Positions 1 through 64,000 of a DNA stretch of 64,000 bases are shown piece after piece (positions within the stretch are counted from its first letter, which is position 1; each line of letters starts with the position of its first letter). The notes beneath the pieces are model-generated. The model ran no database searches. It was not told the DNA's origin and was given only the letters and a program-made list of their open reading frames with translations. The translations under genes were made by a program, and so were the position numbers. Source of the DNA: Minisyncoccota bacterium (GTDB lineage: Bacteria; Patescibacteriota; Minisyncoccia; Phycocordibacterales; UBA918); NCBI GenBank assembly GCA_022841645.1, contig JALHRC010000005.1, positions 2,804-66,803 on the forward strand, in the 5' to 3' direction.

Positions 1-620
1 ACTGTTACCGTGCTTCCCAGCCGAGCAAATGCTTGAGCCATTTCAATTCCAATCGGACCACCACCAAGGACTAGTAGTCGGCGCGGTAGTACGTCCATGG
101 TAAAAATCGTTTCATTGGTATGGAGATTTTGCACCTGTTCAATTCCAGGTACCGTGAGGGTACGAGGACGCGAACCAGTGGCGAGCACGATGCGCTTGCT
201 GGTATAGACGGTATCCGCTACCTGCACCTGGTTTTTGCCTACAAACCTCGCTTCGCCTAATACCACCGTCATTCCCTGCGAGCGAAACCATGTTGCATTC
301 TCATGTTCTCGTATTGTCGACTGCACACCAGCAATGTACTCCCGCACTCGCTCCCACACCACCGCCCCGCCAACCGACAGCCCGTAGGCGGCCGCGCGCC
401 GCGCGGCCGCTACCTCACGCGCTATGTGGAGGAGGGCTTTGGAGGGGATACAGCCAAAGTTAAGACAATCACCCCCAATGGTCTCATCACGCTTATCGAT
501 AAGCAGCACCGAGAGTCCAATCCGGTTCATAAAGGCGGCTATGGTGAGTCCACCTGAACCAGCACCGATAACAATGAGGTCAAAGCTGGTCTTAGCGCTT
601 GTGACTTTCGTGGTGTCCAT
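1..620 (-). CDS. Pyridine nucleotide-disulfide oxidoreductase (dihydrolipoamide dehydrogenase / mercuric reductase-like), N-terminal 206 aa; the 3' end lies beyond the window
   Basis: The reverse-strand translation begins MDTTKVTSAKTSFDLIVIGAGSGG (FAD-binding GxGxxG) and contains the redox-active CLNFGCIPSK disulfide motif. A second Rossmann motif (VLGGGPIGIEMAQ) follows. The start codon sits at 618-620. Confidence 0.7.
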   Translation of the reverse strand, partial: MDTTKVTSAKTSFDLIVIGAGSGGLTIAAFMNRIGLSVLLIDKRDETIGGDCLNFGCIPSKALLHIAREVAAARRAAAYGLSVGGAVVWERVREYIAGVQSTIREHENATWFRSQGMTVVLGEARFVGKNQVQVADTVYTSKRIVLATGSRPRTLTVPGIEQVQNLHTNETIFTMDVLPRRLLVLGGGPIGIEMAQAFARLGSTVT

Positions 621-1269
621 AATGGCGTTGCAGATAGCGACCTAATAATACTACTCCACCCACGAGAACCAAGGCACCGACAATATGAAGCGGCTTTAAC
701 ATCGTGATAGCATCGCCAAAATAAACAAAGGCAAACGTACCAGGCACGATACCAAGCACCGTTGCGAATATATAGTCACGTGTCCGCACCGAAGTAAAAC
801 CAAGGGCATAATTGAGCGCACTAAACGGCACAATGGGAGTGAGGCGTAGAATCAGCACAGTCAAAAATCCCGAGCGAGTGAGGCGTGCATCATACAATGC
901 TAGCTTTTGGTGCCAGCGATTGGTTGCGGGGGCACGCTCTGTTTTATCGCCACGCCGAAATAGCCGAACGAGAAGAAATGAACCAGTAGCGCCAATACTC
1001 GCTCCCACCACCGTGGCCACCATACCAATAAGTGGCCCAAACAGCACACCACCAGTGAGGGTAAAAGCTACTCCGGGGAGAGCAAACATCACACCTCCTG
1101 CATACACAAAAACGTACACCAGAGGTGCATATACACCGTATCCGGCAACCAGTTCTCGTAGTGCCATTGGCGTGATGATTCCACTACGGTGTACGTAGAT
1201 CACAATGAAGACTGCTGCTACGATCACCACGATCGCTAGTAACGACCGCCACAAGACTGAAAGCATCAT
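592..1269 (-). CDS. DedA/TVP38 (SNARE-associated) family membrane protein
   Basis: The 225-aa product is polytopic and hydrophobic with DedA-like motifs (LVRLF..GDK..R, LRLTPIVPF..NYALG). It overlaps the upstream oxidoreductase start by 29 nt. Confidence 0.7.
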   Translation of the reverse strand: MMLSVLWRSLLAIVVIVAAVFIVIYVHRSGIITPMALRELVAGYGVYAPLVYVFVYAGGVMFALPGVAFTLTGGVLFGPLIGMVATVVGASIGATGSFLLVRLFRRGDKTERAPATNRWHQKLALYDARLTRSGFLTVLILRLTPIVPFSALNYALGFTSVRTRDYIFATVLGIVPGTFAFVYFGDAITMLKPLHIVGALVLVGGVVLLGRYLQRHYGHHESHKR

Positions 1270-1274
1270 AAGGT

Positions 1275-3257
1275 TTACTCAACCATGGACAGCCAGTGGG
1301 CGTAGCCAAGCGCCGACATCTCGGCCTTAGGAATAAAACGTAGTGCCGCACCATTCATGCAGTACCGTTTACCACCGCGGTCGATCGGCCCATCATCAAA
1401 GACGTGCCCAAGGTGCGAGTCGGCGAACCGTGACCGCACCTCAGTGCGCACCGAAAACAACTTCCGATCTTCGTGGTGCGTCACCACTTCATCACTTAGC
1501 GGTCGTACAAACGACGGCCACCCCGTACCCGAATCAAACTTATCGCGCGAGGAGAATAGCGGTTCGCCAGATATCATGTCAACGTACAAACCGGGTTCAT
1601 AGTGTTGGTCAAGCGCGCTGGTACCAGCACGCTCTGTAGCATCTTCGCGCATCACCCGAAAGGCCACCTCAGAAAGTAATGTTCGCAACTCTTCGTCGAC
1701 TGGTCGTATATACGTCTCCCATGAAGAAGGGGTAAATTGGTTACGAGTAGCTGAATCCATAGTGGTGTTTGTTGCCAGATTGTCCGAATAAGTAAATTTT
1801 TTAAGGTCACTTCCCCACGTTGATTCTATGAAGGCTGTTCGACCGGAAGCACTGCGATACAAACTATATCGTAGTGGATTCTTTAGAGCGTAGTCTTGGT
1901 GGTAGTCTTCGGCTGGGTAGAACGGCGGTCGCGCTACTACTAGCAGCGGAAGCGGCGCTGGAAAAATCCCACGAGCGTCAACGGCTGCGATCACCGCCAG
2001 TGCCGCTCTCTGTTCCTCCTTTGTTTGATAATAAATAGCTGGAGCATACTCACTGCCACGGTCTTTAAACGAACCATGAGCGTCAGTCGGGTCACCATGC
2101 TTAATAATATGTTCCACCAGATTCGCGTAGGATACGATTGACGGGTCATACACCACCTGCACGACTTCGCGGTGACCGCCGTCATCGTAGTTCTTGTAAT
2201 CTGGATTTTCGGTAGTACCGCCAGCATATCCAGAGACAACATCAATGACCCCCGTCACCTTCGCTAGATCGTGCTCGACGCACCAGAAACAGCCGTTGCC
2301 AAACAAGGCGTTGGCAGTTTTAGTTGGTTGTGGTGGTGCGGGTGGGGTTACTGGTTCTCGAAGTACTGCAACTATTTGACTACCACTAGTCATCATCTGG
2401 TCATCCACTTCTTTAGCATCAAGGGTTGTGCTGGTAGCCTCTGTCAAATCTGTAGTCGCTAACGTCACTCCACTCTCAGCACTCATTGGTTGAGGTAGCG
2501 GAAGCGGTGAGGGGACCGATTCGGCTGGTGCAAACTGACGCAGGAGTTCTTCTTCAAATTGGATAGTGGCTCCATAGCCACTATCAAGAACGAACGACTC
2601 AAACTGCTTGTCCCAGCCCATCACCACCGCCACTCCAACACACAGCAGGAGTACGCCAAGGCCCTGGCGCACTCGCGCAGTAGTGGTAAGCCGTTTTAAG
2701 AGTACGTTGACAAACTGCTGACCAAAGTAAGCAATCAGAAAGAGAACAAGGACCAATCCCAACACAAATCCTCCCAAATACCACAACCCCAGCGCAAGTG
2801 ATGCTGGTAATACGGTCGCAATAATAAAGAGATAGGTTGGACTACAGGTCGAGAACACCGGACCAAGTGCCACCCCCATCAGCACATCCCCGCGCCAGCT
2901 GTTAGCCTGGTAGCCGCCACCGACTGCCCGATTGCTTAGCCGTGCTATCCGGCCCACAAGCGGCACTCTACCCCACCACGTCGGTACCAGAAGCGACAAA
3001 CCAAGGAGCGCAAGCACGCCTCCGGAAAACCACGTCCAAACGCTTGGCGGAATGGTAATCAGTAGCGTCGTCGCTCTAAGAAGGAGCGTAAAGACAATCA
3101 CCGATGCAGCGAGCACGAGAATCACTACCACTGACCGCCGTGAGAGATGGCGCGCTCCTGGCTCACTTGCACCGATCACGACCGGCAACAGCGGCAAAAT
3201 ACAGGGGGCCAGGACCGTGAGTGCCCCAGCCAAAACGGAGATAAGAAAGAAGGACAT
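1275..3257 (-). CDS. msrAB: Tri-domain fusion: CcdA/DsbD-type thiol-disulfide transporter TM domain - MsrA - MsrB (membrane-bound peptide methionine sulfoxide reductase A/B)
   Basis: The N-terminal six-TM region carries the CcdA motifs LAPCILPLLP and FSTCSPTY. A Pro-rich linker follows. The MsrA motif GCFWCVEH and the MsrB motifs GTGWPSF, HLGHVFDDGP and RYCMNGAALRF complete the 660-aa product. Confidence 0.85.
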   Translation of the reverse strand: MSFFLISVLAGALTVLAPCILPLLPVVIGASEPGARHLSRRSVVVILVLAASVIVFTLLLRATTLLITIPPSVWTWFSGGVLALLGLSLLVPTWWGRVPLVGRIARLSNRAVGGGYQANSWRGDVLMGVALGPVFSTCSPTYLFIIATVLPASLALGLWYLGGFVLGLVLVLFLIAYFGQQFVNVLLKRLTTTARVRQGLGVLLLCVGVAVVMGWDKQFESFVLDSGYGATIQFEEELLRQFAPAESVPSPLPLPQPMSAESGVTLATTDLTEATSTTLDAKEVDDQMMTSGSQIVAVLREPVTPPAPPQPTKTANALFGNGCFWCVEHDLAKVTGVIDVVSGYAGGTTENPDYKNYDDGGHREVVQVVYDPSIVSYANLVEHIIKHGDPTDAHGSFKDRGSEYAPAIYYQTKEEQRAALAVIAAVDARGIFPAPLPLLVVARPPFYPAEDYHQDYALKNPLRYSLYRSASGRTAFIESTWGSDLKKFTYSDNLATNTTMDSATRNQFTPSSWETYIRPVDEELRTLLSEVAFRVMREDATERAGTSALDQHYEPGLYVDMISGEPLFSSRDKFDSGTGWPSFVRPLSDEVVTHHEDRKLFSVRTEVRSRFADSHLGHVFDDGPIDRGGKRYCMNGAALRFIPKAEMSALGYAHWLSMVE

Positions 3258-3264
3258 GAAATGA

Positions 3265-3906
3265 TCACTCTACCTGCGCTACGACACTCGCTAGCGTCGA
3301 GCCACCACTCCACTTTTTGATGAGTGTGCCGTCGGCGGACACCTGTACCAGGGTATGTTGGGTAGTCACTCCATACTTTTGTTTCAGTGCCGTGCTGGTA
3401 TCGTAGTCGACATTAAAAATAGTCAGCCCCGCTGGAATACTGGTCAATTGATTTTTAATGTCACCCTCCAGCGTACGACAGCTTGGACACCAGCTAGCGT
3501 AGAAAAACAATACCGCGTCGCCCGCCGTGGCTGCCGCTGCTACCGCAGCAGCAGAGTATGTGGTATAGCTACCTGTAGCAGCAGACGCTGGCATGTCCTT
3601 TTTCATGGTGTCGTCACCCATCATAGCTACACTTTTCGGTGTATCACTCATGTCATCTGCCATGGTGTTTGCAGAATTAGTAGATGACATCTCGGGTTTA
3701 GGAGGTGATATCGTCGTCGCGCCACTGTTCATTGCCGTTTCTTCATCCATCATCTCATCTGGTTTACCCTCCATCTCTGCTGCTCCAGTATCCGACACTT
3801 TCAACATCTCTGATGTAGCAACCGACGGTGCATTATTCGACTGACTTGCATACCACACGCCACCAAACAAGGCTACAACTACCACTCCAATTAAAAGATT
3901 AACCAT
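3265..3906 (-). CDS. Membrane-anchored thioredoxin-like protein (WCPSC active site) with a Met-rich linker
   Basis: It has an N-terminal TM helix and about 14 Met within an 80-aa acidic linker. The C-terminal thioredoxin fold carries FFYASWCPSCR. It lies immediately upstream of the CcdA-MsrAB fusion on the same strand. Confidence 0.8.
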   Translation of the reverse strand: MVNLLIGVVVVALFGGVWYASQSNNAPSVATSEMLKVSDTGAAEMEGKPDEMMDEETAMNSGATTISPPKPEMSSTNSANTMADDMSDTPKSVAMMGDDTMKKDMPASAATGSYTTYSAAAVAAAATAGDAVLFFYASWCPSCRTLEGDIKNQLTSIPAGLTIFNVDYDTSTALKQKYGVTTQHTLVQVSADGTLIKKWSGGSTLASVVAQVE

Positions 3907-4010
3907 AGTGCAAAAGTAGAGAAAGGTTTAAGGTCTTTACTAAACTGCTACAGTCAGTATAGCCGACTTTACATACATGTAAAGTCGGCTATACACAGTA
4001 TCCTCTACAT

Positions 4011-4379
4011 CTATTCAAGGTAGAGTCTTGAAATATGCTTGACGAGCACCATAGCAGCGAGGGCCACCGGAATCCACGGATCAATGGTGTGTGTGAGGGT
4101 CTGGAAAATAAGGGCACAGAGTAACACTGCCAATCCAGCCAGGTACGCCAGGCGTCCCGACTGCACCCGCAACTGCACTTCACGCTCATCGGCGGCTGTT
4201 TCAGAAAGAACGAAACTCGCCCAAACAACGAGCAGCACGGTCACACACACAAGAGCCACCAGCTCTCCCATCATTGGCATCCAAAACGGCACCAGATCGG
4301 CAATAACGATCAAGAAAAAACTAATTAAAATCGCAACGGTGGTGTGCATGATAGTTTTGTGCATGAAAATCTTATTCAT
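4011..4379 (-). CDS. Small polytopic membrane protein (DUF2178-like) co-transcribed with an XRE regulator
   Basis: The 122-aa product has 3-4 hydrophobic helices. Its start overlaps the stop of the XRE gene (ATGAATAA overlap). Confidence 0.55.
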   Translation of the reverse strand: MNKIFMHKTIMHTTVAILISFFLIVIADLVPFWMPMMGELVALVCVTVLLVVWASFVLSETAADEREVQLRVQSGRLAYLAGLAVLLCALIFQTLTHTIDPWIPVALAAMVLVKHISRLYLE

Positions 4380-4620
4380 ACGTCAGGGTAAATAAATCTT
4401 CTACTGCCACCTCAAAATAACGCGCGAGAGTAAGCGCAAGTAGCACCGAGGGCGTGTAATTACCCTTTTCGATAGAAATGATGGTTTGCCGCGTTACGCC
4501 CACAGCAATCGCCAACTCTTCCTGCGTTAGGCAGCGCTCGGTACGAAACTGATTAACACAATTAGTAACTTTATAATGCACACTCATCGACAGCAGCATA
4601 GCAAACTGCATCACAATCAC
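4372..4620 (-). CDS. XRE-family helix-turn-helix transcriptional regulator (an alternative start at 4587 gives 71 aa)
   Basis: It carries the Cro/C1-type HTH signature LTQEELAIAVGVTRQTIISIEKG. Confidence 0.75.
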   Translation of the reverse strand: MIVMQFAMLLSMSVHYKVTNCVNQFRTERCLTQEELAIAVGVTRQTIISIEKGNYTPSVLLALTLARYFEVAVEDLFTLTYE

Positions 4621-4713
4621 AATGGCTGTGAAGTGATGGTCGGCAGTCGGGAGTGGCTCATAGGGTCCATGCTAAAAACCCTGCCGCTTCTATCGTGCAC
4701 AATGACCACTCAC

Positions 4714-5079
4714 TCACCACGTCAATAAAAAGTCGGCTGGTTCTCCGGCGCGACCAATGCCATACCAGGTATAGCCTAGTGGGCCACGGCGCTCGGTCAC
4801 GGTGACCGTCCCCGCACTAGCTTCATGAGCGCGAACGACCGTCTGCGCCGTCACTATTTCACCGGCTACCAGGAAGGACACCCGGACACGTTGCCACGTT
4901 TGGCCATCAATAGTGGAATCAAGACCAGTGTAACGACCAGTTTCTACGACGACCGCCTCGCCACTCCCTACCACGCCACTTAAAAAGCGGTCAATACTCA
5001 CGAGTGCCCCCACCAAGAAAAATACTAAGGCAAGAAATGAAAGCGGGAGTAAAAGGATTCGGTCGCGCGAAGCGGGCAA
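4714..5079 (-). CDS. Hypothetical membrane-anchored protein
   Basis: The 121-aa product has an N-terminal TM helix followed by a beta-rich soluble part. No recognisable motif was found. Confidence 0.4.
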   Translation of the reverse strand: MPASRDRILLLPLSFLALVFFLVGALVSIDRFLSGVVGSGEAVVVETGRYTGLDSTIDGQTWQRVRVSFLVAGEIVTAQTVVRAHEASAGTVTVTERRGPLGYTWYGIGRAGEPADFLLTW

Positions 5080-5310
5080 TGGTGAGACAAGTCGCTCTCT
5101 CCCTAGCCACTAAGGGTGTAGGGCAACCGTCGTAAAAAGCGCCGCAATGCGTACGACCCTACGCCCAAGGCCAAGGTAAAAACGAATAATCCAATGTTTG
5201 AAATGACTGCTGCCCAACACCACTCAACAACGTGAACTACCATGGTTTTTATTATAGCAACTGTAAGGAGTCGTTTAGTAGCCCGTCATCACTGGGTATA
5301 ACTAATAATT

Positions 5311-5871
5311 ATGCCTACCACCATAAAAATGCCGTTATTGTATTCATTTATTTTAATTATTGCCGTCTTTTTCACTGTTCTTCCCACAGAGCGAGCAGAA
5401 GCCCTCAGCTGTCTGCCGGTAGCCGACTACCTTGAACAGGTAGTTGGTGGTGATGAGTTTGTCTTTATCGGGAGCATGAATGGCGGTAGCGATACTACTG
5501 GCTATTTTACCGAGCACGTGACTGTTACCAAGGCCCTTCAGGGCTATGTACCCGAGCAAATGATGCTCTACCACCGCACCGACGATACGTGGGGCTACTT
5601 CTGCAACCAGGGACCGGGCGAAAAGGGTGAGGCAGGACTCTACGTCGTCGGCTTTGATGAGTACGGCAAATATGTCGTGCACCAACGCCTCGCCCTCACT
5701 GATCCACTAGTAAAGACGCTTGAGAATGATCTTAAGGAGGCCGAAGTCACGGGTGGCATTAGCGAGCACTCGGCTAAGGACCTACGTAACCAGATTGCCG
5801 ACAAGATCCGTACCCTGTTTGCCGAAATTCTTCTCCTTATGAGCGAGTACCGCTACTGGGAAGGACGATAA
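5311..5871 (+). CDS. Hypothetical secreted protein
   Basis: It has an N-terminal signal-peptide-like segment (LLYSFILIIAVFFTVLPTERAEA), two Cys residues, and a TATAAC promoter-like sequence upstream. Confidence 0.5.
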   Translation: MPTTIKMPLLYSFILIIAVFFTVLPTERAEALSCLPVADYLEQVVGGDEFVFIGSMNGGSDTTGYFTEHVTVTKALQGYVPEQMMLYHRTDDTWGYFCNQGPGEKGEAGLYVVGFDEYGKYVVHQRLALTDPLVKTLENDLKEAEVTGGISEHSAKDLRNQIADKIRTLFAEILLLMSEYRYWEGR

Positions 5872-5892
5872 AGAACAGTCAATGTACGTTGG

Positions 5893-5928
5893 CGAAAGCG
5901 GGCGGTCCCTAAAGGGACCGCCCGCTTT
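5893..5928 (+). terminator. Intrinsic terminator hairpin (aaagcgggcggtccc-taaa-gggaccgcccgcttt)
   Basis: A perfect 15-bp stem lies directly downstream of the 5311..5871 CDS. Confidence 0.6.
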
Positions 5929-6087
5929 CATTTCCGGTCATCACTCTACCATAGCCGCTTTTCCCCACCCCTAGTTGACGAGAACGGGGATGGCGGAGTA
6001 TTGTTGATTTGCCAAGGGGTTCTAGAGCAATCTTAACCCCAAGGCGTATCGCCGCACTCACGCGGCAACAGCAGGAAGGACACGACG

Positions 6088-6273
6088 ATGAAGACCCGTT
6101 TCCACCCGCGCCTCGGCGCATCCATGGCGGTCGAACCCGGTGCGAAGAAGCTCGGCACGCACACCCGCCCGATGGCCGTCGGCGCCGCTGCGACGCTGCA
6201 TGGCCAGGCCGCCGAGATCGCGCTGTTCGCCACCGCCCCGTCCCACGCCGCCGGCGGCTTCCTCGGCACCTGA
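6088..6273 (+). CDS. Hypothetical 61-aa Ala/Gly-rich protein in the GC-rich pocket
   Basis: An SD (AGGAAGGA) lies 7 nt upstream of the ATG. The ORF is followed by a perfect 11-bp hairpin (ccctctcgcag-caaaca-ctgcgagaggg, about 6295-6322). Coding status is uncertain because of GC bias. Confidence 0.25.
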   Translation: MKTRFHPRLGASMAVEPGAKKLGTHTRPMAVGAAATLHGQAAEIALFATAPSHAAGGFLGT

Positions 6274-6563
6274 AGCGCCGGCTGCTTCGGCCCTCTCGCA
6301 GCAAACACTGCGAGAGGGATCCCCGTTCTTTCACCCAAACCAAGAAGGAAACACGCACGACTGCGGCGAGGTGACTTCCCTTTTGAGTTTCTCCCCAATC
6401 AGGGAAATGCACCTCGCCGCTCGGCCTTACTTTTGGCCCAGCGGTTTTTTCTTTATATACTTTTTCACTTTCGACTTTAAAATTTTTAACTTTTCTCTTT
6501 TTAATTCTTCATTTTCAACTCTTCACTTTTCACTTTTATCTCTTCCTATTCCCTCCCCTTCAT

Positions 6564-6593
6564 TTGACAGTAAAAGCTGCCTGCCAGTATAGT
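6564..6593 (+). promoter_or_regulatory. Near-consensus sigma70-type promoter: TTGACA-N18-TATAGT with an upstream AT-rich UP-like tract
   Basis: TTGACA lies at 6564-6569 and TATAGT at 6588-6593. A 130-nt T-rich tract with repeated cttttcac motifs sits at 6430-6560. Confidence 0.45.
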
Positions 6594-6668
6594 AAAAGCG
6601 CCTGGGGAGCAAACACTTCTTTGGCAGCTGGGCGGATTCCCCGCCCAACAAACCAACAGGAGAGAACG

Positions 6669-6896
6669 ATGGGATGTGGGCAGGGCGGAAGTGGGCGTGG
6701 CGCTCCCAGGTCGTCACCCGGTACGGGCAACAGTGACATCGCGCCGACGTTGTCGGTCTTCGGGCGGATGTCCGGTCAACGTGGCCCTGATGATGTCGGC
6801 GGCGGCAATGGCGGCAGAGCGCTCGTCCTCGGCGGCATGGCTACTGCGATCGTGAGCGCGAGCGACGGGCGGGCCGTGCCCCACGTGGTGCGCTGA
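6669..6896 (+). CDS. Hypothetical 75-aa Gly-rich protein with a long structured 3' UTR
   Basis: A strong SD (AGGAGA) lies 5 nt upstream of the ATG. Nested perfect hairpins follow downstream (6918-6952, 6967-6998, 7000-7030). The ORF could instead be a GC-bias artefact within an ncRNA. Confidence 0.25.
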   Translation: MGCGQGGSGRGAPRSSPGTGNSDIAPTLSVFGRMSGQRGPDDVGGGNGGRALVLGGMATAIVSASDGRAVPHVVR

Positions 6897-7052
6897 CAAT
6901 GCGAAAGAGCGGCCGGTAGCTCCGAAAGCTACCAGTAACCGGCATGACGGGAAAGGCCCAGCGGACGAGCACCGCTCGCACCGCTGGGTCTCCATTCCAA
7001 AAACGATTTGAGGGATGGAGCACTGCTCACCCACTACAATTGCCCGCACAGC

Positions 7053-7079
7053 CACCCGGCCGTCGGGCGGTTTTTATTT
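7053..7079 (+). terminator. Intrinsic terminator (ccacccg-gccgt-cgggcgg then TTTTTATTT)
   Basis: A GC stem plus T-run ends the transcription unit that starts at the 6564 promoter, about 475 nt. Confidence 0.45.
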
Positions 7080-7379
7080 ACGCCACATACATTCAACCGC
7101 CGGCACTCCAAAATATAGCGAGCGCCCTACCGGTCAACCACCTCTCTCCTACTATCATGCATGATAGTAGGAGAGACGATTAGAGAGTGCTGTATTAGTC
7201 GCGTAGTTTTGACAATATTTTATATTGGCATACTATGCAGCTGCCATTTAACGAAATGGTCCCTGAAACCTTTTTTAGGGCGCTAGCGAGCAGAGAGGGA
7301 GTTAAGTTGCCCCCCAACCCGGCTCTTAATCTCATTCGCGTCAAACTCTTCGGCCACCCCTCGGGGTGACCGAACTTTT

Positions 7380-8468
7380 TTATGACTCCTCGTCGAGGCG
7401 CGCCGGCTTATCGAGGGTGAGTACATCCACACCGGCCGACTCGCCCGTGATGCGCAGCACGTCCTTGTCTACCTTCGCTAGTTCTTTATACCCAGCGTTG
7501 TAGTGATTGACGCTCGTCGCAAGCGCGTTGCCGAGCTTTTGGTAGTAGTCTTCATACTTGCCAATATGCGTTCCTAGTTTTTCCACGTTCTTGATGATAT
7601 CGATAGCCTTCTCTTCGATCTCAAGCGCTTTAAGGCCCTGGAGCACGGTCTGCAGGTAGGCGAGGAATGACGTGGGCGAAACAATAATCACCCGATACTT
7701 CCCGGCTGCCCGTTGGATGAGGTTCTCTTCCCCGCCAGTAATGGTATTGGAGAGGAGGTCGTAGTAGACACCTTCCGAAGGAATAAACATGAAGGCAAAG
7801 TCCATCGTCTTTTCACTCGGTCGGATGTACTTGGCGGTTTCGGTAATGCGCAACTTAAGGTCATTGATGAAGGTTTTTTCTAAAGTAGCGCGTTCTGTCG
7901 CGTCGCGCGCTTCAATGAGGCGATTGTAGTTTTCGAGCGAAAACTTTGAGTCAATCGGAATCACTTTGTCTTTCACAAACACCACAGCGTCGACAATTTC
8001 GGCATTGCCAAAGGCGTACTGCATTTGAAAGCTGCCGGGTGGCAGCACATTTTGCAGTACCGTTTCGAGGTAGTACTCGCCCAAAATTCCCCGTTGCTTC
8101 GGATTTTTAAGCACGTCTTGCAGTTGCTTGAGCTGCTCCGCAAAACCAATCACTTGGCGGTTGGTTTCTCCGAGGCGCGTCAACCCTTCCGTTACCTCGC
8201 GCACAATTTTCGACGACTCCGAGAGTTGGCTCTCGACCGTGCGCTGGATGGTACGACTCGATTCGCCGAGGCGCGCGTCGAGCGTGCGGGTGGAATCAGC
8301 GAGCCGTTCGTTCATCGTACGCGCGAGTTCTTGCATACCTTGCTGGAGGAGCAGGATACTTTGATCGGCCTCGGCTGGCTTTTCAGTGCGTTTTCGAAGA
8401 AGTAGGTACACCAAAAAGCCGTTTCCGAGGAGGAGCGCGACCACCAACACAATAATCAGCCATTCCAT
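7380..8468 (-). CDS. rmuC: DNA recombination protein RmuC (the ORF extends to 8516; the start is chosen at MEWLII)
   Basis: An N-terminal TM helix is followed by a long coiled-coil and the RmuC core (IPIDSKF, MFIPSEGVYYD, VSPTSFLAYLQ). Confidence 0.8.
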   Translation of the reverse strand: MEWLIIVLVVALLLGNGFLVYLLLRKRTEKPAEADQSILLLQQGMQELARTMNERLADSTRTLDARLGESSRTIQRTVESQLSESSKIVREVTEGLTRLGETNRQVIGFAEQLKQLQDVLKNPKQRGILGEYYLETVLQNVLPPGSFQMQYAFGNAEIVDAVVFVKDKVIPIDSKFSLENYNRLIEARDATERATLEKTFINDLKLRITETAKYIRPSEKTMDFAFMFIPSEGVYYDLLSNTITGGEENLIQRAAGKYRVIIVSPTSFLAYLQTVLQGLKALEIEEKAIDIIKNVEKLGTHIGKYEDYYQKLGNALATSVNHYNAGYKELAKVDKDVLRITGESAGVDVLTLDKPARLDEES

Positions 8469-8567
8469 AATTGAATTGCCACCAGAATACCATACCCTCC
8501 CTTGCCCACCGGGCACCTAGGGTCTATGCTGGTTTTTGGAGGACGCGGTTCCTCACAGGAGGCAACG

Positions 8568-8741
8568 ATGACCATCGCTGAAAGGGCCGGGGCAGACACT
8601 CGCTACGACATACTCGGCGAGTACGTGTTGGCACTCCTCGGACTAATCGCTGGGCTCATGCTGATCTGCTTCGTTGGTTTTTCTTTCGAGTCAACGTCCC
8701 CACGGGGGACAACCTGCACAGTTGAAAGGACAGTCCGATGA
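8568..8741 (+). CDS. Small single-TM protein 1 of 6 (57 aa)
   Basis: An SD (AGGAGG) precedes the ATG. The TM segment is YVLALLGLIAGLMLICFVGF. The stop overlaps the next start (ATGA). Confidence 0.45.
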   Translation: MTIAERAGADTRYDILGEYVLALLGLIAGLMLICFVGFSFESTSPRGTTCTVERTVR

Positions 8742-8875
8742 GTCTTGAGTCAGCACCGCCAAAAACCGGTCGCGACTTGCTTGGCGCGTTGGTCGCCATT
8801 GTGCTCGCGCTACTGGTGTACTTCTCAAAACCACGCACCACCAACCCCAACGCTAGGGAGGAGAACCATGACTGA
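8738..8875 (+). CDS. Small single-TM protein 2 of 6 (45 aa)
   Basis: An SD (AAAGGA) precedes the ATG. The TM segment is LLGALVAIVLALLVYF. It overlaps both neighbours. Confidence 0.4.
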   Translation: MSLESAPPKTGRDLLGALVAIVLALLVYFSKPRTTNPNAREENHD

Positions 8876-8999
8876 AAACAGCGACCACTGGTGGATTTCG
8901 CCTTTGTTTCTTTTCATTTTGTTCGCGCTCATCCTGTGGGCGCGGAGCATCGCACTCAAGGATCACCGGTTTCCCCGTGATCCACGAAAGGGTGAATGA
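8868..8999 (+). CDS. Small single-TM protein 3 of 6 (43 aa)
   Basis: An SD (GGGAGGAG) precedes the ATG. The TM segment is WWISPLFLFILFALILWA. Confidence 0.45.
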   Translation: MTENSDHWWISPLFLFILFALILWARSIALKDHRFPRDPRKGE

Positions 9000-9000
9000 C

Positions 9001-9183
9001 ATGGCCATGATGGAGGAGCTGCTCGGGCGGGCCTATGGAAACTGGCACTGGCTGGCAATAATGGGCGTGGTGGTCCTGCTCATGCTCCTGGTGCCGAAGT
9101 CTCACTCCACCGGGATGTACACCGCCTCAACAGAGGAAGACAACGAAGCTGGGGAGGATGATCACCATGTTCCTGACCCCTAG
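9001..9183 (+). CDS. Small single-TM protein 4 of 6 (60 aa)
   Basis: An SD-like AAAGGGTG precedes the ATG. The TM segment is WHWLAIMGVVVLLMLLV, followed by an acidic tail. Confidence 0.4.
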   Translation: MAMMEELLGRAYGNWHWLAIMGVVVLLMLLVPKSHSTGMYTASTEEDNEAGEDDHHVPDP

Positions 9184-9382
9184 GGAGCTCGCAGAAGCGA
9201 CGCTGGACGCGTGCTGTTCGGGGTTCCGGTTGTGGCTCACTCTTATCTGGGGATCGTCGGCGGGATACATTATCCCCGTTCATGAACGTCGCGAACCGAC
9301 GATCAGGACCCTATCCGGTGCCAAAGTGATCTCGCTCTGCGAAGTGCGTGCACAGCGCAAGAAAGCAGGAGGGATGCGTTGA
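9167..9382 (+). CDS. Small protein 5 of 6 (71 aa)
   Basis: An SD (GGGGAGG) lies 9 nt upstream of the ATG. The product has a CC pair and an amphipathic or hydrophobic segment (FRLWLTLIWGSSAGYIIPV). Confidence 0.35.
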   Translation: MFLTPRELAEATLDACCSGFRLWLTLIWGSSAGYIIPVHERREPTIRTLSGAKVISLCEVRAQRKKAGGMR

Positions 9383-9524
9383 CTGCGTCCATCCCCTAAC
9401 TGCGCCCGGACCCTTATTGGCCCGGGCGCTCTACGTTAGTACCAGTATTTTCTTGGCAGATAAAAACGAACCGGTGTATAGTGCACGCGGCTACGCGTTG
9501 CAAACATTGGACAAGAGGGGTGTC

Positions 9525-9620
9525 ATGGGGTTGGAATGGCTCATTTTCGCTGGTGTGGTGGTGGTCGCGGTGGGCGGCTTCCTCTTCTGGCTCGTCGGTC
9601 GCTTGTTTTTCAGCGACTAA
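9525..9620 (+). CDS. Small single-TM peptide 6 of 6 (31 aa)
   Basis: An SD (AAGAGGGG) precedes the ATG. The TM segment is WLIFAGVVVVAVGGFLFWLVG. Confidence 0.4.
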   Translation: MGLEWLIFAGVVVVAVGGFLFWLVGRLFFSD

Positions 9621-9660
9621 TCGTCCGCGGGGCGGCTGGTAATGAACGAAACTTCGTTCA
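9617..9660. terminator. Long perfect hairpin (gcggctggtaatgaacgaa-ac-ttcgttcattaccagccgc), probably a bidirectional terminator
   Basis: A 19-bp perfect stem ends the small-protein operon and separates it from yqeY. Confidence 0.5.
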
Positions 9661-9681
9661 TTACCAGCCGCCCTTAAAGTT

Positions 9682-10152
9682 ATGCTAAACTACTCCCATA
9701 TGACCCTCCACGAAACACTCAAAGATACGCTCAAAGAGGCACTGAAGGCTCGCGACGAAGTACGCCTACGCACCGTGCGCAGCGTCCTTACGGCGATCAC
9801 GAACGAACTAGTCGCTACGGGCAAAACCCCTCAAGACATCATCGACGACAACGGCTTTCTTTCCGTGGTAAAGCGCCAGGCCAAGCAGCGCCGTGAGTCG
9901 ATCGCACAATTTGATGCTGCGGGCCGCACTGATCTCTCAGAGCCCGAGAAGGCCGAGCTCGCCATCCTTGAAGCCTACCTCCCTACCCTCATGAGCCAGG
10001 AAGCCATCCGTCCGATTGCTGAAGCCAAAAAGGCCGAACTCGGTGTTACAGACAAGAGCAAGCTTGGGCAGCTCGTGGGCGCCGTTATGAAAGAACTCCA
10101 GGGCAAAGCAGATGGCGGCGACGTGAAGGTGGTGGTGGAAAGTTTATTTTAG
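9682..10152 (+). CDS. yqeY: GatB/YqeY domain protein
   Basis: It carries YqeY signatures (LKEALKARD, LTAITNE, ILEAYLP, GQLVGAVMKEL). The start could instead be at 9700. Confidence 0.8.
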   Translation: MLNYSHMTLHETLKDTLKEALKARDEVRLRTVRSVLTAITNELVATGKTPQDIIDDNGFLSVVKRQAKQRRESIAQFDAAGRTDLSEPEKAELAILEAYLPTLMSQEAIRPIAEAKKAELGVTDKSKLGQLVGAVMKELQGKADGGDVKVVVESLF

Positions 10153-10163
10153 CTCCTTCGTCC

Positions 10164-10406
10164 ATGTCTGAAGCACTACCATCTCATTCCCGTGAAAACT
10201 TAGTTTCATTAGAGCAGGAGACTTTTGAGGCGCTGAGAGAGCAGCTTACTCCCAGTAGTAATCGTGAGGACGTACGCAGGCTTGTCTTTAGTTACCTACT
10301 TGAAAATAAACATATGATGCCAGCTGACAATGTTGAGACAATCACAGATATGATTATGAACCGGGTCGGAAACGACGAACCCTACCGTGGGCCACATTCA
10401 AAATAA
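10164..10406 (+). CDS. Hypothetical protein (80 aa)
   Basis: The ORF lies 12 nt after yqeY and has a weak SD. Confidence 0.3.
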   Translation: MSEALPSHSRENLVSLEQETFEALREQLTPSSNREDVRRLVFSYLLENKHMMPADNVETITDMIMNRVGNDEPYRGPHSK

Positions 10407-10507
10407 TTCTTAGCCAAATGCTTGACTGGTGTAACGTAGGTAGCGTATAACGTTTCCGTGCCACCCGGTGGGGATCGGGGCGAGGCACAAGCACCTGGGA
10501 GGGGTTC

Positions 10508-10840
10508 ATGCTTATCATTGAGTTGCGTCGTGACTGCTTGGCCGTCTGTGGCACCAGCGAGAAGCTGGGGCCAGGCAGGTACATGTCAGTGGAACTGGGC
10601 AAGGTCGGGGCGACGAGCGTGCAGTTCTGGCGCGATGAAGAAACTGCCAGCCGGGAAGTGCGCCTGATGTGCAGCAAACCTGGACGTCTCCTCGCACTAG
10701 TCAAGGAGGTAATCCGGCGCTGTCACGAAAAGTGTCGTATGGCTGCGGGTCAGGCACAGAAGCGCACCGGGACAGCGAAGCGCCCGGGCTCGGGCACAGC
10801 TCGTGGCCACACGGTCAGCGAGCGGTCGGGCATGCACTGA
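10508..10840 (+). CDS. Hypothetical protein (110 aa) in the second GC-rich pocket
   Basis: A promoter-like TTGACT-N18-TATAAC (about 10418-10447) and an SD (GGGAGGGG) precede the ATG. A GC hairpin plus T7 terminator sits at about 10865-10905. Confidence 0.35.
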   Translation: MLIIELRRDCLAVCGTSEKLGPGRYMSVELGKVGATSVQFWRDEETASREVRLMCSKPGRLLALVKEVIRRCHEKCRMAAGQAQKRTGTAKRPGSGTARGHTVSERSGMH

Positions 10841-10966
10841 ATCGGCGTCGCCGACACGAAGGTTCCGGGCGGCACGCATTCGCGCGCCGCCACGGAGCTT
10901 TTTTTATTTATACTTGCTCACCACTACCCTTTTACGCTATAACAGTGGCGGCAACTGGAGGGGGAC

Positions 10967-11251
10967 GTGGAAGAAAAACTGATCAAAGTAAAAATCTGCA
11001 GAACCGAAGTGGTAATTAGTGGCGAACGACCATGTCCATACTTTTATGACACCGCTGTGCGGGAATGCGTACGATTTTTCCTCGACACAGCCGCCAAGTA
11101 CCACTGTCGCATCGACATGCGCGCAAAAGATGACACCTATCGCATCGCGCTGGTGCGTCAAAACGGCTGCGACATAGCTGCAGTAGCAGTGGACGTAATC
11201 TGCTGGCTTAACCACCGACAGATTCCGCACACCGTGAAAAAAATACTCTAG
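10967..11251 (+). CDS. Hypothetical Cys-rich small protein (94 aa, GTG start)
   Basis: An SD (GGAGGGGG) lies 4 nt upstream of the GTG. The product has six Cys residues. A perfect terminator hairpin (ccccgagacgc-cag-gcgtctcgggg) follows at 11252-11277. Confidence 0.4.
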   Translation: MEEKLIKVKICRTEVVISGERPCPYFYDTAVRECVRFFLDTAAKYHCRIDMRAKDDTYRIALVRQNGCDIAAVAVDVICWLNHRQIPHTVKKIL

Positions 11252-11332
11252 CCCCGAGACGCCAGCGCGTCTCGGGGTTGCTACATTTTAAATAGTGTTG
11301 TAAAAATAGAAGCAGACGTTAGGAGAAACGCT

Positions 11333-11767
11333 ATGTCGAACGATCGAGAGGGGCGCATGCCGGCGCTCGCTGTAGGATACGAAATGCGCAAGATTCTCAG
11401 TGACCCCGCAACGCTGGAAATATACTTCACTGCCCTACTTCGGGCTTGCCGGCCGAAGGGAAAGCCGCAGGAAGCCTGCCCTGAGAGTCCAATAGTTGAC
11501 TGGGTGATGGCGGTCACCGAACTCCCCTACGAGATGTGGTTCCTTAAAGACCCACGGTGGGAGAATGCCTGGTGGGTCAAGTGGCGTTGCCCAGGAGACG
11601 AGACTTGGAAGTTCGGGGGAATCATCAGAACCCCTGACGGCGTGATTTGGATCAGTGATGCCAACAAGGAGATCGTCGAGTGGGTAGGACCACCAAATCC
11701 GTTCTTCGGAGATGAGAGGGTCGCGCCATCCACCGTTGATCCGTTTCGTGACGAAGGCAAACTATGA
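11333..11767 (+). CDS. Hypothetical Trp-rich protein (144 aa)
   Basis: An SD (AGGAGA) precedes the ATG. Confidence 0.5.
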   Translation: MSNDREGRMPALAVGYEMRKILSDPATLEIYFTALLRACRPKGKPQEACPESPIVDWVMAVTELPYEMWFLKDPRWENAWWVKWRCPGDETWKFGGIIRTPDGVIWISDANKEIVEWVGPPNPFFGDERVAPSTVDPFRDEGKL

Positions 11768-12020
11768 TGAAAGGACCCCAAGGCGGCGGCGCACATGCGT
11801 CGCCGTCTTCGCTGCTTTACTAGTCGGTCCAGAATACCTCGTGGGCTCTGCTTCGAGGCTGAATGGACAAAGAATACGTAACGGCTCTGCGCGTATCATG
11901 ACATTTAGTCATGATACGCCCTCTGCTAGCAAAAACACCCTGGTGCCGCCCGCGTAATGCCCCGCCCTGTTCTGCTACGAGGTGAGCGTGGCGGATGTTT
12001 TTACTAAAATCCCTTCTTCC

Positions 12021-13298
12021 TTACCACACCAGTGCTCCAGGATCGAGAATCAGAAACGCTCCCAGCGCCAGCATGAGAATGCCTCCAATGAGAAGTGAGT
12101 AGTTGGCGTACTGCCCTCCCACCGCTTGGAGGCGACTATAGCCCCAGATCGCGAGACCAAACACAATCACGTCATCGAACATGTAGCCCAGGGTGTACAT
12201 CAGGATGTAGAACTGGCGGTCGAGGAAGGAGAGCATATTCATCTCGAGAATTTTTGTATAAGCCTGCGGGATACCAATCGAGCACGCAAACTCGATCACG
12301 TTTACTGAAAAGGCTATCGCGATAATTGAAATAATAGAAACAATCGTAATCGGCTGGTTAGCAATCGCTTTAAATTTGGCAATCACCTTCCCCTGGGTCT
12401 CAAGGTCGGTCACGTCACAAATAAGCGCGGCATCGCGATTTTTATACCAACGCCAGAGGAAAAATGAACCGCCGCCGACCGCGAGTGCACCGACGAGCGG
12501 CGTTACGATCGCGTCCAGTGCTACCCAGTCCCAGGTCTTGTACCAGACATTGAGGATAAGGTTGTACATGATACCCTCGGCGAGCATAAAGAGGCCAGCG
12601 AGGAACACCATCTTGCGCCGACTACCGGCCTGCGAAAGGAGCACACAGAAGGTGACCAGCACCCACATCGCACACGGGTTAAAACCGTCGATTACCCCCA
12701 GGAGTACCGAAAGCGAGAACAGTGAAAACGTTTGCAAATCAACAATGCCTACGAATGGCAGATCAAACACAAATGATGCGCTGTCGGCACTACACGAAAT
12801 ATCGGTACACCCCGTGCCCGAAAGGCCCGACTGCACCGGCGCACGCTCAAGGTGATCTTCAATTGTCCGAATGTCCCCACTCTGCGCCGCCACGAACGCT
12901 TCGCGCAGTGCCTTTCCTGTCGTTTCGGGGCCATTAAAACCCACCACTACCCGCTCCCCTACCACAGTAATAGGCGTCACCTTGGTAAGGTCATGCTTTT
13001 TTACCAACTCACCAAAGAGACGCGCGGCTTCGTCATCTTCGATAACATTGAGGTAGACGTACGGCAGTCCCGTGCTTTTAAGCCAGGCAAACTGCTCTTG
13101 GCAGTAGCCACAACTATCGCGGCCAAACATGATAAGGGGTACCGCCTCGCCCTGCGTTATTTCAGCCGCTTCTGCCACTACTGGTACGGCGGCCGGTGCG
13201 CTACCAAAAAGCGCTGGCCCATACCACCACAAGGCGAGCACCATCCCCACCACCATCCAGCCACCCCACCACAGTTCCCGCGCACTAAATGACATCAT
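12021..13298 (-). CDS. Glutaredoxin/thioredoxin-fold domain (CGYC) fused to a CcdA/DsbD-family thiol-disulfide transporter
   Basis: An N-terminal signal anchor is followed by SCGYCQ (glutaredoxin-like) and then a polytopic domain with FNPCAMW and a second Cys-containing TM segment. Confidence 0.8.
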   Translation of the reverse strand: MMSFSARELWWGGWMVVGMVLALWWYGPALFGSAPAAVPVVAEAAEITQGEAVPLIMFGRDSCGYCQEQFAWLKSTGLPYVYLNVIEDDEAARLFGELVKKHDLTKVTPITVVGERVVVGFNGPETTGKALREAFVAAQSGDIRTIEDHLERAPVQSGLSGTGCTDISCSADSASFVFDLPFVGIVDLQTFSLFSLSVLLGVIDGFNPCAMWVLVTFCVLLSQAGSRRKMVFLAGLFMLAEGIMYNLILNVWYKTWDWVALDAIVTPLVGALAVGGGSFFLWRWYKNRDAALICDVTDLETQGKVIAKFKAIANQPITIVSIISIIAIAFSVNVIEFACSIGIPQAYTKILEMNMLSFLDRQFYILMYTLGYMFDDVIVFGLAIWGYSRLQAVGGQYANYSLLIGGILMLALGAFLILDPGALVW

Positions 13299-13315
13299 AC
13301 CGGTACTATAACAAA

Positions 13316-13915
13316 CTACACCTGGCCAAGAAAATCGCCATACCCCTCTGCCTCCATGTCTGCCTTAGGTATAAAGCGCAGTGCTGCCCCATTCATACAG
13401 TACCGTTTGCCTCCTCGTTCTTTTGGACCATCTTTAAAAACATGGCCGAGATGATTGTCAGCAATTACCGACCGCACTTCGGTACGCAGCTGCCAAAAGA
13501 GCGAACGATCATCGTGCTCGGCTACTACCCCTTCAGCAATTGGCTTCACAAAAGACGGCCAGCCAGTGCCGGAATCAAATTTATCTTTGGAAGAAAAGAG
13601 GGGTTCTCCCGAAAGCACATCAACATATATTCCTGGTCCATACTCCTTATCAAGCGGACTGCTTCCAGCGCGTTCAGTACCTTCGGCCTGCGTTACTTTA
13701 TAGGTGAGCGGATCAAGCGTCTGCCGCAAAACTTCGGGCGCAGGTTTACTGTACATATGCCAACTATTCATAGTGGTAGTAGGTGTCGTTGCTAGATTGG
13801 TAGTAGAAGCCGTTGCCACTATTTCGGCGATATTTTCTTGGTAGACGAGATAGGCACCGGCACCCACACCAAAGATCGCGGCTGCTGCAAGTGCCACTTT
13901 AGTACTCGGTGCCAT
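13316..13915 (-). CDS. msrB: Membrane-anchored peptide methionine sulfoxide reductase MsrB
   Basis: It has an N-terminal TM helix and the SelR motifs GTGWPSF, HLGHVFKDGP and RYCMNGAALRF. It lies 17 nt upstream of the Grx-CcdA gene on the same strand. Confidence 0.85.
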   Translation of the reverse strand: MAPSTKVALAAAAIFGVGAGAYLVYQENIAEIVATASTTNLATTPTTTMNSWHMYSKPAPEVLRQTLDPLTYKVTQAEGTERAGSSPLDKEYGPGIYVDVLSGEPLFSSKDKFDSGTGWPSFVKPIAEGVVAEHDDRSLFWQLRTEVRSVIADNHLGHVFKDGPKERGGKRYCMNGAALRFIPKADMEAEGYGDFLGQV

Positions 13916-13940
13916 ATACTAGCGTTAAACCTAACGAAAA

Positions 13941-14591
13941 ATGTCATCACTCACTACTACGCGCCAGGCGCTCGAACATTTCAAAGCCGTTGATAAGCGG
14001 ATGGCTGGCATCCTCGAGGCCAGTCTTCAAAGTAGAGCACCCATCACCCTCCCTGTCCCCAAGCCACCGGCTGAATATTTTGAGAGTGTCGTACGGTCGA
14101 TCGTGAGCCAGCAGATCAGTGTGAAGGCAGCCGAGGCGGTGTTCAGGCGAGTACGCGCGCGTGTGGTCGGCGATCAGGGCGGTGCCCTCTCGCCCGCCGC
14201 CGTTCTTACCGTCCCCGAAGACGAGCTGCGCGCCTGTGGCCTCTCAGGACAAAAAACCCGCTACATACGGCGCAATGCCGAAATCTGGCCTGCGCTCGAG
14301 ACTAGCCACTTCTCCGCCCTGTCAGACGAAGAAGTTATCACTGAACTCACCAAGCTCTACGGGGTGGGCCGCTGGACGGCTGAAATGTTTCTGATGTTTA
14401 CCCTCGCGCGCCCTGACGTATTTTCGTTTGGTGACCTTGGTCTCATGCAAAGTATTTATCAGCACTATAAAGAGCTACGCCCGCACCACACGAGAAAAGT
14501 GGCGGCGCTCGTCGCGGCCTGGTCACCCTACCGTACGCTCGCGGCTCTCGCTCTGTGGTGGCACAAAGACGGCGGGCCGGTGGTGCTCTAG
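13941..14591 (+). CDS. DNA-3-methyladenine glycosylase II (AlkA-like, HhH-GPD family)
   Basis: It carries the HhH-GPD motif (LYGVGRWTAEMFLMF..RPDVF..GDLGL). Confidence 0.75.
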   Translation: MSSLTTTRQALEHFKAVDKRMAGILEASLQSRAPITLPVPKPPAEYFESVVRSIVSQQISVKAAEAVFRRVRARVVGDQGGALSPAAVLTVPEDELRACGLSGQKTRYIRRNAEIWPALETSHFSALSDEEVITELTKLYGVGRWTAEMFLMFTLARPDVFSFGDLGLMQSIYQHYKELRPHHTRKVAALVAAWSPYRTLAALALWWHKDGGPVVL

Positions 14592-15068
14592 TGTTATGCA
14601 CGACGCGCACGCACTATGGGCAGAGCATAGCGCAGCGAGTGCCCCACGACTGGTCCCCAAGGCACGTTCGTGGCGGCGGAGCGCCTCTGACCGCACCAAG
14701 GCATCGGGCATAATGGCCAGCACCTCCTCCCAAAAGGCCGCACTGTGATTGAGATGACGCAGGTGGCAGAGTTCGTGCACGATGATGTAATCACTAAGAC
14801 ACGGGGGCAAAAATAGTAGCTTGTAGTTGAAGTTTAAATTTCCCTTGGCCGAACAGCTGCCCCAGCTGCGCCGCGTGTTGCGAATGGCAATGCGGCGCAC
14901 GGCAAAGCCGTGCGCCGCCGCCAGCACGTGCGTCCGGGTGGTAATAAATGCGCGCGCTGTTTCTTTGTGCGCCAAATATGCCTGTGTACTGGGCGAAGGC
15001 GCGCCCCGCGCTCGCCCCTTACGCGAGCGAGTACGGCGACGCCAGAACTGTTTCCACAATCCCTCCAT
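14523..15068 (-). CDS. YgjP/DUF45-type (M48/WLM-like) zinc metallohydrolase
   Basis: It has the HExxH motif IIVHELCHLRHLNHS within a YgjP-like context. It overlaps the convergent alkA-like gene by 69 nt. Confidence 0.6.
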   Translation of the reverse strand: MEGLWKQFWRRRTRSRKGRARGAPSPSTQAYLAHKETARAFITTRTHVLAAAHGFAVRRIAIRNTRRSWGSCSAKGNLNFNYKLLFLPPCLSDYIIVHELCHLRHLNHSAAFWEEVLAIMPDALVRSEALRRHERALGTSRGALAALCSAHSACASCITLEHHRPAVFVPPQSESRERTVG

Positions 15069-15070
15069 AG

Positions 15071-16761
15071 TTACTGAGCGCGCCGCGCCAGTGCCCGCAA
15101 CACCCGCAAGACGTTGTAATCGTATTTTTCCTCGAGTTCAAGAAAAAGGGGCTTGAGCGCCGCCTCACCGTGCACGGCAGCGGCCCGGGCGTAATCAGCG
15201 AGCGCCGCATCGAGATCAAAGGTGTGGCCAAGTACGACGCGCACCTGCTCCTTATTTAGCTCCCTTTCATCAATGAGCGTTTCGAGGTGAGTAAAAATAG
15301 TCGAGGCAGTGAGTCCCCGCGCGGCAGCGATGTCGGGGACGATGCGCCCTTCGACCGCAAGGAGTCGCGTCAATTCTTCAGTGCGTTCCTTTTTAAGCCG
15401 CGCTGCACTGCCCCGCGCCTTGAGCACCTCTCCCACTGCTGGCAAGCGGCCGCCGTTTCGCAGTACAAACGCCCGCTGTAGCTCGACCAGGTCTTCTTCT
15501 GTGCGTTCCGATAGCTCAGCCTCTAGGGTGGCTGCTTCAACACGAAATCGTTCGTCGTGCGCGACTACCCGTGGATCGACCATGAGGGCCTGTGGCCCCA
15601 CCCCCAGTACCTTGAGTCCCGCGAGTGTCCGCACCCGCGAGAGCGCTACATACCCCTGACCATAGACGAACGCGCGTGAAAGGTCGACTTCAGCGGCATC
15701 AAGCGACATCCCCTGACTCTTATGCACCGTAATCGCCCAGGCGAGACGCAAGGGGACCTGCATGATGGACGCGAGCACCTTACCCTCATCGACCACTTCC
15801 CACGACACGGGGCGGATAGTAATTTTCCGCTCGTCGGCAGTGAGAATCACCGGAAAGCCGTCATCTGGATCAAAGCCCACGACGCGGCCAAGCGTGCCAT
15901 TAACATAGCCGGTTTCAAAATTATTTTTCGTACACATCACCATCGCCTCTTCCTTGAGGACCAAGGCCTGCGGCGAAAGGCAGTTGCGCATCAGACTCTC
16001 CACCATAGGCTTACTGCCCTTTCCGGCCATAGTGAAGGTGCGACCATAGCCCTGGAGTACCTTTAATTCACGATCATTCACCGCGTCAACATCAGCGTTG
16101 TGGGTGTAGAGCCTCGTAGGGACAATGCCTTCGTGAGCGATAGCAGTTTGCTCGGAGAGGAGGGTGTAGTGGTCGTCCTCGACGGCGGCGCGGCGAATCG
16201 CCGAAAGGAGCCCCGCGAGCATTTCATCTTCATGACGCCACTGCTCACTTAAGTAACAGATAAGCGGCCGCGCCGCCTCCCACGCTCGACTGGCAAACGC
16301 ATAACGCATGGCCGCGCCATTACGGGCAATCGGTGGGAGCTGGAAAAAGTCTCCCACGAACACCACCTGCACACCGCCAAAAGGCTCGCTTTTCCCGCGC
16401 GCAGTTTTGAGAATCAGGTCGACCATATCGAGAATCGTGCCATCAAGCATCGAGATTTCATCAATTACGAGTACGTGCGTGCGCAAAAAGCGTTTTACCA
16501 GTTTCTCCTTCTGGGTAATTTGATCGAGGTCGTAACGCGAGAGCGTATCGCGTACCCCCAGACCACTCCAGGAATGAATCGTCATGCCACCGATGTGCGT
16601 CGCCGCAATACCGGTAGAGGCTGTCACCGCCACCGAAAGTCCCGCCGCCTCGAGCCAGGCAATGTACTGGTTGAGCACATACGTTTTACCTGCTCCCGGC
16701 TCGCCAGTTAAAAATACATTAGCGCCAGTTTTTAGTGCCGCGAGCGCGAGTGATTGAATCA
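15071..16761 (-). CDS. PIF1/RecD-like ATP-dependent DNA helicase with a C-terminal winged-helix extension
   Basis: It carries Walker A (GEPGAGKT), Walker B (VLVIDEISML), helicase motifs (VFVGDFFQLPP, TVHKSQG) and a C-terminal HTH-like tail. The first 204 codons of the raw ORF (to 17374) are antisense to the divergent oxidase gene and were rejected. Confidence 0.8.
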
Positions 16762-16811
16762 TTGGGAATAAGCGTACCACGTGTCGGCGCCGTGGGGTAC
16801 AATGATGCGTA

Positions 16812-18785
16812 ATGGTTGAACGTTCTTCAGTGGCAATACCAGTGGCAACAACCGAAGAGCTATCTTCGGTCACGAAAGTGACGCTCGCTCCTAAAGCACC
16901 CCGGCCAAAGACCACTGCTGGCAAAAAGCGCGTAGCAGCCAAGAAATCTCCGGCAAAAAAAGCACGCAGAGCGACTACTAAGAAGGCCACTGCAGCTGGC
17001 CACGAGCACGACCACAAAAGCAGTACGGCGCGGAGTGCAGCCTTCACACCCGCCATGCCCCAGCTTCGCCCAGGGCAGCGCATCAATTTTAAGCGGGACC
17101 CTTTGGGACATCTCCTCGTTGAGAAACTCCTTCGTGAAGCCGGCTTCCGCGGTACCGTTTCTTCTGAAAAAGCGACGCTCGAAAAATACAGCACTGATGA
17201 AAGTATTTTTTCCGTCACCCCGCAGGTAGTGCTCATTCCCAAGAATCGTCGCGACATCGAAATCGCTGCTGCCGTAGTGGCGCGCGAGACCAAGCGCTTC
17301 TCGTCACTCTCAGTAACGCCGCGCGCAGCCGGCACTGGCCTTTCTGGCGGTTCGCTCACCGACTCCATCATCATGGACGTCTGCCCGCACCTTCATCACA
17401 TCAGTGAGGTGGTAGTGAAGAAAGACAAAATCACTATTACCTGTGAGCCAGGTGCGATGTGGCGTGATGTCGAGAAAAAGCTGAAGGCCCATGATGCGTA
17501 CCTCCCTTCCTATACTTCTTCAAAAGACATCTGCTCGATCGGTGGCTCGATTGGCAACAACGCCGCTGGTCCTGACTCGCTACGCTACGGCCACTGCGCT
17601 GACTGGGTGGAATCACTTGAGATGGTACTTAGTGACGGCCACACCTACACCGTAAAGCCGCTTTCTCTGCGCGAGTATCAGGCACTCGCCAAGCAAAAGC
17701 ACGAACACGCCCGCATCGCCCGCGAAATTTTCAAACTCATCGAAGAAAACGAACAAACCATCATCACCGGCAAACCCCCAACACCGAAAAATACTGCCGG
17801 TTACAGCCTGTGGAGAGTTTTTAGCGATGGCGTCGCACAGTTTAAGAAGGGTGTCGGTACCTTCGACCTAACCCGCCTCATCTGCGGTAGCCAAGGCACC
17901 ATCGGTATCATTACCGAAGTCACTATGCGGGCCCTGCCAATTCACCACCAGACAACGCTACTGGCTATTCCGATCTTCGATCTACAAGACGCGGCCGCCG
18001 TGGTACAAAAAGCTCTGGTCTTTAACCCAATCAACATTGAAATTTACGACGCTCTCACTTTTGACATGGCGCTTAAGAACCCGACCTTCTTCAAAGCGCG
18101 CCTCGCCGGGCTTGCCTACTACCGCACCATGCTTTCGATGTACGGCACTTTCCATGTGCGCTACGGTCGCAAGACTCCCGAGTTTACTATTTTGGTTACT
18201 CTGGATGAAGACACCGTTGCCAAACATTCCCTCCCCGAGCTTGCTATCGCCATGAGCGGCGGCGGCGCCCGCGCCCGGGTAGTGACCAACAAAATCGAAA
18301 TCGAAATGCACCTCCAGATCCGCCGCGCGAGCTACCTTCTTTCGAAGCTCATCGACCCCGGCAAGCGTCCAGCGGCCTTCCTCGAAGACATGACCGTCCC
18401 GCCCGAGCACCTTGGAAAGTTTTTCCTTGAAATCAAGAACCTTTTAAAGGAATTTAATGTTACCTCGGCGGTGCATGGCCATGGCGGTAATGGTCACTTC
18501 CATTTCTACCCCTTACTCGATTTTACGAACCCCACCACCCCGCTTCTCGTCGAGCGGATGGCCGAGCGCTTCTACACCACGGCCATCAAGTACAAGGGAA
18601 ACATTTGTGGCGAGCACAACGATGGCATTATCCGTACACCGCACCTCTCTAAGATGTTCAGCCCGAAAATGCTGGAGCTCTTTAAAACTACCGAGCACAT
18701 TTTTGACCCCGATGATATCTTCAACCCAGGCAAGAAGGTCAATCCTCGTTTCGACATCAAGGAAACAATGCGAAAAACCAATTAG
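16812..18785 (+). CDS. FAD-linked oxidase (glycolate oxidase/D-lactate dehydrogenase-like, FAD_binding_4 + FAD-oxidase_C) with a Lys/Ala-rich histone-like N-terminal extension
   Basis: The first ~70 residues are a K/A-rich tail (~90-residue N-terminal extension before the FAD-binding domain). The FAD-binding PCMH domain follows (VVLIPKNRRDIEIAAAVV, RAAGTGLSGGS), then a C-terminal oxidase domain. The true start could be internal. Confidence 0.7.
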   Translation: MVERSSVAIPVATTEELSSVTKVTLAPKAPRPKTTAGKKRVAAKKSPAKKARRATTKKATAAGHEHDHKSSTARSAAFTPAMPQLRPGQRINFKRDPLGHLLVEKLLREAGFRGTVSSEKATLEKYSTDESIFSVTPQVVLIPKNRRDIEIAAAVVARETKRFSSLSVTPRAAGTGLSGGSLTDSIIMDVCPHLHHISEVVVKKDKITITCEPGAMWRDVEKKLKAHDAYLPSYTSSKDICSIGGSIGNNAAGPDSLRYGHCADWVESLEMVLSDGHTYTVKPLSLREYQALAKQKHEHARIAREIFKLIEENEQTIITGKPPTPKNTAGYSLWRVFSDGVAQFKKGVGTFDLTRLICGSQGTIGIITEVTMRALPIHHQTTLLAIPIFDLQDAAAVVQKALVFNPINIEIYDALTFDMALKNPTFFKARLAGLAYYRTMLSMYGTFHVRYGRKTPEFTILVTLDEDTVAKHSLPELAIAMSGGGARARVVTNKIEIEMHLQIRRASYLLSKLIDPGKRPAAFLEDMTVPPEHLGKFFLEIKNLLKEFNVTSAVHGHGGNGHFHFYPLLDFTNPTTPLLVERMAERFYTTAIKYKGNICGEHNDGIIRTPHLSKMFSPKMLELFKTTEHIFDPDDIFNPGKKVNPRFDIKETMRKTN

Positions 18786-18796
18786 TCAGAAACTTT

Positions 18797-19213
18797 TTAG
18801 TTAAGCAACGTTACGAGGTGTGGCATAAACACCAAGAGACCAATCACAAGCGCAGTGAGAGCGGCCAGCAACACCGCCCCGGCTGCCACATCCTTCGTGT
18901 CGCGAGCGTACGGGTGATACTCGGGTGAAGTAAGGTCTATATCAATTTCAATGGCGGTATTAAACGCCTCGGCCACGAAAACAAAACCAGCAGCCAGTAC
19001 AATCAGCGCCCACTCAAGAGTTGAGAGGGAAAAATATATTCCCAGCGCCACTACCACGAAGAGCGCCAACACATGGAGCCACGCATTGTGGGTCGTTCTA
19101 ATGAAAAGCAACACCCCACGGCCAGCGTGCGCAAAACTTTTTGCGCGCTTTAAAAGTGAAAATTCCTCCGGTGTGTCAATGCGTTCTTCCATAGTAATCA
19201 GTCTAGCACGCAA
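18797..19213 (-). CDS. dgkA: Diacylglycerol kinase / undecaprenol kinase (DgkA family)
   Basis: The 138-aa product has three TM helices and the conserved AEAFNTAIE and EL..LLK motifs. Confidence 0.8.
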   Translation of the reverse strand: MRARLITMEERIDTPEEFSLLKRAKSFAHAGRGVLLFIRTTHNAWLHVLALFVVVALGIYFSLSTLEWALIVLAAGFVFVAEAFNTAIEIDIDLTSPEYHPYARDTKDVAAGAVLLAALTALVIGLLVFMPHLVTLLN

Positions 19214-19230
19214 TAACAGAGCACGTTATG

Positions 19231-19854
19231 CTACTTAACATTCATTCCCGCAGCCGCAGCAAGGGCAATGAACTCTTCAAAGGAACCCGGCTGCGGCAGA
19301 TCATGCATCGGAAGAACCTTTCCTACCCGCTTAAATTGCTCTGCGAACGAGAGTGCTTCGGTGGGCCCAAAGGTATAGTGACCACCGACTGGTATCATAG
19401 CTACATCAACCTCGAGTGGTGACACATCAATACCCGAGGGAACGTACATGTCACCCGCAAAATAAATAGTTTCGCCGTCAGCAGAAAACAGGAAGCCGAA
19501 GTTCTCCTTTGGGTGCGCCGAGGTATTGGGGCCATGATCCACCACAAATACTTGCACTGAAATATCCCCAGTGGTGAACGTCTGCCCTGCCTGAATAGTA
19601 ACCATGTCGCCCACGAGCGTCTCCTCTCCCAGCCGCTCCTCACACTCGTGACTAAGATAGACCTGCTGTGGCGACAGTGCCCGCAGATGTTCGGGTGAAA
19701 AATGATCACCATGGAAATGGGACACGAGCGCCGCATCTACCCGAAGGCCGGCAAGCCTCTCAAGCGGGGTATAGCTACCAATATCTACCGCCAACCGAAA
19801 TCCGCTTTTCGTTTCGATAATACACCCCGACTGCTCTAGTTGTGTAATTATCAT
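19231..19854 (-). CDS. MBL-fold metallo-hydrolase
   Basis: It carries the HFHGDH motif and downstream His/Asp ligands. Confidence 0.75.
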   Translation of the reverse strand: MIITQLEQSGCIIETKSGFRLAVDIGSYTPLERLAGLRVDAALVSHFHGDHFSPEHLRALSPQQVYLSHECEERLGEETLVGDMVTIQAGQTFTTGDISVQVFVVDHGPNTSAHPKENFGFLFSADGETIYFAGDMYVPSGIDVSPLEVDVAMIPVGGHYTFGPTEALSFAEQFKRVGKVLPMHDLPQPGSFEEFIALAAAAGMNVK

Positions 19855-19885
19855 GCGGCGATTCTATCACAAGATACGGTGCCTG

Positions 19886-20368
19886 CTACTTACCCACAAC
19901 AAGATTAAGGGCGGCTAGTGCGTAGCGATAAGTATCGGCACGCAGACGTTCGTCACTATCGCGTAGCGCATCAAGCTCCACTCGAGTCAGCCAACGACAG
20001 TCGGTACCCTTATCGGCCTCAGTCTGAGGGTTGATCACACGTGAGGATGCGTGAGCCACAAAAATAAAACTAGAGTGATCGTGAGTAACGGTGATAGGGT
20101 GACGATTTACAAACAGAGGAGGCACAAGGTCTTTATTCCCGTCAGTATCCTCACGCTGCCATCCTGCCGGCCCAATCAGCTCAATGGGCAAGCCGACTTC
20201 CTCCCAGGTCTCTCGTACAGCAGCTTCGTTTGCATCCTCGCCTGGATCGATATGTCCGCCAGGAGCGCCCCAAATATTGTATTTTTCATGAAGGCGCAAC
20301 AAGACAGCATCTCCTTCTACAACGTAGACATCAACACAAAGATCGAGGTAGTAATTGTTATGCGCCAT
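19886..20368 (-). CDS. NUDIX hydrolase
   Basis: It carries the Nudix box [24 protein letters not shown]. Confidence 0.75.
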
Positions 20369-20373
20369 AATAT

Positions 20374-20898
20374 TTATGCTAGCGGGTACTCAATAAAAAC
20401 ATGAGGCTCACTACTGTCGTACCACTCATCAATCGTGCGTACGGCCTTGGCACCAAACGCCTCGTAAAGGCGCACATGTTCAACAGGCACATGCGCCACT
20501 ACTTTGGTGTACCCGCGTCTCATCGCTTCATCGGTAAGTGCCTTGATGACACCCGACGTATGTAAAACGCGATGTGGTGGAGCAATTGCAAACGTTTCAA
20601 TGTACAGATCGGTAGAACGCGGGGTAAATTGTTGATCGTTCTCTACCAAACTCGCATCCGTCGCAGTAGTGGGTATAGCCAAAATATAACCAACGGTTTC
20701 CTTCTGTGCGCTACGTATAACAGCCACCACGTTATCTGGATTCTGTAGTGACTCTGATAGCTCCTCCATGTCATCATCTGACACTTCCCAGTCAAACGTA
20801 CTGCGCTCAAGATTAACTATCTGCTCAACTTCCTCTGCGCTTGGGTTTTCAAGGACGCTCACTGATGGGCGACCCAGCGATTCTGGTGATTCACTCAT
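20374..20898 (-). CDS. Putative GNAT-family acetyltransferase
   Basis: It has a GNAT-like core ([24 protein letters not shown]). Assignment is weak. Confidence 0.4.
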
Positions 20899-21005
20899 GG
20901 TGATATTGTTTATGACTGACTTTCGCCACTACGACCTTTACTACTTGAGCGATTAATGTGTCATTTTGTAGTAACATAAACTATAATTTGTACAAGCACT
21001 ACCCA

Positions 21006-21188
21006 TTAAGCCTTCTCCTTCCAATCTCTAATGGTAAAGGTCTGTCCACGCTTTTCTACCACCACTTTTTGATCTTTCTTCCATCCCAACTCGCGCACCT
21101 GCTCGATGGGGAGCGTTACATACATGCTCCCGCCGCCTGTTTTCGACAGCTTGCGAATATGTCGCTCTTCTTGTTTACGATTTGCCAT
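21006..21188 (-). CDS. AbrB/MazE/SpoVT-family DNA-binding protein (antitoxin-like, 60 aa)
   Basis: It carries a swapped-hairpin beta-barrel signature (MYVTLPIEQVRELGWKKDQKVVV). Palindromic operator P1 lies 16 nt upstream of its ATG. Confidence 0.6.
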   Translation of the reverse strand: MANRKQEERHIRKLSKTGGGSMYVTLPIEQVRELGWKKDQKVVVEKRGQTFTIRDWKEKA

Positions 21189-21203
21189 ACCCTATTCTAT
21201 CAC

Positions 21204-21243
21204 CCGCGTACACCAATAAATACGTATTTATTGGTGTACGCGG
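21204..21243. promoter_or_regulatory. Operator/promoter module P1: a perfect 40-bp palindrome (ccgcgtacaccaataaatacg|tatttattggtgtacgcgg) followed by a TAGAAT -10-like box and the start codon
   Basis: It sits 16 nt upstream of the AbrB-like ATG. A near-identical module, P2, lies upstream of the 22543..23175 gene. Confidence 0.6.
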
Positions 21244-21248
21244 TACTG

Positions 21249-22553
21249 TCACGGTCTTCGCGCTTTGAAAACAAGGCCACTAGGAACCTTTCTTCCTCCA
21301 TCAGGTACCCACAGGTGAGGATGTTGTGGCAGTGTCGGCCAGCGCACGTAGTGATAGTTACCGTATGACTTTATCTTTCGAGACCCATCATCGGCGCTGA
21401 TTTCCCTGGTAACAATTTTTGCTGACTGACCTCCATCGAGAAAATAGGCCCACGATACACCCAACTCTGCCATGTGCGTTGCCACCTCATGGGGTGAAAT
21501 ACCTGCACACAGTGCGGACCGTGGTAGACCATCAAACAGTCTGGTGTGCAACGTTCCTCGTCCATCCATATAAATAACATTACGAGCAATTCGATTTGTT
21601 CCAAAAGGCACATTATCGCCAAGTGAAGAATCGTGATTTATGGGATGGTCACTGGTATGCAAGAAGTGAGCAACATTGGGTCCAATACAAAATCCTGAAG
21701 TAACGCCACTAATGTCGATTCCCTGGATACTGGAAAGGGTGATCGCATCCCCGGGCGTTACGGTGCTCGGGGCCAGTACTTGTAATACACCCAACTCTTG
21801 ATAAACAGAGCTGCCTCCCCCCGGTCGGGTAGCCTTCACATATAAATCCCCTTCACTATTCTGCGCAATCACCATATCAATGACACCATTCTTAACCGGC
21901 GTAGTAACAGGCTTCATGACCCGCATCGACCCAGCCTTGTCAGATTTTTCATGCTTCACAACACCGGAAGCAGACGTATAAAGTACGGCCTCCCCATTTG
22001 TGGCTTCTGACTGAGAACCTCGCCAGGTATACCTGCTGCCGCCAATTACTACCTCACCCGCAGCAGTCACTTCCGCTACTGCAACCCCTCCTTCTACGCT
22101 ATATAAAAATGGCCTATCAGCAACTGGCAGCGAACTGATCATTCCGTTGCGTATCTCTAGTTGCAAATTATGATTACCATGTTGCTCGACCGCCATTTGA
22201 TCAGCTAACAAAAAGAAGCCGCCATTGGTCACTGCCACAACCGAGGGGTCGTTCTGGATAATTCGCTTTAGGAGCAGTGGGGTGTCGGTAGAAAACAATT
22301 CAACAGTCACCCTTTCGCTCGATGTGCGAGCGAGATCATAAAAGTTCACATACGAACCATCAGTTCCTAGCGAAAGCGAACCCATCTCAAGTTGCAGACC
22401 AGGAGCAAGATCAACGATCTCGCTCGATTGCTTTCGCTCCAAAGCACTTCTGGTATGCAAAAGTGTCTCCAGGGGAGGAACATCTATACCATTCTCTTCC
22501 GCAAAGCGCCGGCGCCGTTCCTCATTGAACCGTTTATACATCTCATGCGCCAT
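21249..22553 (-). CDS. Phosphodiester glycosidase family protein (DUF2233/NAGPA-like)
   Basis: It has the VTNGGFF motif and beta-rich repeats. The start is chosen at MAHEMYKRF, overlapping the upstream stop by 11 nt. The 73-codon N-terminal extension of the raw ORF was rejected. Confidence 0.6.
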   Translation of the reverse strand: MAHEMYKRFNEERRRRFAEENGIDVPPLETLLHTRSALERKQSSEIVDLAPGLQLEMGSLSLGTDGSYVNFYDLARTSSERVTVELFSTDTPLLLKRIIQNDPSVVAVTNGGFFLLADQMAVEQHGNHNLQLEIRNGMISSLPVADRPFLYSVEGGVAVAEVTAAGEVVIGGSRYTWRGSQSEATNGEAVLYTSASGVVKHEKSDKAGSMRVMKPVTTPVKNGVIDMVIAQNSEGDLYVKATRPGGGSSVYQELGVLQVLAPSTVTPGDAITLSSIQGIDISGVTSGFCIGPNVAHFLHTSDHPINHDSSLGDNVPFGTNRIARNVIYMDGRGTLHTRLFDGLPRSALCAGISPHEVATHMAELGVSWAYFLDGGQSAKIVTREISADDGSRKIKSYGNYHYVRWPTLPQHPHLWVPDGGRKVPSGLVFKARRP

Positions 22554-23175
22554 GATGTCCTTTTGTGAGTGCACTAATAACTGCGTCCTGCTGTAGTAAG
22601 TAGCGGACTGGATACGTGATATTTTTTGGGAGTGCTGACAGAGAATACCAAGCGAACCGACTCCCTTCTTCATCGAGCATAACCGATGGATCAGTAATAG
22701 TAGCGTGATAGAGATGCCAGGTGTGAATATCTGCTCCGCCCATGCACTCGTCACCCTCAATTGTTCCCTCAAAAATTAACCGCGCATCGTCTAATAGAAT
22801 ACCTACTTCTTCAAAAGCTTCTCGCAGTGCTGCTTGTTTTGGCTTCTCAGATGGTGTCATGTGTCCACCAGGGATGGTCCACAGAAAAGGATATTTGGTG
22901 CGCAAAAAGAAGAGCAACTCGCCTCGGCCATTTTCAATAATAATTCCAGCCCCTTCGTGTACCAAATTGTCACACGTATCAAAATACTGAATCATGTGAG
23001 GATCCCAGATATTTACTCGATCAGCTATGTGGTGGCAGGCCTTGCAATAAAATTGTACCCGTGGACCATCTACAGTATCCACCGTCAACTTCTCAACTGA
23101 CGCGGCGCCGCACTGGAAACAATACTTGGTGTGAACATTAGGAAGTGTGGCAGGAAAATTAGCTCGTTTAGCCAT
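22543..23175 (-). CDS. NUDIX hydrolase with an N-terminal zinc ribbon (NudC-like)
   Basis: It has a Cx2C..Cx2C zinc ribbon (CFQCG..CKAC) and the Nudix box GGHMTPSEKPKQAALREAFEEVGI. The start is chosen at ATG 23173-23175 (MAKRANF). Confidence 0.7.
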   Translation of the reverse strand: MAKRANFPATLPNVHTKYCFQCGAASVEKLTVDTVDGPRVQFYCKACHHIADRVNIWDPHMIQYFDTCDNLVHEGAGIIIENGRGELLFFLRTKYPFLWTIPGGHMTPSEKPKQAALREAFEEVGILLDDARLIFEGTIEGDECMGGADIHTWHLYHATITDPSVMLDEEGSRFAWYSLSALPKNITYPVRYLLQQDAVISALTKGHHGA

Positions 23176-23192
23176 ATCCCATTCTACCACCG

Positions 23193-23228
23193 ACGTACAC
23201 CAATAAATACGTATTTATTGGTGTACGT
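23193..23228. promoter_or_regulatory. Operator/promoter module P2: a perfect 36-bp palindrome (acgtacaccaataaatacg|tatttattggtgtacgt), a TAGAAT box and the start codon
   Basis: It sits 17 nt upstream of the NudC-like ATG. Sequence identity with P1 extends through the -10-like box into the first codons (MA[N/K]R). Confidence 0.6.
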
Positions 23229-23241
23229 GGATGGACGGTGC

Positions 23242-23492
23242 TCACCGGCTCTTTCGGCCAATAATTTGCAGCCAGTTAGTCGCATTTGATCCTTTGTTAC
23301 CTTCCCAGATAATTTCGAGCTCAAGTTTTAGAAAATGGGACCGGAGCTCCTCCAGCGTAAAGTAACTAAAGAAACGCTCGTACTCATATCCGTAATCATT
23401 CTCGACCCTTACCTCTTCGGCCACCAGGTGTCGGCATTGTGGTCCCGCACCCAATCCTCGGCGATGCGGTCGTAGGTAGCTTTCAAATCCAT
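23242..23492 (-). pseudogene. Remnant of a class I SAM-dependent methyltransferase (frameshifted and internally deleted)
   Basis: An N-terminal fragment (MDLKATYDRIAEDWVRDHNADTWW) in one frame is followed by a C-terminal-like fragment (EVRVENDYGYEYERFFSYFTLEELRSHF) in another. Together they total under 100 aa. Confidence 0.4.
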
Positions 23493-23545
23493 GAGTCCAG
23501 TATAGCAATGCGGTGAAGTCGAACCAAACCGCCAGCTTGGCACAC

Positions 23546-23575
23546 AAAAAGCATCCTGCAGGATGCTTTTTGTTA
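23546..23575. terminator. Perfect hairpin terminator (acaaaaagcatcctgcaggatgctttttgt)
   Basis: A 13-bp stem is flanked by A and T runs, making it bidirectional. Confidence 0.55.
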
Positions 23576-23809
23576 GTTCATGAGTTGTCAGCCTTGAGTG
23601 TTCTACTCGCTCTTCGATTTCTCTACTTTTTAACTTCGGCGGCTGGAGCGGGATGAGTACTTGGTGCTGGGGTAGCTGGAGTCGTTGCGACTTTTTTCTC
23701 GTCAGACATAACAATGTATGTTAGCTACTAAGCCGCGGCTAGACCATTATACTCCCGAAAATCATAATCACCTAACCTCTATTTTTCTGCAACTACTCAA
23801 ACGGCCGAC

Positions 23810-24259
23810 CTAAAGAAAGAAGCTCGCCATCAGAGCAACGAGCATGAGAATCACGAGGTGAGAAAAAATATCAGAGAAGAATTTTTTCCACACAATCGTG
23901 CGATCACAATTACTCCACAGGAGTGCCGAACCAACGACTGGCACCATAAAACACAACCAGTTAAGCGCCACAAAACCTGCCGCCACCCCAAATGGCACAC
24001 CATTTTGCATACTGGTCTGCACAATAAACACCACCGCCACTGCGGTAATGAGCGAGAGTACAAACTGACCTGCGTACAGCTTCCACATGGTTGGCTTGGC
24101 CTCGGCAATTTTTCGCTGCTGTTCCTCGGGTGTGAGCTTATCAAAACCAAGATACTGCATATGCAGTCTTCCCATCGGCGTGCCTGGACTGTACCAGATC
24201 GTACCGACTACCGCAGCAATCACGGCGCCGCCGAGGGCGAGCAAAATAATAGTGATCAT
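23810..24259 (-). CDS. Hypothetical polytopic membrane protein (DUF1761-like)
   Basis: The 149-aa product has four hydrophobic helices. Confidence 0.5.
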   Translation of the reverse strand: MITIILLALGGAVIAAVVGTIWYSPGTPMGRLHMQYLGFDKLTPEEQQRKIAEAKPTMWKLYAGQFVLSLITAVAVVFIVQTSMQNGVPFGVAAGFVALNWLCFMVPVVGSALLWSNCDRTIVWKKFFSDIFSHLVILMLVALMASFFL

Positions 24260-24362
24260 AAGCTACAAAAAGGTTAGATAAAATGAGAACTCAAGAGTAA
24301 TCATACCTCCACGTATCTGTTGTGCAGGTCGCTGGGCTGTGACTATGTGGCTTCTGAGGGGT

Positions 24363-24689
24363 CTAGCGCAGCTTAACGGCAGTACCGTAGACCAGTATCT
24401 CTGCCCCACCGGTAAGGACTTGCGCCGTAGAATAGCGCAGACACACCACCGCATCGGCGCCCAGTGCGCGAGCTTCCGTCAGCATACGCTCAGTAGCCTC
24501 TTCACGGGCCGCATTAAACGCCACCACATACCCTTTTACTTCTCCGCCGACGAGCGAGCGTAGGGCGGCCATGATGTCGCTACCAATATGGCGGGTTCTG
24601 ATGGTACTGCCCTTGACGAGTCCCACTACCTGCGCAATCTCGCGCCCAGCGATAGTCTCGGTCGTCACCATAAAAATGTCGCTTTTCAT
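24363..24689 (-). CDS. YbjQ/UPF0145 family protein
   Basis: It has UPF0145-like motifs (ETIAGREI..VGLVKGSTIRTRHIGSDI..LVGGE..GADAVVCLRY). The start is chosen at MKSDIF. Confidence 0.7.
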   Translation of the reverse strand: MKSDIFMVTTETIAGREIAQVVGLVKGSTIRTRHIGSDIMAALRSLVGGEVKGYVVAFNAAREEATERMLTEARALGADAVVCLRYSTAQVLTGGAEILVYGTAVKLR

Positions 24690-24768
24690 ACGCTCAGTAT
24701 ACCAAATTTGACCTCCCTCTTCCAAAAATAAAACTCGTCTCTATATTTCAAAAAAGCACCGCTGGTGC

Positions 24769-25296
24769 TTGCTATACTGGCAGTACATGACCAGCCACCA
24801 CCCTGCCTGGCGACTTATCGGCGTCACTCTCGCATCCGGCTACAGCCTCTACTACGCCAGCACAGCAACGGCGTGGCATTTTATTGACTACACCAATCTA
24901 ATTTTCCACGAAGCCGGACATGCCCTCTTCATGTTCTTTGGGGAATTTATCCAGATCGCCATGGGATCGGGGCTCCAGGTGCTCCTACCTCTCTCGATCG
25001 CTACGTATTTTTTCACGAAGGACCAACCCATTTCTGGCGCAATTTGTCTTATGTGGACCGGCATCAATTGTATAAATGTGTCAATCTACGCCGGCGACGC
25101 TTCCACTCTTGCGCTGCCGCTCCTCGGTGGCGAAGCAGTCATACACGACTGGAATTACCTACTGGGGGCGCTCGGCCTCCTCCACCGCACTTCCGAGGTG
25201 GCGGCAGTGCTTTATAGCCTCGGCATCATAGCCATCATCGCCGGCATCGGACTCTCCTATCACTTTGCACTTCAACAGTATGAGAGAACTATTTAA
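24769..25296 (+). CDS. Hypothetical membrane protein with an intramembrane HExxH motif (putative M50-like metalloprotease fold)
   Basis: It has the HEAGHALF motif and six hydrophobic helices. Confidence 0.4.
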   Translation: MLYWQYMTSHHPAWRLIGVTLASGYSLYYASTATAWHFIDYTNLIFHEAGHALFMFFGEFIQIAMGSGLQVLLPLSIATYFFTKDQPISGAICLMWTGINCINVSIYAGDASTLALPLLGGEAVIHDWNYLLGALGLLHRTSEVAAVLYSLGIIAIIAGIGLSYHFALQQYERTI

Positions 25297-25373
25297 CAGT
25301 GCGGTCACGTCGTCCACCAGAACTATCCAAGTCAAGACCCCAAGCGAAATACCGACCCTCTCCGCTGCGTACA

Positions 25374-26510
25374 ATGATTAGTATGCCCAAAGCACTATTA
25401 GTGATCGTACTAGCACTTGTGTTGGTCTGCGGTGGAGCACTCTTCTTGCTCAATAAATTTGTTTTTCAGCGCTTCACTGATATACCAGTGCAAGTGTTCA
25501 CCCAAAATGTCAGCCCCGCCGCAGAACACGACGACGCGCCACCCCTTACTACCTACGTACGCGACAGGCGTGTCATCTGGGCAATTGACTTTTTACCAGA
25601 TGGCCGGATGATCTTTACCGAGCGTGCAGGTACCGTAAGTGTCGTCGAGACAAACGGTGAAGTAAACGAAGTAGCCAGTGTTCACGTACACACTACTAGC
25701 GAAAGTGGCCTTCACGGCATCGCGGTGGATCCAAAATTTTCCGAGAATCGTTTCGTCTATCTCTATTACACCTATCGCAGTGACGACATGGGTACCCAGA
25801 ACCGCGTCTCACGTTATGTCCTTGAAGATACGGGCCTTGCCGGTGAGACAATCATCGTCGACAACATCCCTGGCGCTTCTACCCACGACGGCGGACGACT
25901 GAAGTTTGGTCCCGACGGGTTTCTCTATATCACCACCGGAGATGCGCAGGCACCCTCACTATCACAAGACCAAGCGTCTTTGGCGGGCAAAATCCTGCGA
26001 GTGACGAGAGACGGCGCAGCCGCGCCAGGAAATCCGTTTAATACTCGCATCTATTCCTTCGGCCACCGCAACCCGCAGGGCATTGCCTGGGACAACGACG
26101 GTAAACTGTGGGCCACCGAGCATGGACCTTCGGCACGTGACGAACTTAATCTCATTGAAGCCGGTGGTAATTACGGCTGGCCAGAGCTTACGGGCACCGA
26201 CACGAAAGACGGCTTCCAGTCTCCGATCATTCAATCGGGTGCCGGCACCTGGGCCCCGGGAGGACTAGCGTTTGCGGAGGATGCCATCTTTTTTAGTGGC
26301 CTGCGTGGTAGCGCTCTCTACGAATACAACCACGCTACCGGCGAGCTCACGGAACACCTCAAAGATAATCTCGGAAGAATTCGCGACGTCGTACTTGGAC
26401 CCGACGGCTCTCTGTACATCGCCACCAGTAATCACGACGGACGTGGCGTACCCACGCGTGATGATGACCGAATTTTAAGGATTAATCTTCAAAAACTCGA
26501 CGAACTTTGA
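25374..26510 (+). CDS. PQQ-dependent sugar (glucose/sorbosone) dehydrogenase, membrane-anchored (SGDH family)
   Basis: It has beta-propeller SGDH motifs (GLHGIAVDP, FGHRNPQGIAWD, GWPE). The start is chosen at MISMPKALL. Confidence 0.7.
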   Translation: MISMPKALLVIVLALVLVCGGALFLLNKFVFQRFTDIPVQVFTQNVSPAAEHDDAPPLTTYVRDRRVIWAIDFLPDGRMIFTERAGTVSVVETNGEVNEVASVHVHTTSESGLHGIAVDPKFSENRFVYLYYTYRSDDMGTQNRVSRYVLEDTGLAGETIIVDNIPGASTHDGGRLKFGPDGFLYITTGDAQAPSLSQDQASLAGKILRVTRDGAAAPGNPFNTRIYSFGHRNPQGIAWDNDGKLWATEHGPSARDELNLIEAGGNYGWPELTGTDTKDGFQSPIIQSGAGTWAPGGLAFAEDAIFFSGLRGSALYEYNHATGELTEHLKDNLGRIRDVVLGPDGSLYIATSNHDGRGVPTRDDDRILRINLQKLDEL

Positions 26511-26571
26511 TTGGGTCTAATTTTCACTACACTTACCAAGACCCATCACTGGATCTTTCACTGCACATGTT

Positions 26572-27624
26572 CTAGTTTTTTGACAGTTCATTCTGATACC
26601 GCTCACCAAACATTACCCAAAGGGAAAGGAAAAAAGCGGCGATGATGGGACCGATCACAAAACCCGAAATTCCAAACGTAGCGAGTCCACCCACCGTGGC
26701 AAGCAGGGTGATACTGTCAGGCATTTTTGATCCCCGCCCAACCAGAATCGGTCGCAGAAACTCGTCCACCAGACTCACGAGTAATACGCCCACGACTAAT
26801 ATACTGACACCCTCCCACACCGAGCCCGTAGCAAGCAGTATGACACTGGCCGGAAACCAGATAACTGCTGGGCCGACTGCGGGAATGATCGACAGTAATG
26901 CCATCGCGACTCCCCACAGTACCGGGCTCGACACACCCACCGCCCAAAAGGTGAGGCCGCCCAATAGCCCCTGCAGAGCGGCGATGGCAACGGTTCCTTT
27001 CATAACGGCCCGAGAGGTCTCGGAAAAACGCGAAAACAGGCGCCGTTCGTATGTATCACCAATCGGTAGATAGCGCACCAGTGTCTCTTGCAACTTTTCT
27101 GCGTCACGGAAAAAGAAAAACAGAAGGTACAGCATGATGGAAATCGCGATAAGAAGCGAGAAGGTCTGCTGACCAATCGCCAAAAGTGATGAGGCAAGTG
27201 CCTGTGAGGCGCCCGCCACCCCTTCCCGGAGTCGAGTGACTACTGCTTCCTGTGATATACCATAGGGCTCTAGATACGTGACAAATTGCCCCGCTTGATC
27301 GAGTAAACTAAATCCTTCGATCCCGCCCGCTCCTTCGGTCAGGTTTTGGTAAAGTCCTAGCGATTCCCGCACCACGAGCCCACCGACGATAATAAGTGGC
27401 ACTACCACTGTTAACACCACCGCTACAATGGCTACGATTGACGCTAGTGAAGCGCGACCGCGCAGCAACCGATTAATTTTGAGATAGAGCGGATAAAAAA
27501 CAATGGCGATAACAATAGCCCAGAATACTGGCAATAAGTACGAACCAATCACCCAGAAAAAAGTGGAGGTGGTGGCAATGAGTAAACTGAAAAAGAAGAA
27601 CTGCTGGATATAAGCAAACTTCAT
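26572..27624 (-). CDS. AI-2E family transporter (PerM/YhhT-like)
   Basis: The 350-aa product has eight TM helices in the AI-2E arrangement. Confidence 0.75.
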   Translation of the reverse strand: MKFAYIQQFFFFSLLIATTSTFFWVIGSYLLPVFWAIVIAIVFYPLYLKINRLLRGRASLASIVAIVAVVLTVVVPLIIVGGLVVRESLGLYQNLTEGAGGIEGFSLLDQAGQFVTYLEPYGISQEAVVTRLREGVAGASQALASSLLAIGQQTFSLLIAISIMLYLLFFFFRDAEKLQETLVRYLPIGDTYERRLFSRFSETSRAVMKGTVAIAALQGLLGGLTFWAVGVSSPVLWGVAMALLSIIPAVGPAVIWFPASVILLATGSVWEGVSILVVGVLLVSLVDEFLRPILVGRGSKMPDSITLLATVGGLATFGISGFVIGPIIAAFFLSLWVMFGERYQNELSKN

Positions 27625-27750
27625 AGGGAGTAAATTATGTAGTGAACTACGGGTAGTAATCGTTACCGTATAGTATATCCCTTAAGGGTCACTGGGTGAC
27701 CAACCTGGCCAGACCGTAGACACCGAGAGGGTTCTCTCGTCCAAGTGCGT

Positions 27751-27936
27751 CTAACACACCTTCCCCCGACCCGAGCCACCTGGCTTTTTGCCACCGCCAT
27801 CCTGTTTGTTTACCGTAGCCCAGGCTCTGGCTTCTGCCTCATCTTCGGGCATGCCCTTTTTTAGGTACCCCTTTTCAATATGAGAGGCCTGACGCTTTTG
27901 CTTGTCGGTGTACTTTGATTTATTCCCCTGTGTCAT
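27751..27936 (-). CDS. Small basic Lys/Gly-rich hypothetical protein (61 aa)
   Basis: It has a short conserved-looking KGY/KKG-rich sequence. No recognised family motif was found. Confidence 0.35.
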   Translation of the reverse strand: MTQGNKSKYTDKQKRQASHIEKGYLKKGMPEDEAEARAWATVNKQDGGGKKPGGSGRGKVC

Positions 27937-27979
27937 AAACGATGCGTACTCCTAACTGGCACATAATGCCACCCTCCAA

Positions 27980-28072
27980 TTACCGAAAGAACAGGAAGTA
28001 AATGATCGCAGCCAGGATAAGTCCGCCGCCAAAGAAAGAGGCAATTCCATATGAAGCAATGAGTTCAATCAT
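27980..28072 (-). CDS. Putative 30-aa hydrophobic peptide (MIELIASYGIASFFGGGLILAAIIYFLFFR)
   Basis: A TTTACT-N16-TATACT promoter-like sequence lies upstream. The SD (AGGAGGT) is 25 nt from the ATG, which is too far for canonical initiation. The ORF is below the ORF-track length cutoff. Confidence 0.2.
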   Translation of the reverse strand: MIELIASYGIASFFGGGLILAAIIYFLFFR

Positions 28073-28257
28073 ACGTTGTGATATTTACTAGGTAACTACC
28101 TCCTAAGTATACCAAATGAGCGAATTCAGTAAATAATATTTAATAACAAATATCTGATGCATAGGCTCCACGACTCCCTGAATCGCACTCTGGTGAGCAG
28201 GGTGGGCACACAGAGGAAATTATGCGCTATACTGTACCCATAAAATAATGTATCACT

Positions 28258-28641
28258 ATGCACCAAGGAAACTGGAAATGTAGTAGCTGCGGCGGAGCCA
28301 TCACTGAATTGCCGTTTATGCCCCGAAGCGAGTCCGGCCTTACCTGCCGTACCTGCTACGCCAAGAAAAAAGGCGGCGGCACTGCAGGTGCTGCACCTGC
28401 TTTTACCAGCAACAGTAGTGCCGAAGCGCCCGACATTCCTTTCGACGCTCCTCTAGCGAACGAACCCCACGGCACTGACGACCTTGGAATGGGTGAGGTA
28501 CCCGTAAGCTCAGAGCGACCAAAGGTAGCGGGTAATTGGCGTTGTGCTGGGTGTGGCGCCACTATCACCTCCCTTCCCTTTACTCCGCGCGACACGAGTA
28601 ACTTGAAGTGCCTCGATTGTTACAAGCGCAGTAAGGCTTAG
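28258..28641 (+). CDS. Tandem zinc-ribbon protein (two GNW[KR]C-x2-CG..I..LPF-x8-12-C-x2-CY repeats)
   Basis: Two internally repeated Cx2C-x17-Cx2C units are separated by a low-complexity linker. Confidence 0.5.
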   Translation: MHQGNWKCSSCGGAITELPFMPRSESGLTCRTCYAKKKGGGTAGAAPAFTSNSSAEAPDIPFDAPLANEPHGTDDLGMGEVPVSSERPKVAGNWRCAGCGATITSLPFTPRDTSNLKCLDCYKRSKA

Positions 28642-28653
28642 TGAGCCCCGCGC

Positions 28654-28689
28654 AACAAAAAACTTCCGCCGGGCGGAAGTTTTTTGTTG
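28654..28689. terminator. Perfect hairpin terminator (caacaaaaaacttccgcc-cgg-gcggaagttttttgttg)
   Basis: A 16-bp stem sits between convergent genes. Confidence 0.6.
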
Positions 28690-28800
28690 CCTCTGTTTGT
28701 ACGTGGAAGAAATAGTAAAAACATCCGCCACGCTATCCACGCCGCAGAGCGGACGTGGCATTCTGGACCGACTAGTAAACCTACAAACACGGCGACCGCT

Positions 28801-29835
28801 TTAAAACTGAGCCACAATCTTCTTATTCTGTGCATCAATACGCACCTGTTGTCCGTACGGCATGGGGATTTGTGGGTCAGTGTGGCCAAAGTTCATATTC
28901 TGAACAATGGGAATATGTTGGTTGTATAAGCGCACAGCATGCACGACAGCCTCTTGCTGCTGCTTTCGGTAAGCCTCTTTCTGTTCTGTGGTATGAGGCT
29001 TATCAAATTCCCACGCTTTTGCTCGACCAACGAGCACGCCCTGCACACGCCCAAGAGTTCCCCGCTCACCAAAAGCGCGCAGTACACGGAACACATAGTC
29101 GGCTGAAGGGATCTCTTCAGACGTCTCAAGTAGTAGAACAATCTTCTCAAATTGCTCGAGGGTGGGGATCGGCACACCATGGCGTAACATTTCATCAACT
29201 GACTCGACACAGCCACCCCACAGCACCCCTTCTCCGGCGTGCTCCCCATTCCAAATATGACCTTCGTTCGACCAATGTGGCCGCTTTGCTTTTAGAAGCT
29301 CGATATTGCCCCAATCAAGGCCCTGGTCGTTATAGGTTTCTGAGGCAGTTAATTCAAACTCCCCCTCCTCAAAGAGGGCCCGTTTGAGATAATCGACAGT
29401 GTACGTATCCATTTCGCCCTGCATGGCGTACTGCGTAAATAGGGATCCGCCATAATACGAGGGAATACCATTTAAAAACAGGAAGTTACAGAGGTGCGAA
29501 TTATCACTGTAGCCAAAGAATGGCTTGGGGTTCGCAACAAACGGGTCGGCAGATAGATTCTTAACATACGTCACTTGGTCATCACCACCAATACTGGCAA
29601 TCACCGCTTTAATATTCGGATCAGAAAAGGCAGCCACTAAGTCGGTCGTGCGCTCGGCGGCCGAAGCGCCAATTTTCGCTGTCGTCGGATACTCTACCGG
29701 CACCAGACCAAAGACGGTGGTAAGTCTCTCAAGTCCGAGTTTATACACTTCCGGAAAGCGTCCCGGTGCAGCAAAACTCGGTGACACAATTGCCACCGCA
29801 TCTCCCTTCACTAACTTTGGTAGTTTCTTTAACAT
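28801..29835 (-). CDS. LD-carboxypeptidase (peptidase S66, MccF-like)
   Basis: It has S66 motifs (VAIVSPS, FFGYSDNSHL, catalytic Ser context). The start is chosen at MLKKLPKL. Confidence 0.7.
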   Translation of the reverse strand: MLKKLPKLVKGDAVAIVSPSFAAPGRFPEVYKLGLERLTTVFGLVPVEYPTTAKIGASAAERTTDLVAAFSDPNIKAVIASIGGDDQVTYVKNLSADPFVANPKPFFGYSDNSHLCNFLFLNGIPSYYGGSLFTQYAMQGEMDTYTVDYLKRALFEEGEFELTASETYNDQGLDWGNIELLKAKRPHWSNEGHIWNGEHAGEGVLWGGCVESVDEMLRHGVPIPTLEQFEKIVLLLETSEEIPSADYVFRVLRAFGERGTLGRVQGVLVGRAKAWEFDKPHTTEQKEAYRKQQQEAVVHAVRLYNQHIPIVQNMNFGHTDPQIPMPYGQQVRIDAQNKKIVAQF

Positions 29836-29879
29836 TAACGTAGTGTATGTCAGCCATCGCTTTATGCAATAGCACTTCC

Positions 29880-31148
29880 CTACGCATTCATTCCTGCAAT
29901 ATAGCCTGTGGTCCAACACAGCTGGAGCGAGTAGCCGCCCGAAGGACGACGAATGTGGAGCAAGTCACCGGTGATAAAAAGATTGCCAATCTTTCGTGAA
30001 CGCATCGTTTTAGTGTCGACTTCACCCAGGTGCACCCCACCGTCAGCGACCACCGCTCGATCAAAGCCCATCAGCCCGGTGATGGTGAGCGGTAGGGCCT
30101 TCAGCGACCGACAGAGAAACCGTCGTTCTTCCTTGGTAACACTATGCACTTTCTTTTCAGGGTCAATGGTCGGAAGCGCGGAGAGCAGTGCCGAATAGAC
30201 CCCGGGCAAAAGCGTCTTCAGGGCATTTTTCAAGGTTTTATTTTTCTCGGTAGTAAAAAGGGCGAGCATCTCGGCCGCGAGCGCCGCTTCATCGAGGTCA
30301 GGAAAACAATCGAGCTTTGCTGTCACACTCCCCTTCCATAAAAGATCAGCCACCCTGGGGGAGGCATTGAGAACCGTCGGCCCAGAAATGCCAAAGTGGG
30401 TAAAGAGAATATTCCCCGTTTCGGCAAAGGCCTTTTTCTCATCTACGAGAAACGTCACTTTACCGCGCAGGCTTTTTCCTGAAAGCGCGTGCGACCACCC
30501 CTCGCTGGTCGCCAGTGGCACTATGGTGGGCGACGGTGGACTGACTGTATGTCCGAGGTCAGAAAGCCAGGCAAAGCCGTCACCGGTCGAGCCAGTTTCC
30601 GGGTGCGAAACGCCGCCAGTCGCAAGAACATACGACCGCGCGGTATACTCGACACCTCCCGCCGTCACGCTGGTGATGGTGCCGTCACGCACCATCACCT
30701 TTGTCACCGCTGCAGCTGTCTTTACCACCACCCCGGCTGTCTTGAGTGCTTTTTCAAATACACGTACTACGTCTGGAGCTTTTTGGCTTTTTGGAAACGC
30801 TCGCAAGTTTTCTTCGACGACAAGGGGGAGCTGTCGTTCTTCGAAGAACGCGAATGTTTCCGGCACTCCAAAACGCGCAAAGGCAGCGTAGAGGGCCTGT
30901 TCGGCCTCACCATATTTTTTAAGCAGTGTACGCACATCCATCTCGGCGTTTGTGATATTGCACCGCCCACCGCCCGAGATACGCACCTTATTGCCTAGTT
31001 CTCGGTTTTTCTCGAGTAGGAGCACCCGTTGCCCACGTTCGGCGGCCACAGCAGCGGCCATCAGGCCCGAAGCTCCACCCCCAATGACAATGACATCATA
31101 TGTTTCATTGCCGCCAATCTTTTTAGCAACCCCACTTTTCATGGTCAT
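29880..31148 (-). CDS. HI0933/BaiN-like NAD(P)/FAD-dependent oxidoreductase
   Basis: It has an N-terminal FAD Rossmann motif (DVIVIGGGASGLMAA) and HI0933 family signatures (GGGRCNITN, LFITGDLL). Confidence 0.8.
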   Translation of the reverse strand: MTMKSGVAKKIGGNETYDVIVIGGGASGLMAAAVAAERGQRVLLLEKNRELGNKVRISGGGRCNITNAEMDVRTLLKKYGEAEQALYAAFARFGVPETFAFFEERQLPLVVEENLRAFPKSQKAPDVVRVFEKALKTAGVVVKTAAAVTKVMVRDGTITSVTAGGVEYTARSYVLATGGVSHPETGSTGDGFAWLSDLGHTVSPPSPTIVPLATSEGWSHALSGKSLRGKVTFLVDEKKAFAETGNILFTHFGISGPTVLNASPRVADLLWKGSVTAKLDCFPDLDEAALAAEMLALFTTEKNKTLKNALKTLLPGVYSALLSALPTIDPEKKVHSVTKEERRFLCRSLKALPLTITGLMGFDRAVVADGGVHLGEVDTKTMRSRKIGNLFITGDLLHIRRPSGGYSLQLCWTTGYIAGMNA

Positions 31149-31724
31149 TTAGTATATACCCGAGGCCATAAACTTCCTTAGGTTCGCACCCTGCCTCCAG
31201 ACCACTCCCTCTCGCAGTAAATAAAATAGTGGTGTGAACCAGCCAGTAGCGCTAAGCTCCAAGACGGTGGCATCAATTATGCGCAACTCTCCAGAGTCAA
31301 TAATAAAGATATTGGTGAGACCGCCAGTAAACACGCCTTCTCGGCCGATCAGATCAATATGACACTTCTCAGAATCAACCATTACGCTATACCTACGCAT
31401 TAGCTCGGCAAACTGATTTTTTATACCTATGTCCTCTAAATCCTTACGCATGAGCGGACGGCCGACAATCTTTGGCTGGATATGCACGACATGTCTACCA
31501 CTAGCAGATACCGCGATGTCTGTCTCCAAAACAAAATTCTCCAAATATTTCTTGCACAACTCATAATCTTGCCTTGCCTTTCCTGCAGCTTTACGACCGA
31601 GAAAGTAATACAATAGCGAAAACTTTATGACTTGATTGTTTCCATAGTCATACACTATATGCTCACCTCCCCATGCAAGAAGTTTACCGATTTTTGATCT
31701 ATCGTACGTAATCATTGGATTCAA
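31149..31724 (-). CDS. Hypothetical protein with a protein-kinase-like (RIO/Kdo-kinase-like) catalytic motif
   Basis: It has HIDLIGREGVF..NIFIIDSG..IID, resembling the catalytic loop and DFG-equivalent of atypical kinases. Assignment is weak. Confidence 0.35.
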   Translation of the reverse strand: MNPMITYDRSKIGKLLAWGGEHIVYDYGNNQVIKFSLLYYFLGRKAAGKARQDYELCKKYLENFVLETDIAVSASGRHVVHIQPKIVGRPLMRKDLEDIGIKNQFAELMRRYSVMVDSEKCHIDLIGREGVFTGGLTNIFIIDSGELRIIDATVLELSATGWFTPLFYLLREGVVWRQGANLRKFMASGIY

Positions 31725-31888
31725 GAAGTGTAATAAGTTCTAGTGTTCAATACTCTCTTTCAATATACCGGTCTAAAAGTAGAGGTACCGCCGCCCACAC
31801 TAACGTCGTAGAACGTCGAATCATTCCCCTCCTTTACTTTCAAACTTCTCATGCCCTTTGAGTATATACCCTCTAAACGTCATAACTT

Positions 31889-31926
31889 CATGTACTGCAT
31901 TAAATACGTATTTAATGCAGTACATG
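31889..31926. promoter_or_regulatory. Palindrome P3 (catgtactgcattaaatacg|tatttaatgcagtacatg), same core TAAATACGTATTTA and GTAC ends as P1/P2
   Basis: It is a perfect 38-bp palindrome in the intergenic region about 165 nt upstream of the kinase-like gene. Confidence 0.45.
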
Positions 31927-31977
31927 AGAATATAGCTAGAACGTTACCAAAGCCTGATCTGGTTCACGGCAATAAAA

Positions 31978-32505
31978 CTATTCTTCAACTGCCTCAAGCA
32001 GCGTAAAGGCAGCGCCTTTTGCTTCGATATCGGCCATGGTTAACCCGCCCTTACTCGCACCATAGCGCTCCATGAGCACCTTCTTCAATGACTCAGGGTC
32101 AGTGATAGTTCCAATCGAGTGCTCAAAGTATTTGGGCGAAAGTGTATCGATGGGCAGATTATGTTCCGCGAGAGTGCACTTCATGACCCGCGCCCCTACG
32201 AGAGAGAGGAGCGGTGGCCTCTCCTCGCTGTGGGCAGTTTTGTACGTGCCGTGACGAATGATCGTAACCAAAAGATAGTTGCTGCCAGCACGGTGAATGG
32301 TGGCGCCCAAATTAAAGTGACCAATCACCGGCTGGCCATCCGCTACCGCGGCAAACTCGGCCTTGGGTATGCGAATAAGACACGCCACGCCATAGCGCTT
32401 GAGCACCTCCTCGTACGGCACCAGCACCTCCTTCTCTCCCTCGAGCAAAAATACCATTCTCGGTGGCGTAGGCGGCACGGTAGCGGTAGCGAGGGTTTCA
32501 GACAT
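31978..32505 (-). CDS. Hypothetical protein (175 aa)
   Basis: It is a clean ORF with no recognisable motif. Confidence 0.45.
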   Translation of the reverse strand: MSETLATATVPPTPPRMVFLLEGEKEVLVPYEEVLKRYGVACLIRIPKAEFAAVADGQPVIGHFNLGATIHRAGSNYLLVTIIRHGTYKTAHSEERPPLLSLVGARVMKCTLAEHNLPIDTLSPKYFEHSIGTITDPESLKKVLMERYGASKGGLTMADIEAKGAAFTLLEAVEE

Positions 32506-32570
32506 GGTGGGAAAACTAGTATAAACAAGCTGCTACTTTTTGCCAGGCCAGTACTTCCCAGTCACCCCTA

Positions 32571-32786
32571 TCAATTCAACACCACAATCATCGCATTAAG
32601 GTAGGTGGCAAATGCTACCCACAGCAGGTACGGGACAAGCAGCGCAGCAGCAAGCGTGCTCCAGCGAGCAAAGACCACGAGCGTAGTAACGAAAGTAGCA
32701 AAAGTGCCGCAATAACTACGAGCGCTAGCTCTATTGAGCACATGGTAGTAGTGGTTCCCTACATTAACCCGAGCAGCTCGCGGCAT
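32571..32786 (-). pseudogene. Chimeric remnant: 24 codons of a RAYT/IS200-like transposase N-terminus fused to the C-terminal end of a TspO/MBR-like protein
   Basis: The N-terminus (MPRAARVNVGNHYYHVLNRASAR) matches the HUH Y1 transposase N-terminal pattern. The C-terminus (LVPYLLWVAFATYLNAMIVVLN) resembles a TspO C-terminus. Confidence 0.4.
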
Positions 32787-32828
32787 TGATTAACTGTATC
32801 ATAAAGGCTCCTGACCCTTTTTGCGAAG
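32719..32828 (-). mobile_element. Repeat copy A: about 110-bp fragment carrying the promoter and 5' end of a RAYT/IS200-like transposase gene
   Basis: It is about 80% identical to copy B at 34427..34546 in the same orientation. Confidence 0.45.
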
Positions 32829-32905
32829 CTAATCTCCGGAGCTGCAAAACATCACTCTAAAAATTGGTACGGCTGCTAGCTGCCTGGGCTGATGTTAGAA
32901 ACCAT

Positions 32906-33337
32906 TTAATGCATTAACCCATTAGCTACTAGGTAGCGAGCCACTGCTACTCTCGTGTACTCACTTGCAAAGATGACGCGTATAGCCTCATATTCCTGCT
33001 GCCCAGCTAGGTACTTATAGAGATATGAATTGACCATAGCTAGACGAGAAATTTCTTCCCCCAACGCTTCGTCACCTATAGCGAGGTAGGGTGCAAGGTA
33101 TCTCTTAAGTTTTCTTCCCTCCTCACTGGAAGCCATTTGCTTTAGTGCATGGTCTGCACTCGCTGAACCTTCACTATCACCATCAGTGTAAAGGAGGTGC
33201 GTTACATCAGTCTGTAACCGAGACATTATCCGCATCATTTCCTCCATCCTAGGATCAATAATAAATCCTTGGATTGGTAAATTTGAGACGTAATAGCCTT
33301 TTGACATTGCACTAGTGTAGCATTTATGGTTGTCCAT
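32906..33337 (-). CDS. Hypothetical protein (143 aa)
   Basis: It is a clean ORF with no recognisable motif. Confidence 0.4.
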   Translation of the reverse strand: MDNHKCYTSAMSKGYYVSNLPIQGFIIDPRMEEMMRIMSRLQTDVTHLLYTDGDSEGSASADHALKQMASSEEGRKLKRYLAPYLAIGDEALGEEISRLAMVNSYLYKYLAGQQEYEAIRVIFASEYTRVAVARYLVANGLMH

Positions 33338-33366
33338 TTGGGACTAGGCTGGAACACTTCCCTGTC

Positions 33367-33681
33367 TTGGACGATGTTAGAACTCTTCTGGTTCCCATGC
33401 GCTACAATAACGATATGCAGTCGCTGGAATATGTAACCGTTTTAATAGGTGCCACATTGCCAGCTCTAAGCTTTCTAATGCAATATCATTTCAGTGCTAA
33501 AGCCGGTACCCTGGATGCATTCAAAAGACACCAAATGGTGTACTGGGGGGACTGGCTTCTTGTACCCTTCGCTGCAATAGTTGGGCTACTCGTCAACTGG
33601 GCGAACATTGCATGGCTGTTAGCACCCTGCCTAAAAGTCAATATCTGCTGGCCGTCTGGGACGAGATTAGAATTTTTATAG
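33367..33681 (+). CDS. Hypothetical membrane protein (104 aa)
   Basis: It has two or three hydrophobic helices. Confidence 0.35.
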   Translation: MDDVRTLLVPMRYNNDMQSLEYVTVLIGATLPALSFLMQYHFSAKAGTLDAFKRHQMVYWGDWLLVPFAAIVGLLVNWANIAWLLAPCLKVNICWPSGTRLEFL

Positions 33682-34317
33682 AAAAGTCTTAATATCAGAA
33701 AGTTCATGCACAACTTTCCAAGCGGATTCTTTCACAACCTCCGGCGCATTGGTAAAAGTAACTCCTCGATTAGTTGCCTTGAAAAGCTCAATATCATTTG
33801 CTCCATCACCAATACAGAGACACTCCGACATGTCTATTCCCTCCCGTGAACAGAAGTTTTCTAGATGCTGGAGCTTTGCGTATTTTTCCTCTCCCTGACT
33901 CGCCACTTCCGAGAGAAATCCCGCATCATCAAAAAGTAATCTGGTGTTGGCTTTACGTAGTGGAATAGTCAATTTATCAGCAACTAAATCTACCAGCACA
34001 TCAAAAGAACCAGAAATAATTGCCGATTGATAGTTCTTTTGATGAAGATACGTGACCAGATCTGTGGCTCCCTCCTTCAACTCATAAGCGGATAAGGCAG
34101 TGATTATATTTTCTCTCGTAGCAAGTCCACGCTCCTTGTACAAAGTCACTAGCTTGGACGTCCACTCGTCGTATGGCAACTCCCCTCTCACGTACGCTTC
34201 GTACATTTCCAAGTCCTCTTCAGGAGTAATACCGAGTGCGATATTTAAAACATACCAACTGTTTTGCTTTATGAGAGTCTCATCCATATCAAAACAGATG
34301 AGTTTGACCTTATTCAT
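33676..34317 (-). CDS. HAD-superfamily hydrolase (subfamily IB, phosphoserine-phosphatase-like)
   Basis: It has the HAD motifs I (ICFDMDETL), II (SGS), and III/IV (K..GDGANDIE). Confidence 0.75.
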   Translation of the reverse strand: MNKVKLICFDMDETLIKQNSWYVLNIALGITPEEDLEMYEAYVRGELPYDEWTSKLVTLYKERGLATRENIITALSAYELKEGATDLVTYLHQKNYQSAIISGSFDVLVDLVADKLTIPLRKANTRLLFDDAGFLSEVASQGEEKYAKLQHLENFCSREGIDMSECLCIGDGANDIELFKATNRGVTFTNAPEVVKESAWKVVHELSDIKTFL

Positions 34318-34368
34318 AGTGAAAGTATAGCAAAAGTTCTGCCGTCACCGACCGGTACCAAATTTTCG

Positions 34369-34494
34369 CTATGAGAAACAAGTTTCAAAGAGCCCGTACG
34401 CTTCCTTCGTATCAAATAAAATCAAACGAGCGCTGGCTCGGTTGAGCACATGGAAATAGTGGTTTTTTACATCCACCCGAGCAGCCCGTGGCAT
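34369..34494 (-). pseudogene. Remnant of a RAYT/IS200-like transposase 5' end (41 codons, MPRAARVDVKNHYFHVLNRASAR...)
   Basis: It is the N-terminal Y1-transposase pattern only and lies within repeat copy B (34427..34546). Confidence 0.4.
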
Positions 34495-34546
34495 TGATAG
34501 ATTGTATCACAAAAGGCTCCTGACCCCTTTTTGCCCCTTTTTGCAA
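34427..34546 (-). mobile_element. Repeat copy B of the RAYT/IS200-like 5' fragment
   Basis: It aligns with copy A and has an internal tandem duplication (cccctttttg x2). Confidence 0.45.
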
Positions 34547-34566
34547 TTGTTGCTTTCATAAGCTAA

Positions 34567-34782
34567 CTAAATGAAATCTTGAGGAGTGAGTTGCGACTGC
34601 CGCAAAATGGAACGAAATGTGCCGTGCGGTATCTCTTTCTTATTGGCCGGAACAATCACTGTGAGAGTTTCCTCCTCGCCGATTTTGCGGTATTTCACAT
34701 GACTGCCCCTTTGGGACACAAAGTTAAAATTGTTTCTCTCTAGAATGGAAATTATACGGTCAGAGGAATGTAATCTCGGCAT
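34567..34782 (-). CDS. hicA: HicA family mRNA interferase toxin
   Basis: It has the YcfA/HicA signature (IISILERNNF..RGSHVKY). It lies 3 nt downstream of hicB. Confidence 0.75.
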   Translation of the reverse strand: MPRLHSSDRIISILERNNFNFVSQRGSHVKYRKIGEEETLTVIVPANKKEIPHGTFRSILRQSQLTPQDFI

Positions 34783-34785
34783 GCA

Positions 34786-34989
34786 TTACACCGAGACTAT
34801 TTCAGGTTCTTCTACTATAAAAACGACATCATCGGATGCGTCTTCAAAATAAAGTTCAAGAGCTTCTCGGAGATTTTTGAGTGCTTCTTCCTTTGAAGAT
34901 CCGAAGCTTGAAATATCCACATTTAAAGACTGAGCAACGTATTGATTGCCTTCTTTCCAAACTACATTTTTAAAATCTGCAATATCCAT
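34786..34989 (-). CDS. hicB: HicB family antitoxin (UPF0150)
   Basis: It is a small acidic protein upstream of and adjacent to hicA with HicB N-terminal-domain-like sequence. Confidence 0.65.
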   Translation of the reverse strand: MDIADFKNVVWKEGNQYVAQSLNVDISSFGSSKEEALKNLREALELYFEDASDDVVFIVEEPEIVSV

Positions 34990-35090
34990 ACCTTACAATA
35001 ATACAATACTTTAGACTAAAAGTATAGCAAACACGAGCAGAAAATTGGGGGGCATCCACTATTTCCCGTATTCTTGTGATGTAGTTTTTG

Positions 35091-35161
35091 CTGCCGGTCA
35101 GGGACTCGAACCCCAATAGCTGGTACCAGAAACCAGAGTCCTACCATTAGACGAACCGGCA
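35091..35161 (-). tRNA. tRNA-Gln (anticodon CUG)
   Basis: It folds as a cloverleaf with U1-A72, G73 discriminator, D-loop AATGGTA, anticodon loop UUCUGGU and TpsiC loop TTCGAGT. Confidence 0.8.
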
Positions 35162-35218
35162 ATGTCTTCTTATCAGCCCTCTTCTGGTCGCACTATAGTG
35201 CCAGAAAATGACAAAAAC

Positions 35219-35851
35219 TCAAGGCTTGAGGTGCGAACTGCGGCCGTGGGAAAGGAGGTGCCAGGTGCACTTCTCTTTTCCGTCTTCAGTGCTACAGCGC
35301 AAGTGCGTTACACCAGTATTCTTGTGCGTCAGGATACGCAAAAAGCGCCACGCGGCTTGCGGAAGCGGCATGCGCTTCTCCCGACTGCGGTACGCAACAA
35401 AAAAGTTAATGAGGACGGAGTGTGAGACCACAACTATTCGTGCGTCTTTCGGAAACGATTCTAGGTACTGCCGGGCCGCCAAAAGACGCTCTATAAACTG
35501 CACGTACGTCTCGCCATCGCCGTAGCTGGCGCCATAAAACCAACCTATGATGTACTTGAGCGTCTCGAGTCCCACAAAGCGCCGACCAATGATTTCGGTC
35601 GGGCGATGCAGTTCTTCAAACAGTACTTGTGTGTCGGGGATGAGCCCGGTCGCGTCCGCAATCGCCCGCGCCGTTTCTACCGCCCGAAGATTGGTACTAG
35701 TGATGAGGTGGGTCGGAGCAAAATCAACCACCACTGAAAGCAGCTGCTCGACCTGTACCTTTCCTATTTCATTAAGCTTCGTATTGGGGTGCTGGTGTCG
35801 CCGCGCCCGGTTGCCATCGGTTTGTCCGTGGCGGATCAAGAGTACGTCCAT
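35219..35851 (-). CDS. Histidine phosphatase family protein (phosphoglycerate-mutase-like)
   Basis: It carries the RHG catalytic motif (LLIRHGQTDGN) and a downstream His. Confidence 0.75.
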   Translation of the reverse strand: MDVLLIRHGQTDGNRARRHQHPNTKLNEIGKVQVEQLLSVVVDFAPTHLITSTNLRAVETARAIADATGLIPDTQVLFEELHRPTEIIGRRFVGLETLKYIIGWFYGASYGDGETYVQFIERLLAARQYLESFPKDARIVVVSHSVLINFFVAYRSREKRMPLPQAAWRFLRILTHKNTGVTHLRCSTEDGKEKCTWHLLSHGRSSHLKP

Positions 35852-35854
35852 AGC

Positions 35855-36901
35855 CTACTTGCCCTCCTTGGTTGTCACATCGATAATGGCGAGCTCAAAG
35901 GGCAGTGACGGTATGGGGGAACGAGCCAGCTGCTCGGAAGCGGTGAGAAAACGCAGGAGGAGGTGGGAATTAAGCGGTGAGGCGGCGCCACTTTTCGCGA
36001 GCGTGGTGAGCGACTCTCTCGCCGCCTCACCGAAGGGAGCAAGGATGTCCGCGGTGCTCCCCGGCATATGCCGAAGCAGCAGCACCGCGCGGACATGCTC
36101 GAGAAACAGCCGCATAAAAATATCCATACTCACATGGGTGGCGGTAGCGTCGGCGACAGCCGAGAGCGCCTCGGCAGTGTCTTTCTCGTGAAGGGCGCCA
36201 AGGAGGCGCAGGAGAAGGGCCACCCTGGGCGCACCGATGATGGCCGCTACTTCATCGGCACTTCCGATGGTGTCGCCAGAGGCGAGGATGACCTTCTGTG
36301 TGATTCCGAGCGCGTCGCGGAAGGAACCATCGGCCGCCACGGCAATCAAATCGGCCGCGTCGGGCGCAAGAGCGAAGCCTTCCTTGCGGGCCACTTCAGT
36401 TACTGTTTCTGCGAGAACCGCCCGACTGGGCGCCCGAAAGCGAAAGACCTGACAGCGCGAAGTAATGGTATCGAGGAGCTTGTCTTCTTCGGTGGTCGCT
36501 AAAATAAACACCACATGCGCGGGCGGTTCTTCGAGGGTCTTGAGGAGCGCATTGAACGCCTCTTTAGTGAGCATGTGCACCTCGTCGATGATGTACACCT
36601 TGTACTTTGATTCGTACGGCACAGTGTGGACCGCTTCGCGTAGTTCACGCACGTCGTCGATACCACGATTACTCGCGGCATCAATTTCGTAGAGATCGAG
36701 CTCGCTGGTACCCAGAGCGCGGGCAAATAGCCGGGCTGTACTGGTCTTCCCCGTACCACGCGAGCCACAGAAAAGGAGCGCGTGCGGAATCTCGCCCTTC
36801 TTGAGTGCTCCTTCAAGCACACGAATAATGTGCTCTTGGTCACGCACTTCGGCAAAGGTCTGCGGGCGGTATTTGCGGTAGAGGGCGGTGGCGGCGGTCA
36901 T
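35855..36901 (-). CDS. dnaX: DNA polymerase III subunit gamma/tau (short form, no tau extension)
   Basis: It has YRPQTFAEV, Walker A (GSRGTGKTS), DEVHML and SRCQ motifs. The start is chosen at [14 protein letters not shown]. Confidence 0.85.
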
Positions 36902-36923
36902 AACGCGGTCTAGTATACCAGGT

Positions 36924-37799
36924 TTATTCAAAACGAATGGACGTGGCCACAAATTCCCGTAGCGTCGCTGTGTCGGCTGCCAAATTCTCACTCCCCAGTA
37001 TCACGTAGCCAATCGGCCGCCGGCCGGCCCGGAAGGGTTCGTCGAAGAAGGCAAGAATGGTCCGGCCGGCGGCCTGCGTATACCCATGCTTGCCCCCGAG
37101 GTACGCTCCTTCGCTCGCCACCGGACTATTGTTTACCCAGCCTGTCTTTGCCCCAATATGCTGCGAGAGACTCGAGAGGCTCATAAGATACTTCTCTTCT
37201 TTAAACAGTCGTGTACCTAAAAGCGTGAGATCGTAAGCACTCGCTACATTGCGGTCACTGAGACCCGAGGCGTCCACAAACTGCGTCGCACCGGTGCCGG
37301 CAGAACTGGCGTAGGCGTTCATGGCAGCAATGAGCGCACCCTCCTCTGCACGCTCGAGGGCAGCGGCAGCGTCGTTCGATGACTCGAGGAGCAAGGGAAA
37401 TAAAAGTTCACGATAGCTGTACTGCTCGCCGGCCTCGAGCTTCCCTGCCCGCCCCTCGGCGGCTACATCAGCGGCCGTGACAACCGTCGTGGCTTCCAGG
37501 TCGACCAGTGAGCGGAGAGCGGCGGCAGCGGGCAGCTTGGTCACTGAGGCTATGGGGTACGGCGTCTCGATATCTGCCCCAGCGAGCAAGGCACCGGTGC
37601 TCGCGTCAAACACAGCAAATGCTCGCGCGGTCGAAAGAGCCGGCGGCGCGGCGTCAATATGAAAGACGGGTGTCGGCGACAGAGTACTCTCATAGTGCTC
37701 CGCTGCAACAATTGCCAGATACAAACTAAAAGCTACCGAACATAAAAAGATGAGCGATACCTTACCGACCAAAAACCAAAAAACGAAACGACGAACCAT
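36924..37799 (-). CDS. D-alanyl-D-alanine carboxypeptidase (peptidase S11, PBP5/6-like)
   Basis: It has SxxK (ASVTK), SxN (SSN) and KTG motifs and an N-terminal signal anchor. Confidence 0.75.
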   Translation of the reverse strand: MVRRFVFWFLVGKVSLIFLCSVAFSLYLAIVAAEHYESTLSPTPVFHIDAAPPALSTARAFAVFDASTGALLAGADIETPYPIASVTKLPAAAALRSLVDLEATTVVTAADVAAEGRAGKLEAGEQYSYRELLFPLLLESSNDAAAALERAEEGALIAAMNAYASSAGTGATQFVDASGLSDRNVASAYDLTLLGTRLFKEEKYLMSLSSLSQHIGAKTGWVNNSPVASEGAYLGGKHGYTQAAGRTILAFFDEPFRAGRRPIGYVILGSENLAADTATLREFVATSIRFE

Positions 37800-37830
37800 A
37801 ACAGTGACTCCCCCATACTAGCAACTCCCC

Positions 37831-37858
37831 GCCGTTTGGCGGGGAGTTGTGTCCACTG
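37831..37858. terminator. Perfect hairpin terminator (caactccccgcc-gttt-ggcggggagttg)
   Basis: A 12-bp GC-rich stem sits between convergent or tandem genes. Confidence 0.55.
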
Positions 37859-37872
37859 TCTAATGCCGGGGT

Positions 37873-38382
37873 CTATTTCTTGGTTACCTTCTTCGAGACA
37901 GCCTTCGCTGGAGCCTTCCTGGCGACTGCTTTGACTGCCGTCTTCACGGCGGCTTTTGCCTTAGCTTTCGCCTTAGGAGCTTCTGGCATCGCACGTTTGG
38001 CAGCGGCTACAGCGCCTACTGCATTTTTAGCGATTACTTTCCAACCATCCTTCATTTCCTTCTGAAACTTAGCGAGGTCAGTCTTGGAAATTTTCTTAAT
38101 TTCGGCATGTGCCTTGCCTACCTTATCGATAAGATCTTTGTATTCCTGCTCGCTCATCGTCTTGGCTTTCTCAAGGCCCTTTACCACTTCTTTCTTGGCA
38201 TCCTCTACCCACCCAGCAACGGTCTTGCGATTTTGCTTGGCATTCTTACTGCCGTAAAGAAAGTAGGCTCCGGCAGCGGCTACCGCCGCTGCGGTAAGTC
38301 CTGCCCCCACACCCACCTTTGCACCCGTACTTATCTTTGCTTTCTTATCGACCGCAGCTGACTGTTTTTTTGGTGTTGCCAT
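37873..38382 (-). CDS. Membrane-anchored Lys/Ala-rich (histone H1-like tail) protein
   Basis: A TM helix is followed by a coiled region and a C-terminal KAKAKAAVKTAVKAVARKAPAKAVSKK tail. Confidence 0.5.
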   Translation of the reverse strand: MATPKKQSAAVDKKAKISTGAKVGVGAGLTAAAVAAAGAYFLYGSKNAKQNRKTVAGWVEDAKKEVVKGLEKAKTMSEQEYKDLIDKVGKAHAEIKKISKTDLAKFQKEMKDGWKVIAKNAVGAVAAAKRAMPEAPKAKAKAKAAVKTAVKAVARKAPAKAVSKKVTKK

Positions 38383-38403
38383 AGGAATGATAGTTAGAAG
38401 TTT

Positions 38404-38700
38404 TTATTCGTCATCTTGTGTGTCCACAGACTCGGCCGCCTTGCCCTTGCGAGAACGCGCGCGTGGTGAGGCGCCGAAGAGACCTAAGATGCGGGCCACG
38501 CCGCCGCGCATGAAATTGCGCACAAAAGCGACATCATCGGCAATCACCTCACTACCCTCTTCGATACGTTCAACGATACGTCGCAGCGAACGGACGATCT
38601 TGTACGCGTGGTACAAGATAAAGCATACGAACACACAAAACAGAACGGTCGCCACACTAGCAATAACAAAGAATATATTGGCGTGCAGTATTTCGTTCAT
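38404..38700 (-). CDS. Hypothetical membrane protein (98 aa)
   Basis: It has one TM helix and a basic C-terminus. Confidence 0.4.
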   Translation of the reverse strand: MNEILHANIFFVIASVATVLFCVFVCFILYHAYKIVRSLRRIVERIEEGSEVIADDVAFVRNFMRGGVARILGLFGASPRARSRKGKAAESVDTQDDE

Positions 38701-38839
38701 TACTTCTAGTGTACCAGTGAATCGCTAAAGCACGAAAGCCTATACACAAACGTGATCAAAAATGAGAGGTCGGTGAGGAAAGTAAAGTGAGTAATGCATA
38801 AGGGCGCTGGCTTCGCCAGCGCCCTACTTCCTCTCCATC

Positions 38840-39451
38840 TCACGAATCCTCCACCCAAGCCCGCAATTTAGCGAGCTTTTTTGGTGCAAGAATTGCGTGA
38901 CCACTGCGATGTCGATCAAACATGACCTGGTAGATTTCCGCAGGTGTTGCGAGGACAGTGAGTGGTACGCCCACGTCGGCAAACCGCTTTTTTGCTTCGG
39001 CCGGCCGGTGAGCAACCAAACACAACGCTTCAGTAACTACCGCCCCCGCCCGACGCAACGTCTCGATCGCCCCGATCAGCGATCCACCTGTTGTCACGGC
39101 ATCTTCGATGACCACCATCCGCCGACCCCTGACCGGCCCTCCTTCGATCAACTTGCGCAAGCCATGCGATTTTGCTTCGCCACGAACGGCAAAGTGAGCT
39201 CGCTTGGTAAGCAGCGCAACCGCGGGAGAGAACATGACGCCACCCAAAGCCACTCCGGCTAGAGCATATTTATCCAGTTCGGATAGGTATTCAGCAATGG
39301 CTACAGCAGCAGCCGGAAAACACCGTTCGTCACCGCACACCTTACGACAATCAACATACACCGAGAGAAGACGACCTGACTTGCCTCTGGTCGGTCTACT
39401 GCGGACCTTCACTGCACCAGCTATCACCACTATTTCTGCTATGGTAGGCAT
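38840..39451 (-). CDS. Phosphoribosyltransferase (orotate PRTase-like)
   Basis: It has a PRPP-binding motif (MVVIEDAVTTGGS). Confidence 0.7.
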   Translation of the reverse strand: MPTIAEIVVIAGAVKVRSRPTRGKSGRLLSVYVDCRKVCGDERCFPAAAVAIAEYLSELDKYALAGVALGGVMFSPAVALLTKRAHFAVRGEAKSHGLRKLIEGGPVRGRRMVVIEDAVTTGGSLIGAIETLRRAGAVVTEALCLVAHRPAEAKKRFADVGVPLTVLATPAEIYQVMFDRHRSGHAILAPKKLAKLRAWVEDS

Positions 39452-39524
39452 TTTGTTTTTCTCCCCAACCGCGTCTCTAAAAAACTACTCTAGCGCATTG
39501 CACAAAAAACACAATCAGGCTGAT

Positions 39525-40640
39525 TTACTGACCCGTCAGAAATGCGTGGACAACGGCTTCGACGTCGGCGGGAGTTTCGGTGGCCATAAGTGCGCTGCGC
39601 AGTTCGGCAGCACCAGGGAAACCACCCACGTACGCTTTGTAGTGCTTCTTCATGGTGGCAAAGTTTTTAAAAGGCAGAAGTTCGCAAAATAGTCTCGTGT
39701 GTTCGCACAGTACCAAGAGGCGTTCGCGTAGCGTCACGTACTCTACACCCGCTTCACTGGTGTCGTGTTCCATTATTGTGTCGCGATTGACGCCATGGGT
39801 CGGCAGCGCCGTAAGGCGCGTGGGTAAACGACGCGTTGGATGAAAAAACCACGGGTTCCCAAACATTGCGCGGCCTACCATCGCACCGTCGGCACCGGAA
39901 AGCTGCGCTTTCCGGTGCCCGTCCTCAAGCGAAAGCACATCCCCATTCCCGATAATTAGCGTATTTACGCCAAGGCTATTGCGGATCTCGACCGCGCGCG
40001 CCACCCGCTCCCAGCGCGCCGGTACCTTGCTCATCTCCTTGCGCGTACGGGCGTGAATGGTGAGGGCGGCCGGTGCAGAGGCCAAGAGGTGCGGAATCCA
40101 TTCTTCAAGTTGATCTTGATTGTAGCCAATACGCGTTTTGACCGAGACCGGAATGCCATCTACCTCCCCCATGCGGGCGCCGCGTTTGGCGGCTGCAATA
40201 ATGTCACTCGCTACCCGCGGTGTTTTAATCATCGCTGCCCCGCACCCCTGCTTTTCAATCGAAGCGTCCGGGCAGCCCATGTTGATATCGACACCATCAA
40301 AACCCAGCTCACGACACAGTGCCGCTGCGTATTCCATATGACCCACATCACTCGAGAAAAGCTGTGCCACAATCGGCCGCTCTTCATTGGTATAGATAAG
40401 GTCAGCCAGCAGTTTTTTCTTCCCCTCCGGGGTAGCGCGCACGAGGCCATCGGCCGAGACAAACTCGGTCCACATGACGTCGGGTCCTCCCACAGTGCCG
40501 TCAGTACGCTCGTGCGCGCTGTATTTGGCAATCAACCGCCGAAACGGCGCGTCGGTGACGTCAGCCATCGGCGCCACAACGACAAAGGGTTTTGGTAGCT
40601 TTTCCCAAAAATTCATAGGGGTACTGTACGGTGAATGCAA
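39525..40640 (-). CDS. dus: tRNA-dihydrouridine synthase
   Basis: It has the Dus TIM-barrel motifs (VVAPMADVTD, catalytic Cys in INMGCP, K..R). Confidence 0.85.
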   Translation of the reverse strand: MHSPYSTPMNFWEKLPKPFVVVAPMADVTDAPFRRLIAKYSAHERTDGTVGGPDVMWTEFVSADGLVRATPEGKKKLLADLIYTNEERPIVAQLFSSDVGHMEYAAALCRELGFDGVDINMGCPDASIEKQGCGAAMIKTPRVASDIIAAAKRGARMGEVDGIPVSVKTRIGYNQDQLEEWIPHLLASAPAALTIHARTRKEMSKVPARWERVARAVEIRNSLGVNTLIIGNGDVLSLEDGHRKAQLSGADGAMVGRAMFGNPWFFHPTRRLPTRLTALPTHGVNRDTIMEHDTSEAGVEYVTLRERLLVLCEHTRLFCELLPFKNFATMKKHYKAYVGGFPGAAELRSALMATETPADVEAVVHAFLTGQ

Positions 40641-40757
40641 TAAAAAGCAAGTATTTAAAGGTCTTTCCGGGTAAAAGTGTTTGACTTATAGTAAAAAACT
40701 GTTATTATACTTTTGCAACAACATCGTTGCAGCCCGCAGGATGTCAGGAGACACGAG

Positions 40758-41150
40758 ATGGGTGCTTTGTCACATGAACTGCTCGACCGAGGGTTTTTCT
40801 CCGCTCTCGGCACAACTGAGCGCGCAAGTTTCCCGAACGGGGGATACCTGGTGGAGCACAAGGGGCCCTACACCTGGGACACCAACAACGGGGTTCTGGT
40901 CGTTTACGATGAGGAGGGGCGACCGTGGCTGAGGCGCACCATGACCAGTGAGGGACAGCCTTTCGTCGAGTCGGATGCGTGGCGAAAAATCTGCTCGTGC
41001 GTTCTCGTCGACAGCGCCTGGAGCAGGAACACCAAACCGGAACTGACTCGGGGTGCCTACGTTCCCCACTCGAATGATGGCGGCCTGTTCCTGAAGGCCC
41101 TCGAGTTACTCTTCCAGGCAGGCAAGCGGGAGCTCATGATCAACCGCTGA
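40758..41150 (+). CDS. Hypothetical protein (130 aa)
   Basis: An SD (AGGAGA) precedes the ATG. A GC hairpin plus T-run terminator follows at about 41167-41215. Confidence 0.45.
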   Translation: MGALSHELLDRGFFSALGTTERASFPNGGYLVEHKGPYTWDTNNGVLVVYDEEGRPWLRRTMTSEGQPFVESDAWRKICSCVLVDSAWSRNTKPELTRGAYVPHSNDGGLFLKALELLFQAGKRELMINR

Positions 41151-41212
41151 TAGACCCCCAACAGATGCCGCAGCCGCCCCCGGCATTTCTAAGTGGGCGG
41201 CATTTTCGTTTT

Positions 41213-42193
41213 TTAATTTTCCTCCGTACTAAAAATCGCCGTAGCAGCTTGTAGCTCATTAGTGAGGGCAACATCTTCATCCACCGGTATTGTCGCCATC
41301 ATCTCGTTGGTAGTGCTCGCTGTACTGGAGGCAGCCAAGAGTGAGACGTCCACCTCACTTACATACACTTTATTACCAAAACGTAGGTCGATGTAGTGAA
41401 AGTCACTTTCGCGCAGGTGCGTGAATTCTTTAGCAGCTAAAATGGTATGGAGATTGTCAGCGACCTGCTTGGCTGGATCCTTAAGCGTCACCCGCAGCTC
41501 GCCGCCGGTCGTAAGACGATAGTACACGTCTCCCACCGCATCGACCTCCACCGCCGCCACATATAATTCATCTTCAGCTAACAGCTCGACAAACGTAATG
41601 GTATTCCAAAACTCATCAAGCGACAGCACCACTTGACCTAGCTCGGGCGCGGCCGCAGCACTGCGATAACGGACAAAGCTTCCCCCTTTTAGCTGCGGCG
41701 CTGGGGCAAAGGCATACCCTTCGTCATTTATAAATAGACAGCTACCGTCACTCTGGATTTCCGCCTCAATACACCACAGCGCAAACGGACGATGCTCATT
41801 GTAGCTAATATGGAGCTCGTTCTTTCCTCTGCGATCGATTACCACATCACGTATGCGCTCGACCTTCTCCACCTCAGCCAGCATGGCGGCCTGCGGATAA
41901 AAGAGAAAAAACCGTTTGGGGATGAGGGCGCTGTAGGTACCCTCAAGCACCGTCTCTGCACGCATCTCCACTTCGGAGGCATCAATGGTTTCGCCGCCAG
42001 AGGCAGTAACGCTTGTCAAAGTGAGTGACGGAAGGCGAGTGAGCTGATAGATCCCTGTAATCACTAACGCCAGCGAGGCAAGAACACCGACACCAATTAC
42101 TGTTTGCTTTATCAACACTCGCGCCGTTGGAGAGAGCTCAAAGCGCTTTTTTGGTGGTTTGGTAAGTGGGCCAAGGTTTTTTGGCATTGGCAC
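41213..42193 (-). CDS. Putative cell-division protein FtsQ/DivIB-like (POTRA-containing), membrane-anchored
   Basis: It has an N-terminal TM helix and a periplasmic POTRA-like domain. Assignment is weak. Confidence 0.4.
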   Translation of the reverse strand: MPMPKNLGPLTKPPKKRFELSPTARVLIKQTVIGVGVLASLALVITGIYQLTRLPSLTLTSVTASGGETIDASEVEMRAETVLEGTYSALIPKRFFLFYPQAAMLAEVEKVERIRDVVIDRRGKNELHISYNEHRPFALWCIEAEIQSDGSCLFINDEGYAFAPAPQLKGGSFVRYRSAAAAPELGQVVLSLDEFWNTITFVELLAEDELYVAAVEVDAVGDVYYRLTTGGELRVTLKDPAKQVADNLHTILAAKEFTHLRESDFHYIDLRFGNKVYVSEVDVSLLAASSTASTTNEMMATIPVDEDVALTNELQAATAIFSTEEN

Positions 42194-42300
42194 TAGCTTA
42201 CCACGCTAGAAGAAGGCTTTTAAGCGAGGGTTGGCGGCAATTCTTGCCCAGACTACATTCAGTACGATTGGTTTGTAGTTCGAGTTGCAGGCAGGACCAT

Positions 42301-42338
42301 GGCTAGTACCGTTATCATATATGATAACGGTACTAGCC
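42301..42338. terminator. Perfect 38-nt palindrome (ggctagtaccgttatcatat|atgataacggtactagcc) overlapping the serS stop codon
   Basis: A 19-bp loop-less stem may act as a terminator or a protein-binding site. Confidence 0.4.
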
Positions 42339-43592
42339 AATATGAGCTTTTCCTAAATACTTCTGGAGTGCCTCCGGCACCTTGATAGTGCCATCAGCCT
42401 GCTGGAAATTCTCCACGAGTGAGACAAGGATGCGCGGCGTGGGAATGGCGGTGCAGTTAAGCGAGTGGGCGTAACGCATCTTCCCTTCCTTATCGCGATA
42501 GCGAATGTTGAAACGGCGGGTCTGAAAATCGTGGAAGTACGAGGCAGAGCTGATCTCGCGATATTTCTGCTCGTCTGGCACCCACAGTTCGATGTCATAT
42601 TTCTTCACTTGCCCCTGACCGATGTCACCACCACAATTTAAGACCGTGCGGTACGGGATACCGAGTGATTCGATAAACTCTTCGGTATTACGATTGATCG
42701 TCTCGTGCCACTGCACACTCTCCTCGTGCGAGGCTTCGCAGAGCACGACTTGCTCTACCTTGAAAAATTCATGGACACGGATAAGCCCTTTGACGTCTTT
42801 GCCGTGGCTCCCCGCCTCACGCCGGTAGCAGGGTGAGAAGGCCAGGAATTTAATCGGAAACTGCGCGTGGTCGAGTACCTCGTCGGCAAAGTAGCCCATG
42901 GTAGAGACTTCGCTCGTGCCAATCAGGTAGTCGTCGTCTTGCGTGCGGTAGACGTCGTCGGCATCATTGGGGAGATGTCCCGTGCCATAGAGATTGCTCT
43001 TGCGCACAATCGACGGCACCAGGAGTGGATCAAAACCTTTCGTCTGAAAAAACTCATTGGCGTAATTCCAAATAGCCCAGGAGAGACGCGCTCCGTCACC
43101 AAGGAGGTAGTAGCCGCGGAAGCCGTGTACTTTCGTACCGCGTTCAAAGTCCACCATCTTATGTCGGACCATCAGTTCGGTGTGATCGAGGGGCGTGAAG
43201 GAAAATTGTGTCTGCTCACCCCAATTTTTCACCTCCACGTTATCGGCGTCGCTGTCGCCATCAGGGACCGACATGTCGGGGATGTTCGGCACCTGGAGCA
43301 TGAGCGCCTGCCACTCCTCCATAATTGGTTTGACCTTTTCTTCCTCGGCTTGGATGTCGGCTTTGAGGGTTTGCATCTGTGTGATCAACTCCTCACGCCG
43401 CGCGCTGTCGGCCTGCGCGATTTCTTCAGAGACTTTATTTTGCTCGGCCTTCTTGCCCTCAACGGCACTTAAAAGCGCGCGGCGCTCATCATCGATAGAA
43501 AGCAGCCGATCAATATCGACCTTGATCTTTTTCTTCCGTGCCGCCTCCTTCACAAGATCAGCATTCTCCCTGATGAATTTAATATCGAGCAT
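42333..43592 (-). CDS. serS: Seryl-tRNA synthetase
   Basis: It has an N-terminal coiled-coil tRNA-binding arm and class II motifs 1-3 (e.g. GTSEVS, FRRE..GS..GL..HEF, GG). Confidence 0.9.
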   Translation of the reverse strand: MLDIKFIRENADLVKEAARKKKIKVDIDRLLSIDDERRALLSAVEGKKAEQNKVSEEIAQADSARREELITQMQTLKADIQAEEEKVKPIMEEWQALMLQVPNIPDMSVPDGDSDADNVEVKNWGEQTQFSFTPLDHTELMVRHKMVDFERGTKVHGFRGYYLLGDGARLSWAIWNYANEFFQTKGFDPLLVPSIVRKSNLYGTGHLPNDADDVYRTQDDDYLIGTSEVSTMGYFADEVLDHAQFPIKFLAFSPCYRREAGSHGKDVKGLIRVHEFFKVEQVVLCEASHEESVQWHETINRNTEEFIESLGIPYRTVLNCGGDIGQGQVKKYDIELWVPDEQKYREISSASYFHDFQTRRFNIRYRDKEGKMRYAHSLNCTAIPTPRILVSLVENFQQADGTIKVPEALQKYLGKAHIG

Positions 43593-43599
43593 ACGCGGC

Positions 43600-43955
43600 T
43601 ATATATAAAAGTGTATGCGAAAGATTATACATGAAAAAAGAAAAAAGCCGGGTCGAGGGATGCGCTGCGGCAAACCCCCTTCCCGGCCTGCCAGCGAATT
43701 TCACGCCGACATTTTTACCATTTGACCGGCTAGCTTTTCTGGCCGCCGGAACTCTACTATGTAGTAATTTGCTTTGACTCTCTACCCGAGCTTACCACCC
43801 CGTCGGGCGGCGTCTGGCTGCTACAGGTCGGGTGAGGGCGCAACTCCCCTTCTTGCACGCCCGTGAAGTGCCGCTTTAGTAAGCAAGCCACCTTCCGGGA
43901 CTTGTCGTAGCCGCTGCAGCGACTAGTGAGGACGACGGTCCAGAATGATCACCTC
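43600..43955 (-). promoter_or_regulatory. Structured about 330-nt leader upstream of serS with its own promoter and an attenuator-like terminator; T-box riboswitch candidate
   Basis: On the minus strand a promoter TTGACT-N16-tgTATAAT sits at about 43958-43990. The GC-rich hairpin-dense RNA has a GGAA tetraloop, a specifier-like AAAGCG (AGC is a Ser codon), and a T-box-like AAAUUCGCUGGCAGGCCGGG whose UGGC would pair with the tRNA-Ser GCCA end. A GCCGGG/CCCGGC stem plus UUUUUUCUUUUUU lies 45 nt before the serS ATG. No ORF is present. Confidence 0.3.
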
Positions 43956-44016
43956 ACATCCTTATTATACACAATCAACTACAAAAGTCAATAGGCAGAG
44001 TGCTACAATAAAATCA

Positions 44017-44889
44017 ATGGTGTTTGAGACCATTACCAAGCTTCTTCCGAGCGAGTGGCCACCTGCCTTCGCCCCACTGTTTGAGACGCCCGAACCACCG
44101 AAAGAACTGTGGGCGCTTGGTACTTTGCCCCCGCCGGACCTCACCCTCCTTACCGTCGTTGGCTCCCGCAACTACACCACCTACGGCAAGCAGGTAATCG
44201 AGCACCTCATTGGTGGACTGCGTGGTTATCCGATTGGCATCATCTCGGGTCTCGCTCTCGGGGTCGACGGCCTCGCGCACGAGGCGGCACTAGCAAATGG
44301 CCTCTATACCCTGGCGGTACCGGGGAGTGGACTGGGTGAGGACGTGCTCTATCCAGCGAGTCACAAGAAGTTAGCGGGGAGGATAGTCGAACAGAGCGGC
44401 GGCCTCCTCTCGGAATATCCACCCACGGCCGCCGCCGCGCGGTGGACCTTCCCGGCGCGCAATCGCATTATGGCTGGCCTTGCGAAAGCCACCCTGCTTA
44501 TCGAGGCCAGCAGTAAGTCGGGTACCCTCATCACTGCTCGCATGGCCGTCGACTATAATCGCGAACTCCTCGTTGTCCCTGGCAATATCTTTTCCAAAAA
44601 CTCGTACGGGGTGCACCAATTTATAAAACTCGGCGCCACGCCAGTCACTTCCGCCGAGGACATTCTCTACGCCCTTGGCCTTACCCCCGAAGAGCGCCCG
44701 CCCGTCCCATTACGTACTCTCTCACCCGAAGAACAAAAGGTACTAGCGCTCCTTAACGAACCGCGCGACCGCGATGAACTGATTCGCCTCCTCGCCCTCC
44801 CTACTGCCGAAGCCACCACCCTCCTTATGATGATGGAAATAAATGGTCACATCGCCTGCGACATCAACACCTACCGCTCACTTCGCTGA
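44017..44889 (+). CDS. dprA: DNA processing protein DprA (Smf)
   Basis: It has the DprA Rossmann-like domain (VVGSRNYTTYG, IISGLALGVDG, VVPGNIFS) and a C-terminal winged helix. The start could instead be at 43945. Confidence 0.8.
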   Translation: MVFETITKLLPSEWPPAFAPLFETPEPPKELWALGTLPPPDLTLLTVVGSRNYTTYGKQVIEHLIGGLRGYPIGIISGLALGVDGLAHEAALANGLYTLAVPGSGLGEDVLYPASHKKLAGRIVEQSGGLLSEYPPTAAAARWTFPARNRIMAGLAKATLLIEASSKSGTLITARMAVDYNRELLVVPGNIFSKNSYGVHQFIKLGATPVTSAEDILYALGLTPEERPPVPLRTLSPEEQKVLALLNEPRDRDELIRLLALPTAEATTLLMMMEINGHIACDINTYRSLR

Positions 44890-44895
44890 GCCGCA

Positions 44896-46356
44896 TCAAC
44901 TCATCTGCACTCGGAGAGCGAGCTTGGTGCCAGTCGCATCGATAAATAGCAGCGCGACCGCATCACCCGACCAGAGGTCGTGAAGGCGGCGTGGCAAATT
45001 GGGGTCAACGATCAAATCACCCGAGGTACTGGGAATGGTAACAGCTTGTTCATAGTCCCAACCACCAGAGAAACCACCGGAGCGCACTCCCCCTTCGTGA
45101 AATTGAAAAAGAAGCGTGTAGGGCGAACCATCAGCATGGCGTGGCCACCCATTTCCTTGTGCCCACGCTGGCCAACCGCCCAATTTATCGCACAGAAGCG
45201 GACCAGCGTCGTCACTGTTGACGGTACTACTCGCAGTATCAGCCACAGCCGGCGCATCTTGGTCATCAGGATCTTCTTGATACTCGTCCCATCCGGTAAT
45301 CGCACCCGGAGCAATCACCGCATGTCTGTCTGCAACGGGGTCATGGAGTGTTGTGAGTCCAGTCGATTTTTCTAGTACCAAAGCACACACTCCCTCATCA
45401 CTCTCAGCAAACACCTTACAACCACGATCGGCATTGGCGCAGACAAATAGTTGCGCCAGCCCGGCAGTCGGTGACGGGAGCGGAGCCGGAATCGCTTCGA
45501 GGTCGAGTGTCAGGAGGTGTACCAAGGGCTCACCGCAGGAGCGACAACGCGGCCACTCTCCACCCGCTAGACGCAGCGCCGTCGTACCGCCTAGCATACT
45601 GTTTGCTCCATCAGAAGAACCGACTGTCGGTATAAAGACCGGTCGTGGATCGATCGTTGGGACTGGCCGCTTGGAAAGCGGTGGCGCGAGGCGCGGGGAG
45701 GGCAGCGGCGCTGGGGTAGGTACTTCGGGCAGCAGCTCTTTGTGTACCACCACACTACCATCGTGCGACACGTGCACAACCGGCACAAAACCGCTCGCCG
45801 TACGCAGCTGCAGTGAAACCAATCGGGGTTTTCCCTCCGCGTTTATTCCAGCCTCGAGGGCCAGACCAAATTGCACCATTGATAATTCGCTGTGCTGGGC
45901 GTCGAGATATTCCCGCGCCGCAGCAAGACTCGAGGCTGCACATCCAATGAGTAACTGCTGCCCGGTCATAGCTGCATTTACCACCAGTTGCAAATCTTCA
46001 TCAGACATTAGTTCTTTTGCGGGCAGTTCAATAATGGCAATCGTATCGGGATCTTGGCGCATGAGGGCCCGCAGCGCCGCTCCAAAATTAAGTGGAGCAG
46101 CCGCTCCATCCCCTGCCGGTGCCGAACGCACGAGCACTTCCCCACTACTAGTCGTGGTAACTAGAAAAACATTTTTGTTTAGAGCGGGAAAGGTGTCAGT
46201 CAGGCGCGTGGTGATCGGTGCCAACGCTTCTTTAGCACCATACACCAACACATGGGCATATCCCTGAGTGTATAAAAGAAATCGCAGCACGCGGGTAAAG
46301 TCACGCTGTGATTCGTCCTCTAGAAAATCATCAAGGGCGGTGAGATCGTTTGACAT
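44896..46356 (-). CDS. Hypothetical two-domain protein with a C-terminal DUF1963 (YwqG-like) domain
   Basis: The C-terminal region (GGWPAWAQGNGWP..LLFQF) is typical of DUF1963. The N-terminal domain is unassigned. Confidence 0.5.
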   Translation of the reverse strand: MSNDLTALDDFLEDESQRDFTRVLRFLLYTQGYAHVLVYGAKEALAPITTRLTDTFPALNKNVFLVTTTSSGEVLVRSAPAGDGAAAPLNFGAALRALMRQDPDTIAIIELPAKELMSDEDLQLVVNAAMTGQQLLIGCAASSLAAAREYLDAQHSELSMVQFGLALEAGINAEGKPRLVSLQLRTASGFVPVVHVSHDGSVVVHKELLPEVPTPAPLPSPRLAPPLSKRPVPTIDPRPVFIPTVGSSDGANSMLGGTTALRLAGGEWPRCRSCGEPLVHLLTLDLEAIPAPLPSPTAGLAQLFVCANADRGCKVFAESDEGVCALVLEKSTGLTTLHDPVADRHAVIAPGAITGWDEYQEDPDDQDAPAVADTASSTVNSDDAGPLLCDKLGGWPAWAQGNGWPRHADGSPYTLLFQFHEGGVRSGGFSGGWDYEQAVTIPSTSGDLIVDPNLPRRLHDLWSGDAVALLFIDATGTKLALRVQMS

Positions 46357-46480
46357 ACGTACTTATACTACCACACAGCAAACCAAAGTGGGTCATTGCG
46401 CCACATAGCACGTAGATACACGCTTTTCTAAGTAATTATTTGACAGATATATGTAAAGTGGGTAATTGTTACAGCTATCC

Positions 46481-48874
46481 ATGAAGAAAAACACCCTCGT
46501 CATCGTCGAGTCGCCCTCAAAGGCTAAAACTATTGAAAAATACCTTGGCCCCGGCTATAAGGTGATGTCGTCGATTGGTCACGTCCGTGACCTCCCTAAA
46601 AGCAACACCGACGCAGTCGATACCGAGCATGGCTTTGTCCCTACGTATATTGTATCGCCCGGAAAGAATAAGGTGATTGCGGGACTACGTGCCGCGGCCA
46701 AAAGCGCTGACGAAGTGCTCCTGGCGTCCGACCCCGACCGCGAAGGAGAAGCGATCGCCTGGCATGTGGCAGAACTCATCAAAGACCAAAACGACAACTT
46801 AAAGCGCGTCGTCTTTCACGAAATTACAGAAGAGGCGGTAAAAAACGCCATCGCCCACCCGCGCGATCTTGATCTCAATCTCAAAGAAGCACAGGAAGCA
46901 CGGCGCGTACTCGATCGCCTGGTGGGCTACGACCTCTCGGGCCTCATCTGGAAAAAGGTGCGCTATGGCCTATCAGCCGGGCGGGTACAATCGCCAGCGC
47001 TGCGCATCGTGATGGAGCGCGAGCGACTAATTCGAGAGTTCATCCCCGAAGCGTTCTTTGTGCTGACCGCAGAGACACTCACGCCCCAAAAAACTCCTCT
47101 CACGCTTGTTTGTAGCGAGGAGCCCAAGGAGCGCAGTGAGGCCGAACGTATCGAACGAGTAGGTAAGAAGCACCCGTGGGCAGTGGCCGCCATTACCGAA
47201 AGCGAACAAGCTCGCCTGCCCCGCGCGCCCTTCACCACCTCTACCCTGCAGCAAACGGCGTCAACGCGTCTGGGCTTTTCGCCGTCACGCACCATGGGTG
47301 CGGCGCAGAAGCTCTACGAAGCTGGGCACATCACCTACATGCGTACCGACTCAACGACCCTCAGTGCCACCGCACAGAAGGATATGATTGCGCTCATTGC
47401 GAAAGAATTTGGAAAAGATTACGTCAGTCCCCGCCAGTACAAAACCAAAAGTAAGTCTGCTCAAGAAGCGCACGAGGCGATTCGACCCACCCGCGCCTTC
47501 ACCCGCAGTGCTGGTAGCACCGCCGACCAGAAGGCGCTGTATGAGCTCATTTGGGGGCGCGCTATCGCCTCGCAAATGCGGGAGGCCCGCACGCTGCGCA
47601 CTAAGGTAAGTGGCAATGTAACCGGGACGAGCGAAGCCATTCCCAACTTTGAAGTCCACGGTTCGCGCATTATCGACGAAGGCTGGCTCCGGGCCGACCC
47701 GCGCGCCCGCGGTGAGGAAGTGGAAGTACCCAAGCTAAAAGTCGGTGATCCCCTTTCCCTCACCGCACTTTCAATCGAAGACAAATTCACCCAGCCACCT
47801 AGTCGCTATACCGAAGCGGGTCTCATTAAAGAACTCGAGAAGCGCGGCATCGGGCGCCCCTCGACCTACGCTTCCATCATGAACACCATCACCGAGCGTG
47901 GCTATGTGGTGAAGGAGGGTCGTACCCTTATCCCGACCGCCACTGGTGACGTAGTCTCCACTTTCCTCGAGCAACATTTTGCCGACTACATTAGCGACAC
48001 CTTCACGAGTGAGATGGAAGACGAGCTCGATGAAATCGCTGAAGGCAAACGCACGTACGTGAAAACCTTGGAAGATTTTTATCGTCCGTTTCAGAAGGCC
48101 GTAGCAAGCAAGGAGTCGATTGAAAAACTCACCAACCTGGGGCCAGGACCAAAGAAGTTCCCCTGCCCTAAATGTGGGAGCACGATGGTGATAAAGCTCG
48201 GCAAGTCGGGCACCTTCCTTTCCTGCGACCGCTTCCCCGACTGCGATGGTGCCCGCCTTATTGACGGTAGCGAGGTCAAGCCCGAGGAACCGATTGGTCT
48301 CCATCCCGAGACCCAAGAGCCGATCTTCGTCATGAATGGTAAGTACGGTCCCTACCTACAGCTCGGCCTGACGCCTGAGAAAGTAAAAAAGGTGAAGGGC
48401 AAGAAAACTCCTAAAGTTGAGGCGGTTCCTCCACCGCGGCGCGCTGCTTTGCCGCCCAGTGTAGACCCCAGTACCGTCACGCTCGAACAAGCGATTATGT
48501 TCCTTAAGCTCCCGCGTACCCTTGGCGAACATCCCGACACGGGCGAACCAGTGGTGGCGAACACTGGCAAGTTTGGTCCTTACATCGCACATGCCGGCGA
48601 CTACCGTTCACTTAAAGGCGCCGACAACCCCTACGACATTACCTTTGAGCGCGCGCTAACGATTTTCAAGGAGCCAAAGAAAATGCGTAAGGGAGAAAAA
48701 CTTCTTAAAGAACTCGGGGTAAACCCCACCACCAAGAAAATGGTAAACGTTTTTGAATCAAAGTCTGGTCGCTACCTCAAAAAAGGCTTTCGCCGTATCA
48801 GCATCCCCGACGAAGTAAAGACTGAAGATATCACCATCGAACTTGCGATGTCACTCCTTAAGGGTGGGCGCTAA
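46481..48874 (+). CDS. topA: DNA topoisomerase I
   Basis: It has the TOPRIM motif (LVIVESPSKAKTI), the catalytic Tyr region (GHITYMRTDS) and C-terminal C4 zinc ribbons (CPKCGS..C..C). Confidence 0.9.
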   Translation: MKKNTLVIVESPSKAKTIEKYLGPGYKVMSSIGHVRDLPKSNTDAVDTEHGFVPTYIVSPGKNKVIAGLRAAAKSADEVLLASDPDREGEAIAWHVAELIKDQNDNLKRVVFHEITEEAVKNAIAHPRDLDLNLKEAQEARRVLDRLVGYDLSGLIWKKVRYGLSAGRVQSPALRIVMERERLIREFIPEAFFVLTAETLTPQKTPLTLVCSEEPKERSEAERIERVGKKHPWAVAAITESEQARLPRAPFTTSTLQQTASTRLGFSPSRTMGAAQKLYEAGHITYMRTDSTTLSATAQKDMIALIAKEFGKDYVSPRQYKTKSKSAQEAHEAIRPTRAFTRSAGSTADQKALYELIWGRAIASQMREARTLRTKVSGNVTGTSEAIPNFEVHGSRIIDEGWLRADPRARGEEVEVPKLKVGDPLSLTALSIEDKFTQPPSRYTEAGLIKELEKRGIGRPSTYASIMNTITERGYVVKEGRTLIPTATGDVVSTFLEQHFADYISDTFTSEMEDELDEIAEGKRTYVKTLEDFYRPFQKAVASKESIEKLTNLGPGPKKFPCPKCGSTMVIKLGKSGTFLSCDRFPDCDGARLIDGSEVKPEEPIGLHPETQEPIFVMNGKYGPYLQLGLTPEKVKKVKGKKTPKVEAVPPPRRAALPPSVDPSTVTLEQAIMFLKLPRTLGEHPDTGEPVVANTGKFGPYIAHAGDYRSLKGADNPYDITFERALTIFKEPKKMRKGEKLLKELGVNPTTKKMVNVFESKSGRYLKKGFRRISIPDEVKTEDITIELAMSLLKGGR

Positions 48875-48922
48875 GCATTTCATTACCTTGCCAAGCACAC
48901 TTACACTCACTAGAATGAGCAA

Positions 48923-50527
48923 ATGATAACCGCTAAGCAAATTATCGCGACGGTCAGTGCAGCCACCCCCACTGACGCAGAACTCATTGAACGAGCGTTT
49001 GCCTTTGCCGAAAAAGCCCACGAAGGGCACACCCGCTACTCGGGCGAGCCCTACATGAACCACGTAGCAGCGGTGGGCCTCAAGCTCGCTGAGATGGGTA
49101 TGGGACCACGCACCATCGCGGCCGGCCTCCTGCATGACACCGTTGAGGACACTCCAGTGACTTCGGAGGATATTAAGAGAGAATTTGGCGACGAAATCCT
49201 GTTTCTCGTTGAGGGGGTAACCAAACTTTCTTCGGTGCGTTACTACGGTAGCGACCGCCACAACGAGTCCCTACGAAAACTTTTCGTCGCAACGAGTCAG
49301 GACATCCGCGTCCTCATCATTAAGCTCGCGGACCGACTCCACAACATGCTCACCCTGGAGTATGTAAAGCCAGAGAAACAACTACGCATCGCGCGCGAGA
49401 CACTCGAGATATATGTACCCGTTGCCCACCGCCTTGGAATGGGTCGAATTCGCAAGGAGCTTGAGGACTTGGCCTTCCCCTACGTCTACCCCGATGAGCA
49501 CAAGCGCGTCGCGGCACTCCTCGAGCAAAAATTTGGCAGCAGCAACGAGGTGCTTGAGCGCGAACGCAAGGTACTGCAAAAGCGTCTGGCTGATGTAAAA
49601 CTGCTCGACTTTTCTACTTCTTTCCGCGTCAAGGGTCTCTACTCACTCTTCCATAAACTCAAGCGCAAAGAATGGGACATCAATACTGTCTACGATCTGC
49701 TCGCCATGCGGGTGATTGTTTCTTCGATGGAAGACTGCTATCGCACGCTCGGTATCGTCCACGAGCTGTGGCGACCCCTGCCCGGACGAGTAAAAGACTA
49801 CATTGCCTTCCCTAAACCAAATGGCTACCAATCGATTCACACCACCGTCACCACGCACAATGGTACGATTATGGAAATCCAGATCCGCACGCGCAAGATG
49901 CACCACGAAGCCGAGTTTGGTGTCGCTTCACATATTGCCTACAAGGCTCCGGCGGTAGAAGGCGCCAAAGCACCCGTCTCACCCTTCAGTACACTCTTAC
50001 CACTCCTCTTTCGACCTTTTTCGTGGCGACAAAGTGCCAGCGCGAAAATTGAGGAGAAGCGCGAGACTCCCCACCAGCAAAAAATTCCCTTGTGGATTTC
50101 AGAAATTGGGCAGATTTACCAGAAGGACAAGGCCCCGACGGCGCAGTTTATTGAGGATATTCGCAACGACTTTTTTAGTAACCGCATCTTCGTCTTTACC
50201 CCCACCGGCGACGTGGTTGATCTCCCGGTTGGTGCCACCCCTATCGACTTTGCTTATGCTATCCATTCAGAAGTAGGTAATCACACTTTTGGTTCGAAGG
50301 TAAATAAGAAACTTGTGCAACTTGATAGTGAACTAAAGAACGGTGACATTGTCGAAATTGAAACACGCAAATCTGCCGCCCCGACCAAGCGGTGGCTCGA
50401 TTTTGCCAAAACGTCGCTAGCGCGTCGCCGTATTCGCAACGCTCTCGGACTCGATAACGGTCCAACGCATGAAAACAAGAATCCTGAAGAAAAGCGCCGG
50501 CCGCCTAGACGCGCGGGGAAAAACTAG
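48923..50527 (+). CDS. Bifunctional (p)ppGpp synthetase/hydrolase (short Rel/SpoT homolog with HD, synthetase and TGS domains)
   Basis: It has an HD domain (HD..EDT), the synthetase motifs (RVKGLYSLFHKL, GYQSIHTTV) and a C-terminal TGS-like segment. Confidence 0.85.
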   Translation: MITAKQIIATVSAATPTDAELIERAFAFAEKAHEGHTRYSGEPYMNHVAAVGLKLAEMGMGPRTIAAGLLHDTVEDTPVTSEDIKREFGDEILFLVEGVTKLSSVRYYGSDRHNESLRKLFVATSQDIRVLIIKLADRLHNMLTLEYVKPEKQLRIARETLEIYVPVAHRLGMGRIRKELEDLAFPYVYPDEHKRVAALLEQKFGSSNEVLERERKVLQKRLADVKLLDFSTSFRVKGLYSLFHKLKRKEWDINTVYDLLAMRVIVSSMEDCYRTLGIVHELWRPLPGRVKDYIAFPKPNGYQSIHTTVTTHNGTIMEIQIRTRKMHHEAEFGVASHIAYKAPAVEGAKAPVSPFSTLLPLLFRPFSWRQSASAKIEEKRETPHQQKIPLWISEIGQIYQKDKAPTAQFIEDIRNDFFSNRIFVFTPTGDVVDLPVGATPIDFAYAIHSEVGNHTFGSKVNKKLVQLDSELKNGDIVEIETRKSAAPTKRWLDFAKTSLARRRIRNALGLDNGPTHENKNPEEKRRPPRRAGKN

Positions 50528-51681
50528 ACGCCAAAATTTTTGATTGAGTAGAGATCGCTCTCGTCAATTTCCGGTTCTGATTCGGTAAGCGTAGTTTCGG
50601 GTGGTACTTCCATAACCGCTTCGCTCTCGTGTTCATACAGTGCACCGAGAGATTCACTGTGCGCAACGTCGGGTGGCAAGGCTGTCGCGGCAGGCAGAGC
50701 GCCTGAAGCTTCAGCGGAAATCACTAGTGGCGTGGCCGCAGTCAAGGCAGCTGCACCTCCGGTTGCGCTGGCCGCTTCGTGGCTACGCACCCGCTCGAGC
50801 ATGCTTTCGAGGTCGGCAATGGAGAAATAGTCGATAGTCAGTCGGCCCCCAAAATCAGTACGCTGGATCTTTACCCGCGTCCCCAGGCTGTCCATAAACT
50901 TCTTTTCCATGTCCATCAGATCAGCCTCCTGCTCAAGGTAGTCCTTCTTGCGCACTTTCTCGGTAGCAATACTGCGCGCAATCCGCTCCACCTCGCGCAC
51001 CGACAGCTTCTTTAGCAAAATCTCTTTAAAGAGCACTTCTTGCTCCTCTGGTCTATCAGACAGCATGAGGAGTGTACGCGCATGTCCCTCACTGAGTTTC
51101 CCGAGCTGTAATGCCTCAAGCACGGCCGGTGGAAGTGCCAGTAGGCGAATAGTGTTGGAGACATACTCGCGGCTGCGACCGACTTTTTCAGCCACCTGCG
51201 TGTGCGAGAGGCCAAAGACATTGGACAGCTGTTGAAACGCCATGGCGCGGTCCACCGCATTAAGATCCTCGCGCTGCAGGTTCTCGATAATGGCGAGTTC
51301 AAGTTTTTCTTGTTCTGTCTGTTCACCTTCACGAATAATGACCGGTACCAGGGTGAGCCCCGCGATCTTCGACGCACGTAAACGCCGCTCACCGGCGATC
51401 AATTCGTACTCTGAGTAGAAGGTGCCGTCTTCACGACTGCGCTCGTGCCGTGTCACCGTAAGTGGCTGCAGAATGCCGTACATACGCACTGAATCAGCCA
51501 GTTCTTTGAGCTTCTGCTCATCAAACTCCCGCCGCGGCTGAAACGGATTGGGAACAATTTTCTCTACTTCTACCCAGTAGATGGAGTCGCCATGAAATGC
51601 CATAGGAAAATACGCCGGATTACCTCCGCACCACCCGGTGCGAATTTCTGCCATTTTATCACGCCCCATGAGGCCAGGCAC
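50524..51681 (-). CDS. parB: ParB/Spo0J-like chromosome partitioning protein with an extended acidic C-terminus
   Basis: It has the ParB box (GERRLRA) and an HTH (LSHTQVAEKVGRSREYVSNTIRLL). Confidence 0.8.
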   Translation of the reverse strand: MPGLMGRDKMAEIRTGWCGGNPAYFPMAFHGDSIYWVEVEKIVPNPFQPRREFDEQKLKELADSVRMYGILQPLTVTRHERSREDGTFYSEYELIAGERRLRASKIAGLTLVPVIIREGEQTEQEKLELAIIENLQREDLNAVDRAMAFQQLSNVFGLSHTQVAEKVGRSREYVSNTIRLLALPPAVLEALQLGKLSEGHARTLLMLSDRPEEQEVLFKEILLKKLSVREVERIARSIATEKVRKKDYLEQEADLMDMEKKFMDSLGTRVKIQRTDFGGRLTIDYFSIADLESMLERVRSHEAASATGGAAALTAATPLVISAEASGALPAATALPPDVAHSESLGALYEHESEAVMEVPPETTLTESEPEIDESDLYSIKNFGV

Positions 51682-51743
51682 ACTGTTTATAACTGGGCGT
51701 TTTTCTGCTAGACTCTGTGGGATCTAGGGATTGTTTGTAGTAT

Positions 51744-51826
51744 GCCGCGGTGGCGGAATGGTAGACGCTGCGGACTCAAAATCCGTTTCCTTCACCGGAG
51801 TGAGGGTTCAAGTCCCTCCCGCGGCA
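51744..51826 (+). tRNA. tRNA-Leu (anticodon CAA)
   Basis: It has a 7-bp acceptor GCCGCGG/CCGCGGC with discriminator A, anticodon loop CUCAAAA, a long variable arm and TpsiC TTCAAGT. Confidence 0.85.
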
Positions 51827-51960
51827 CACTGCACGTAATGTTTATGGATCCGTTTTTTACAATGAGCTCAATCATGCTTGACTTGTTTATATTATCAGAG
51901 TTGCCTTAGGAGACGATAATCTTCCACGACGGAAAGTCTATTTAGGATACACTCCGCGCC

Positions 51961-52875
51961 ATGCCGAAACCAACACTCATCGCTATCGTCGGCCCTACCG
52001 CCTCGGGCAAAAGTGCACTTGCAGTCGAGCTAGCCCTTGAGCTGGGTGGCGAGGTGATTTCTGTGGATTCACGGCAGGTGTATCGTGGCATGGACATTGG
52101 CACTGGCAAGATTACCCAGGCAGAGATGCGCGGCATTCCCCACCACCTGTTTGATCTTGTCGATCCGGTAAATGACACGTACACCGCCACCGACTTTGAG
52201 CGCGACGCCAACGCTGCTATCAGTGATATTCTTGCGCGCGGTAAACAGCCGATTCTCTGTGGTGGCACTTTCTTTTACCTCGACGTTTTGCGTGGACGCA
52301 TGTCACCAGCTCCTGTCCCTCCGAACCCGCAACTTCGTGCACAGTTAGAGGCACTTTCCCTTTCTGAACTAGAAGTGCGACTGACACAACTCGACCCCGA
52401 ACGGGCGGCCACCATCGACAGCGAAAACCCCCGTCGCCTGATTCGGTCTATCGAAATCGCTACCGCCCTTGGTCATGTGCCAAAGGCTACGCCGGTGGAA
52501 TCACCATACGACTGGCACAGTATCGGCATTGATGTACCGCCAGCGACTTTGCGCCAGCGGATTAGTGAACGACTCGACGAACGATTAGCAGCGGGCATGG
52601 TTGATGAGGTGGTGAAGCTCCACGACGATGGAGTGTCGTGGGATCGGCTCGTATCGTTTGGCCTCGAGTACCGCTACATTGCCGAACATCTACAAGGCAA
52701 GCTTTCATACGGCAACATGCGCACCCAGCTTTTTTTCGCAATTTGTGGGTACGCCAAACGCCAGCGCACGTGGCTCCGCCGCGACCCGAACATACGGTGG
52801 TATCCGTTTCCGGTTGACGTACAAACGGTACTCAAGGAACTTTCTAACTACAATTCCCCAGAACCCTTCGGTTAA
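51961..52875 (+). CDS. miaA: tRNA dimethylallyltransferase
   Basis: It has the P-loop IAIVGPTASGKS and MiaA motifs (DSRQVYRGMDIGTGK). Two perfect palindromes follow (52860-52885, 52896-52917). Confidence 0.9.
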   Translation: MPKPTLIAIVGPTASGKSALAVELALELGGEVISVDSRQVYRGMDIGTGKITQAEMRGIPHHLFDLVDPVNDTYTATDFERDANAAISDILARGKQPILCGGTFFYLDVLRGRMSPAPVPPNPQLRAQLEALSLSELEVRLTQLDPERAATIDSENPRRLIRSIEIATALGHVPKATPVESPYDWHSIGIDVPPATLRQRISERLDERLAAGMVDEVVKLHDDGVSWDRLVSFGLEYRYIAEHLQGKLSYGNMRTQLFFAICGYAKRQRTWLRRDPNIRWYPFPVDVQTVLKELSNYNSPEPFG

Positions 52876-52946
52876 CCGAAGGGTTCGCACTCTTAGTTCA
52901 GCCCGTTAGTACGATCGATCGTACTAAGTGCGCCTGCCTCTTTTTT

Positions 52947-53017
52947 AAAATTCTGTTCTCGAAAACCGATCAATGTGGTAAGATGGCCCGCATCACGGGC
53001 CTATAGTTTAGTGGTAA
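52947..53017 (+). repeat. 71-nt duplicate of the tRNA-Trp promoter region plus the first 21 nt of tRNA-Trp (identical to 53184..53254)
   Basis: There is exact 71/71 identity. The copy stops in the D-loop and is followed by unrelated sequence. Confidence 0.7.
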
Positions 53018-53030
53018 GAAGCTAGTCGCT

Positions 53031-53180
53031 TCTTCCTTTCTGCGCTCACTCGGAAATCCAAACCTCATCGGCTTGGACTTCGCTCGTTTCGCTTGAAGAA
53101 AGCCTCCGGCAGGTCTTCCTTTCTGCGCTCACTCGGAAATCCAAACCTCATCGGCTTGGACTTCGCTCGTTTCGCTTGAA
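53031..53180 (+). repeat. Tandem direct repeat: two identical 67-nt units (53031-53097 and 53114-53180) separated by 16 nt
   Basis: The unit is tcttcctttctgcgctcactcggaaatccaaacctcatcggcttggacttcgctcgtttcgcttgaa, seen twice. Confidence 0.7.
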
Positions 53181-53233
53181 AGTAAAATTCTGTTCTCGAA
53201 AACCGATCAATGTGGTAAGATGGCCCGCATCAC

Positions 53234-53304
53234 GGGCCTATAGTTTAGTGGTAAAATTCTGGTCTCCAAAACCAGCGTCCTCCGTTCGAGTCGGAGTGGG
53301 CCCG
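53234..53304 (+). tRNA. tRNA-Trp (anticodon CCA)
   Basis: It has acceptor GGGCCUA/UGGGCCC with discriminator G, anticodon loop CUCCAAA and TpsiC TTCGAGT. A TGn-TAAGAT promoter-like sequence lies upstream. Confidence 0.85.
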
Positions 53305-53580
53305 CAGTCATATACAAAAAGTTAAGCACGGCACTTGCTTTGATCAGTTTTTATTTCGCCTGCCCTCACGGTATTTCGGTCAAAACCTTTCCCTAATCGA
53401 CCTTTTTCCAAGTGATGGCGAACATACAACCCCTTTAACTAGTTGGTGGAGCGCAATGCCAATGAGCACTACGGCTGTCAGCATCGGGGCCTTCCCAGGT
53501 ACACATAGTATTGGGCGATACACGATAACCAGTAAACCCCCCAAAACTCCGTAACCGCTCGTAGGCAGTTTGCCCTGTTC

Positions 53581-54318
53581 TCATCCAGTCATAAAAACAG
53601 GGCTATTACGTGAACTCAAATCAAGCGCTTGCCCTCCCCCGTGAGCACCCACACCGGTTGGATTACCTGGCGTGCGCACACCACTCGATACTTGTACGCC
53701 GCAAGATTGCTGCATCGCAATTTGACATTCTCTCGCCAATCGGGCAATTTCTTCAAGGCGAGCCGTCGATACTCCCGCTAGCTGCACTCCAGGCTGCACA
53801 ATTACTCCGGCCGCCGTAAGAATGCGCTGTGCATCAGCTGCGGTCGCCGGGTCAGGTGCTTGGCCAGGAAAACGTGGCGCTATCGCCGCACCTTGCGGCG
53901 ACTCTGGCCGATTAACATCGGGCACGGTTTGCGCAAAACACTCAATACGACTCCACGGCAATGGTCCACCTTGCATACCCTGCACTCCCAAACCCCGGAT
54001 CAACGTATCAACAGCAATCCAGGCACCTAAAATAATGAGCAGCCCAATGAACGCACTTACAAAACTTTCCTTTGCATCTTTTAGAGCGCTAGGGTTGCCA
54101 GCAGACGTCACCAGTTTGAAACCAGCTATGACAGCCAGCACCCCAAACCCGACTAAAAGTACTCCAATGAGCCAATCAATAATTGTGTTTGCCATCATCA
54201 CAAAGTCGCACGCACTGCACGTGGCTCCACTACAGGGTACAAAACCTTGTGCCTGAGTAAGATTGGGAATAAATACAAGGACAACTAGTAACTTTGTCGC
54301 TAACCACAATCGAAGCAT
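53581..54318 (-). CDS. Pilin-like protein with VirB2/TrbC-like topology (signal peptide, CxxC, two-helix hydrophobic hairpin) plus a C-terminal soluble domain
   Basis: Its N-terminal 95 residues are paralogous to 54909..55832 (LVP.C.G..C..C, DWL, AGFKL[VL]TS[AG]GNP, second hydrophobic helix). Confidence 0.4.
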   Translation of the reverse strand: MLRLWLATKLLVVLVFIPNLTQAQGFVPCSGATCSACDFVMMANTIIDWLIGVLLVGFGVLAVIAGFKLVTSAGNPSALKDAKESFVSAFIGLLIILGAWIAVDTLIRGLGVQGMQGGPLPWSRIECFAQTVPDVNRPESPQGAAIAPRFPGQAPDPATAADAQRILTAAGVIVQPGVQLAGVSTARLEEIARLARECQIAMQQSCGVQVSSGVRTPGNPTGVGAHGGGQALDLSSRNSPVFMTG

Positions 54319-54323
54319 AAAAT

Positions 54324-54887
54324 TTATTCAACGAGAGTAACTGCACTGGGACAAAAGCTGAGACCCACGTTTTGACCACCATAAAGCTCACTTGCATTGT
54401 TGGGTACAACAACACTCACCCGTAGCGTACATAGCTCACTGGTACCTAGTTTAACAAGACTTATTAGCCGATTTTCTGCTTCGCGTCGGTAAAACGAAAG
54501 GGGCTTCTGCCAAAGACTGATGGTGAAGCTTGTATCAAAATCGCTATACGTTATGGTATAGGGAGGTAATGGCAAACTTGGATCTAACGTTCCTGCCAAG
54601 TAATAAAATCCTTCATTATTTACGTCCGGTTCTACCCCTGCGTCTTCTCGAAAGTCGGTAAGTAAAATTTCAGTGTTGTCATTTCTGGTAATCGTAAGTG
54701 GGGTTCTAACTGAGGATGTTGCATTCGGCAGATTCTGTTGGTTGTCGGGTGGGAAGATGGTCACTGGCAGCACTGGCTGCTCATATACCTCGCCCTCATC
54801 AACACCAACGACCAGAATCTGCCCCAACACAAACATGGTCAGGATGAGAACTGCAGTCGCAATAGTTAAAAGAAATGTTTTTTTCAT
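54324..54887 (-). CDS. Hypothetical secreted or membrane-anchored protein (187 aa)
   Basis: It has an N-terminal signal anchor and sits between the two pilin-like paralogs. Confidence 0.4.
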   Translation of the reverse strand: MKKTFLLTIATAVLILTMFVLGQILVVGVDEGEVYEQPVLPVTIFPPDNQQNLPNATSSVRTPLTITRNDNTEILLTDFREDAGVEPDVNNEGFYYLAGTLDPSLPLPPYTITYSDFDTSFTISLWQKPLSFYRREAENRLISLVKLGTSELCTLRVSVVVPNNASELYGGQNVGLSFCPSAVTLVE

Positions 54888-54908
54888 AACTAGTTAATTT
54901 AAGTGATA

Positions 54909-55832
54909 TTAACGACACCCATTACGAGGATTAGTATATGCGCCCCAATGATTAAACCCTTGTCGTGTGCGCAACAAATCTTGCGCTACAGCAGTGTTGC
55001 AATCAATATTTTGGGCTGCCCGTACACATTGGACATATAAATCTCGATTGAGAATGACGGCGTCGTAATTTCTGCCCCGAAAAGCACTCGTGCAATCGAG
55101 ATTTCGCCCACCGTTAAGACGCGTGCAAGCTGGTTGATTTAAATTATGAACAGTAAGGTTGACTTGATACAGACCAACCGAAAATGAATCACCGGAAGCA
55201 CGTAATCGATCGGTTGAACTAAGCGCACCAGGCATGCATGCACTTTCACCCCGAATAATGCATGACATTGTTTCAGCTGCCGCGCCCCAAGTGCCACGAA
55301 GAGCATCTGGTGAGCAGGCGCCGCTAGCTAAACGTGTTGGATCAATTAAATTGCTCGAGCTAGCATTTGTAGGAGAAAGTCCACCCTGGAGATCTGGCTG
55401 CGCCACACACTGAATCTGATTCCAGGTACCGTATATTTGTCCAGTAACCAGCGCCTTAAGCAAGGTATCAATAAGTAGCCAAGCCGCCAAAAGAACTAAA
55501 AAACCAATTGCTACGTCGTAAAAGCGTTGTTTAGCCCAGCTCCTTGCCTCAGGGTTACCGCCAGATGTAAGTAGCTTAAAGCCCGCCATCATAAAGATAA
55601 GGGCGGCAACCATTGCGAGAATAAGTACCAGCCAGTCGACAACATTGTTGATGAGCAGTACTAAATGACAGAACTGGCAGGGATTTGCTATTCCACCACA
55701 CTGTGGCACGAGCCCCGCTGCCATAGTGGTGTCTGGCGTAAATAAAAATACCGTCGCCAGAACGACGCCAAGCCCCGCCGCCAAAAACCAACGTCTCATT
55801 ACGCCCATGGTACCATGGCGCCTCACTTCCAA
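54909..55832 (-). CDS. Pilin-like (VirB2/TrbC-like N-terminus) protein with a Cys-rich C-terminal domain bearing lytic-transglycosylase-like motifs
   Basis: Its N-terminus is paralogous to 53581..54318. The C-terminal domain has ES (RGESACMPG), GLYQ (SVGLYQVN) and AYT (NHWGAYTNP) motifs reminiscent of the SLT family, plus 12 Cys. The start could instead be at the internal MGVMRR. Confidence 0.4.
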   Translation of the reverse strand: MEVRRHGTMGVMRRWFLAAGLGVVLATVFLFTPDTTMAAGLVPQCGGIANPCQFCHLVLLINNVVDWLVLILAMVAALIFMMAGFKLLTSGGNPEARSWAKQRFYDVAIGFLVLLAAWLLIDTLLKALVTGQIYGTWNQIQCVAQPDLQGGLSPTNASSSNLIDPTRLASGACSPDALRGTWGAAAETMSCIIRGESACMPGALSSTDRLRASGDSFSVGLYQVNLTVHNLNQPACTRLNGGRNLDCTSAFRGRNYDAVILNRDLYVQCVRAAQNIDCNTAVAQDLLRTRQGFNHWGAYTNPRNGCR

Positions 55833-55888
55833 AATATCTGCCTGTGTGCTACCTTGTACGGGCTTTTATAGCACGAAGAAGAGTAGTT

Positions 55889-55936
55889 GCGCCGGTGGTG
55901 GAGTGGATGAAAAGTGAAGCGTTTCACTTTTCATCC
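55889..55936 (+). repeat. 18-nt fragment matching the tRNA-Tyr 5' end (gcgccggtggtggagtgg) fused to a perfect 14-bp hairpin
   Basis: It matches the acceptor/D-arm of tRNA-Tyr (17/18). The hairpin is ggatgaaaagtgaa-gcg-ttcacttttcatcc. Confidence 0.5.
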
Positions 55937-56061
55937 AGTCTTCCGCTAGTGCGGAAGAAGGGTCGTTGTGAGTACATGCGGAGCTTGCACGAACAGACCC
56001 TAGGAGGAATCGCGGACGAACGCCCATAGAAATCAAAGCGTTCCAATTAAAATCTATATTA

Positions 56062-56098
56062 CGTCGGTGGTGGAGTGGTCAATCACAACAGACTGTAA
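56062..56098 (+). repeat. 37-nt exact duplicate of the 5' half of tRNA-Tyr (through the anticodon), followed by a hairpin-rich 150-nt insert
   Basis: It is identical to 56252..56288. Serial perfect hairpins follow downstream (atgtgtcttc/gaagacacat, gtcgc/gcgac, aaatct/agattt). Confidence 0.65.
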
Positions 56099-56250
56099 GA
56101 CTGACGCTTCGCGCACCAGGCAGTCTTTCTGGCAGATGTGTCTTCCACCGAAGACACATTAAAAAGTCGCTATAGCGACACACCAGTAAATCTTACAGAT
56201 TTCCAGTCTAGATAGATTACGAAAAACATTTGAGTTACAATTGCATATCT

Positions 56251-56333
56251 GCGTCGGTGGTGGAGTGGTCAATCACAACAGACTGTAAATCTGTCGGCTT
56301 CGGCCTACGAAGGTTCGAATCCTTCCCGGCGCA
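56251..56333 (+). tRNA. tRNA-Tyr (anticodon GUA)
   Basis: It has acceptor GCGUCGG/CCGGCGC with discriminator A, anticodon loop CUGUAAA, a long variable arm and TpsiC TTCGAAT. Two terminator hairpins follow. Confidence 0.85.
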
Positions 56334-56455
56334 CAGGTCGTGAAAAACTTGACGTTTTTCCTCAGAAAGCTCTTGTATATCAAGGGCTTTTTTGGTGCCG
56401 AACCTACCTAGACTATCGCCAAGCTTCTTATAAACATTTTGAAAGCCGATTAGTT

Positions 56456-56854
56456 ATGTTTTGCACTAACTGCGGAAACAAAATCGACATAAATGAAAAG
56501 TTTTGCACAAATTGTGGACTTGAAGGTTTGGGCATTAACAACAAAAACCCACAAACTGCTCGAGAAACAGCTATCAGCGTAAAGAAAGATGAAAAATTGT
56601 ATCACAGATTAGGTGTGGTAATTTATGTGATAGCCCACCTTCCATTACTTGTTATTGTTCCTGTGGTTTGGTCAGAAAATGCAAGGTACTACAGTAGCTA
56701 CACTAAAACATACTCCGGCTCTGATTTTGAAGCGTTTTTGTATTCAGTCTTAACTATTATTATTTGCCTCTTAGTGCTTCGTCTGATTAAAATGGCGACT
56801 AAATATATTGTGATAGGTATAAAGCCCAAGATGCGAGATTTGATATTTTTCTAA
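56456..56854 (+). CDS. Zinc-ribbon domain membrane protein (132 aa)
   Basis: It has an N-terminal CTNCG-x10-CTNCG zinc ribbon and two TM helices. Confidence 0.5.
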   Translation: MFCTNCGNKIDINEKFCTNCGLEGLGINNKNPQTARETAISVKKDEKLYHRLGVVIYVIAHLPLLVIVPVVWSENARYYSSYTKTYSGSDFEAFLYSVLTIIICLLVLRLIKMATKYIVIGIKPKMRDLIFF

Positions 56855-56884
56855 AAAGAACCAACCAAGTACAACAACACTAGG

Positions 56885-57214
56885 ATGGCAACTTTTAAAG
56901 TCACACAGGAAGCAAAAGAACTTTTTGACAAGCTTGTCGCGGAAGGGATTTTTGCTGAACTAGAATACTGGGACGGGTACAAACACGTCGATATACACAT
57001 CCCATTAGCAAAACTTTACATTGAAGTCGATGGAGCCCAACACTTCACAAATCCCAACCAAATAGCCAGTGATTTTCTCAGAGACCACTACTCAGACAAT
57101 AGTGGCTACGACACCTTCAGAATTCCAAACCAAATAGTTAGAGATAAAATGAATACTGTAGTAAAAGCTATTTTAAAGATTGTTTCTGAACGATCTCACC
57201 ATCAGATTTTGTAA
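56885..57214 (+). CDS. DUF559 endonuclease-domain protein (Vsr/restriction-endonuclease-like fold)
   Basis: It has the VDIHIP..KLYIEVDGAQHF motif characteristic of DUF559. Confidence 0.55.
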   Translation: MATFKVTQEAKELFDKLVAEGIFAELEYWDGYKHVDIHIPLAKLYIEVDGAQHFTNPNQIASDFLRDHYSDNSGYDTFRIPNQIVRDKMNTVVKAILKIVSERSHHQIL

Positions 57215-57334
57215 AGGCAAGATACAAACCAGAAAGACTTTCTAAATCCAATTGAGCTTGAGAGTCAGAAATCGCAACCTTATACTGTCTAAACATGTAA
57301 TCTTGATATTTTGTTACTAATTTTACAGTAAACC

Positions 57335-58315
57335 TCATACAATTTTGGTGTCTGGTGACTCAAAAAGATCAGGATGTGTCAAAACTTTAGTCCCAATTTT
57401 TGAACATATTACTTTTTTTTGCGCGCAAGCTACACGCAAAGAAAGTATTGGCTTACCTGTGATTTTTGACACTTCTGATAAAGACAATAATTTTTTTATA
57501 TCATTAAATCTATTACAAATAACCACATCAAGTGCTATTGCTAGACTCTTATTAATAATCTCTTCTAGTTGCAAGGGTGGCTTTACAAACGGATCTTTGA
57601 AATTGTTTTTGATAATCGTTTGAACTATTGGATCGGCATGTTCGAGCGCATCTATATATTCTTTTCTGTCTTTTTCGCTACCCTTTATAGCAATGTTTGG
57701 ATAACCGTGCGCAACTAAAATAAAATTCATCAAGATTCTACCGACACGCCCATTACCATCAGGAAAAGGGTGAATTTGCTCAAACATATCGTGGACTATT
57801 GCAAGCTTTCTCACCAAATAATCCGTAGGCGTAGGCGTATTAGCAACCTCAATAAGCCCTTCAATATGACGCTCAATTTCAAAAGGTGATGAAGTTTTGA
57901 CCTTCGCACCTGTAATCTCTATGTCTCCCTTTCGCCATTCTCCAGGTGTGTAAGAAAAATTTGGGTCTCCTCTAAACATCAAAGAGTGAATTTGACGAAT
58001 AATTGCTTTAGACAATTTAAACTCTTTTGTCTGGAATTGCTGAAAAGCTAATTCGTACGCCGCAAATGCGGCATCAAAATAACCAAGTACTCGATACTCA
58101 GTTTTTGAGTATTTTGGATTATCAATAATATCAATAATATCTGTTCGACTGACAAAATACCCTTCTATCATTAATGAGTTTCTTGTATCCTCTTTAAGAA
58201 GATCCATCCACTCTTTATTTCGAACAGAAACACCACTCAACCCTCCCACATGAAAAAACCACTCAAATCTAAGATTTGCAGTTGAATTTGGTATGATTCT
58301 TCGTTTTATTGTCAT
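57335..58315 (-). CDS. Fic family protein (AMPylator-type motif HPFPDGNGRVGR)
   Basis: It has the canonical Fic motif HPFx[DE]GNGRxxR at HPFPDGNGRVGRIL. An extremely AT-rich multi-TATAAT upstream region spans 58316-58520. Confidence 0.75.
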   Translation of the reverse strand: MTIKRRIIPNSTANLRFEWFFHVGGLSGVSVRNKEWMDLLKEDTRNSLMIEGYFVSRTDIIDIIDNPKYSKTEYRVLGYFDAAFAAYELAFQQFQTKEFKLSKAIIRQIHSLMFRGDPNFSYTPGEWRKGDIEITGAKVKTSSPFEIERHIEGLIEVANTPTPTDYLVRKLAIVHDMFEQIHPFPDGNGRVGRILMNFILVAHGYPNIAIKGSEKDRKEYIDALEHADPIVQTIIKNNFKDPFVKPPLQLEEIINKSLAIALDVVICNRFNDIKKLLSLSEVSKITGKPILSLRVACAQKKVICSKIGTKVLTHPDLFESPDTKIV

Positions 58316-58537
58316 GTAAATTTTCTATTTACTAAGCAAGATCTAATACTTTTATTTACAAAGCATTATTTTAAGCCCTCTTTACTCAATGTTGATATAA
58401 TATCATATAATACTAAACTCGCAATAATCTATTATAATATAGTTTATATGGCTTAAAATATAAGTATATTACAAAAGTATAATAATCTCTTATTTTATCA
58501 TAATTATACATTTATATTTGAATATTACCCCACACAA

Positions 58538-58561
58538 AAGTGTCGAACCAACTCCAGCTCG
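58538..58561 (+). repeat. 24-nt direct repeat R1 (aagtgtcgaaccaactccagctcg) at the 3' flank of the rhuM-doc gene
   Basis: It is 23/24 identical to R2 at 59581..59604. Confidence 0.6.
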
Positions 58562-58573
58562 GCGCACAGAAAA

Positions 58574-59554
58574 CTACCGCAACATTTGTGTTACAAGCGC
58601 TACCATCTGCTCTTTCTTCTTTGGATCACTTTCGGCTATCAAAAGCGTAAGGGCAGTGAGTGCTGCTGGATTAATATTCTTTGCTCCTTTCACTCCCACC
58701 TTACGTAAGAACCACACAAAGGCAAACGCTCCTGAGCGCTTGTTGCCATCAGAAAATGGATGGTTCTTTACCATAAAGTAGAGCAGGTGTGCCGCTTTTT
58801 CCTCGACAGTTGGGTACACCGACTTACCACCAAATGACTGCATGACGTTACCGACGATACCTTCAATATTTCCTTCTCGCCGCTCGCTAGCAAACAAATC
58901 AGTGGCCTCCCCTTTCTTTATAAGTTCGCGCTTTAGTTCACTGATTACCAAGAGTAAATCACCTCCAACAAGCGCGACCTTCTTTTTAGTTACCCCCTTT
59001 AGTTCAAGGGTCTCCTTATCATACGCATCAAGGGAAACCCAGGTACCAGCAAATTCTTTTATTAGCTCAAGGACGGCTTTGGGGTCAAGGGTAACCTGAT
59101 CAGGTAACAAAGCTTGTACATCCGACACCGCTTTCATAAAAGCATCGTAATTTTGTGCAACTCGTTTTCGGTTTACGGTATACCCTTTGGTGACATGTTC
59201 ACGCAGAGTCTTAGTAGCCCACTGTCGAAAAGTAGTGGCTTTTTTGCTATTTACTCGATAACCAACAGAAAGAATCATATCGAGGCTGTAGTGATTTACT
59301 TCGCGCTCAATCTGACGCTTTCCTTCAAGCTGAAGTATCCGGAATTTCCGGATAGTTGCTTTTTCGACCAACTCTTCCGTCTTATAGATATTCTTAATGT
59401 GCTCGTTAATAGTTCGCACATCTACATCAAAAGCTAGGGCGATCTGTACTTGTGTTGCCCACACTGTTTCCATTTCCGAATCGCCCCGCAACTCCAAAGC
59501 ACCAGACTTAGTCTGGTAAATTACCATTTTTTGTTCCGACTTTTTCTTAGCCAT
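58574..59554 (-). CDS. RhuM-family N-terminal domain fused to a Doc-type Fic domain (HPFSDGNKR)
   Basis: It has a RhuM-like N-terminus (KMVIYQTKSGALELRGD..VWATQ..IA) and a Doc-type motif HPFSDGNKRSGAFAF. Confidence 0.7.
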   Translation of the reverse strand: MAKKKSEQKMVIYQTKSGALELRGDSEMETVWATQVQIALAFDVDVRTINEHIKNIYKTEELVEKATIRKFRILQLEGKRQIEREVNHYSLDMILSVGYRVNSKKATTFRQWATKTLREHVTKGYTVNRKRVAQNYDAFMKAVSDVQALLPDQVTLDPKAVLELIKEFAGTWVSLDAYDKETLELKGVTKKKVALVGGDLLLVISELKRELIKKGEATDLFASERREGNIEGIVGNVMQSFGGKSVYPTVEEKAAHLLYFMVKNHPFSDGNKRSGAFAFVWFLRKVGVKGAKNINPAALTALTLLIAESDPKKKEQMVALVTQMLR

Positions 59555-59580
59555 ATTAAGTGCATTTTAACATGAAGCAG

Positions 59581-59604
59581 AAGTGTCGAACCATCTCCAG
59601 CTCG
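59581..59604 (+). repeat. 24-nt direct repeat R2 (aagtgtcgaaccatctccagctcg) at the 5' flank of the rhuM-doc gene
   Basis: It is 23/24 identical to R1 and lies 26 nt upstream of the start codon. Confidence 0.6.
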
Positions 59605-59667
59605 TCACCACTTACGATCACTGCAAGCTCTACCAATCATACCTAAAATCATTGCTATACTGGACCT

Positions 59668-61578
59668 ATGTCAGTTTCTGCCGCGCAAAAACACAATCGT
59701 ATCCAGCTACTCACTGCCGTTCTGATGATAGTTATGCTCAGCAGCTATTTTGCCTACACTTCTCTTAAGAATAATCTCCCTCCCCCACCACCGGAGGCTA
59801 TGTATAGAAGTAAAGACGTGCCTACCATGGAGCGTGTCACGGATCTTTTGTCGTACATGTCACTTGAAGAGAAGATCGGACAGATGGCTCTCGTAGAGAA
59901 AAATAGTCTGCGCGCGGTTGAAGATATCTCAGCTTATGGCCTCGGTGCGCTCTTAAGTGGCTTTGGTGGGAGACCTGAAGATAATAGTCCCGCGGGATGG
60001 AAGACGATGGTTGAAACCTTTACTTCGGCAGCACGCTCGTCCCGCCTCGGCATACCCATCTTGTATGGCATCGACGCCATACATGGCCACAGTAATATTC
60101 CCGGTGCCACTATCTTTCCACACTTTATTGGACTTGGAGCGAGCGGTGACGCAACCCTCGTCGAAAACGTTGCGCGCGCCACCGCCAATGAACTTCTCGC
60201 GACCGGCGTACGCTGGAGCTACTCCCCCACCTACGACATGCCCGAAGATATTCGCTGGGGCCGCGTCTACGAAACTTTTTCTGACGACCCAGTGCTCGTA
60301 AGTAAGCTCGGAAGCGCCTATATCCGTGGCTTACAGAAAGCTCAAGGTCAACGTGCGGGAACTTCTTCTCAAGTAATGGTGCTCGCAACACCCAAACACT
60401 ACCTTGGTGCCGGTGGGATGCTGTGGGATACGTCGAGTAACGAGAACTTTAAAATTGATCAGGGTCTAACGCCGGAAGACGAGGCCAAATTGCGTGAGCA
60501 GTATCTGCCGCCATTTAAGAAAGCAATTGAAACCGGAGCGCTCAGTGTGATGGCGGGACTCAATAGCTGGGGTGATACAAAAATTGCCGCTTCCTCATAC
60601 CTCATTACCACCGTACTCAAAGCAGAACTTGGATTTAAAGGTTTTGTCGTCTCTGACTGGTACGGGGTGTACGAGATTCCGGGAAGTGATTACGAGGCTG
60701 CGGTCACCGCGATTAATGCGGGCGTCGATGTGGTCATGCTGCCGTTTGATTACCAGGACTTTGTGAGAAATGTGCGCCGGGCAGTACGACGAGGCGACAT
60801 ACCGGAAGAAAGAATTAATGACGCGGTACAGCGCATTTTAACTGCCAAATTTGAGTTGGGATTATTTGACAATGACACCACAAGAGACATCTCAGAGATT
60901 GGCTCACCGGAGCACCGTGCACTTGCCCGCGAAGCAGTCGCGAAGTCGCTGGTACTTTTAAAAAATGACGCCCGCCTCCTCCCGCTTCGCAGGACTACCG
61001 CTACGATCCGGGTCGCAGGAAGCGCTGCCGACAACATCGGGCGACAAACGGGCGCGTGGACAGTCGAGTGGCAAGGCATCGACGGCAACTGGTTGCCTGG
61101 CGCGACGTCAATTCTCGCCGGCATCAAGGAGGCAGCTCCACCTGGAACGACCGTGGAATTTGATAGCGGCGCATACTTTCCAGAAAATTCACCGAAGGCC
61201 GCTGTCGGTATCGCCGTCGTAGGCGAGGCTCCGTACGCCGAAGGCTGGGGCGATACTCCAATCCCCTCTTTAACTGAGGAAGACCGGGCGACGATCGAAC
61301 GCCTCAGAGCGGCAAGCGAGGTAGTGGTCGTGGTCTTGGTGACCGGCCGACCACTCTTTATAACCAACGAGATAAAAGATTGGGACGCAGTTGTCGTGGC
61401 CTGGCTTCCTGGCAGCGAGGGCGCTGGCGTGGCCGATGTGCTGTTTGGCAAAAGGCCCTTTACCGGAAAACTTCCCCTTCCCTGGCCGAGAACAACCGAG
61501 CAGCTCCCGATCACGGGCAGTGCCACAGCTGACGGCACTAATCCCCTATTTCTCCGTTACTATGGCCTAGGTATCTAA
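59668..61578 (+). CDS. Glycoside hydrolase family 3 (beta-glucosidase / beta-N-acetylhexosaminidase-like)
   Basis: It has an N-terminal signal anchor and GH3 N- and C-domain motifs (KHYLGAG, GFKGFVVSDW with the catalytic Asp, C-terminal alpha/beta sandwich). Confidence 0.85.
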   Translation: MSVSAAQKHNRIQLLTAVLMIVMLSSYFAYTSLKNNLPPPPPEAMYRSKDVPTMERVTDLLSYMSLEEKIGQMALVEKNSLRAVEDISAYGLGALLSGFGGRPEDNSPAGWKTMVETFTSAARSSRLGIPILYGIDAIHGHSNIPGATIFPHFIGLGASGDATLVENVARATANELLATGVRWSYSPTYDMPEDIRWGRVYETFSDDPVLVSKLGSAYIRGLQKAQGQRAGTSSQVMVLATPKHYLGAGGMLWDTSSNENFKIDQGLTPEDEAKLREQYLPPFKKAIETGALSVMAGLNSWGDTKIAASSYLITTVLKAELGFKGFVVSDWYGVYEIPGSDYEAAVTAINAGVDVVMLPFDYQDFVRNVRRAVRRGDIPEERINDAVQRILTAKFELGLFDNDTTRDISEIGSPEHRALAREAVAKSLVLLKNDARLLPLRRTTATIRVAGSAADNIGRQTGAWTVEWQGIDGNWLPGATSILAGIKEAAPPGTTVEFDSGAYFPENSPKAAVGIAVVGEAPYAEGWGDTPIPSLTEEDRATIERLRAASEVVVVVLVTGRPLFITNEIKDWDAVVVAWLPGSEGAGVADVLFGKRPFTGKLPLPWPRTTEQLPITGSATADGTNPLFLRYYGLGI

Positions 61579-61602
61579 GCCTGTACCAACAGACCCGATG
61601 CA

Positions 61603-63210
61603 ATGCTACACTGGAAGCCAATGACCATTACTCCGCTCACTCGTTTTATCCTGCTCGCGACCGTTACCGCAACCGGTGCGGGCGTACTGATTCTCGAGGT
61701 ACTCGCCGTACGGCTCCTCTCGCCCCACTTTGGGACGTCGATGTACGTACTTTCGAGTGTTCTTACCATTGTTCTCGCCGCGCTGGCCTGTGGCTACTAC
61801 GCCGGTGGGCGCCTTTCCGACCGCTACCCCACACCACTCCCTCTCTACCTCATTCTTGCCCTCGGGGGTCTTGCGATCGCGTTCTCGTACGCGCTCGCTA
61901 AGGTGTTCCTCCCCTTTGCACCGCAATTATTCCCTATCACTACCGGGCCACTCATCCTCTCGCTTTGCCTCTTCTTTATTCCGGCATTTCTCCTCGGCAT
62001 GGATTCACCGTACGTCATCAAGCTGCTCACCCACGGGCGCGACGGTGCCACTGCCGGTGCCGAGACTGGTACGACTTTTTTTTGGAGTACCGTCGGCAGC
62101 ATCGCGGGTAGTTTATCGGCCGGATTTTTCTTCATCCCGTTTGTCGGCATTGAGGCAACGTTGCTCGGTGTAGCCGTAGTACTCTCGCTCGGGGCGGCTC
62201 TCGCTGAAACCTTCCTACGATCAACCACCATCGTACCGATGCCAAAAGTAGCTAAACGGCAGTTTTTACTTATTATCGCAGCGGCCACTATCCTCCTTAC
62301 CATCGCCACCTTCACTATGGAGCGACCGTCAAAAGACGGCCCGGGAGTAACGACTATTTATGAAAAAGACGAGCGCTACGGACACGTCCGTGTGTACGAA
62401 CTTGCCTTCTCTCCTCTGCGCCCACCGGCGCGATTTTTACAGCGCGAAGTGAACTCTGAGTCAGCTATTTTCCAAGATAGCTACGAGCACCCTTTTGAAT
62501 ATACACGTTTTGCCGACCTCTACCCGCAGCTCCGACACGGCACCACAACGCGAGCCCTCGTACTCGGTGGCGGTGCTTATAGCATTCCCCGCTCACTCCT
62601 GGCTAACAATCCTGATCTTTTGGTTGACGTCGCCGAACTTGACCCAGCACTCTACCCACTGGCTCAAACGTATTTTGATCTGCGCGTGACTCCACGACTA
62701 CGCAACTTCGTGACCGATGCGCGGTTGCTCATAAATACCGCCGACACTACCTACGACTTTATTTTCATGGACACGTTTAATTCTGGCCTCTACATTCCCG
62801 CCCACCTCACTACGCTGGAATATTTTGCGGCGGTGCGAGAGCGACTCAGTAAGGACGGTCTTCTTATGATCAACTTCATTGGCGCTCGTGATTTGCCGGG
62901 TACGACCCTGACCGATTCTTTTCGCACGACACTACAAGCAGTATTTCCAAATGTGCAGGGATTTGTGGCCCGACCAGAGGAACTACACGAGCTTCAGAAT
63001 ATTATGTTTATTGCTGACGCGACTGACGAATCTCTAGATGTTTCTGGTATCACTGTCGCTACTAACCAGCGCGACGACGCTCCCCTTACCGAACTACAGA
63101 TTCCACTCACCGCACGCGACGAAGCAGCGCAGGTACTATTCACTGATGATCGTTCACCGGCCGAGTACTTGGTCGCCAAGCAGCTCGCGGCCGCCAAAAA
63201 AGCCCGCTAG
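61603..63210 (+). CDS. Fused polytopic membrane domain - spermidine synthase-like aminopropyltransferase
   Basis: It has about seven TM helices and a C-terminal class I fold (VLGGGAYSIPRSL, DVAELDPAL, FIFMD). Confidence 0.7.
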   Translation: MLHWKPMTITPLTRFILLATVTATGAGVLILEVLAVRLLSPHFGTSMYVLSSVLTIVLAALACGYYAGGRLSDRYPTPLPLYLILALGGLAIAFSYALAKVFLPFAPQLFPITTGPLILSLCLFFIPAFLLGMDSPYVIKLLTHGRDGATAGAETGTTFFWSTVGSIAGSLSAGFFFIPFVGIEATLLGVAVVLSLGAALAETFLRSTTIVPMPKVAKRQFLLIIAAATILLTIATFTMERPSKDGPGVTTIYEKDERYGHVRVYELAFSPLRPPARFLQREVNSESAIFQDSYEHPFEYTRFADLYPQLRHGTTTRALVLGGGAYSIPRSLLANNPDLLVDVAELDPALYPLAQTYFDLRVTPRLRNFVTDARLLINTADTTYDFIFMDTFNSGLYIPAHLTTLEYFAAVRERLSKDGLLMINFIGARDLPGTTLTDSFRTTLQAVFPNVQGFVARPEELHELQNIMFIADATDESLDVSGITVATNQRDDAPLTELQIPLTARDEAAQVLFTDDRSPAEYLVAKQLAAAKKAR

Positions 63211-63230
63211 CGCGCGGGCGTTTTTGGCGG
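63191..63230. terminator. Bidirectional terminator hairpin (ccgccaaaaaagcccgc-tagcgc-gcgggcgtttttggcgg)
   Basis: A nested perfect stem with a T-run on both strands sits between convergent genes. Confidence 0.6.
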
Positions 63231-63250
63231 CGTTTCTGCCTATCCACTAT

Positions 63251-64000
63251 TTACACTGCGGTTCCCACTGGGCGGCGTCGTTTTGAAAGCGGGCTCCGTA
63301 TCGGACGCTTCCTCACATCAAACACGAGTTCATCCTTCTTCATCGCCACCTTCACAATTCCGCCATGGAGCATCCCTTCACCGATCATCATGTTCGCGAC
63401 GGGGGTGAGAATCTTGCTTTGGATAACACGCTTTAGGGGACGTGCGCCAAACTTAGGATCGTAGCCCTCTTTGGCAAGGAATTCGAGCACCTCATCGGTC
63501 ACCGAGAGAAGAATTTGCTTCTTCTCCAGCCGCTTCTTTACATCCTCTACCTGGATACCGACGATACTGCGAATCGTTTCGGGCGAGAGAATGTCAAAGA
63601 CAATAATTTCATCAAGACGATTAAGAAACTCGGGGCGGAAGAAGAGCTTGAGACTCTCCATCACCTTGCCCTTGGCATGTGAGTACTGCGCCTGCTCTCC
63701 CTTCTCAATCGCAAAGCCGAAGTTTGACATGCGGTCGATGTGCTCGGCACCAATATTCGAGGTCATGATGATGACGGTATTGCGGAAGTTTACCTTGCGA
63801 CCCTTGGCATCGGTCAAGTGACCAGAATCAAGCACCTGAAGGAGAATATTGAATACTTCTGGGTGCGCCTTCTCTACCTCGTCGAGCAAAATGACGGAGT
63901 ACGGACGATGACGCACCCGCTCAGTGATAGTACCTCCTTCCTCATGCCCAACGTAGCCTGGTGGTGAGCCAATGATCTTAGACACCGCGTGCTTTTCCAT
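63251..64000 (-). CDS. Clp-family AAA+ ATPase (ClpB/ClpC-like), C-terminal 249 aa; the 5' end lies beyond the window
   Basis: It has the D2 AAA+ sensor and ClpB_D2-small motifs (SPPGYVGHEEGG, VILLDEVEKAHPEVFNILLQVLD, RNTVIIMTSN, VVFD...L). Confidence 0.8.
   Translation of the reverse strand: MEKHAVSKIIGSPPGYVGHEEGGTITERVRHRPYSVILLDEVEKAHPEVFNILLQVLDSGHLTDAKGRKVNFRNTVIIMTSNIGAEHIDRMSNFGFAIEKGEQAQYSHAKGKVMESLKLFFRPEFLNRLDEIIVFDILSPETIRSIVGIQVEDVKKRLEKKQILLSVTDEVLEFLAKEGYDPKFGARPLKRVIQSKILTPVANMMIGEGMLHGGIVKVAMKKDELVFDVRKRPIRSPLSKRRRPVGTAV

Follow-up and report, generated by a model that had tools for sequence, protein, structure and literature searches.

Integrative elements in tRNA genes leave partial duplications of the gene at attL and attR, and Williams reportedly sorted them in 2002 into classes according to their sublocation within the gene. 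The miniature elements derived from IS200/IS605, namely the PATEs and the REP/BIME sequences, use TTAC as a target, form hairpins at their ends on one strand, keep a fixed orientation and lack terminal inverted repeats. Compact insertions into the loops of structural RNAs are also familiar, as the intervening sequences of bacterial rRNA and as the non-canonical D-loop introns and split tRNA genes of archaea. The locus analyzed here surrounds the tRNA-Trp gene in a stretch of 64,000 nt (hereafter the window) from a member of the Patescibacteria. A 165-nt insert upstream of this gene consists of two tandem copies of a conserved, structured non-coding element of ~83 nt, unannotated, which we refer to as E. 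Our best overall explanation is that E is a conserved structured element residing in a dead copy of tRNA-Trp, that the intact gene was preserved through an in-place duplication, and that E acts as a minus-strand RNA; taken as a whole, we consider this proposal to be evenly balanced. A full-text literature search found no description of such elements.

The 5′ region of tRNA-Trp is present as an exact direct repeat that combines 51 nt from upstream of the gene with tRNA-Trp nt 1–21, and the identity stops at both edges with no further extension on either side (Table 1). An earlier reading, made from the sequence only, had recognized this duplication of promoter and tRNA 5′ segment, as well as the succession of displaced 5′ piece, insert and intact gene. 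The anatomy is as it described, except that the repeat spans 72 nt instead of 71 and the insert between the copies (53018–53182) is 165 nt and not 166 nt long. The two identical 67-nt units that it saw within the insert, 16 nt apart, are present as well, and the 67-mer finds no match in 100 shuffles of the window. Its rejection of a CRISPR array also stands, as there are just two 67-nt units with one 16-nt spacer, and other genomes carry a single copy of the structured element to which these units belong.

Table 1. Positions of features at the tRNA-Trp and tRNA-Tyr loci of the window
Feature	Position	Strand	Description
Repeat copy 1	52946–53017	+	Q′, promoter-like segment and H1; exact 72-nt repeat
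Q′	52946–52967		TAAAATTCTGTTCTCGAAAACC; 20/22 positions match tRNA-Trp nt 19–40
Promoter-like segment	52968–52996		extended −10 TGGTAAGAT at 52977–52985
H1 (tRNA-Trp nt 1–21)	52997–53017		
E copy 1	53018–53097	−	hairpin 1, then 67-nt core (53031–53097)
E copy 2	53098–53182	−	16-nt hairpin-1 insert, identical 67-nt core (53114–53180), AG
Repeat copy 2	53183–53254	+	Q′, promoter-like segment and first 21 nt of the intact gene
Intact tRNA-Trp(CCA)	53234–53305	+	ARAGORN; Rfam RF00005, 61.6 bits
tRNA-Tyr 5′ fragment (nt 1–18) and Tyr-A	55889–56060	+	fragment 55889–55906; Tyr-A ~55907–56030
Second tRNA-Tyr 5′ fragment (nt 1–38) and Tyr-B	56061–56250	+	fragment 56061–56098, broken in the anticodon loop
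Intact tRNA-Tyr(GTA)	56251–56334	+	ARAGORN; Rfam tRNA

The segment at 52968–52996 is a putative promoter, judging by its resemblance to consensus, and the TGGTAAGAT..CCCATCAC motif is kept after miaA in three relatives (L089, L090 and L094). The intact tRNA-Trp differs by 1 nt from that of L091. Within E copy 1, hairpin 1 (AAGAAGC-TAGTC-GCTTCTT) occupies 53016–53034, and the core comprises an outer helix and hairpin 2. Copy 2 has a distinct 16-nt hairpin-1 insert, GAAAGCCTCCGGCAGG, at 53098–53113. This block, equal in length in both copies, is the sole difference between them; simple tandem duplication does not explain it cleanly, and gene conversion does no better. The insert holds short ORFs only (≤32 aa); those spanning the H1/E1 and E1/E2 junctions were looked up and none is on record as a called gene, and no ORF is conserved across the family.

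Homologues of E, ~85–100 nt in length, occupy this junction in at least eight further species of Patescibacteria. All of the loci follow a constant order of tRNA-Trp nt 1–20/21, E, a tRNA-like piece starting at nt ~19, variable leader/promoter DNA and the intact tRNA-Trp, so that E sits where the D-loop would be in a dead 5′ copy of tRNA-Trp. The best MiaA match among GTDB representatives is only ~55% identical, and the locus comparison therefore used metagenome contigs. Scanning these with the tRNA-Trp 5′ 21-mer identified six distinct loci (L099, L147, L152 = L161, L184, L201 and L202), each with an insert homologue after the 21-mer and an intact tRNA-Trp 150–240 nt from the fragment start. 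These first six came from a probe that demanded a perfect H1; sampling of MiaA relatives, which is independent of the 21-mer, added L223/224 and L229/230, and H1 itself is substituted in L223 and L229. The family alignment is small, with 7–9 sequences. A covariance model (R1) scores E copy 2 at 73.5 bits (53111–53190, E-value 3e-11) and copy 1 at 51.8 bits (53028–53106, E-value 6e-7), and the window copies are true members of the family.

The distribution of E is patchy. It is absent from L089, L090, L091–93, L094, L220–222 and L225–228, the closest relatives of the window included. The sequence-only reading had suggested looking for the 67-nt unit elsewhere; an unfiltered model search detects no further copy of E in the 64-kb window, nor in L152, L201 or L202. 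Homologues of the insert are likewise missing from the rest of the window and from 94 related loci, and a set of 219 loci returns family members only. With Rfam 15, only tRNAs reach the threshold in the window and nothing matches over E at an E-value ≤10; in the E loci L099, L147, L184 and L202, nothing matches over E at ≤5. The E cores of L099 and L201 are ~95% identical and their MiaA proteins 57%, and the corresponding values for L099 and L152 are 81% and 80%. The E of L229 scores 100.5 bits and is nearly identical by eye to that of L099, with MiaA 70% identical and the flanking leader roughly 78% (an estimate by eye). In L202, E is found at tRNA-Trp despite different neighbouring genes.

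The fold of E is supported by covariation. Its core has 94% of cells paired, with compensatory changes in 9 of 15 core pairs; none of 500 shuffles reaches these values, and shifted-register controls collapse. E thus shows the compensatory substitutions generally expected of a structured RNA. The two strands differ in how well they accommodate this fold. The consensus is more stable on the minus strand (−19.6 kcal/mol) than on the plus strand (−15.4 kcal/mol), and the minus strand accepts as G·U pairs ~15 cells that read as A·C mismatches in the plus orientation. One more helix and a tandem G·A motif (CGAG/CGAG) form on the minus strand as well. The minus-strand MFE is lower in seven of the eight E copies, including window copy 1 (−37.6 versus −25.2 kcal/mol) and copy 2 (−36.1 versus −24.1 kcal/mol). 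The minus strand of the window insert has a folding z-score of −6.05; for the entire locus (52997–53305), read on the plus strand, the value is −1.5. These comparisons suggest that the fold has been selected on the strand opposite to the tRNA. We note that the asymmetry is no proof of RNA, since folded single-stranded DNA also tolerates G·T pairs. A hammerhead or other ribozyme was considered and rejected: the minus-strand CCGATGAGG is hammerhead-like by eye, but there is no Rfam match at an E-value ≤10 and the core is unfit.

The DNA surrounding E derives from the host locus. In the window, the duplicated segment runs for 72 nt from the tRNA-like motif Q′ to tRNA nt 21. The promoter copy beside the intact gene matches the resident one with 100% identity, and homology to this resident promoter sequence is seen just after miaA in relatives without E. 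The duplicated segment of L152 begins at a AGAATTCAG motif and ends at tRNA nt 20, with copies ~90% identical; L223 shares this layout, and in both loci the two copies are diverged duplicates of the resident leader. Furthermore, where E is present, the conserved promoter TTCGCCTACTATGTA precedes H1, and where E is missing, it precedes the tRNA. Because the promoter copy is resident sequence, the 5′ part was duplicated in place and not imported, and it is this duplication of the resident leader and the 5′ end of the gene that explains the survival of an intact tRNA-Trp.

We propose that E entered the D-loop site of a tRNA-Trp gene and that only those loci keeping an intact copy were viable. In the window and in L152/L223, the duplication may have arisen by unequal exchange or slippage between the upstream Q′ (TAAAATTCTG) and an identical 10-mer inside the gene, and the fact that each of the two repeat pairs in the window is perfectly identical would point to a recent duplication or to gene conversion. 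Recombination between the flanking repeats would delete E easily, which could account for its patchy distribution. Q′ is also present in L091, which lacks E, and this counts against our explanation. No integrase or transposase is found among 30 window ORFs scanned. A Campbell-type mini-circle bringing E together with leader and H was rejected, because the leader between E and the gene is resident and evolves independently of E.

A similar arrangement at tRNA-Tyr, 3 kb away, had also been reported in the sequence-only reading and is borne out, with two 5′ fragments ahead of the intact gene. The first fragment lies behind the ancestral promoter, whose motif tgtgtgctaNNttgtacgggctt is common to L091 and L094, and the element that follows it, Tyr-A, has homologues after tRNA-Tyr nt 1–18 in L201 and L202. 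Compensatory changes affect 11 of 38 predicted Tyr-A pairs, with the G·U pairs on the plus strand, and by these comparisons Tyr-A qualifies as a second conserved structured element. The second fragment begins with A where the gene has G. It is followed by Tyr-B, an insert of ~90 nt (56100–56190) with GTAA at both sides; next come a short stretch that resembles tRNA (GTAAATCT) and upstream DNA that is new. No homologue of Tyr-B occurs in any of the fetched loci. The downstream flank of tRNA-Tyr is conserved with L091.

As for function, E is most likely a putative small structured RNA of the minus strand, although we are less certain on this point. The proposal is based on the selection of the fold on that strand and on the ~95% identity of E in the face of MiaA identities of 57–70%. 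Such an RNA would fold into two hairpins, the first of them long and irregular with the tandem G·A motif in it. On the 5′ side, where the flank reads GAAUU(U/C)UAC, ~9–10 nt are complementary to tRNA-Trp nt 18–28, and they vary in step with the tRNA of the host. The role of E may thus be tied to tRNA-Trp, for example through pairing with the tRNA or its precursor, or through insulation of the locus. Complementarity of the flanks to tRNA-Trp is automatic, as the flanks derive from the gene, and the sharp drop in conservation after ~9–10 nt is the sole sign that hints at selection on them. No conserved −35/−10 elements are seen upstream of E on the minus strand. Hairpin 1 would make a weak terminator on the minus strand and is more terminator-like on the plus strand, where U/C-rich tracts follow.

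The alternative that survives best holds that E is a non-autonomous mobile DNA with a single site and no benefit to the host, moved either by an IS200/IS605-like single-strand "peel and paste" reaction or by a recombinase acting on the inverted repeat of the D-arm. E would then be seen only in decoy copies because insertion into the sole functional gene is lethal. Several observations speak for it. The minus strand of E lies directly 3′ of (T/C)TAC, its own end is TTAC, and the Tyr-B insert of the window has the same GTAA/TTAC bounds; given that E also ends in TTAC, a 3-nt target duplication is indistinguishable from a tetranucleotide-target pattern. Hairpins are located 17–19 nt from the left end and beside the right end, with similar stem bases (GAAAT..ATTTC) in most copies. 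The partial tRNA copies break in the D-loop, anticodon loop and T-loop, that is, in loops between inverted repeats, E is patchy, and its similarity is out of step with that of MiaA (compare L099–L201 with L099–L152, above). Finally, the structured strand is the G-rich one, as the GC skew of the window plus strand is uniformly negative; by the orientation bias of IS608, this strand would be the lagging-strand template. Against this, E is confined to a single locus in each genome segment examined, with no other copy in 64 kb despite abundant TTAC, and it has no terminal inverted repeats. The 30 ORFs scanned encode no Y1 transposase, TnpB, integrase or reverse transcriptase. L099 and L229 share both E and a recognizably homologous leader, a pattern that vertical descent would produce if E changes at a slower rate than the DNA beside it. 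Moreover, a closing helix that covaries and a tandem G·A motif characterize a functional fold and are not known from IS608-type ends. We regard a purely mobile E as unlikely, but it keeps an appreciable minority share of the probability.

A plus-strand alternative places E in the leader of tRNA-Trp, so that the ancestral promoter transcribes H1 and E and hairpin 1 terminates or attenuates the transcript, with a cis-regulatory or insulating effect. The conserved promoter is indeed found upstream of H1 at every E locus, TTTCTTTCTTTC-type tracts follow hairpin 1 on the plus strand, and the analogous Tyr-A folds on the plus strand and starts at the ancestral tRNA-Tyr promoter. The fold itself speaks for the other strand. 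On the plus strand, the helices of E contain ~8 A·C mismatches against 1 G·U, the conserved CTCG/CTCG pair becomes tandem pyrimidine mismatches, the MFE is the less favorable one in all but one of the eight copies, and the folding of the window locus is unexceptional by its z-score. We rate a leader function as rather improbable, somewhat below mobility.

The sequence-only reading took the locus for the scar of a larger integrative element that had carried its own promoter and the 5′ part of tRNA-Trp and had since lost nearly all of its DNA. This proposal accommodates the attL-insert-attR-like anatomy, with a direct repeat of a tRNA segment and the intact gene on one side. It is also in keeping with the tRNA-Tyr locus, where the intact gene has new upstream DNA and the ancestral promoter stays with the leftmost fragment, and where the DNA directly downstream is a low-GC island that includes Fic and DUF559 genes. 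The comparative data nevertheless contradict it already. A deletion remnant should not recur as the same short sequence, with compensatory base-pair changes, at the same junction in eight other species; conservation and covariation at a fixed junction defeat the idea of a random leftover. The comparison of tRNA-Trp loci, which that reading had itself recommended, thus reveals a conserved structure in relatives, the very outcome that it had named as fatal to a remnant. Nor was the promoter-proximal part brought by an element, as the flank is resident DNA duplicated in place in the window, L152 and L223, with its post-miaA homologue in relatives without E. There is no integrase remnant, the ORFs between the repeats reaching 32 aa at most, and viral contigs yield no exact-pattern match to the tRNA-Trp and tRNA-Tyr 5′ segments and none to the gapped E motif; the exact pattern of the E hairpin core has no match in viral contigs or in metagenome contigs. 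A scar is in our view very improbable.

The repeat is also visible in independent assemblies. Logan contigs (k = 31) were drawn from runs SRR28154518-31, with at least six independent runs represented; the source community itself is covered by runs SRR28154513-31. Those with an identical MiaA all end at window position 52975, 30 nt inside copy 1, and those with the downstream gene all begin at 53225, 30 nt short of where copy 2 ends; one such contig is present in six samples. Two left and two right contexts in the reads are the signature of a true repeat, which makes an assembly artefact unlikely. The k = 31 graphs alone also fit a single-copy chromosome plus a separate molecule with E and the repeat. 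Only reads or k-mers that exceed 72 nt can tell these apart, and the 69.9-kb NCBI contig was presumably built from such data. Although the source is a metagenome-assembled contig and both repeat pairs are 100% identical, an artefact or a strain mixture collapsed into one contig has next to no probability, given graphs whose branch points coincide with the two ends of the 72-nt repeat in at least six independent runs, and the same architecture in eight other species from unrelated data sets, where the diverged repeats exclude assembly errors.

It is possible, though on balance doubtful, that these inserts represent a new class of small structured elements in the loop positions of truncated tRNA copies, with E and Tyr-A in D-loops, Tyr-B in an anticodon loop and a further family in T-loops downstream of tRNAs. 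E would then be either a trans-acting antisense-strand RNA with a flank that pairs to tRNA-Trp, or a new site-specific element coupled to the in-place duplication of gene end and promoter. If E is a functional RNA, it constitutes a conserved non-coding gene that annotation has missed, in bacterial genomes that rank among the smallest and least understood, and it is tied physically and perhaps functionally to a single-copy essential tRNA. If it is a mobile element, insertion into an essential gene is made survivable through in-place duplication of the promoter and 5′ end, and the targeting of tRNA genes extends to the D-loop and the 5′ side, which classical integrase systems avoid. Generally, partial tRNA copies around structured inserts of ~100–200 nt appear to be common in these genomes. 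They bear on tRNA annotation and on the finding of genomic islands, and the repeats matter for genome assembly from metagenomes because short-read contigs break there.

The closest parallels lie in four systems. Like the attL/attR duplications of tRNA genes, the locus has a piece of the tRNA gene on both sides of foreign DNA with the intact gene kept, and breaks in tRNA loops that are flanked by the inverted repeats of stems. It differs in that the 5′ part and promoter are duplicated, not the 3′ part, in that the duplicated part is resident and not supplied by the element, and in that E is 83–100 nt long, geneless, conserved and structured, in contrast to a decaying remnant. With the PATE and REP/BIME sequences, E shares the absence of terminal inverted repeats, one-strand hairpins near the ends, a position 3′ of a TTAC-like tetranucleotide and a fixed orientation. 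Yet it occupies one locus per genome segment and is not dispersed in many copies, its closing helix covaries, it contains a tandem G·A motif, its target region is duplicated over 72 to ~200 nt, and no Y1 transposase is detected among the 30 ORFs in the 64 kb of genome examined. Like rRNA intervening sequences and archaeal introns, E is a helix-closed insertion in the loop of a structural-RNA gene, sporadic among relatives; unlike them, it interrupts a truncated, decaying copy beside an uninterrupted gene, and because it folds on the antisense strand, the tRNA transcript cannot contain it as an intron or intervening sequence. Finally, E resembles bacterial sRNAs and cis-antisense RNAs in its length of ~90 nt, its covariation-supported hairpins, its conservation above that of the flanks and a stretch, possibly single-stranded, with complementarity to a cellular RNA. 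It departs from these and from Rfam families in having no Rfam match, no recognizable promoter and only a weak terminator, and in its location, embedded between two fragments of its would-be target gene.

The tRNA-Trp(CCA) gene of the window is preceded by an exact direct repeat of 72 nt, established by a repeat search and a direct extension test, which comprises 51 nt of upstream sequence and nt 1-21 of the tRNA. The copies are separated by 165 nt, within which two identical 67-nt units lie 16 nt apart. The sequence-only reading had recognized this succession of displaced 5' piece, insert and intact gene, and only its lengths for repeat and insert (71 and 166 nt) were each off by one. It also correctly reported the same pattern at tRNA-Tyr, where two 5' fragments lie upstream of the gene, and properly rejected a CRISPR: the two units and their 16-nt spacer are two tandem copies of E, an element of about 83 nt. 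The copies are identical in their core and carry different versions of a variable hairpin (hairpin 1).

Coordinates of the tRNA-Trp and tRNA-Tyr features in the window
Feature	Position	Remark
72-nt direct repeat	52946-53017 and 53183-53254	exact
67-nt units	53031-53097 and 53114-53180	identical
Intact tRNA-Trp(CCA)	53234-53305	ARAGORN; Rfam tRNA 61.6 bits
tRNA-Tyr region	55889-56334	two 5' fragments and gene

The repeat was tested at read level with k=31 short-read contigs from independent sequencing runs. Contigs encoding an identical MiaA protein all stop at 52975, 30 nt inside the first copy, and those with the downstream gene begin at 53225, 30 nt short of the end of the second; one of these contigs also stops 30 nt inside the tRNA-Tyr repeat. 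Such ends are expected of a genuine repeat that has two contexts on its left and two on its right, making an invention of the assembler unlikely. An assembly artefact is contradicted by the read-level data, as it is by the comparative data.

A metagenome scan with the 5' 21-mer of tRNA-Trp returned 120 loci. At six distinct ones the 21-mer does not begin a tRNA and is followed by a clear homologue of the window insert, a short tRNA-Trp-like piece from nt ~19 (TAGAATTC...), 40-130 nt of variable DNA and the intact tRNA-Trp. A second sampling, drawn from MiaA relatives of one E locus and independent of the 21-mer, yielded two further species with E (L223/224 and L229/230; L-numbers denote loci on metagenome contigs) and two lacking it (L220-222 and L225-228). 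E occupies the same junction in nine species of Patescibacteria, the window included, and at L202 it still adjoins tRNA-Trp although the neighboring genes differ. It is a conserved family of structured elements with a fixed position within a truncated tRNA-Trp copy. Under a covariance model of the family the window copies reach 73.5 and 51.8 bits; run with filters off, the model detects no further copy either in the window or in three long contigs that carry E. E has no protein-coding capacity and no Rfam match, and none was found in viral contigs. A weak E-like core (26.6 bits) was seen at L119 366-433 on the minus strand, between an ORF and a terminator; it has the ACTCGGAAAT / ATTTCTCTCG motifs and the closing helix, and is free-standing, with no tRNA fragments around it.

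The alignment supports hairpin 1, a 5-bp closing helix and an enclosed hairpin 2. The closing helix covaries (CTTTC/GAAAG, CTTCG/CGAAG, CTAGC/GCTAG, CTTGA/TCAAG, CTTCC/GGAAG); in the fold as a whole, paired cells amount to 94% and compensatory changes affect 9 of the 15 pairs. None of 500 shuffles equals the real values, and shifted registers collapse. Mismatches on the plus strand are nearly all A·C, which become G·U on the minus strand. There the consensus is more stable (-19.6 vs -15.4 kcal/mol, with about 15 G·U cells), and an additional helix forms, as does a tandem G·A motif, the conserved CGAG/CGAG; individually, 7 of 8 copies reach the lower energy on this strand. The minus strand of the window insert has z = -6.05, whereas the plus strand, folded over the entire locus (52997-53305), gives -1.5. 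These predicted folds provide evidence that the structured strand of E is the one opposite the tRNA, and so point either to an RNA made from the minus strand or to single-stranded DNA that folds. With its fold on the minus strand, E cannot be an intron or intervening sequence within the tRNA transcript. Hairpins with CCCCCGG-type loops follow tRNA-Leu 5' fragments (nt 1-26) at L209 ~5400-5520 and L009 ~5700-5800; similar ones lie immediately upstream of tRNA-Trp in L099, L152 and L184, and the window spacer (53098-53113, GAAAGCCTCCGGCAGG) resembles them.

The duplicated flank is resident DNA. In the E-less relatives L089, L090 and L094, TGGTAAGAT and then CGCCCATCAC occur at the miaA stop codon, and the promoter-like segment of the window (GTGGTAAGATGGCCCGCATCAC) is homologous to that motif. 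Since the two window copies are identical, the one adjoining the intact tRNA did not come in from elsewhere. In L152 the copies are ~90% identical, start at a AGAATTCAG motif and finish at tRNA nt 20; L223 has the same layout. The first bases of the window repeat, TAAAATTCTGTTCTCGAAAACC, agree with tRNA-Trp nt 19-40 at 20/22 positions, and the repeat finishes at nt 21, so that one short sequence edges the duplicated unit on both sides, upstream of the promoter (Q') and inside the gene. L091, without E, already has TAAAATTCT at the matching upstream place. By these comparisons the leader and 5' end of tRNA-Trp were duplicated in place, and the proposal of the sequence-only reading, a remnant of an element that had brought the 5' end with it, proved wrong. 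A deletion remnant is likewise contradicted by the recurrence of the same E at the same junction across species. We infer that unequal exchange or slippage between Q' and the short repeat in the gene produced the arrangement; once duplicated, the locus could carry E at the D-loop of one copy and still retain an intact gene. Recombination of the flanking repeats would remove E cleanly, which fits its patchy distribution.

E is also more constrained than its surroundings. The cores of L099 and L201 are ~95% identical with MiaA at 57%, and the E of L229 (100.5 bits) is by eye near-identical to that of L099, with MiaA at 70% and the leader between E and gene at ~78% (by eye). One or two substitutions have entered the truncated tRNA (nt 1-21) in L229 and L223. 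All species have kept the first ~9-10 nt past E intact (GTAGAATTC; window, GTAAAATTC), and this stretch tracks the host tRNA variant; the bases beyond diverge fast. The closely related L099 and L152 (MiaA 80%) have E just 81% identical, which reflects either rate variation or occasional exchange of E between lineages.

The window order is RelA/SpoT, ParB, tRNA-Leu(CAA), MiaA and tRNA-Trp, then T4SS-pilin-like genes (PF18895) on the opposite strand and tRNA-Tyr. The best MiaA match in reference genomes, from Patescibacteria (Kaiserbacteria/Paceibacteria), is ~55% identical; nearer relatives (L089, L090, L091-93, L094; MiaA 67-74%, shared synteny) exist as metagenome contigs only. They lack the 5' fragment and insert and have one tRNA-Trp each, that of L091 differing from the window's by one base. 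tRNA-Tyr is single in L091, L092 and L094, whose contigs are long enough to include it. In window 52850-52996, the C-terminus of MiaA (..LQNSGFMVR*) is unlike that of L089, L090 and L094, and the non-coding promoter-like segment resembles the relatives' miaA 3' end and stop region, as if new sequence had displaced the old end of the gene. The flanking of miaA by tRNA-Leu(CAA), tRNA-Trp(CCA) and tRNA-Tyr(GTA) (window 51744-56334) is kept in relatives (L091, L094, L152, L201); all three tRNAs decode UNN codons, the class modified by MiaA. A LAGLIDADG_3 homing-endonuclease ORF separates parB from miaA in L223 (1831-2409) and L224 (1512-2177), at the place taken in relatives by tRNA-Leu(CAA), and may represent an intron within or close to that gene.

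At tRNA-Tyr, the leftmost fragment (55889-55906) lies behind an ancestral promoter common to L091 and L094. Next comes another conserved element, Tyr-A, whose homologues in L201 and L202 likewise come after tRNA-Tyr nt 1-18. Tyr-A is structured on the plus strand, with compensatory changes at 11 of 38 predicted pairs; some predicted pairs include the tRNA-Tyr fragment itself, which in the consensus fold pairs with sequence farther downstream, an alternative to forming a local hairpin. The second fragment is broken in the anticodon loop and carries another insert, Tyr-B, between GTAA repeats, with no homologue among the fetched loci. A low-GC stretch (56340-59600; 38-41% vs ~52% elsewhere) adjoins tRNA-Tyr downstream and encodes zinc-ribbon, DUF559 (Vsr-like), Fic and RhuM-Fic proteins; it resembles a small genomic island on the 3' side of the tRNA.

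Partial tRNA copies are frequent over all fetched Patescibacteria loci, making the tRNA-Trp structure one case of a wider feature of these genomes; we found no published description of such copies flanking inserts. Measured from the gene start, the 5' fragments are 84-362 nt upstream and the 3' fragments start 135-413 nt downstream, broken in the D-loop, anticodon loop or T-loop, and they often flank structured inserts of ~100-200 nt. Inserts of ~100-250 nt also follow many tRNAs (L174, L180, L017, L202, L152, L199, L106, L016, L009; L091 2990-3110; L094 9100-9500). They are edged by a duplicated segment from T-loop to 3' end, at times with the terminator, and contain part of the tRNA 3' end in inverted orientation. 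A core, GGGGTCGCG...hairpin...CGTGACCGC, recurs among them, up to three times in tandem. Two tandem 84-nt units precede tRNA-Val in L139 (~1310-1553), each combining a promoter-like stretch with nt 1-25 of tRNA-Val and, where the anticodon arm would be, a perfect palindrome, GTCCGATGGCCATCGGAC; in L125 a related pseudo-tRNA lies after tRNA-Val. In L154 (2869 nt) a tRNA-like gene with matching 5'/3' ends is split by ~280 nt containing a complete tRNA-Ala. The archaeal-looking contigs L134 and L149 (32% GC), one of which encodes an Alba-like protein, have no intact tRNA-Trp within 2 kb of the 23-mer GGGCCTATAGTTTAGTGGTAAAG; this precedes a 325-aa ORF in L134, and in L149 a homologous frame begins at the equivalent position. 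The site might represent a tRNA that is split or contains an intron, or else a genuine place of integration.

With moderate confidence, E is probably a small minus-strand RNA tied to tRNA-Trp. The confidence is limited, and two rivals are kept, because no minus-strand promoter is recognizable and a terminator-like hairpin is stronger on the plus strand. A mobile element of single-stranded DNA is less likely, although some features recall IS200/IS605-type elements: on the minus strand it sits 3' of (T/C)TAC, ends in TTAC and has hairpins close to both ends, and GTAA also bounds Tyr-B. Against this, E is single-copy and no integrase or transposase was found among 30 scanned ORFs of the window. 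That E serves as a plus-strand leader or terminator, as the stronger hairpin would suggest, is less probable still given the minus-strand fold. The E family is unannotated and its genomic setting is unusual; it relates to kinds already known, namely structured non-coding elements and tRNA-gene insertions with partial duplication.

Follow-up and report, generated by a model that had tools for sequence, protein, structure and literature searches.

Nested 5′ fragments of tRNA-Tyr and a conserved three-hairpin element upstream of the tRNA-Tyr gene in a Patescibacteria genome

Results

The window, that is, the whole 64-kb stretch of DNA analysed here, encodes ParB, MiaA, a RelA/SpoT-like protein, DprA, RmuC and two proteins of the T4SS-pilin type. 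Its MiaA is at most 54-56% identical to that of any GTDB species representative, and the best matches are from Candidatus Kaiserbacteria and Paceibacterota MAGs, indicating that the window belongs to a Patescibacteria (CPR) genome without a close sequenced relative. This reduced-genome lineage, with DprA encoded in the window, is probably naturally competent. The order tRNA-Leu(CAA) – miaA – tRNA-Trp – … – tRNA-Tyr is common to the window and several relatives.

The intact tRNA-Tyr gene (GTA), called by ARAGORN and Rfam, lies on the + strand at 56251-56334, the other call ending at 56333. The full gene begins GCGTCGG and runs …CTGTAAATCTG. One metagenome scan with the tRNA-Tyr 5′ half gave 62 loci of relatives; this half is identical to that of the window in all 62, and each locus contains a full-length gene. 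A low-GC island carrying Fic, RhuM and DUF559 genes adjoins the 3′ end of the window gene, and a search of the whole window found no 3′-end tRNA repeat bounding the island.

Two displaced fragments, both of them 5′ parts of the gene and on the + strand, were located upstream by repeat search. The outer fragment (55889-55906) corresponds to tRNA-Tyr positions 1-18. The 18-nt fragment described in the first-pass annotation is therefore real, but it is not an exact copy, since 17 of 18 positions match (T4→C); as a repeat it covers 55887-55906 with 90% identity over 20 nt. The conserved upstream element described below starts with this fragment. The inner fragment (56061-56106) copies positions 2-38 exactly, and the repeat search bore out the 37-nt copy at 56062-56098 that had been annotated before. 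At tRNA position 1 an A replaces G, and the copy continues at 93% identity to 56106, its last 8 nt being less similar; the junction lies in the anticodon loop (37/38). The core 14-mer CGGTGGTGGAGTGG has exactly three exact occurrences, and allowing up to two mismatches gave 6 matches versus 0.39 expected. Neither fragment is followed by a tRNA 3′ half, and a 3′-end repeat is absent from the whole window.

Downstream of the outer fragment and its element, spacer 1 (56009-56060, + strand) is unconserved, AT-rich at its 3′ end (TATATT at 56055-56060) and identical in the Logan unitigs L009 and L010. The inner insert (56099-56250, 152 nt) is composed of a hairpin-rich domain (E2; 56099-56207, + strand), closed by GACUG/CAGUC, and the AT-rich spacer 2 (56208-56250, + strand), so that the inner and outer inserts have a common layout of a structured domain followed by an AT-rich spacer. 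The insert folds much better than shuffled sequences do (z = -4.0). In accordance with the earlier description of an insert of about 150 nt as a run of perfect hairpins, several were found, including one of 11 bp at 56135-56160, one of 5 bp at 56166-56179 and AAAUCU-UAC-AGAUUU. The complementarity of cttacag and ctgtaag, also pointed out earlier, was confirmed and belongs to a 15-nt stretch at 56195-56209 that repeats the anticodon arm (56280-56294) in inverted orientation, with 14/15 matching. Both direct and inverted pieces of the anticodon arm are present within this insert. The UAC triloop, considered as a T-box feature, is part of the inverted copy, and a T-box leader was rejected because no Rfam match (RF00230) was obtained and the downstream gene is the tRNA itself. 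In spacer 2, a -10-like TACAAT (56236-56241) stands 9 nt ahead of tRNA position +1, and a consensus promoter scan gave no match; spacer 2 may be a replacement promoter.

A similar arrangement is found at the tRNA-Trp gene (53234-53305). The duplication region detected there by repeat search (52946-53253, + strand) has its junction in the D-loop and contains an exact direct repeat of 71 nt (52946-53016 and 53183-53253), made up of 50 nt of upstream sequence and tRNA positions 1-21. The first 22 nt of the repeat show 91% identity to the tRNA-Trp anticodon arm. The 166-nt insert between the two copies contains an exact 67-nt tandem repeat, and its structure is not significant (z = -0.75). All junctions lie in tRNA loops: those in tRNA-Tyr are in the D-loop (after G18) and the anticodon loop (37/38), and that in tRNA-Trp is in the D-loop. 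The duplications at the two loci are 18, 37 and 71 nt long. Neither the inner Tyr insert nor the Trp insert has a homologue in any relative, phage or plasmid record searched, or dispersed copies elsewhere in the 64-kb window, which is the outcome of the search for the hairpin-rich insert elsewhere that the first-pass annotation had proposed. Both the inner fragment with its 152-nt insert and the tRNA-Trp duplication are lineage-specific.

Local errors of replication or repair (slippage, tandem duplication, or fold-back synthesis once the tRNA gene had been broken) might have made the inner Tyr fragment and the Trp duplication without any foreign DNA. The exactness of the repeats, indicating recent events, the native upstream sequence within the Trp repeat and the tandem duplication in the Trp insert are consistent with this, and the resemblance of the 22-nt start of the Trp repeat to the anticodon arm offers microhomology. 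The direct and inverted anticodon-arm pieces in the inner Tyr insert, and the GIY-YIG and other nuclease-like ORFs that adjoin tRNA-Tyr in relatives, point in the same direction. However, most of the 152-nt and 166-nt inserts matches nothing else in the window and hence was not copied from nearby DNA, and the conserved outer element is left unexplained. We consider this explanation improbable.

The assembly was compared with Logan unitigs from runs SRR28154518-31, which match 47876-52975, 53225-56091 and 56275-58555 at 100%. The unitig ends fall exactly 30 nt inside the Trp and Tyr repeats (at 52975 and 53225 for Trp), as a de Bruijn graph of k=31 must branch at repeats having two contexts. 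No unitig covering the inner insert was retrieved, also not via a partial ORF. Independent short-read unitigs therefore reproduce the flanking sequence and break at the expected branches, the read-level check that the first-pass annotation had called for, and, as far as testable, the Tyr and Trp arrangements are not an assembly artefact for the unitig-covered flanks and repeat ends.

The structured element following the outer fragment (the UE scaffold; 55905-56008, about 104 nt, + strand) is supported by the covariance model R1 and by covariation, and contains three helices. P1 (55905-55918/55923-55936) is a long AT-rich perfect hairpin; it is the perfect 14-bp hairpin that had been described as fused to the outer fragment, and its closing G-G is tRNA positions 17-18. 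P2 (55939-55946/55951-55958) reads TCTACGAGC…GCGAGTAGA in the family, and P3 (55960-55964/55996-56000) encloses an inner hairpin with the conserved motif GTGAGCGAAAGCGAAC. An alternative fold, in which the 18-nt fragment pairs with the P2 region, was not retained, since compensatory changes are seen in P2 itself. The element ends in a tail (56001-56008, TAGGAGGA), for which the conserved single-stranded form in the family is AAAGGAGGA. No conserved ORF or pairing partner for the tail was found, and small ORFs after the AGGAGGA tail are unconserved among relatives.

The R1 model, built from six element copies, scored 80.9 bits on the window element (E = 4e-15) and 72-108 bits in L109, L106, L119, L092, L118, L099, L136 and L123, the last two being newly found beyond the six model copies. 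These matches lie only upstream of tRNA-Tyr, on the same strand and in one copy per locus, and neither the other parts of some 660 kb of related DNA nor the remainder of the window contained anything comparable; a weak match at 9580-9666 of the window is an ordinary terminator hairpin. Across eight sequences, 97.3% of the cells pair and compensatory changes occur in 15 of the 32 pairs. This degree of pairing and covariation was reached by none of 500 shuffles, slid controls pair at only 33-45%, and an unfitted MAFFT alignment gave the same outcome. Moreover, the ratio of G·U cells to A·C cells is 10:1 on the tRNA strand, indicating selection on the structure of that strand and pointing to RNA. 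Compensatory helices above controls together with strand-specific G·U pairs are what is generally asked of a conserved structured RNA. Searches of Rfam 15 (gathering score, E <= 1) with the window and 13 relatives returned tRNAs only, besides a chance miRNA match on a hairpin.

The element copies are 56-82% identical, while the MiaA proteins are 54-56% and the neighbouring pilins 31-47% identical. Because neutral DNA would not stay alignable beside proteins of 31-56% identity, the element is not a neutral scar. The outer insert is thus an element under structural selection on the tRNA strand, which would function as RNA. In the first-pass annotation, the Tyr and Trp loci were given the same scar architecture, with the fragments as possible traces of integration. 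The parallel between the two loci is real, but the term scar is wrong for the outer Tyr part, a covarying element that recurs in distant relatives.

In the relatives L092, L099, L106, L109, L118 and L119, the same 18 nt lie 120-190 nt upstream of the gene and are followed by the same layout, and pieces of tRNA positions 20-27 or 20-34 often come after the element. Of the 32 loci whose tRNA-Tyr is of the GCGTCGG type, 8 carry the element and 2 more (L093 and L094) have it in diverged form; none of the 25 loci of other acceptor types has it. The element is dispensable, since it is absent from 22 of the 32 comparable loci, some of them with the same promoter. Such patchiness can be followed in pairs of alleles. 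L011, which is empty, and L119, which is filled, have the promoter and a 45-nt leader in common, and the extra 190 nt of L119 consist of the element and a spacer, after which positions 1-18 are repeated; L011 has the plain gene. The empty L138 stands in the same relation to the filled L109 and L118. Empty sites (L011, L138) and filled sites (L119, L106, L109, L118) therefore exist for the outer element, and filled and empty alleles behind the same promoter are the prediction of gain or loss of inserted DNA. Comparison with relatives, proposed along with the first reading, thus has two outcomes: the recurrence of the outer element as a conserved element in distant relatives, which had been named there as a refuting observation, argues against a scar, and the alleles fit gain or loss of DNA. 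The excision that was suggested earlier is not supported by them, as empty alleles are equally explained by deletion between direct repeats.

The position of the scaffold within the fragment also differs between loci. It follows G18 in most of them and G10 in L136 and L123, with tRNA positions 12-21 coming after the scaffold in L136; both the G10 and the G18 junction read GTGG^T. The native promoter precedes the fragment in filled alleles, and the distance from the element to the tRNA ranges from 11 to about 80 nt. At the lower end, in L109, the gap is only 11 nt and the sole promoter-like site is upstream of the fragment, so the tRNA would have to be transcribed through the element. The leader of L011 resembles an older, decayed copy of positions 1-25, which suggests repeated rounds.

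These observations bear on the view that the element is a vertically inherited, cis-acting leader RNA of the tRNA-Tyr transcript, with a role in, for example, processing, stability or expression, which arose once from a duplicated copy and was lost often, the nested fragments being by-products. Strong covariation, strand-specific G·U pairs, fixed position and orientation with one copy per genome, long-term maintenance despite divergent neighbours and the conserved single-stranded tail all argue for it, as does the co-transcription that would be obligatory in L109. Nevertheless, a leader of this kind is difficult to reconcile with dispensability in most comparable loci, with a scaffold at two positions in the fragment, with unrelated inserts of the same layout at tRNA-Tyr and other tRNAs, and with the variable distance to the tRNA and a tail having neither conserved ORF nor pairing partner. 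We regard it as possible but rather unlikely.

Fragments next to tRNA genes are not confined to tRNA-Tyr. Exact tRNA fragments (at least 12 nt, within 700 nt), belonging to fragment-plus-insert modules, were found at tRNA-Leu, Cys, Lys, Trp and Thr of relatives, compared with 0 of 14 tRNAs in the non-CPR loci examined. About 20 of the 62 tRNA-Tyr loci carry a mirror-image module on the 3′ side, in which the gene and its terminator are followed by the tRNA 3′ end in inverted orientation, interrupted by a hairpin, by conserved G·A-rich motifs (GCCGGAGCG…CGCGAGGC and GAGCGAAGCGA) and by a direct copy from the T-loop to the 3′ end, after which the original flank resumes. This module, too, has empty (L106) and filled (L011) alleles, and the Thr, Lys, Trp and Leu genes have similar 3′ modules, each with ends that match the tRNA beside it. 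R1 matched the 3′-side modules weakly (17-26 bits, mostly on the terminator hairpin), which does not establish homology of the 5′ and 3′ modules. Dozens of inserts in relatives are all 100-210 nt long with intact fragment boundaries. In L094, a chimeric tRNA-Trp is followed 45 nt behind by the displaced 3′ half of a different, window-like allele. Small GIY-YIG ORFs lie beside tRNA-Tyr in L016, L152, L137 and L130, and that of L016 is located between a 14-nt fragment and the tRNA-Tyr gene.

Among the 68 ORFs of the window that reach 90 aa, 30 were scanned with Pfam, and no integrase, transposase, recombinase, reverse transcriptase, homing endonuclease or GIY-YIG domain was found among these 30; a lone DUF559 protein is located in the downstream low-GC island. 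The inserts (152-172 nt) contain no family-matching ORF of at least 40 aa, and no endonuclease ORF lies between a displaced fragment and the restored gene in the window. Clustered neighbour genes of the 62 relatives include no recurrent recombinase, the conserved neighbours being pilin, ClpB, EF-Ts, S2, MiaA and MsrA. In viral contigs, 0 matches were obtained with the tRNA 5′ half, with the P2 motif or with the fragment/P1 junction, and BLAST of 55880-56260 against phage and plasmid records gave no match. The integrase or recombinase that the first-pass annotation had asked for was thus encountered neither among the window ORFs scanned nor among the conserved neighbours in relatives.

Discussion

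In the accepted picture, kilobase-sized elements bearing an integrase replace the 3′ end of a tRNA gene, and a sublocation scheme for att sites in tRNA genes was reportedly drawn up by Williams in 2002. The fragments could accordingly be scars of conventional large integrative elements, namely tyrosine-integrase prophages or islands that were almost wholly deleted and left att-proximal remnants. The classical att signature is a direct repeat of a tRNA segment whose junction falls in a loop, and examples of elements targeting tRNA genes are given in PMC9897764. As with such elements, the repeats here flank an insert, the gene is restored, filled and empty alleles exist, and the junctions are in stem-loop regions (the anticodon loop, and the T-loop for the 3′ modules of relatives). 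The displaced tRNA-Trp 3′ half of another allele behind the chimeric gene of L094, and the low-GC Fic/RhuM/DUF559 island abutting the tRNA-Tyr 3′ end, could be counted on the same side.

However, the present inserts are 150-210 nt long and encode no protein, no integrase is nearby, junctions occur in the D-loop, and the outer insert is a conserved folded RNA. Of the features of an att scar, tRNA direct repeats are present, but an integrase in or near the insert and displacement of the 3′ part are not, no integrase having been seen among the ORFs scanned and the duplicated part being the 5′ end. Random deletion would not yield uniform inserts of 100-210 nt with intact boundaries, structural selection acts on the outer insert, an element-borne attP would not carry the 50 nt of native upstream sequence in the Trp repeat, and the island is not bounded by a 3′-end repeat. 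We therefore consider remnants of large integrative elements decidedly improbable.

We tentatively favour, at somewhat less than an even chance, repeated insertion of small protein-less cassettes into loops of the 5′ part of tRNA genes, each time with restoration of the gene by a carried 5′ end. The tRNA-Tyr locus would then preserve the traces of a single process that took place twice or more. Each time, a short cassette without a protein of its own, consisting of a hairpin-rich domain of about 100 nt and an AT-rich spacer of about 45-55 nt, would enter a loop in the 5′ part of tRNA-Tyr; as the inserted DNA would end in a fresh tRNA 5′ end, an intact gene would be regenerated just downstream and the old 5′ end left stranded upstream. 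The older round would have taken place in the D-loop after G18 and brought a three-hairpin RNA family kept by structural selection on the tRNA strand. Transcribed from the original tRNA promoter, this element would form the 5′ leader of the pre-tRNA and would itself begin with tRNA positions 1-18. The younger round, at 37/38 of the anticodon loop, would be recent and lineage-specific, as would the event at tRNA-Trp. Because the 5′ end is restored here, unlike in elements replacing the 3′ end, a promoter must be supplied, and the spacers may provide this replacement. We infer that the cassettes are mobile, either site-specifically with an enzyme acting in trans or through recombination after DNA uptake.

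The cassette reading is backed by the structured family with its strand bias, the two insertion positions, the patchy presence, the shared layout, the arrangement in L109 that would require co-transcription, the modules at other tRNAs and on the 3′ side, and the GIY-YIG ORF of L016. Against it, no mobility enzyme was seen among the 30 window ORFs scanned, and the element was met in no viral contig, phage or plasmid record searched. With only one copy at each locus and no other in some 660 kb, there is no dispersed-repeat signature; every empty allele might be a loss by way of the 18-nt direct repeats, and the difference between G10 and G18 could in principle come from small deletions between GTGG repeats. 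The inner Tyr insert and the Trp insert, which lack homologues, may be cassettes or local repair products. As to the earlier proposal of repeated integration and excision at the 5′ half of tRNA genes, insertion is plausible in view of the loop junctions and the filled and empty alleles, whereas an integrase and excision are not supported.

The favoured cassettes share traits with several known systems. Free-standing homing endonuclease genes, as in fungal mitochondria or T4 SegB in a tRNA cluster, invade a host gene and carry the displaced gene end. As there, an essential gene is kept intact by a duplicated end and a pseudogene fragment is left behind, and the GIY-YIG arrangement of L016 is alike; the window cassettes, in contrast, lack any ORF. 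Small mobile elements made of hairpins include REP/BIME, MITEs (Correia, RUP) and mitochondrial double-hairpin elements. These resemble the present element in being about 100 nt long, non-coding and rich in stable hairpins, but the element is strictly tied to one tRNA gene, and terminal inverted repeats, a target duplication of fixed short length and multiple copies, as in MITEs, insertion sequences or small hairpin elements, are not found here.

Some mobile elements have RNAs that join a guide to a scaffold, such as the omega/reRNA of IscB/TnpB and the bridge RNA of IS110. By analogy, a 10-18-nt 5′ segment identical to the target, followed by a multi-hairpin scaffold and a captured promoter, might be compared with such RNAs, but no nuclease or recombinase gene is present here, the scaffold is much shorter, and the putative guide also matches the restored gene. 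Group I introns in the anticodon loops of bacterial tRNAs are likewise structured RNAs within a tRNA loop; an intron was rejected because there is no 3′ exon and no RF00028 match and because the insert is too small (104-152 nt).

Duplication of a gene end that restores the gene is thus already known for integrative elements, on the 3′ side, and for organellar homing-endonuclease genes. What is unusual here is the 5′ polarity, the D-loop junctions, the lack of an ORF, a conserved three-hairpin RNA that has no match in Rfam, and modules that occur throughout the clade on either side of many tRNA genes. No published description of such an arrangement was found in a literature search. A wider proposal, which we find possible but somewhat doubtful, is that cassettes of a hitherto undescribed class, protein-less and RNA-structured, exist in Paceibacteria, where they invade D-, anticodon- and T-loops, bring a replacement end for the 5′ or the 3′ side and take over the tRNA promoter or terminator for an RNA of their own. 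The 10-20 nt tRNA end of this RNA would be a guide or handle for a trans-acting enzyme, and the outer element of the window would be the tRNA-Tyr-specific 5′ member of the class.

Genes for tRNAs are classic landing sites for mobile DNA, and here they are flanked on either side by modules of 100-200 nt, at least one of which is a folded RNA that is conserved but has no Rfam entry. Mobile cassettes of this kind, if that is what they are, would represent a minimal gene-invading element, one that encodes no protein and leaves an essential gene functional; should the outer element be a leader RNA instead, Patescibacteria would have a new cis-element for the expression of tRNA genes. In practical terms, such fragments complicate the annotation of tRNA genes, and short-read assemblies break at precisely these sites.

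Duplicated and chimeric tRNA gene segments

The region upstream of tRNA-Trp in the window contains a 71-nt exact duplication (52946-53016 and 53183-53253), and the first 22 nt of each copy (52946-52967 and 53183-53204) have 91% identity to the D-stem/anticodon-arm segment of tRNA-Trp, positions 18-40. Since, in addition, the sequence GGCCCGCA, which is the 3′ end of the tRNA, occurs a second time just before the tRNA-Trp gene, the 'promoter' region itself looks like an older, decayed 3′ part of tRNA-Trp.

Unusual tRNA genes were also found in metagenomic loci of relatives that carry a full-length tRNA-Tyr gene. At about 2275-2425 (oriented) of one of them, L094, tRNA-Trp is accompanied by a displaced 3′ half. 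The T-arm and the 3′ strand of the acceptor are unlike those of the relatives, so that the acceptor stem contains two G.U pairs, and a 45-nt hairpin after the gene is followed by the displaced half, which is 95% identical to the tRNA-Trp of the window. It looks as if foreign DNA replaced half of this tRNA gene. The tRNA-Tyr of L141 (about 3130-3215, oriented), close to a contig end, combines a 5′ acceptor strand of the GCGTAGG allele type with the 3′ end of another type (…CCGCTCCCA). The two strands of such an acceptor stem would not pair, and the gene must be a recombinant or else a pseudogene.

A sequence similar to the 5′ end of tRNA-Tyr, ACGTCGGTGGTAGAATGG, was found on the minus strand at 23179-23196 of the window, placed between a terminator hairpin and an ORF start. 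Its position 1 is A, as in the inner tRNA-Tyr fragment (56061-56106), and it has the exact 13-mer CGTCGGTGGTAGA in common with the diverged versions, in L093 and L094, of the three-hairpin element upstream of tRNA-Tyr. It may be a third, orphan tRNA-Tyr fragment, 33 kb away, or else a chance similarity.

Regions flanking tRNA-Tyr

Directly 3′ of the tRNA-Tyr gene of the window lies a low-GC island (56340-59650), with a GC content of 38-41% versus about 52%, and the products of its genes are a membrane protein with a zinc ribbon, an endonuclease-like DUF559 protein, and one Fic and one RhuM-Fic protein. No integrase gene was found in the island, and no repeat of the tRNA 3′ end at its far side. 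Homologues of the first ~100-120 nt past tRNA-Tyr and of the DUF559 gene are present in L093, L094 and L118, where the spacing of the two differs from that in the window.

Nuclease-like ORFs flank tRNA-Tyr in some relatives as well. Small GIY-YIG ORFs of ~80 aa are located immediately beside the gene in L016 (2557-2793), L152 (4492-4698), L137 (1425-1628) and L130 (3712-3941); in L016 a 5′ fragment of 14 nt, which carries a small hairpin insert in the D-loop, comes first, then the GIY-YIG ORF and then the intact tRNA-Tyr. In four loci (the L122 group), a putative zinc-ribbon, nuclease-like ORF of 260 aa immediately precedes tRNA-Tyr (-810 to -27 relative to the gene), and a putative LAGLIDADG-like ORF (2038-2695, oriented, in L142) is downstream of the tRNA gene in three to four loci.

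Separately, a family of 3′-side modules, 115-210 nt downstream of tRNA-Tyr, was observed in L092, L112, L115, L131, L135, L145, L147-L150, L011 and others, with no Rfam match for these modules of the relatives. A hairpin-interrupted inverted tRNA 3′ end is followed by G.A-rich conserved motifs and then by a direct copy from the T-loop to the 3′ end. Modules whose ends fit the local tRNA were seen also at the genes for tRNA-Thr, -Lys, -Trp and -Leu. The family comprises several subtypes, one of which is terminated by a hairpin with the loop CTGTAAG.

Follow-up and report, generated by a model that had tools for sequence, protein, structure and literature searches.

Tandem accretion at tRNA and tmRNA genes, with scattered partial copies, has been described for the tycheposons of Prochlorococcus (10.1101/2020.12.28.424599). 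The ssrA islands of Dehalococcoides likewise show tandem accretion with scattered partial copies, and about half of them are without an integration module (PMC3146451). SoFic-type class II Fic proteins are toxins in antiphage defence (PMC12249575). No description of a tRNA-mimic repeat array in CPR bacteria was found in the literature that we searched. Here, we describe a locus in a 64,000-nt stretch of DNA (the window) from an ultra-small, Kaiserbacteria-like member of the CPR, related to Ca. Kaiserbacteria (Paceibacteria). The 3.3-kb gap between tRNA-Tyr and a conserved GH3 gene holds the GC minimum of the window (0.35 vs 0.52), and we propose that it is probably a recombination hotspot carrying two tandem, horizontally acquired, integrase-less modules. 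The genes involved are of known kinds, and the locus is laid out as follows.

55887-56106, plus strand: two partial copies of the 5' part of tRNA-Tyr, upstream of the tRNA-Tyr gene (repeat search and fuzzy search)
56251-56334, plus strand: tRNA-Tyr(GTA), anchor of the island (ARAGORN; Rfam tRNA, 60.8 bits)
56337-58567: module 1, with the genes for the zinc-ribbon membrane protein, DUF559, orf56 and Fic, and the AT-rich Fic leader
56337-56455, plus strand: non-coding left end of module 1 (by blastn, homology to L111 begins only at the zinc-ribbon start codon)
56456-56854, plus strand: zinc-ribbon membrane protein, 132 aa (Pfam Zn_Ribbon_1, 3.9e-7)
56885-57214, plus strand: DUF559 protein of the Vsr-like PD-(D/E)xK fold, 109 aa (Pfam DUF559, 32.5 bits, cut-off 20.6)
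57168-57338, minus strand: orf56, 56 aa (ORF listing; also called in Logan contigs)
57335-58315, minus strand: Fic protein, 326 aa (Pfam Fic, 6.7e-18; PADLOC SoFic, 5.9e-27; PDB 3cuc and FICD, about 1e-11)
58316-58525, minus strand: AT-rich Fic leader, GC 0.186, with conserved boxes ATTATATGATAWTAT, TATAAGCC...GGCTWAAAA and GTATTAGATC
58526-58569, plus strand: junction element DR1, consisting of TACCCCACACAAAA, GTGTCGAACCAACTCCAGCT, the core CGGCGCAC and AG
58568 to about 59610: module 2, with RhuM-Doc as its only gene
58574-59554, minus strand: RhuM N-domain plus Doc-type Fido protein, 326 aa (Pfam RhuM, 88 bits; Fic/DOC, 2.4e-12)
59578-59610, plus strand: degenerate junction element DR2, 23/28 against the consensus, core decayed to CGTCACCA
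59668-61578, plus strand: GH3 beta-glucosidase-like gene, native right flank outside the island (Pfam)

The first-pass annotation had pointed to an AT-rich foreign insert beside tRNA-Tyr, and both composition and synteny bear this out. GC content is 0.348 at positions 56337-58559, whereas the GH3 flank has 0.54 and the window overall 0.518. No other 2.2-kb segment of the window is as GC-poor (mean 0.518, sd 0.043): the value lies about 3.9 sd under the mean, and in tetranucleotide composition, too, the island is the strongest outlier. The RhuM-Doc gene, at 0.442, lies between AT-rich module 1 and the window value. Three syntenic relatives (L014, L016 and L044) keep the pilin-like gene, tRNA-Tyr and GH3, with 1.1-1.7 kb of unrelated cargo between. 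Synteny of GH3 with tRNA-Tyr is also conserved in L015, where a 6-kb insert ends in an exact 20-nt copy of L015's own tRNA-Tyr 3' end. The GH3 protein shares 71% amino acid identity with Kaiserbacteria MAGs. All of the sequences used are contigs from MAGs or metagenomes, the Logan contigs being interrupted at the repeats. On the other side of the anchor, the first partial copy of the tRNA-Tyr 5' part (55887-55906), which leads into a perfect 18-bp hairpin (55901-55940), is kept in L014 and partly in L015, while the second (56059-56106) corresponds to tRNA positions 1-38 and reaches the anticodon loop; no Rfam family matched these copies.

The 24-nt direct repeat AAGTGTCGAACCA[A/T]CTCCAGCTCG is real: it occurs at 58538-58561 and 59581-59604, identical at 23 of 24 positions, and nowhere else in the window, with 0 matches in 100 shuffles. 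Identity extends to 25/27 over 58535-58561 and 59578-59604. DR1 continues for 10 nt further (58560-58569, CGGCGCACAG), and these are identical to 56327-56336, where tRNA-Tyr ends and 2 nt follow; therefore DR1 also closes AT-rich module 1. The left copy of the junction core is the tRNA-Tyr 3' end CGGCGCAC (56327-56334) plus AG. DR1 itself terminates module 1 distally and at the same time bounds module 2 on its proximal side. DR1 matches the multi-genome consensus at 28/28 positions and shares 41/42 nt with L098:4732-4773, the flanks being unrelated on both sides, which marks sharp boundaries. Logan contigs from several runs break within DR1, at 58533 and 58555, and such contig ends at the repeats imply that 30 nt or more of the element recur elsewhere in the community. 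DR2 is the terminal boundary, 58 nt ahead of GH3, and its equivalent in the closest relative, L014, is likewise degenerate, with 21/28 matches, and lies 92 nt before GH3. The repeats had been read as bracketing RhuM-Doc, as the footprint of a site-specific insertion. Both copies do flank that gene and the repeat behaves as a site-specific junction, but DR1 also ends the AT-rich module, where it pairs with the tRNA-Tyr 3' end, and the repeat is a conserved multi-genome element rather than a one-off.

The 28-nt consensus GTGTCGAACCAACTCCAGCTCGGCGCAC is present in other Paceibacteria contigs. The motif was seen in 8 metagenome stretches, always continued by GGCGCAC, and in every contig containing a tRNA-Tyr it lies downstream of that gene in matching orientation, as do the same-strand copies in L098; it was not found in IMG/VR. 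On JACCDR012200727.1 (L094 and L101, contiguous), the core recurs 9 more times in direct orientation within 7.7 kb after tRNA-Tyr, where about 0.1 copies are expected. This array consists mostly of single-gene modules with GC from 0.32 to 0.57, a zeta toxin and four paralogous membrane proteins are among its cargo, and its flank (SpeE-like and ClpB) is the same as that of the window. The L095 array carries Abi_2 and an AAA_33 kinase, and some spacings between copies are gene-free, at about 200 nt. RhuM-Doc and Fic homologues of other genomes are solo genes without the motif. Variants such as GGTTCGAACCAACTCCATCTCGGCGCAC bridge the motif to the tRNA sequence GGTTCGAATCCCTCCCGGCGCAC; since the motif carries a 5-6-nt insertion and T-stem changes relative to the tRNA end, it is no plain duplicate, and we infer that it arose by divergence from the T-loop-to-3'-end region of tRNA-Tyr; it is conserved across genomes. 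An integron attC-like nature of the repeat was also considered and rejected; no covariation supported a hairpin.

Open reading frames and domains agree with the four genes first annotated. The zinc-ribbon protein, from a family of 34 members, carries two CxxC motifs (residues 3 and 17), and hydropathy shows two hydrophobic segments (about 52-72 and 90-112); its homologues in L111 to L114 neighbour small unannotated genes and methyltransferase or GIY-YIG genes, and blastn found no counterpart of 56337-56455 in the homologous L111 locus. The DUF559 protein is 81% identical in amino acids to the L111 copy, matches the PDB entries 3hrl ('endonuclease-like protein', 0.0057) and PvuRts1I (0.026), and has weak PADLOC matches to mREase_II and DpdF. 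A fifth, small ORF does adjoin Fic: orf56 is convergent with DUF559 (47-nt overlap), and its start codon and the stop codon of Fic share an ATGA, but it is not present downstream of the Fic homologues examined. Its counterpart in L111/L112 is of equal length and equal position relative to DUF559, with 63% amino acid identity; it is the sole open frame in that comparison, with differences by codon position of 14/5/13, and orf56 has no family match, PADLOC included. By family homology, DUF559 would be a nuclease-fold protein and orf56 its small, conserved companion. In L111, two motif copies follow the homologues of the zinc-ribbon gene, DUF559 and orf56 as well.

The kinship of the remaining two genes with toxins and defence, suggested earlier, is upheld by PADLOC, in which Fic matches SoFic and RhuM-Doc matches the defence-candidate profile PDC-S23 (1.5e-112, full-length). 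Fic carries its catalytic motif HPFPDGNGRVGR at residues 182-193 (nt 57772-57737) and an N-terminal inhibitory motif SLMIEG at residues 47-52 (S47-LMI-E51-G52), which places it in class II; the sequence pattern of its C-terminal tail suggests a helix-turn-helix. It has about 550 homologues, the closest in Paceibacterota. By homology, Fic would be a class II AMP-transferase kept off by its own N-terminal Glu51 helix, and by analogy its de-repression would stop growth, as in SoFic-type abortive infection. The AT-rich leader also accompanies the Fic homologues of L107, L109 and L110: GC upstream of these genes drops to 0.22-0.28, while the loci themselves have 0.40-0.45. RNAalifold returned no consensus fold for the leader. 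The region had been described as AT-rich and multi-TATAAT; the first part holds, but sigma-70-like promoters are not above shuffles (12 vs 9.2 +/- 3.0). RhuM-Doc has the motif HPFSDGNKR at residues 265-273 (nt 58762-58736); its homologues number over 8000, with 70-87% identity among those across Patescibacteria. It is a widespread single-gene architecture, and module 2 is without space for a partner gene; its family suggests a Doc-type kinase fused to an N-terminal domain, possibly for sensing or DNA binding. The reported lack of a cognate antitoxin stands for RhuM-Doc, but Fic bears an inhibitory motif in cis, and the 'missing antitoxin' is largely explained by that motif and the single-gene RhuM-Doc architecture.

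Fic with its leader, RhuM-Doc, and the zinc-ribbon/DUF559/orf56 group are each found separately elsewhere. The four genes of the islet are a mosaic rather than one system, and they probably act independently. The underlying observation of the first-pass annotation is confirmed and its interpretation partly supported. Each module ends distally in a conserved 28-45-nt tRNA-Tyr-like element finishing in the core CGGCGCAC, and we propose the following history. The modules would have entered at this core by site-specific recombination. New arrivals would integrate beside the tRNA and displace earlier modules away from it; module 2 would thus be the older, with its repeat decayed and its GC partly ameliorated. 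The recombinase may have acted in trans or may have been lost since. As already noted in the first pass, no integrase is evident: a Pfam scan of 30 window ORFs found no recombinase domain, no integrase or recombinase lies in the island or inside the comparison arrays, and the only one seen, of the large serine type, is encoded at the far end of contig L099.

The lack of a recombinase within the island or nearby would also suit a remnant left by the decay of one or two elements (integrative elements or prophages) that were once larger and integrase-bearing, with the repeats as fossil attR sites and nothing mobile now, a reading that we consider unlikely. DR2 is indeed degenerate (23/28), but DR1 is perfect (28/28) and shares 41/42 nt with the copy of another genome, which speaks for constraint or recent origin and not for decay. 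Parts of the mosaic module 1 do occur in larger settings that look mobile: L111 carries three additional genes between the zinc-ribbon gene and DUF559, and methyltransferase and GIY-YIG genes are found in L113. The 6-kb insert of L015 is likewise without an integrase. However, arrays of up to nine short integrase-less modules are hard to reach by the independent decay of nine full elements.

That the repeat is a regulatory or structural element (promoter/operator, terminator or small RNA), copied with gene duplications and not a recombination site, is quite improbable. Its reverse complement lies 22-30 nt upstream of start codons, including that of RhuM-Doc in the window, and likewise ahead of the 'MEPQ...' membrane-protein paralogues in L094, L095, L098 and L101, but genes adjoin the motif on either strand and either side. 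A weak 6-7-bp hairpin with G-U pairs is possible on the minus strand, where a terminator scan flagged 58561-58544, and short ACAC-N2-4-GTGT palindromes sit beside the left edge of the motif; compensatory changes are nevertheless absent, the observed pairing was reached by 271 of 500 shuffles, and the T-run after the hairpin is missing in most copies. Neither a promoter nor a terminator explains the tRNA-Tyr 3' terminus in the element or its position downstream of tRNA-Tyr in the orientation of that gene. An assembly or binning artefact, in which a low-GC module from another organism or locus was joined at shared repeats, is very improbable indeed: module 1 is a separate contig in every Logan assembly, ending in the repeated tRNA-Tyr 5' half (56275-56306) and within DR1 (58555), and the RhuM-GH3 contigs begin at 58532-58540, one with 2 nt (TG) unlike the window, but k = 31 breaks are expected at repeats of 37-38 nt, the module-1 contigs extend through the unique 3' half of this tRNA-Tyr and match it at 100%, the contigs come from one set of runs, at 100% identity and with 23 nt of identical overlap with their neighbours, a 69.9 kb NCBI contig encodes the zinc-ribbon, Fic and RhuM-Doc proteins together, and analogous arrays occur in independent assemblies.

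Integrase-less modules recombined at a tRNA-Tyr-derived site, the reading we favour, can be compared with several known systems. Like SoFic and other class II Fic AMP-transferases (PMC12249575; PDB 3eqx, 3zcn), the window Fic has a canonical HxFx(D/E)GNGRxxR motif, an N-terminal (S/T)xxxE(G/N) inhibitory helix before the core and an extra C-terminal domain, and it is a predicted single-gene, defence-type toxin. Unlike SoFic, it matches only profile positions 48-242 of 361, scores 36 bits against the cut-off of 550 for the NCBIfam SoFic equivalog, has a weak direct PDB match (6.7e-5 over 36 residues) and possesses a conserved 210-nt AT-rich leader without a described counterpart; E. coli AS1 is conserved with Fic, whereas the small downstream ORF of the window is not conserved with Fic homologues. 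RhuM-Doc resembles P1 Doc (Phd-Doc) in its motif, with Lys replacing the second Gly, and its Fido region aligns with Doc chains (PDB 9vzc, 0.0055), its best Foldseek match being 3kh2, non-significant. It differs in its fusion to a RhuM-type N-terminal region of about 200 residues, in having no Phd-like antitoxin gene and in a DOC_P1 score just under the cut-off (32.7 vs 38.65 bits).

Chromosomal integron cassette arrays share with these loci mostly single-gene modules of mixed composition, one conserved site-like repeat at the same end, uniform orientation beside a fixed anchor and cargo rich in toxin/defence-type genes. In contrast to integrons, no intI, attI or Pc was identified here, no folded-strand signal was found, the cargo genes lie in both orientations, and the repeat is 28-45 nt and tRNA-derived instead of a 57-141-nt imperfect palindrome. 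Another close system is the tRNA/tmRNA island with tandem accretion, as known from tycheposons (10.1101/2020.12.28.424599), ssrA islands (PMC3146451) and the cis-mobilizable elements that PMC5704250 reviews. Common to both are a small streamlined genome, insertion at the tRNA 3' end, partial copies of the RNA-gene 3' end between successive modules, newer inserts (here by our proposal) proximal to the tRNA, many modules without their own integrase, and accessory, defence or toxin cargo that is replaced by other cargo at the same site in relatives. The arrays examined here differ in holding no tyrosine/serine recombinase, replication or excision module, in their very short modules (0.2-2.8 kb, mostly one gene), and in a repeated site that is a diverged 28-45-nt version of the tRNA, conserved across genomes, in a CPR host.

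What is notable in this stretch is a repeat mimicking the end of tRNA-Tyr and marking the boundaries of stacked modules in several genomes of Paceibacteria; the individual genes enclosed (predicted class II Fic, RhuM-Doc, DUF559) are ordinary representatives of families found widely. The island begins immediately 3' of the tRNA gene, 3 nt from its end, and the order is tRNA-Tyr, module 1 (56337-58567), DR1 (58526-58569), module 2 (58568 to about 59610), DR2 (59578-59610) and a GH3 gene, where DR1 and DR2 are the two window copies of the repeat. The annotated features are as follows.

56251-56334, plus strand: tRNA-Tyr(GTA) (ARAGORN and Rfam)
56456-56854, plus strand: Zn_Ribbon_1 protein, ZnR (Pfam)
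56885-57214, plus strand: DUF559 protein (Pfam)
57168-57338, minus strand: orf56, 56 aa, convergent with DUF559 (47-nt overlap), with an ATGA overlap with the Fic stop codon
57335-58315, minus strand: Fic protein (Pfam)
58574-59554, minus strand: RhuM plus Fic/DOC protein, RhuM-Doc (Pfam)

An Rfam search of 51000-60500 (E <= 1) returned nothing beyond tRNAs and chance matches. From 56337 to 58559 the GC content is 0.348, and the 210 nt that precede the Fic gene reach only 0.186; the RhuM-Doc gene has 0.44, the window 0.518 and the right flank 0.54. The 2.2-kb GC minimum of the 64 kb is the island (mean 0.518, sd 0.043). The first-pass annotation had described a compositional island carrying four recognisable genes, and both descriptions hold, as the GC contrast (0.35 vs 0.52) is accompanied by the strongest tetranucleotide outlier in the window and each assignment was confirmed by Pfam. 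Its broader interpretation is supported in part and made sharper by the analysis of the repeat.

The 24-nt repeat lies at 58538-58561 and 59581-59604, with exactly two copies in the window and none in 100 shuffles, and the match extends to 25/27. It had been read as a bracket around the RhuM-Doc gene; the two copies do flank that gene, which leaves in module 2 only 12 nt past its stop codon and 23 nt ahead of its start codon, but DR1 has a second role. DR1 continues into CGGCGCACAG at 58560-58569, which equals 56327-56336, the last 8 nt of tRNA-Tyr and the next 2 nt, at 10/10 positions (14/17 when extended), and the 20 nt preceding this tRNA-end match are an inexact copy of the T-arm region, in diverged form. 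Since DR1 runs into the end of tRNA-Tyr, it closes the AT-rich module, besides opening the RhuM-Doc module. The core, i.e. the match to the tRNA-Tyr 3' end, is lost in DR2, which reads CGTCACCA and matches the multi-genome consensus at 23/28 positions. DR1 with its left extension (58526-58567) is identical at 41/42 positions to a metagenome stretch (L098:4732-4773), with unrelated flanking sequence on both sides. Public metagenome (Logan) assemblies from several runs of a single study have contig ends within DR1, at 58533 and 58555; at k = 31, such breaks imply that the sampled community contains other copies covering 30 nt or more of the element.

Searched for as an exact pattern in metagenome contigs, the motif, with consensus GTGTCGAACCAACTCCAGCTCGGCGCAC, turned up in 8 stretches, and GGCGCAC continues every copy; all of the comparison sequences are metagenomic. 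Because variants such as GGTTCGAACCAACTCCATCTCGGCGCAC bridge the consensus to the tRNA sequence GGTTCGAATCCCTCCCGGCGCAC, we infer that the motif is a diverged copy of the region from the T-loop to the 3' end of tRNA-Tyr, with a 5-6-nt insertion. The richest array lies on two adjoining pieces of one contig (L094 and L101), where nine more direct core copies (~0.1 expected) come after tRNA-Tyr within 7.7 kb, making ten direct cores in all. Its modules range in GC from 0.32 to 0.57 and carry a zeta toxin, small secreted proteins and four paralogous 'MEPQ...' membrane proteins, and beyond the array lie SpeE-like and ClpB genes, as at the flank of the window's island. A second contig (L095) has four or five copies, with Abi_2 and an AAA_33 kinase between them; L098 has its copies downstream of tRNA-Tyr and on that gene's strand, alongside shorter exact copies of the tRNA end; and a locus with a 71%-identical ZnR (L111) has two. 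The motif was not found in IMG/VR viral contigs (two patterns), nor beside the RhuM-Doc or Fic homologues of other genomes (L102 to L110).

Several side observations concern these loci. A membrane-anchored family recurs as an occupant of array modules (L094, L095, L096, L098 and L101, e.g. L101:3545-4189), with a conserved N-terminus (MEPQ..., VTPLSKYLA..., LPF.GGW.GY), variable C-termini and a start codon ~22 nt from the motif. The two motif copies at L111:6645-7727 are exactly 1043 nt apart, the spacing of DR1 and DR2; the enclosed sequences are unrelated and we treat the equality as coincidence. The same locus has an 89-nt tRNA-Ile(TAT) call adjoining orf56 (L111:6269-6357). The sole recombinase seen near any motif copy is a large serine recombinase (Resolvase, Recombinase, Zn_ribbon_recom; L099:6855-8432) at one end of an 8.4-kb contig with a GC content of 0.38, the other end of which holds a motif copy at 160-180.

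It is much less likely that the repeat is instead a promoter or terminator element. In favour of this, the motif frequently sits 22-30 nt ahead of an opposite-strand start codon. Against it, genes near the motif lie on either strand and either side, and such an element would leave unexplained both the tRNA-type terminus and the fixed orientation downstream of tRNA-Tyr. For a folded form, either attC-like or a terminator hairpin, the pairing gives no support: the reverse complement could form a weak 6-bp hairpin (minus strand; RNAalifold), but compensatory changes in the stem number 0 across 21 copies and shuffles equalled the observed pairing in 271/500 cases.

The gap between tRNA-Tyr and GH3 is a variable hotspot with conserved flanks. 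The right-flank GH3 protein shares 71% identity with proteins from MAGs of Ca. Kaiserbacteria and of related Paceibacteria, and the rest of the window encodes housekeeping functions (ParB, MiaA, SerRS, DprA, a DNA polymerase III clamp-loader subunit, Dus, RelA/SpoT). Three relatives (L014, L016, L044) retain the order pilin-like gene, tRNA-Tyr, GH3, with 1.1-1.7 kb of unrelated ORFs in the gap, and the pilin-like gene precedes tRNA-Tyr in the window, L015, L016, L044 and L098. In L015 a 6-kb insert (L015:2219-8238), without an integrase, ends in an exact 20-nt copy of the tRNA-Tyr 3' end of that genome, and L014 keeps a degenerate motif copy (21/28), a counterpart of DR2, 92 nt upstream of GH3. 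These syntenic relatives differ in cargo, and the site is therefore variable; the comparison with relatives lacking the island, proposed in the first-pass annotation, thus bears out its view of an island, with flanks conserved in L014, L016 and L044. There is a small chance that the contig is misjoined at the repeats, where contig breaks do fall, but the 3' half of this tRNA-Tyr, which is unique, is present on the module-1 contigs, and a single NCBI contig of 69.9 kb encodes ZnR, Fic and RhuM-Doc together.

Other features of these surroundings are recorded here in their own right. Judged by eye from translations, the genes of the L015 insert look metabolic (oxidoreductase-like, aminotransferase-like, peptidase-like; GC 0.41-0.49). 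Just upstream of the window's tRNA-Tyr, 53581-55832 encodes two T4SS-pilin-domain proteins and an unannotated 187-aa protein, and GC is lowered to 0.43-0.45 over 54000-55200 in this pilin stretch. Two partial copies of the 5' part of tRNA-Tyr lie upstream of it within 55887-56240. The first (55887 to ~56040) has 18 nt of the tRNA followed by a perfect 18-bp hairpin and is kept in the two closest relatives (L014:8038-8123 and, partly, L015); the second ends in the anticodon loop. An inverted pseudo-anticodon arm lies at 56195-56209. No Rfam family matched these copies. Upstream duplication of a 5' part is also seen for a second tRNA gene of the window, tRNA-Trp (53234-53305): its upstream region and first ~21 nt recur as an exact 69-nt copy (52949-53017 = 53176-53244); the 69-nt copies bracket an insert with two perfect 67-nt copies (53031-53097, 53114-53180).

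The cargo is a mosaic of independent pieces, the products of which most likely act separately, with activities predicted from family membership. Fic, with 65.8 bits to Pfam Fic, carries HPFPDGNGRVGR at residues 182-193, conforming to HxFx(D/E)GNGRxxR, where the first-pass annotation had reported an intact motif. N-terminal to this core in the same chain, SLMIEG (S47-LMI-E51-G52, residues 47-52) fits the class II pattern (S/T)xxxE(G/N) and lies in the segment that aligns with the SoFic profile; Fic is a predicted class II, self-inhibited AMP-transferase. The PADLOC SoFic defence profile matches at 5.9e-27 over profile positions 48-242 of 361; the score against the curated SoFic equivalog NCBIfam NF046030 is 36 bits against a cut-off of 550, and Fic is therefore SoFic-like, not an orthologue. 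SoFic-type proteins are toxic AMP-transferases in antiphage defence, one with a small downstream antitoxin (PMC12249575). Among ~550 Fic homologues the closest (60-81%) belong to Paceibacterota, and at three loci (L107, L109, L110) Fic is again a solo gene of low GC (0.34-0.36) with a homologous AT-rich leader upstream. The leader is conserved across genomes (window 58316-58525; L107:5700-6000; L109:5700-6000; L110:5750-6000) with boxes ATTATATGATAWTAT, TATAAGCC...GGCTWAAAA and GTATTAGATC; no consensus fold of a structured RNA was found in the four sequences. Given the homologous leaders, the AT-rich region previously described as multi-TATAAT is part of the Fic gene's own module. The leader may serve as an operator for the C-terminal domain of Fic, or may be a small RNA.

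DUF559 (PF04480, 32.5 bits vs 20.6) retains the conserved D...ExDG..H core, its segment VDIHIP...LYIEVDGAQH aligns to 3hrl, and it is a predicted nuclease-fold protein (Vsr-like endonuclease fold) with orf56 as a putative small partner. orf56 is conserved with DUF559 at two ZnR homologue loci (L111, L112) at 63% amino-acid identity and equal length, as the only open frame there. We ruled out orf56 as an AS1-like Fic antitoxin, as it was not found downstream of Fic in L107, L109 or L110 and is kept beside DUF559 in L111 and L112, both without Fic.

RhuM-Doc is a predicted fusion of a RhuM N-domain with a Doc-type kinase. HPFSDGNKR, noted in the first-pass annotation, was located at residues 265-273, fits the Doc motif HxFx(D/N)(A/G)NKR and is invariant in 28 homologues; RhuM PF13310 scores 88.2 bits (cut-off 33.7) over model positions 1-70 only. 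The full length matches PADLOC PDC-S23 (1.5e-112), a candidate family of which we found no mention in the papers searched. RhuM-Doc has more than 8000 homologues, with 70-87% identity among those of Patescibacteria; they occur as solo genes in diverse housekeeping surroundings and lack the motif. No Phd-type antitoxin gene was found adjacent to RhuM-Doc, in the 12 nt and 23 nt of spare sequence or beside the solo homologues. SERREG (residues 223-228, SxxxEG) was dropped as an inhibitory helix, as E227 is not conserved among the 28 homologues. The AlphaFold model is of low confidence (mean pLDDT 55), with residues ~30-115 alone moderately confident, and Foldseek against the PDB gave nothing at E <= 0.001 (best P1 Doc, E 0.72). 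As a side observation, two homologues lie downstream of tRNA-Gln, by ~220 nt in L103 and ~900 nt in L104; in L103 (7712-8981, a Nomurabacteria MAG) a 30-nt stretch identical to the 3' end of tRNA-Gln lies 100 nt beyond that gene, with the RhuM-Doc homologue after it. Genomes of this kind seem often to contain partial copies of tRNA 3' ends.

CPR/Patescibacteria have tiny genomes in which few mobile elements and few defence systems have been recognised. We propose tentatively, with considerably more doubt than belief, that Paceibacteria practise an integron-like cassette capture on a tRNA, in which a genome-encoded recombinase located elsewhere recognises a conserved ~42-nt element that mimics the tRNA-Tyr 3' end and is borne by small promoter-plus-gene circles, and adds these circles one by one at the tRNA-Tyr terminus to build exchangeable toxin, defence and surface-protein arrays, the window being a two-cassette case. 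Apart from that idea, the mechanism that we propose, with moderate confidence, is that site-specific recombination at the CGGCGCAC core, in the 3' end of tRNA-Tyr, brought the modules in through a recombinase encoded outside the array: no integrase was found in the island, in the 30 window ORFs scanned with Pfam (~12 others of at least 150 aa lay outside the scan) or by a tyrosine-recombinase regex. Newer modules would lie nearest the tRNA, and the decayed repeat and intermediate GC of module 2 suggest that it is the older insertion. Loss of module 1 would leave the junction ...GAATCCTTCCCGGCGCAC|AGAAAACTACCGCAAC and loss of module 2 ...CCACACAAAAGTGTCGAACCA[A/T]CTCCAGCTCG|TCACCACTTACG; a module 1 circle would carry ...GTGTCGAACCAACTCCAGCTCGGCGCAC|AGGTCGTGAAAAACTTGACG, and a module 2 circle would be built likewise. 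If short toxin, defence and surface-protein modules are stacked and exchanged at a fixed tRNA-Tyr hotspot, these episymbionts would have one way of varying their accessory genes. The conserved 28-45-nt tRNA mimic is a simple sequence handle for finding arrays in metagenomes and nominating the recombinase, and the AT-rich leader of the Fic lineage and the DUF559-orf56 pair are small testable leads.

We found no description of such arrays in CPR in the papers searched; the accretion pattern itself is documented for Prochlorococcus tycheposons (10.1101/2020.12.28.424599) and Dehalococcoides ssrA islands (PMC3146451). In contrast to both, modules of the window type are very short and mostly single-gene, the integration module is absent from the arrays seen here, and the repeat, a conserved mimic, has diverged from the tRNA sequence instead of reproducing it. 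Like a tRNA-anchored genomic island, the window's island adjoins a tRNA 3' end at a variable site and has a distal repeat and atypical composition, although it is without its own integrase. In contrast to an integron cassette array, no intI, attI or Pc was identified, the gene upstream of tRNA-Tyr being T4SS-pilin-like (window, L015, L016, L044, L098). As to an attC-like fold, a 6-bp minus-strand hairpin is possible, with 0 compensatory pairs and pairing no higher than in shuffles. The likeness to an integron array lies in the tandem single-gene modules, each with one repeat and all in a single orientation, seen in L094 with L101, in L095 and in the window.
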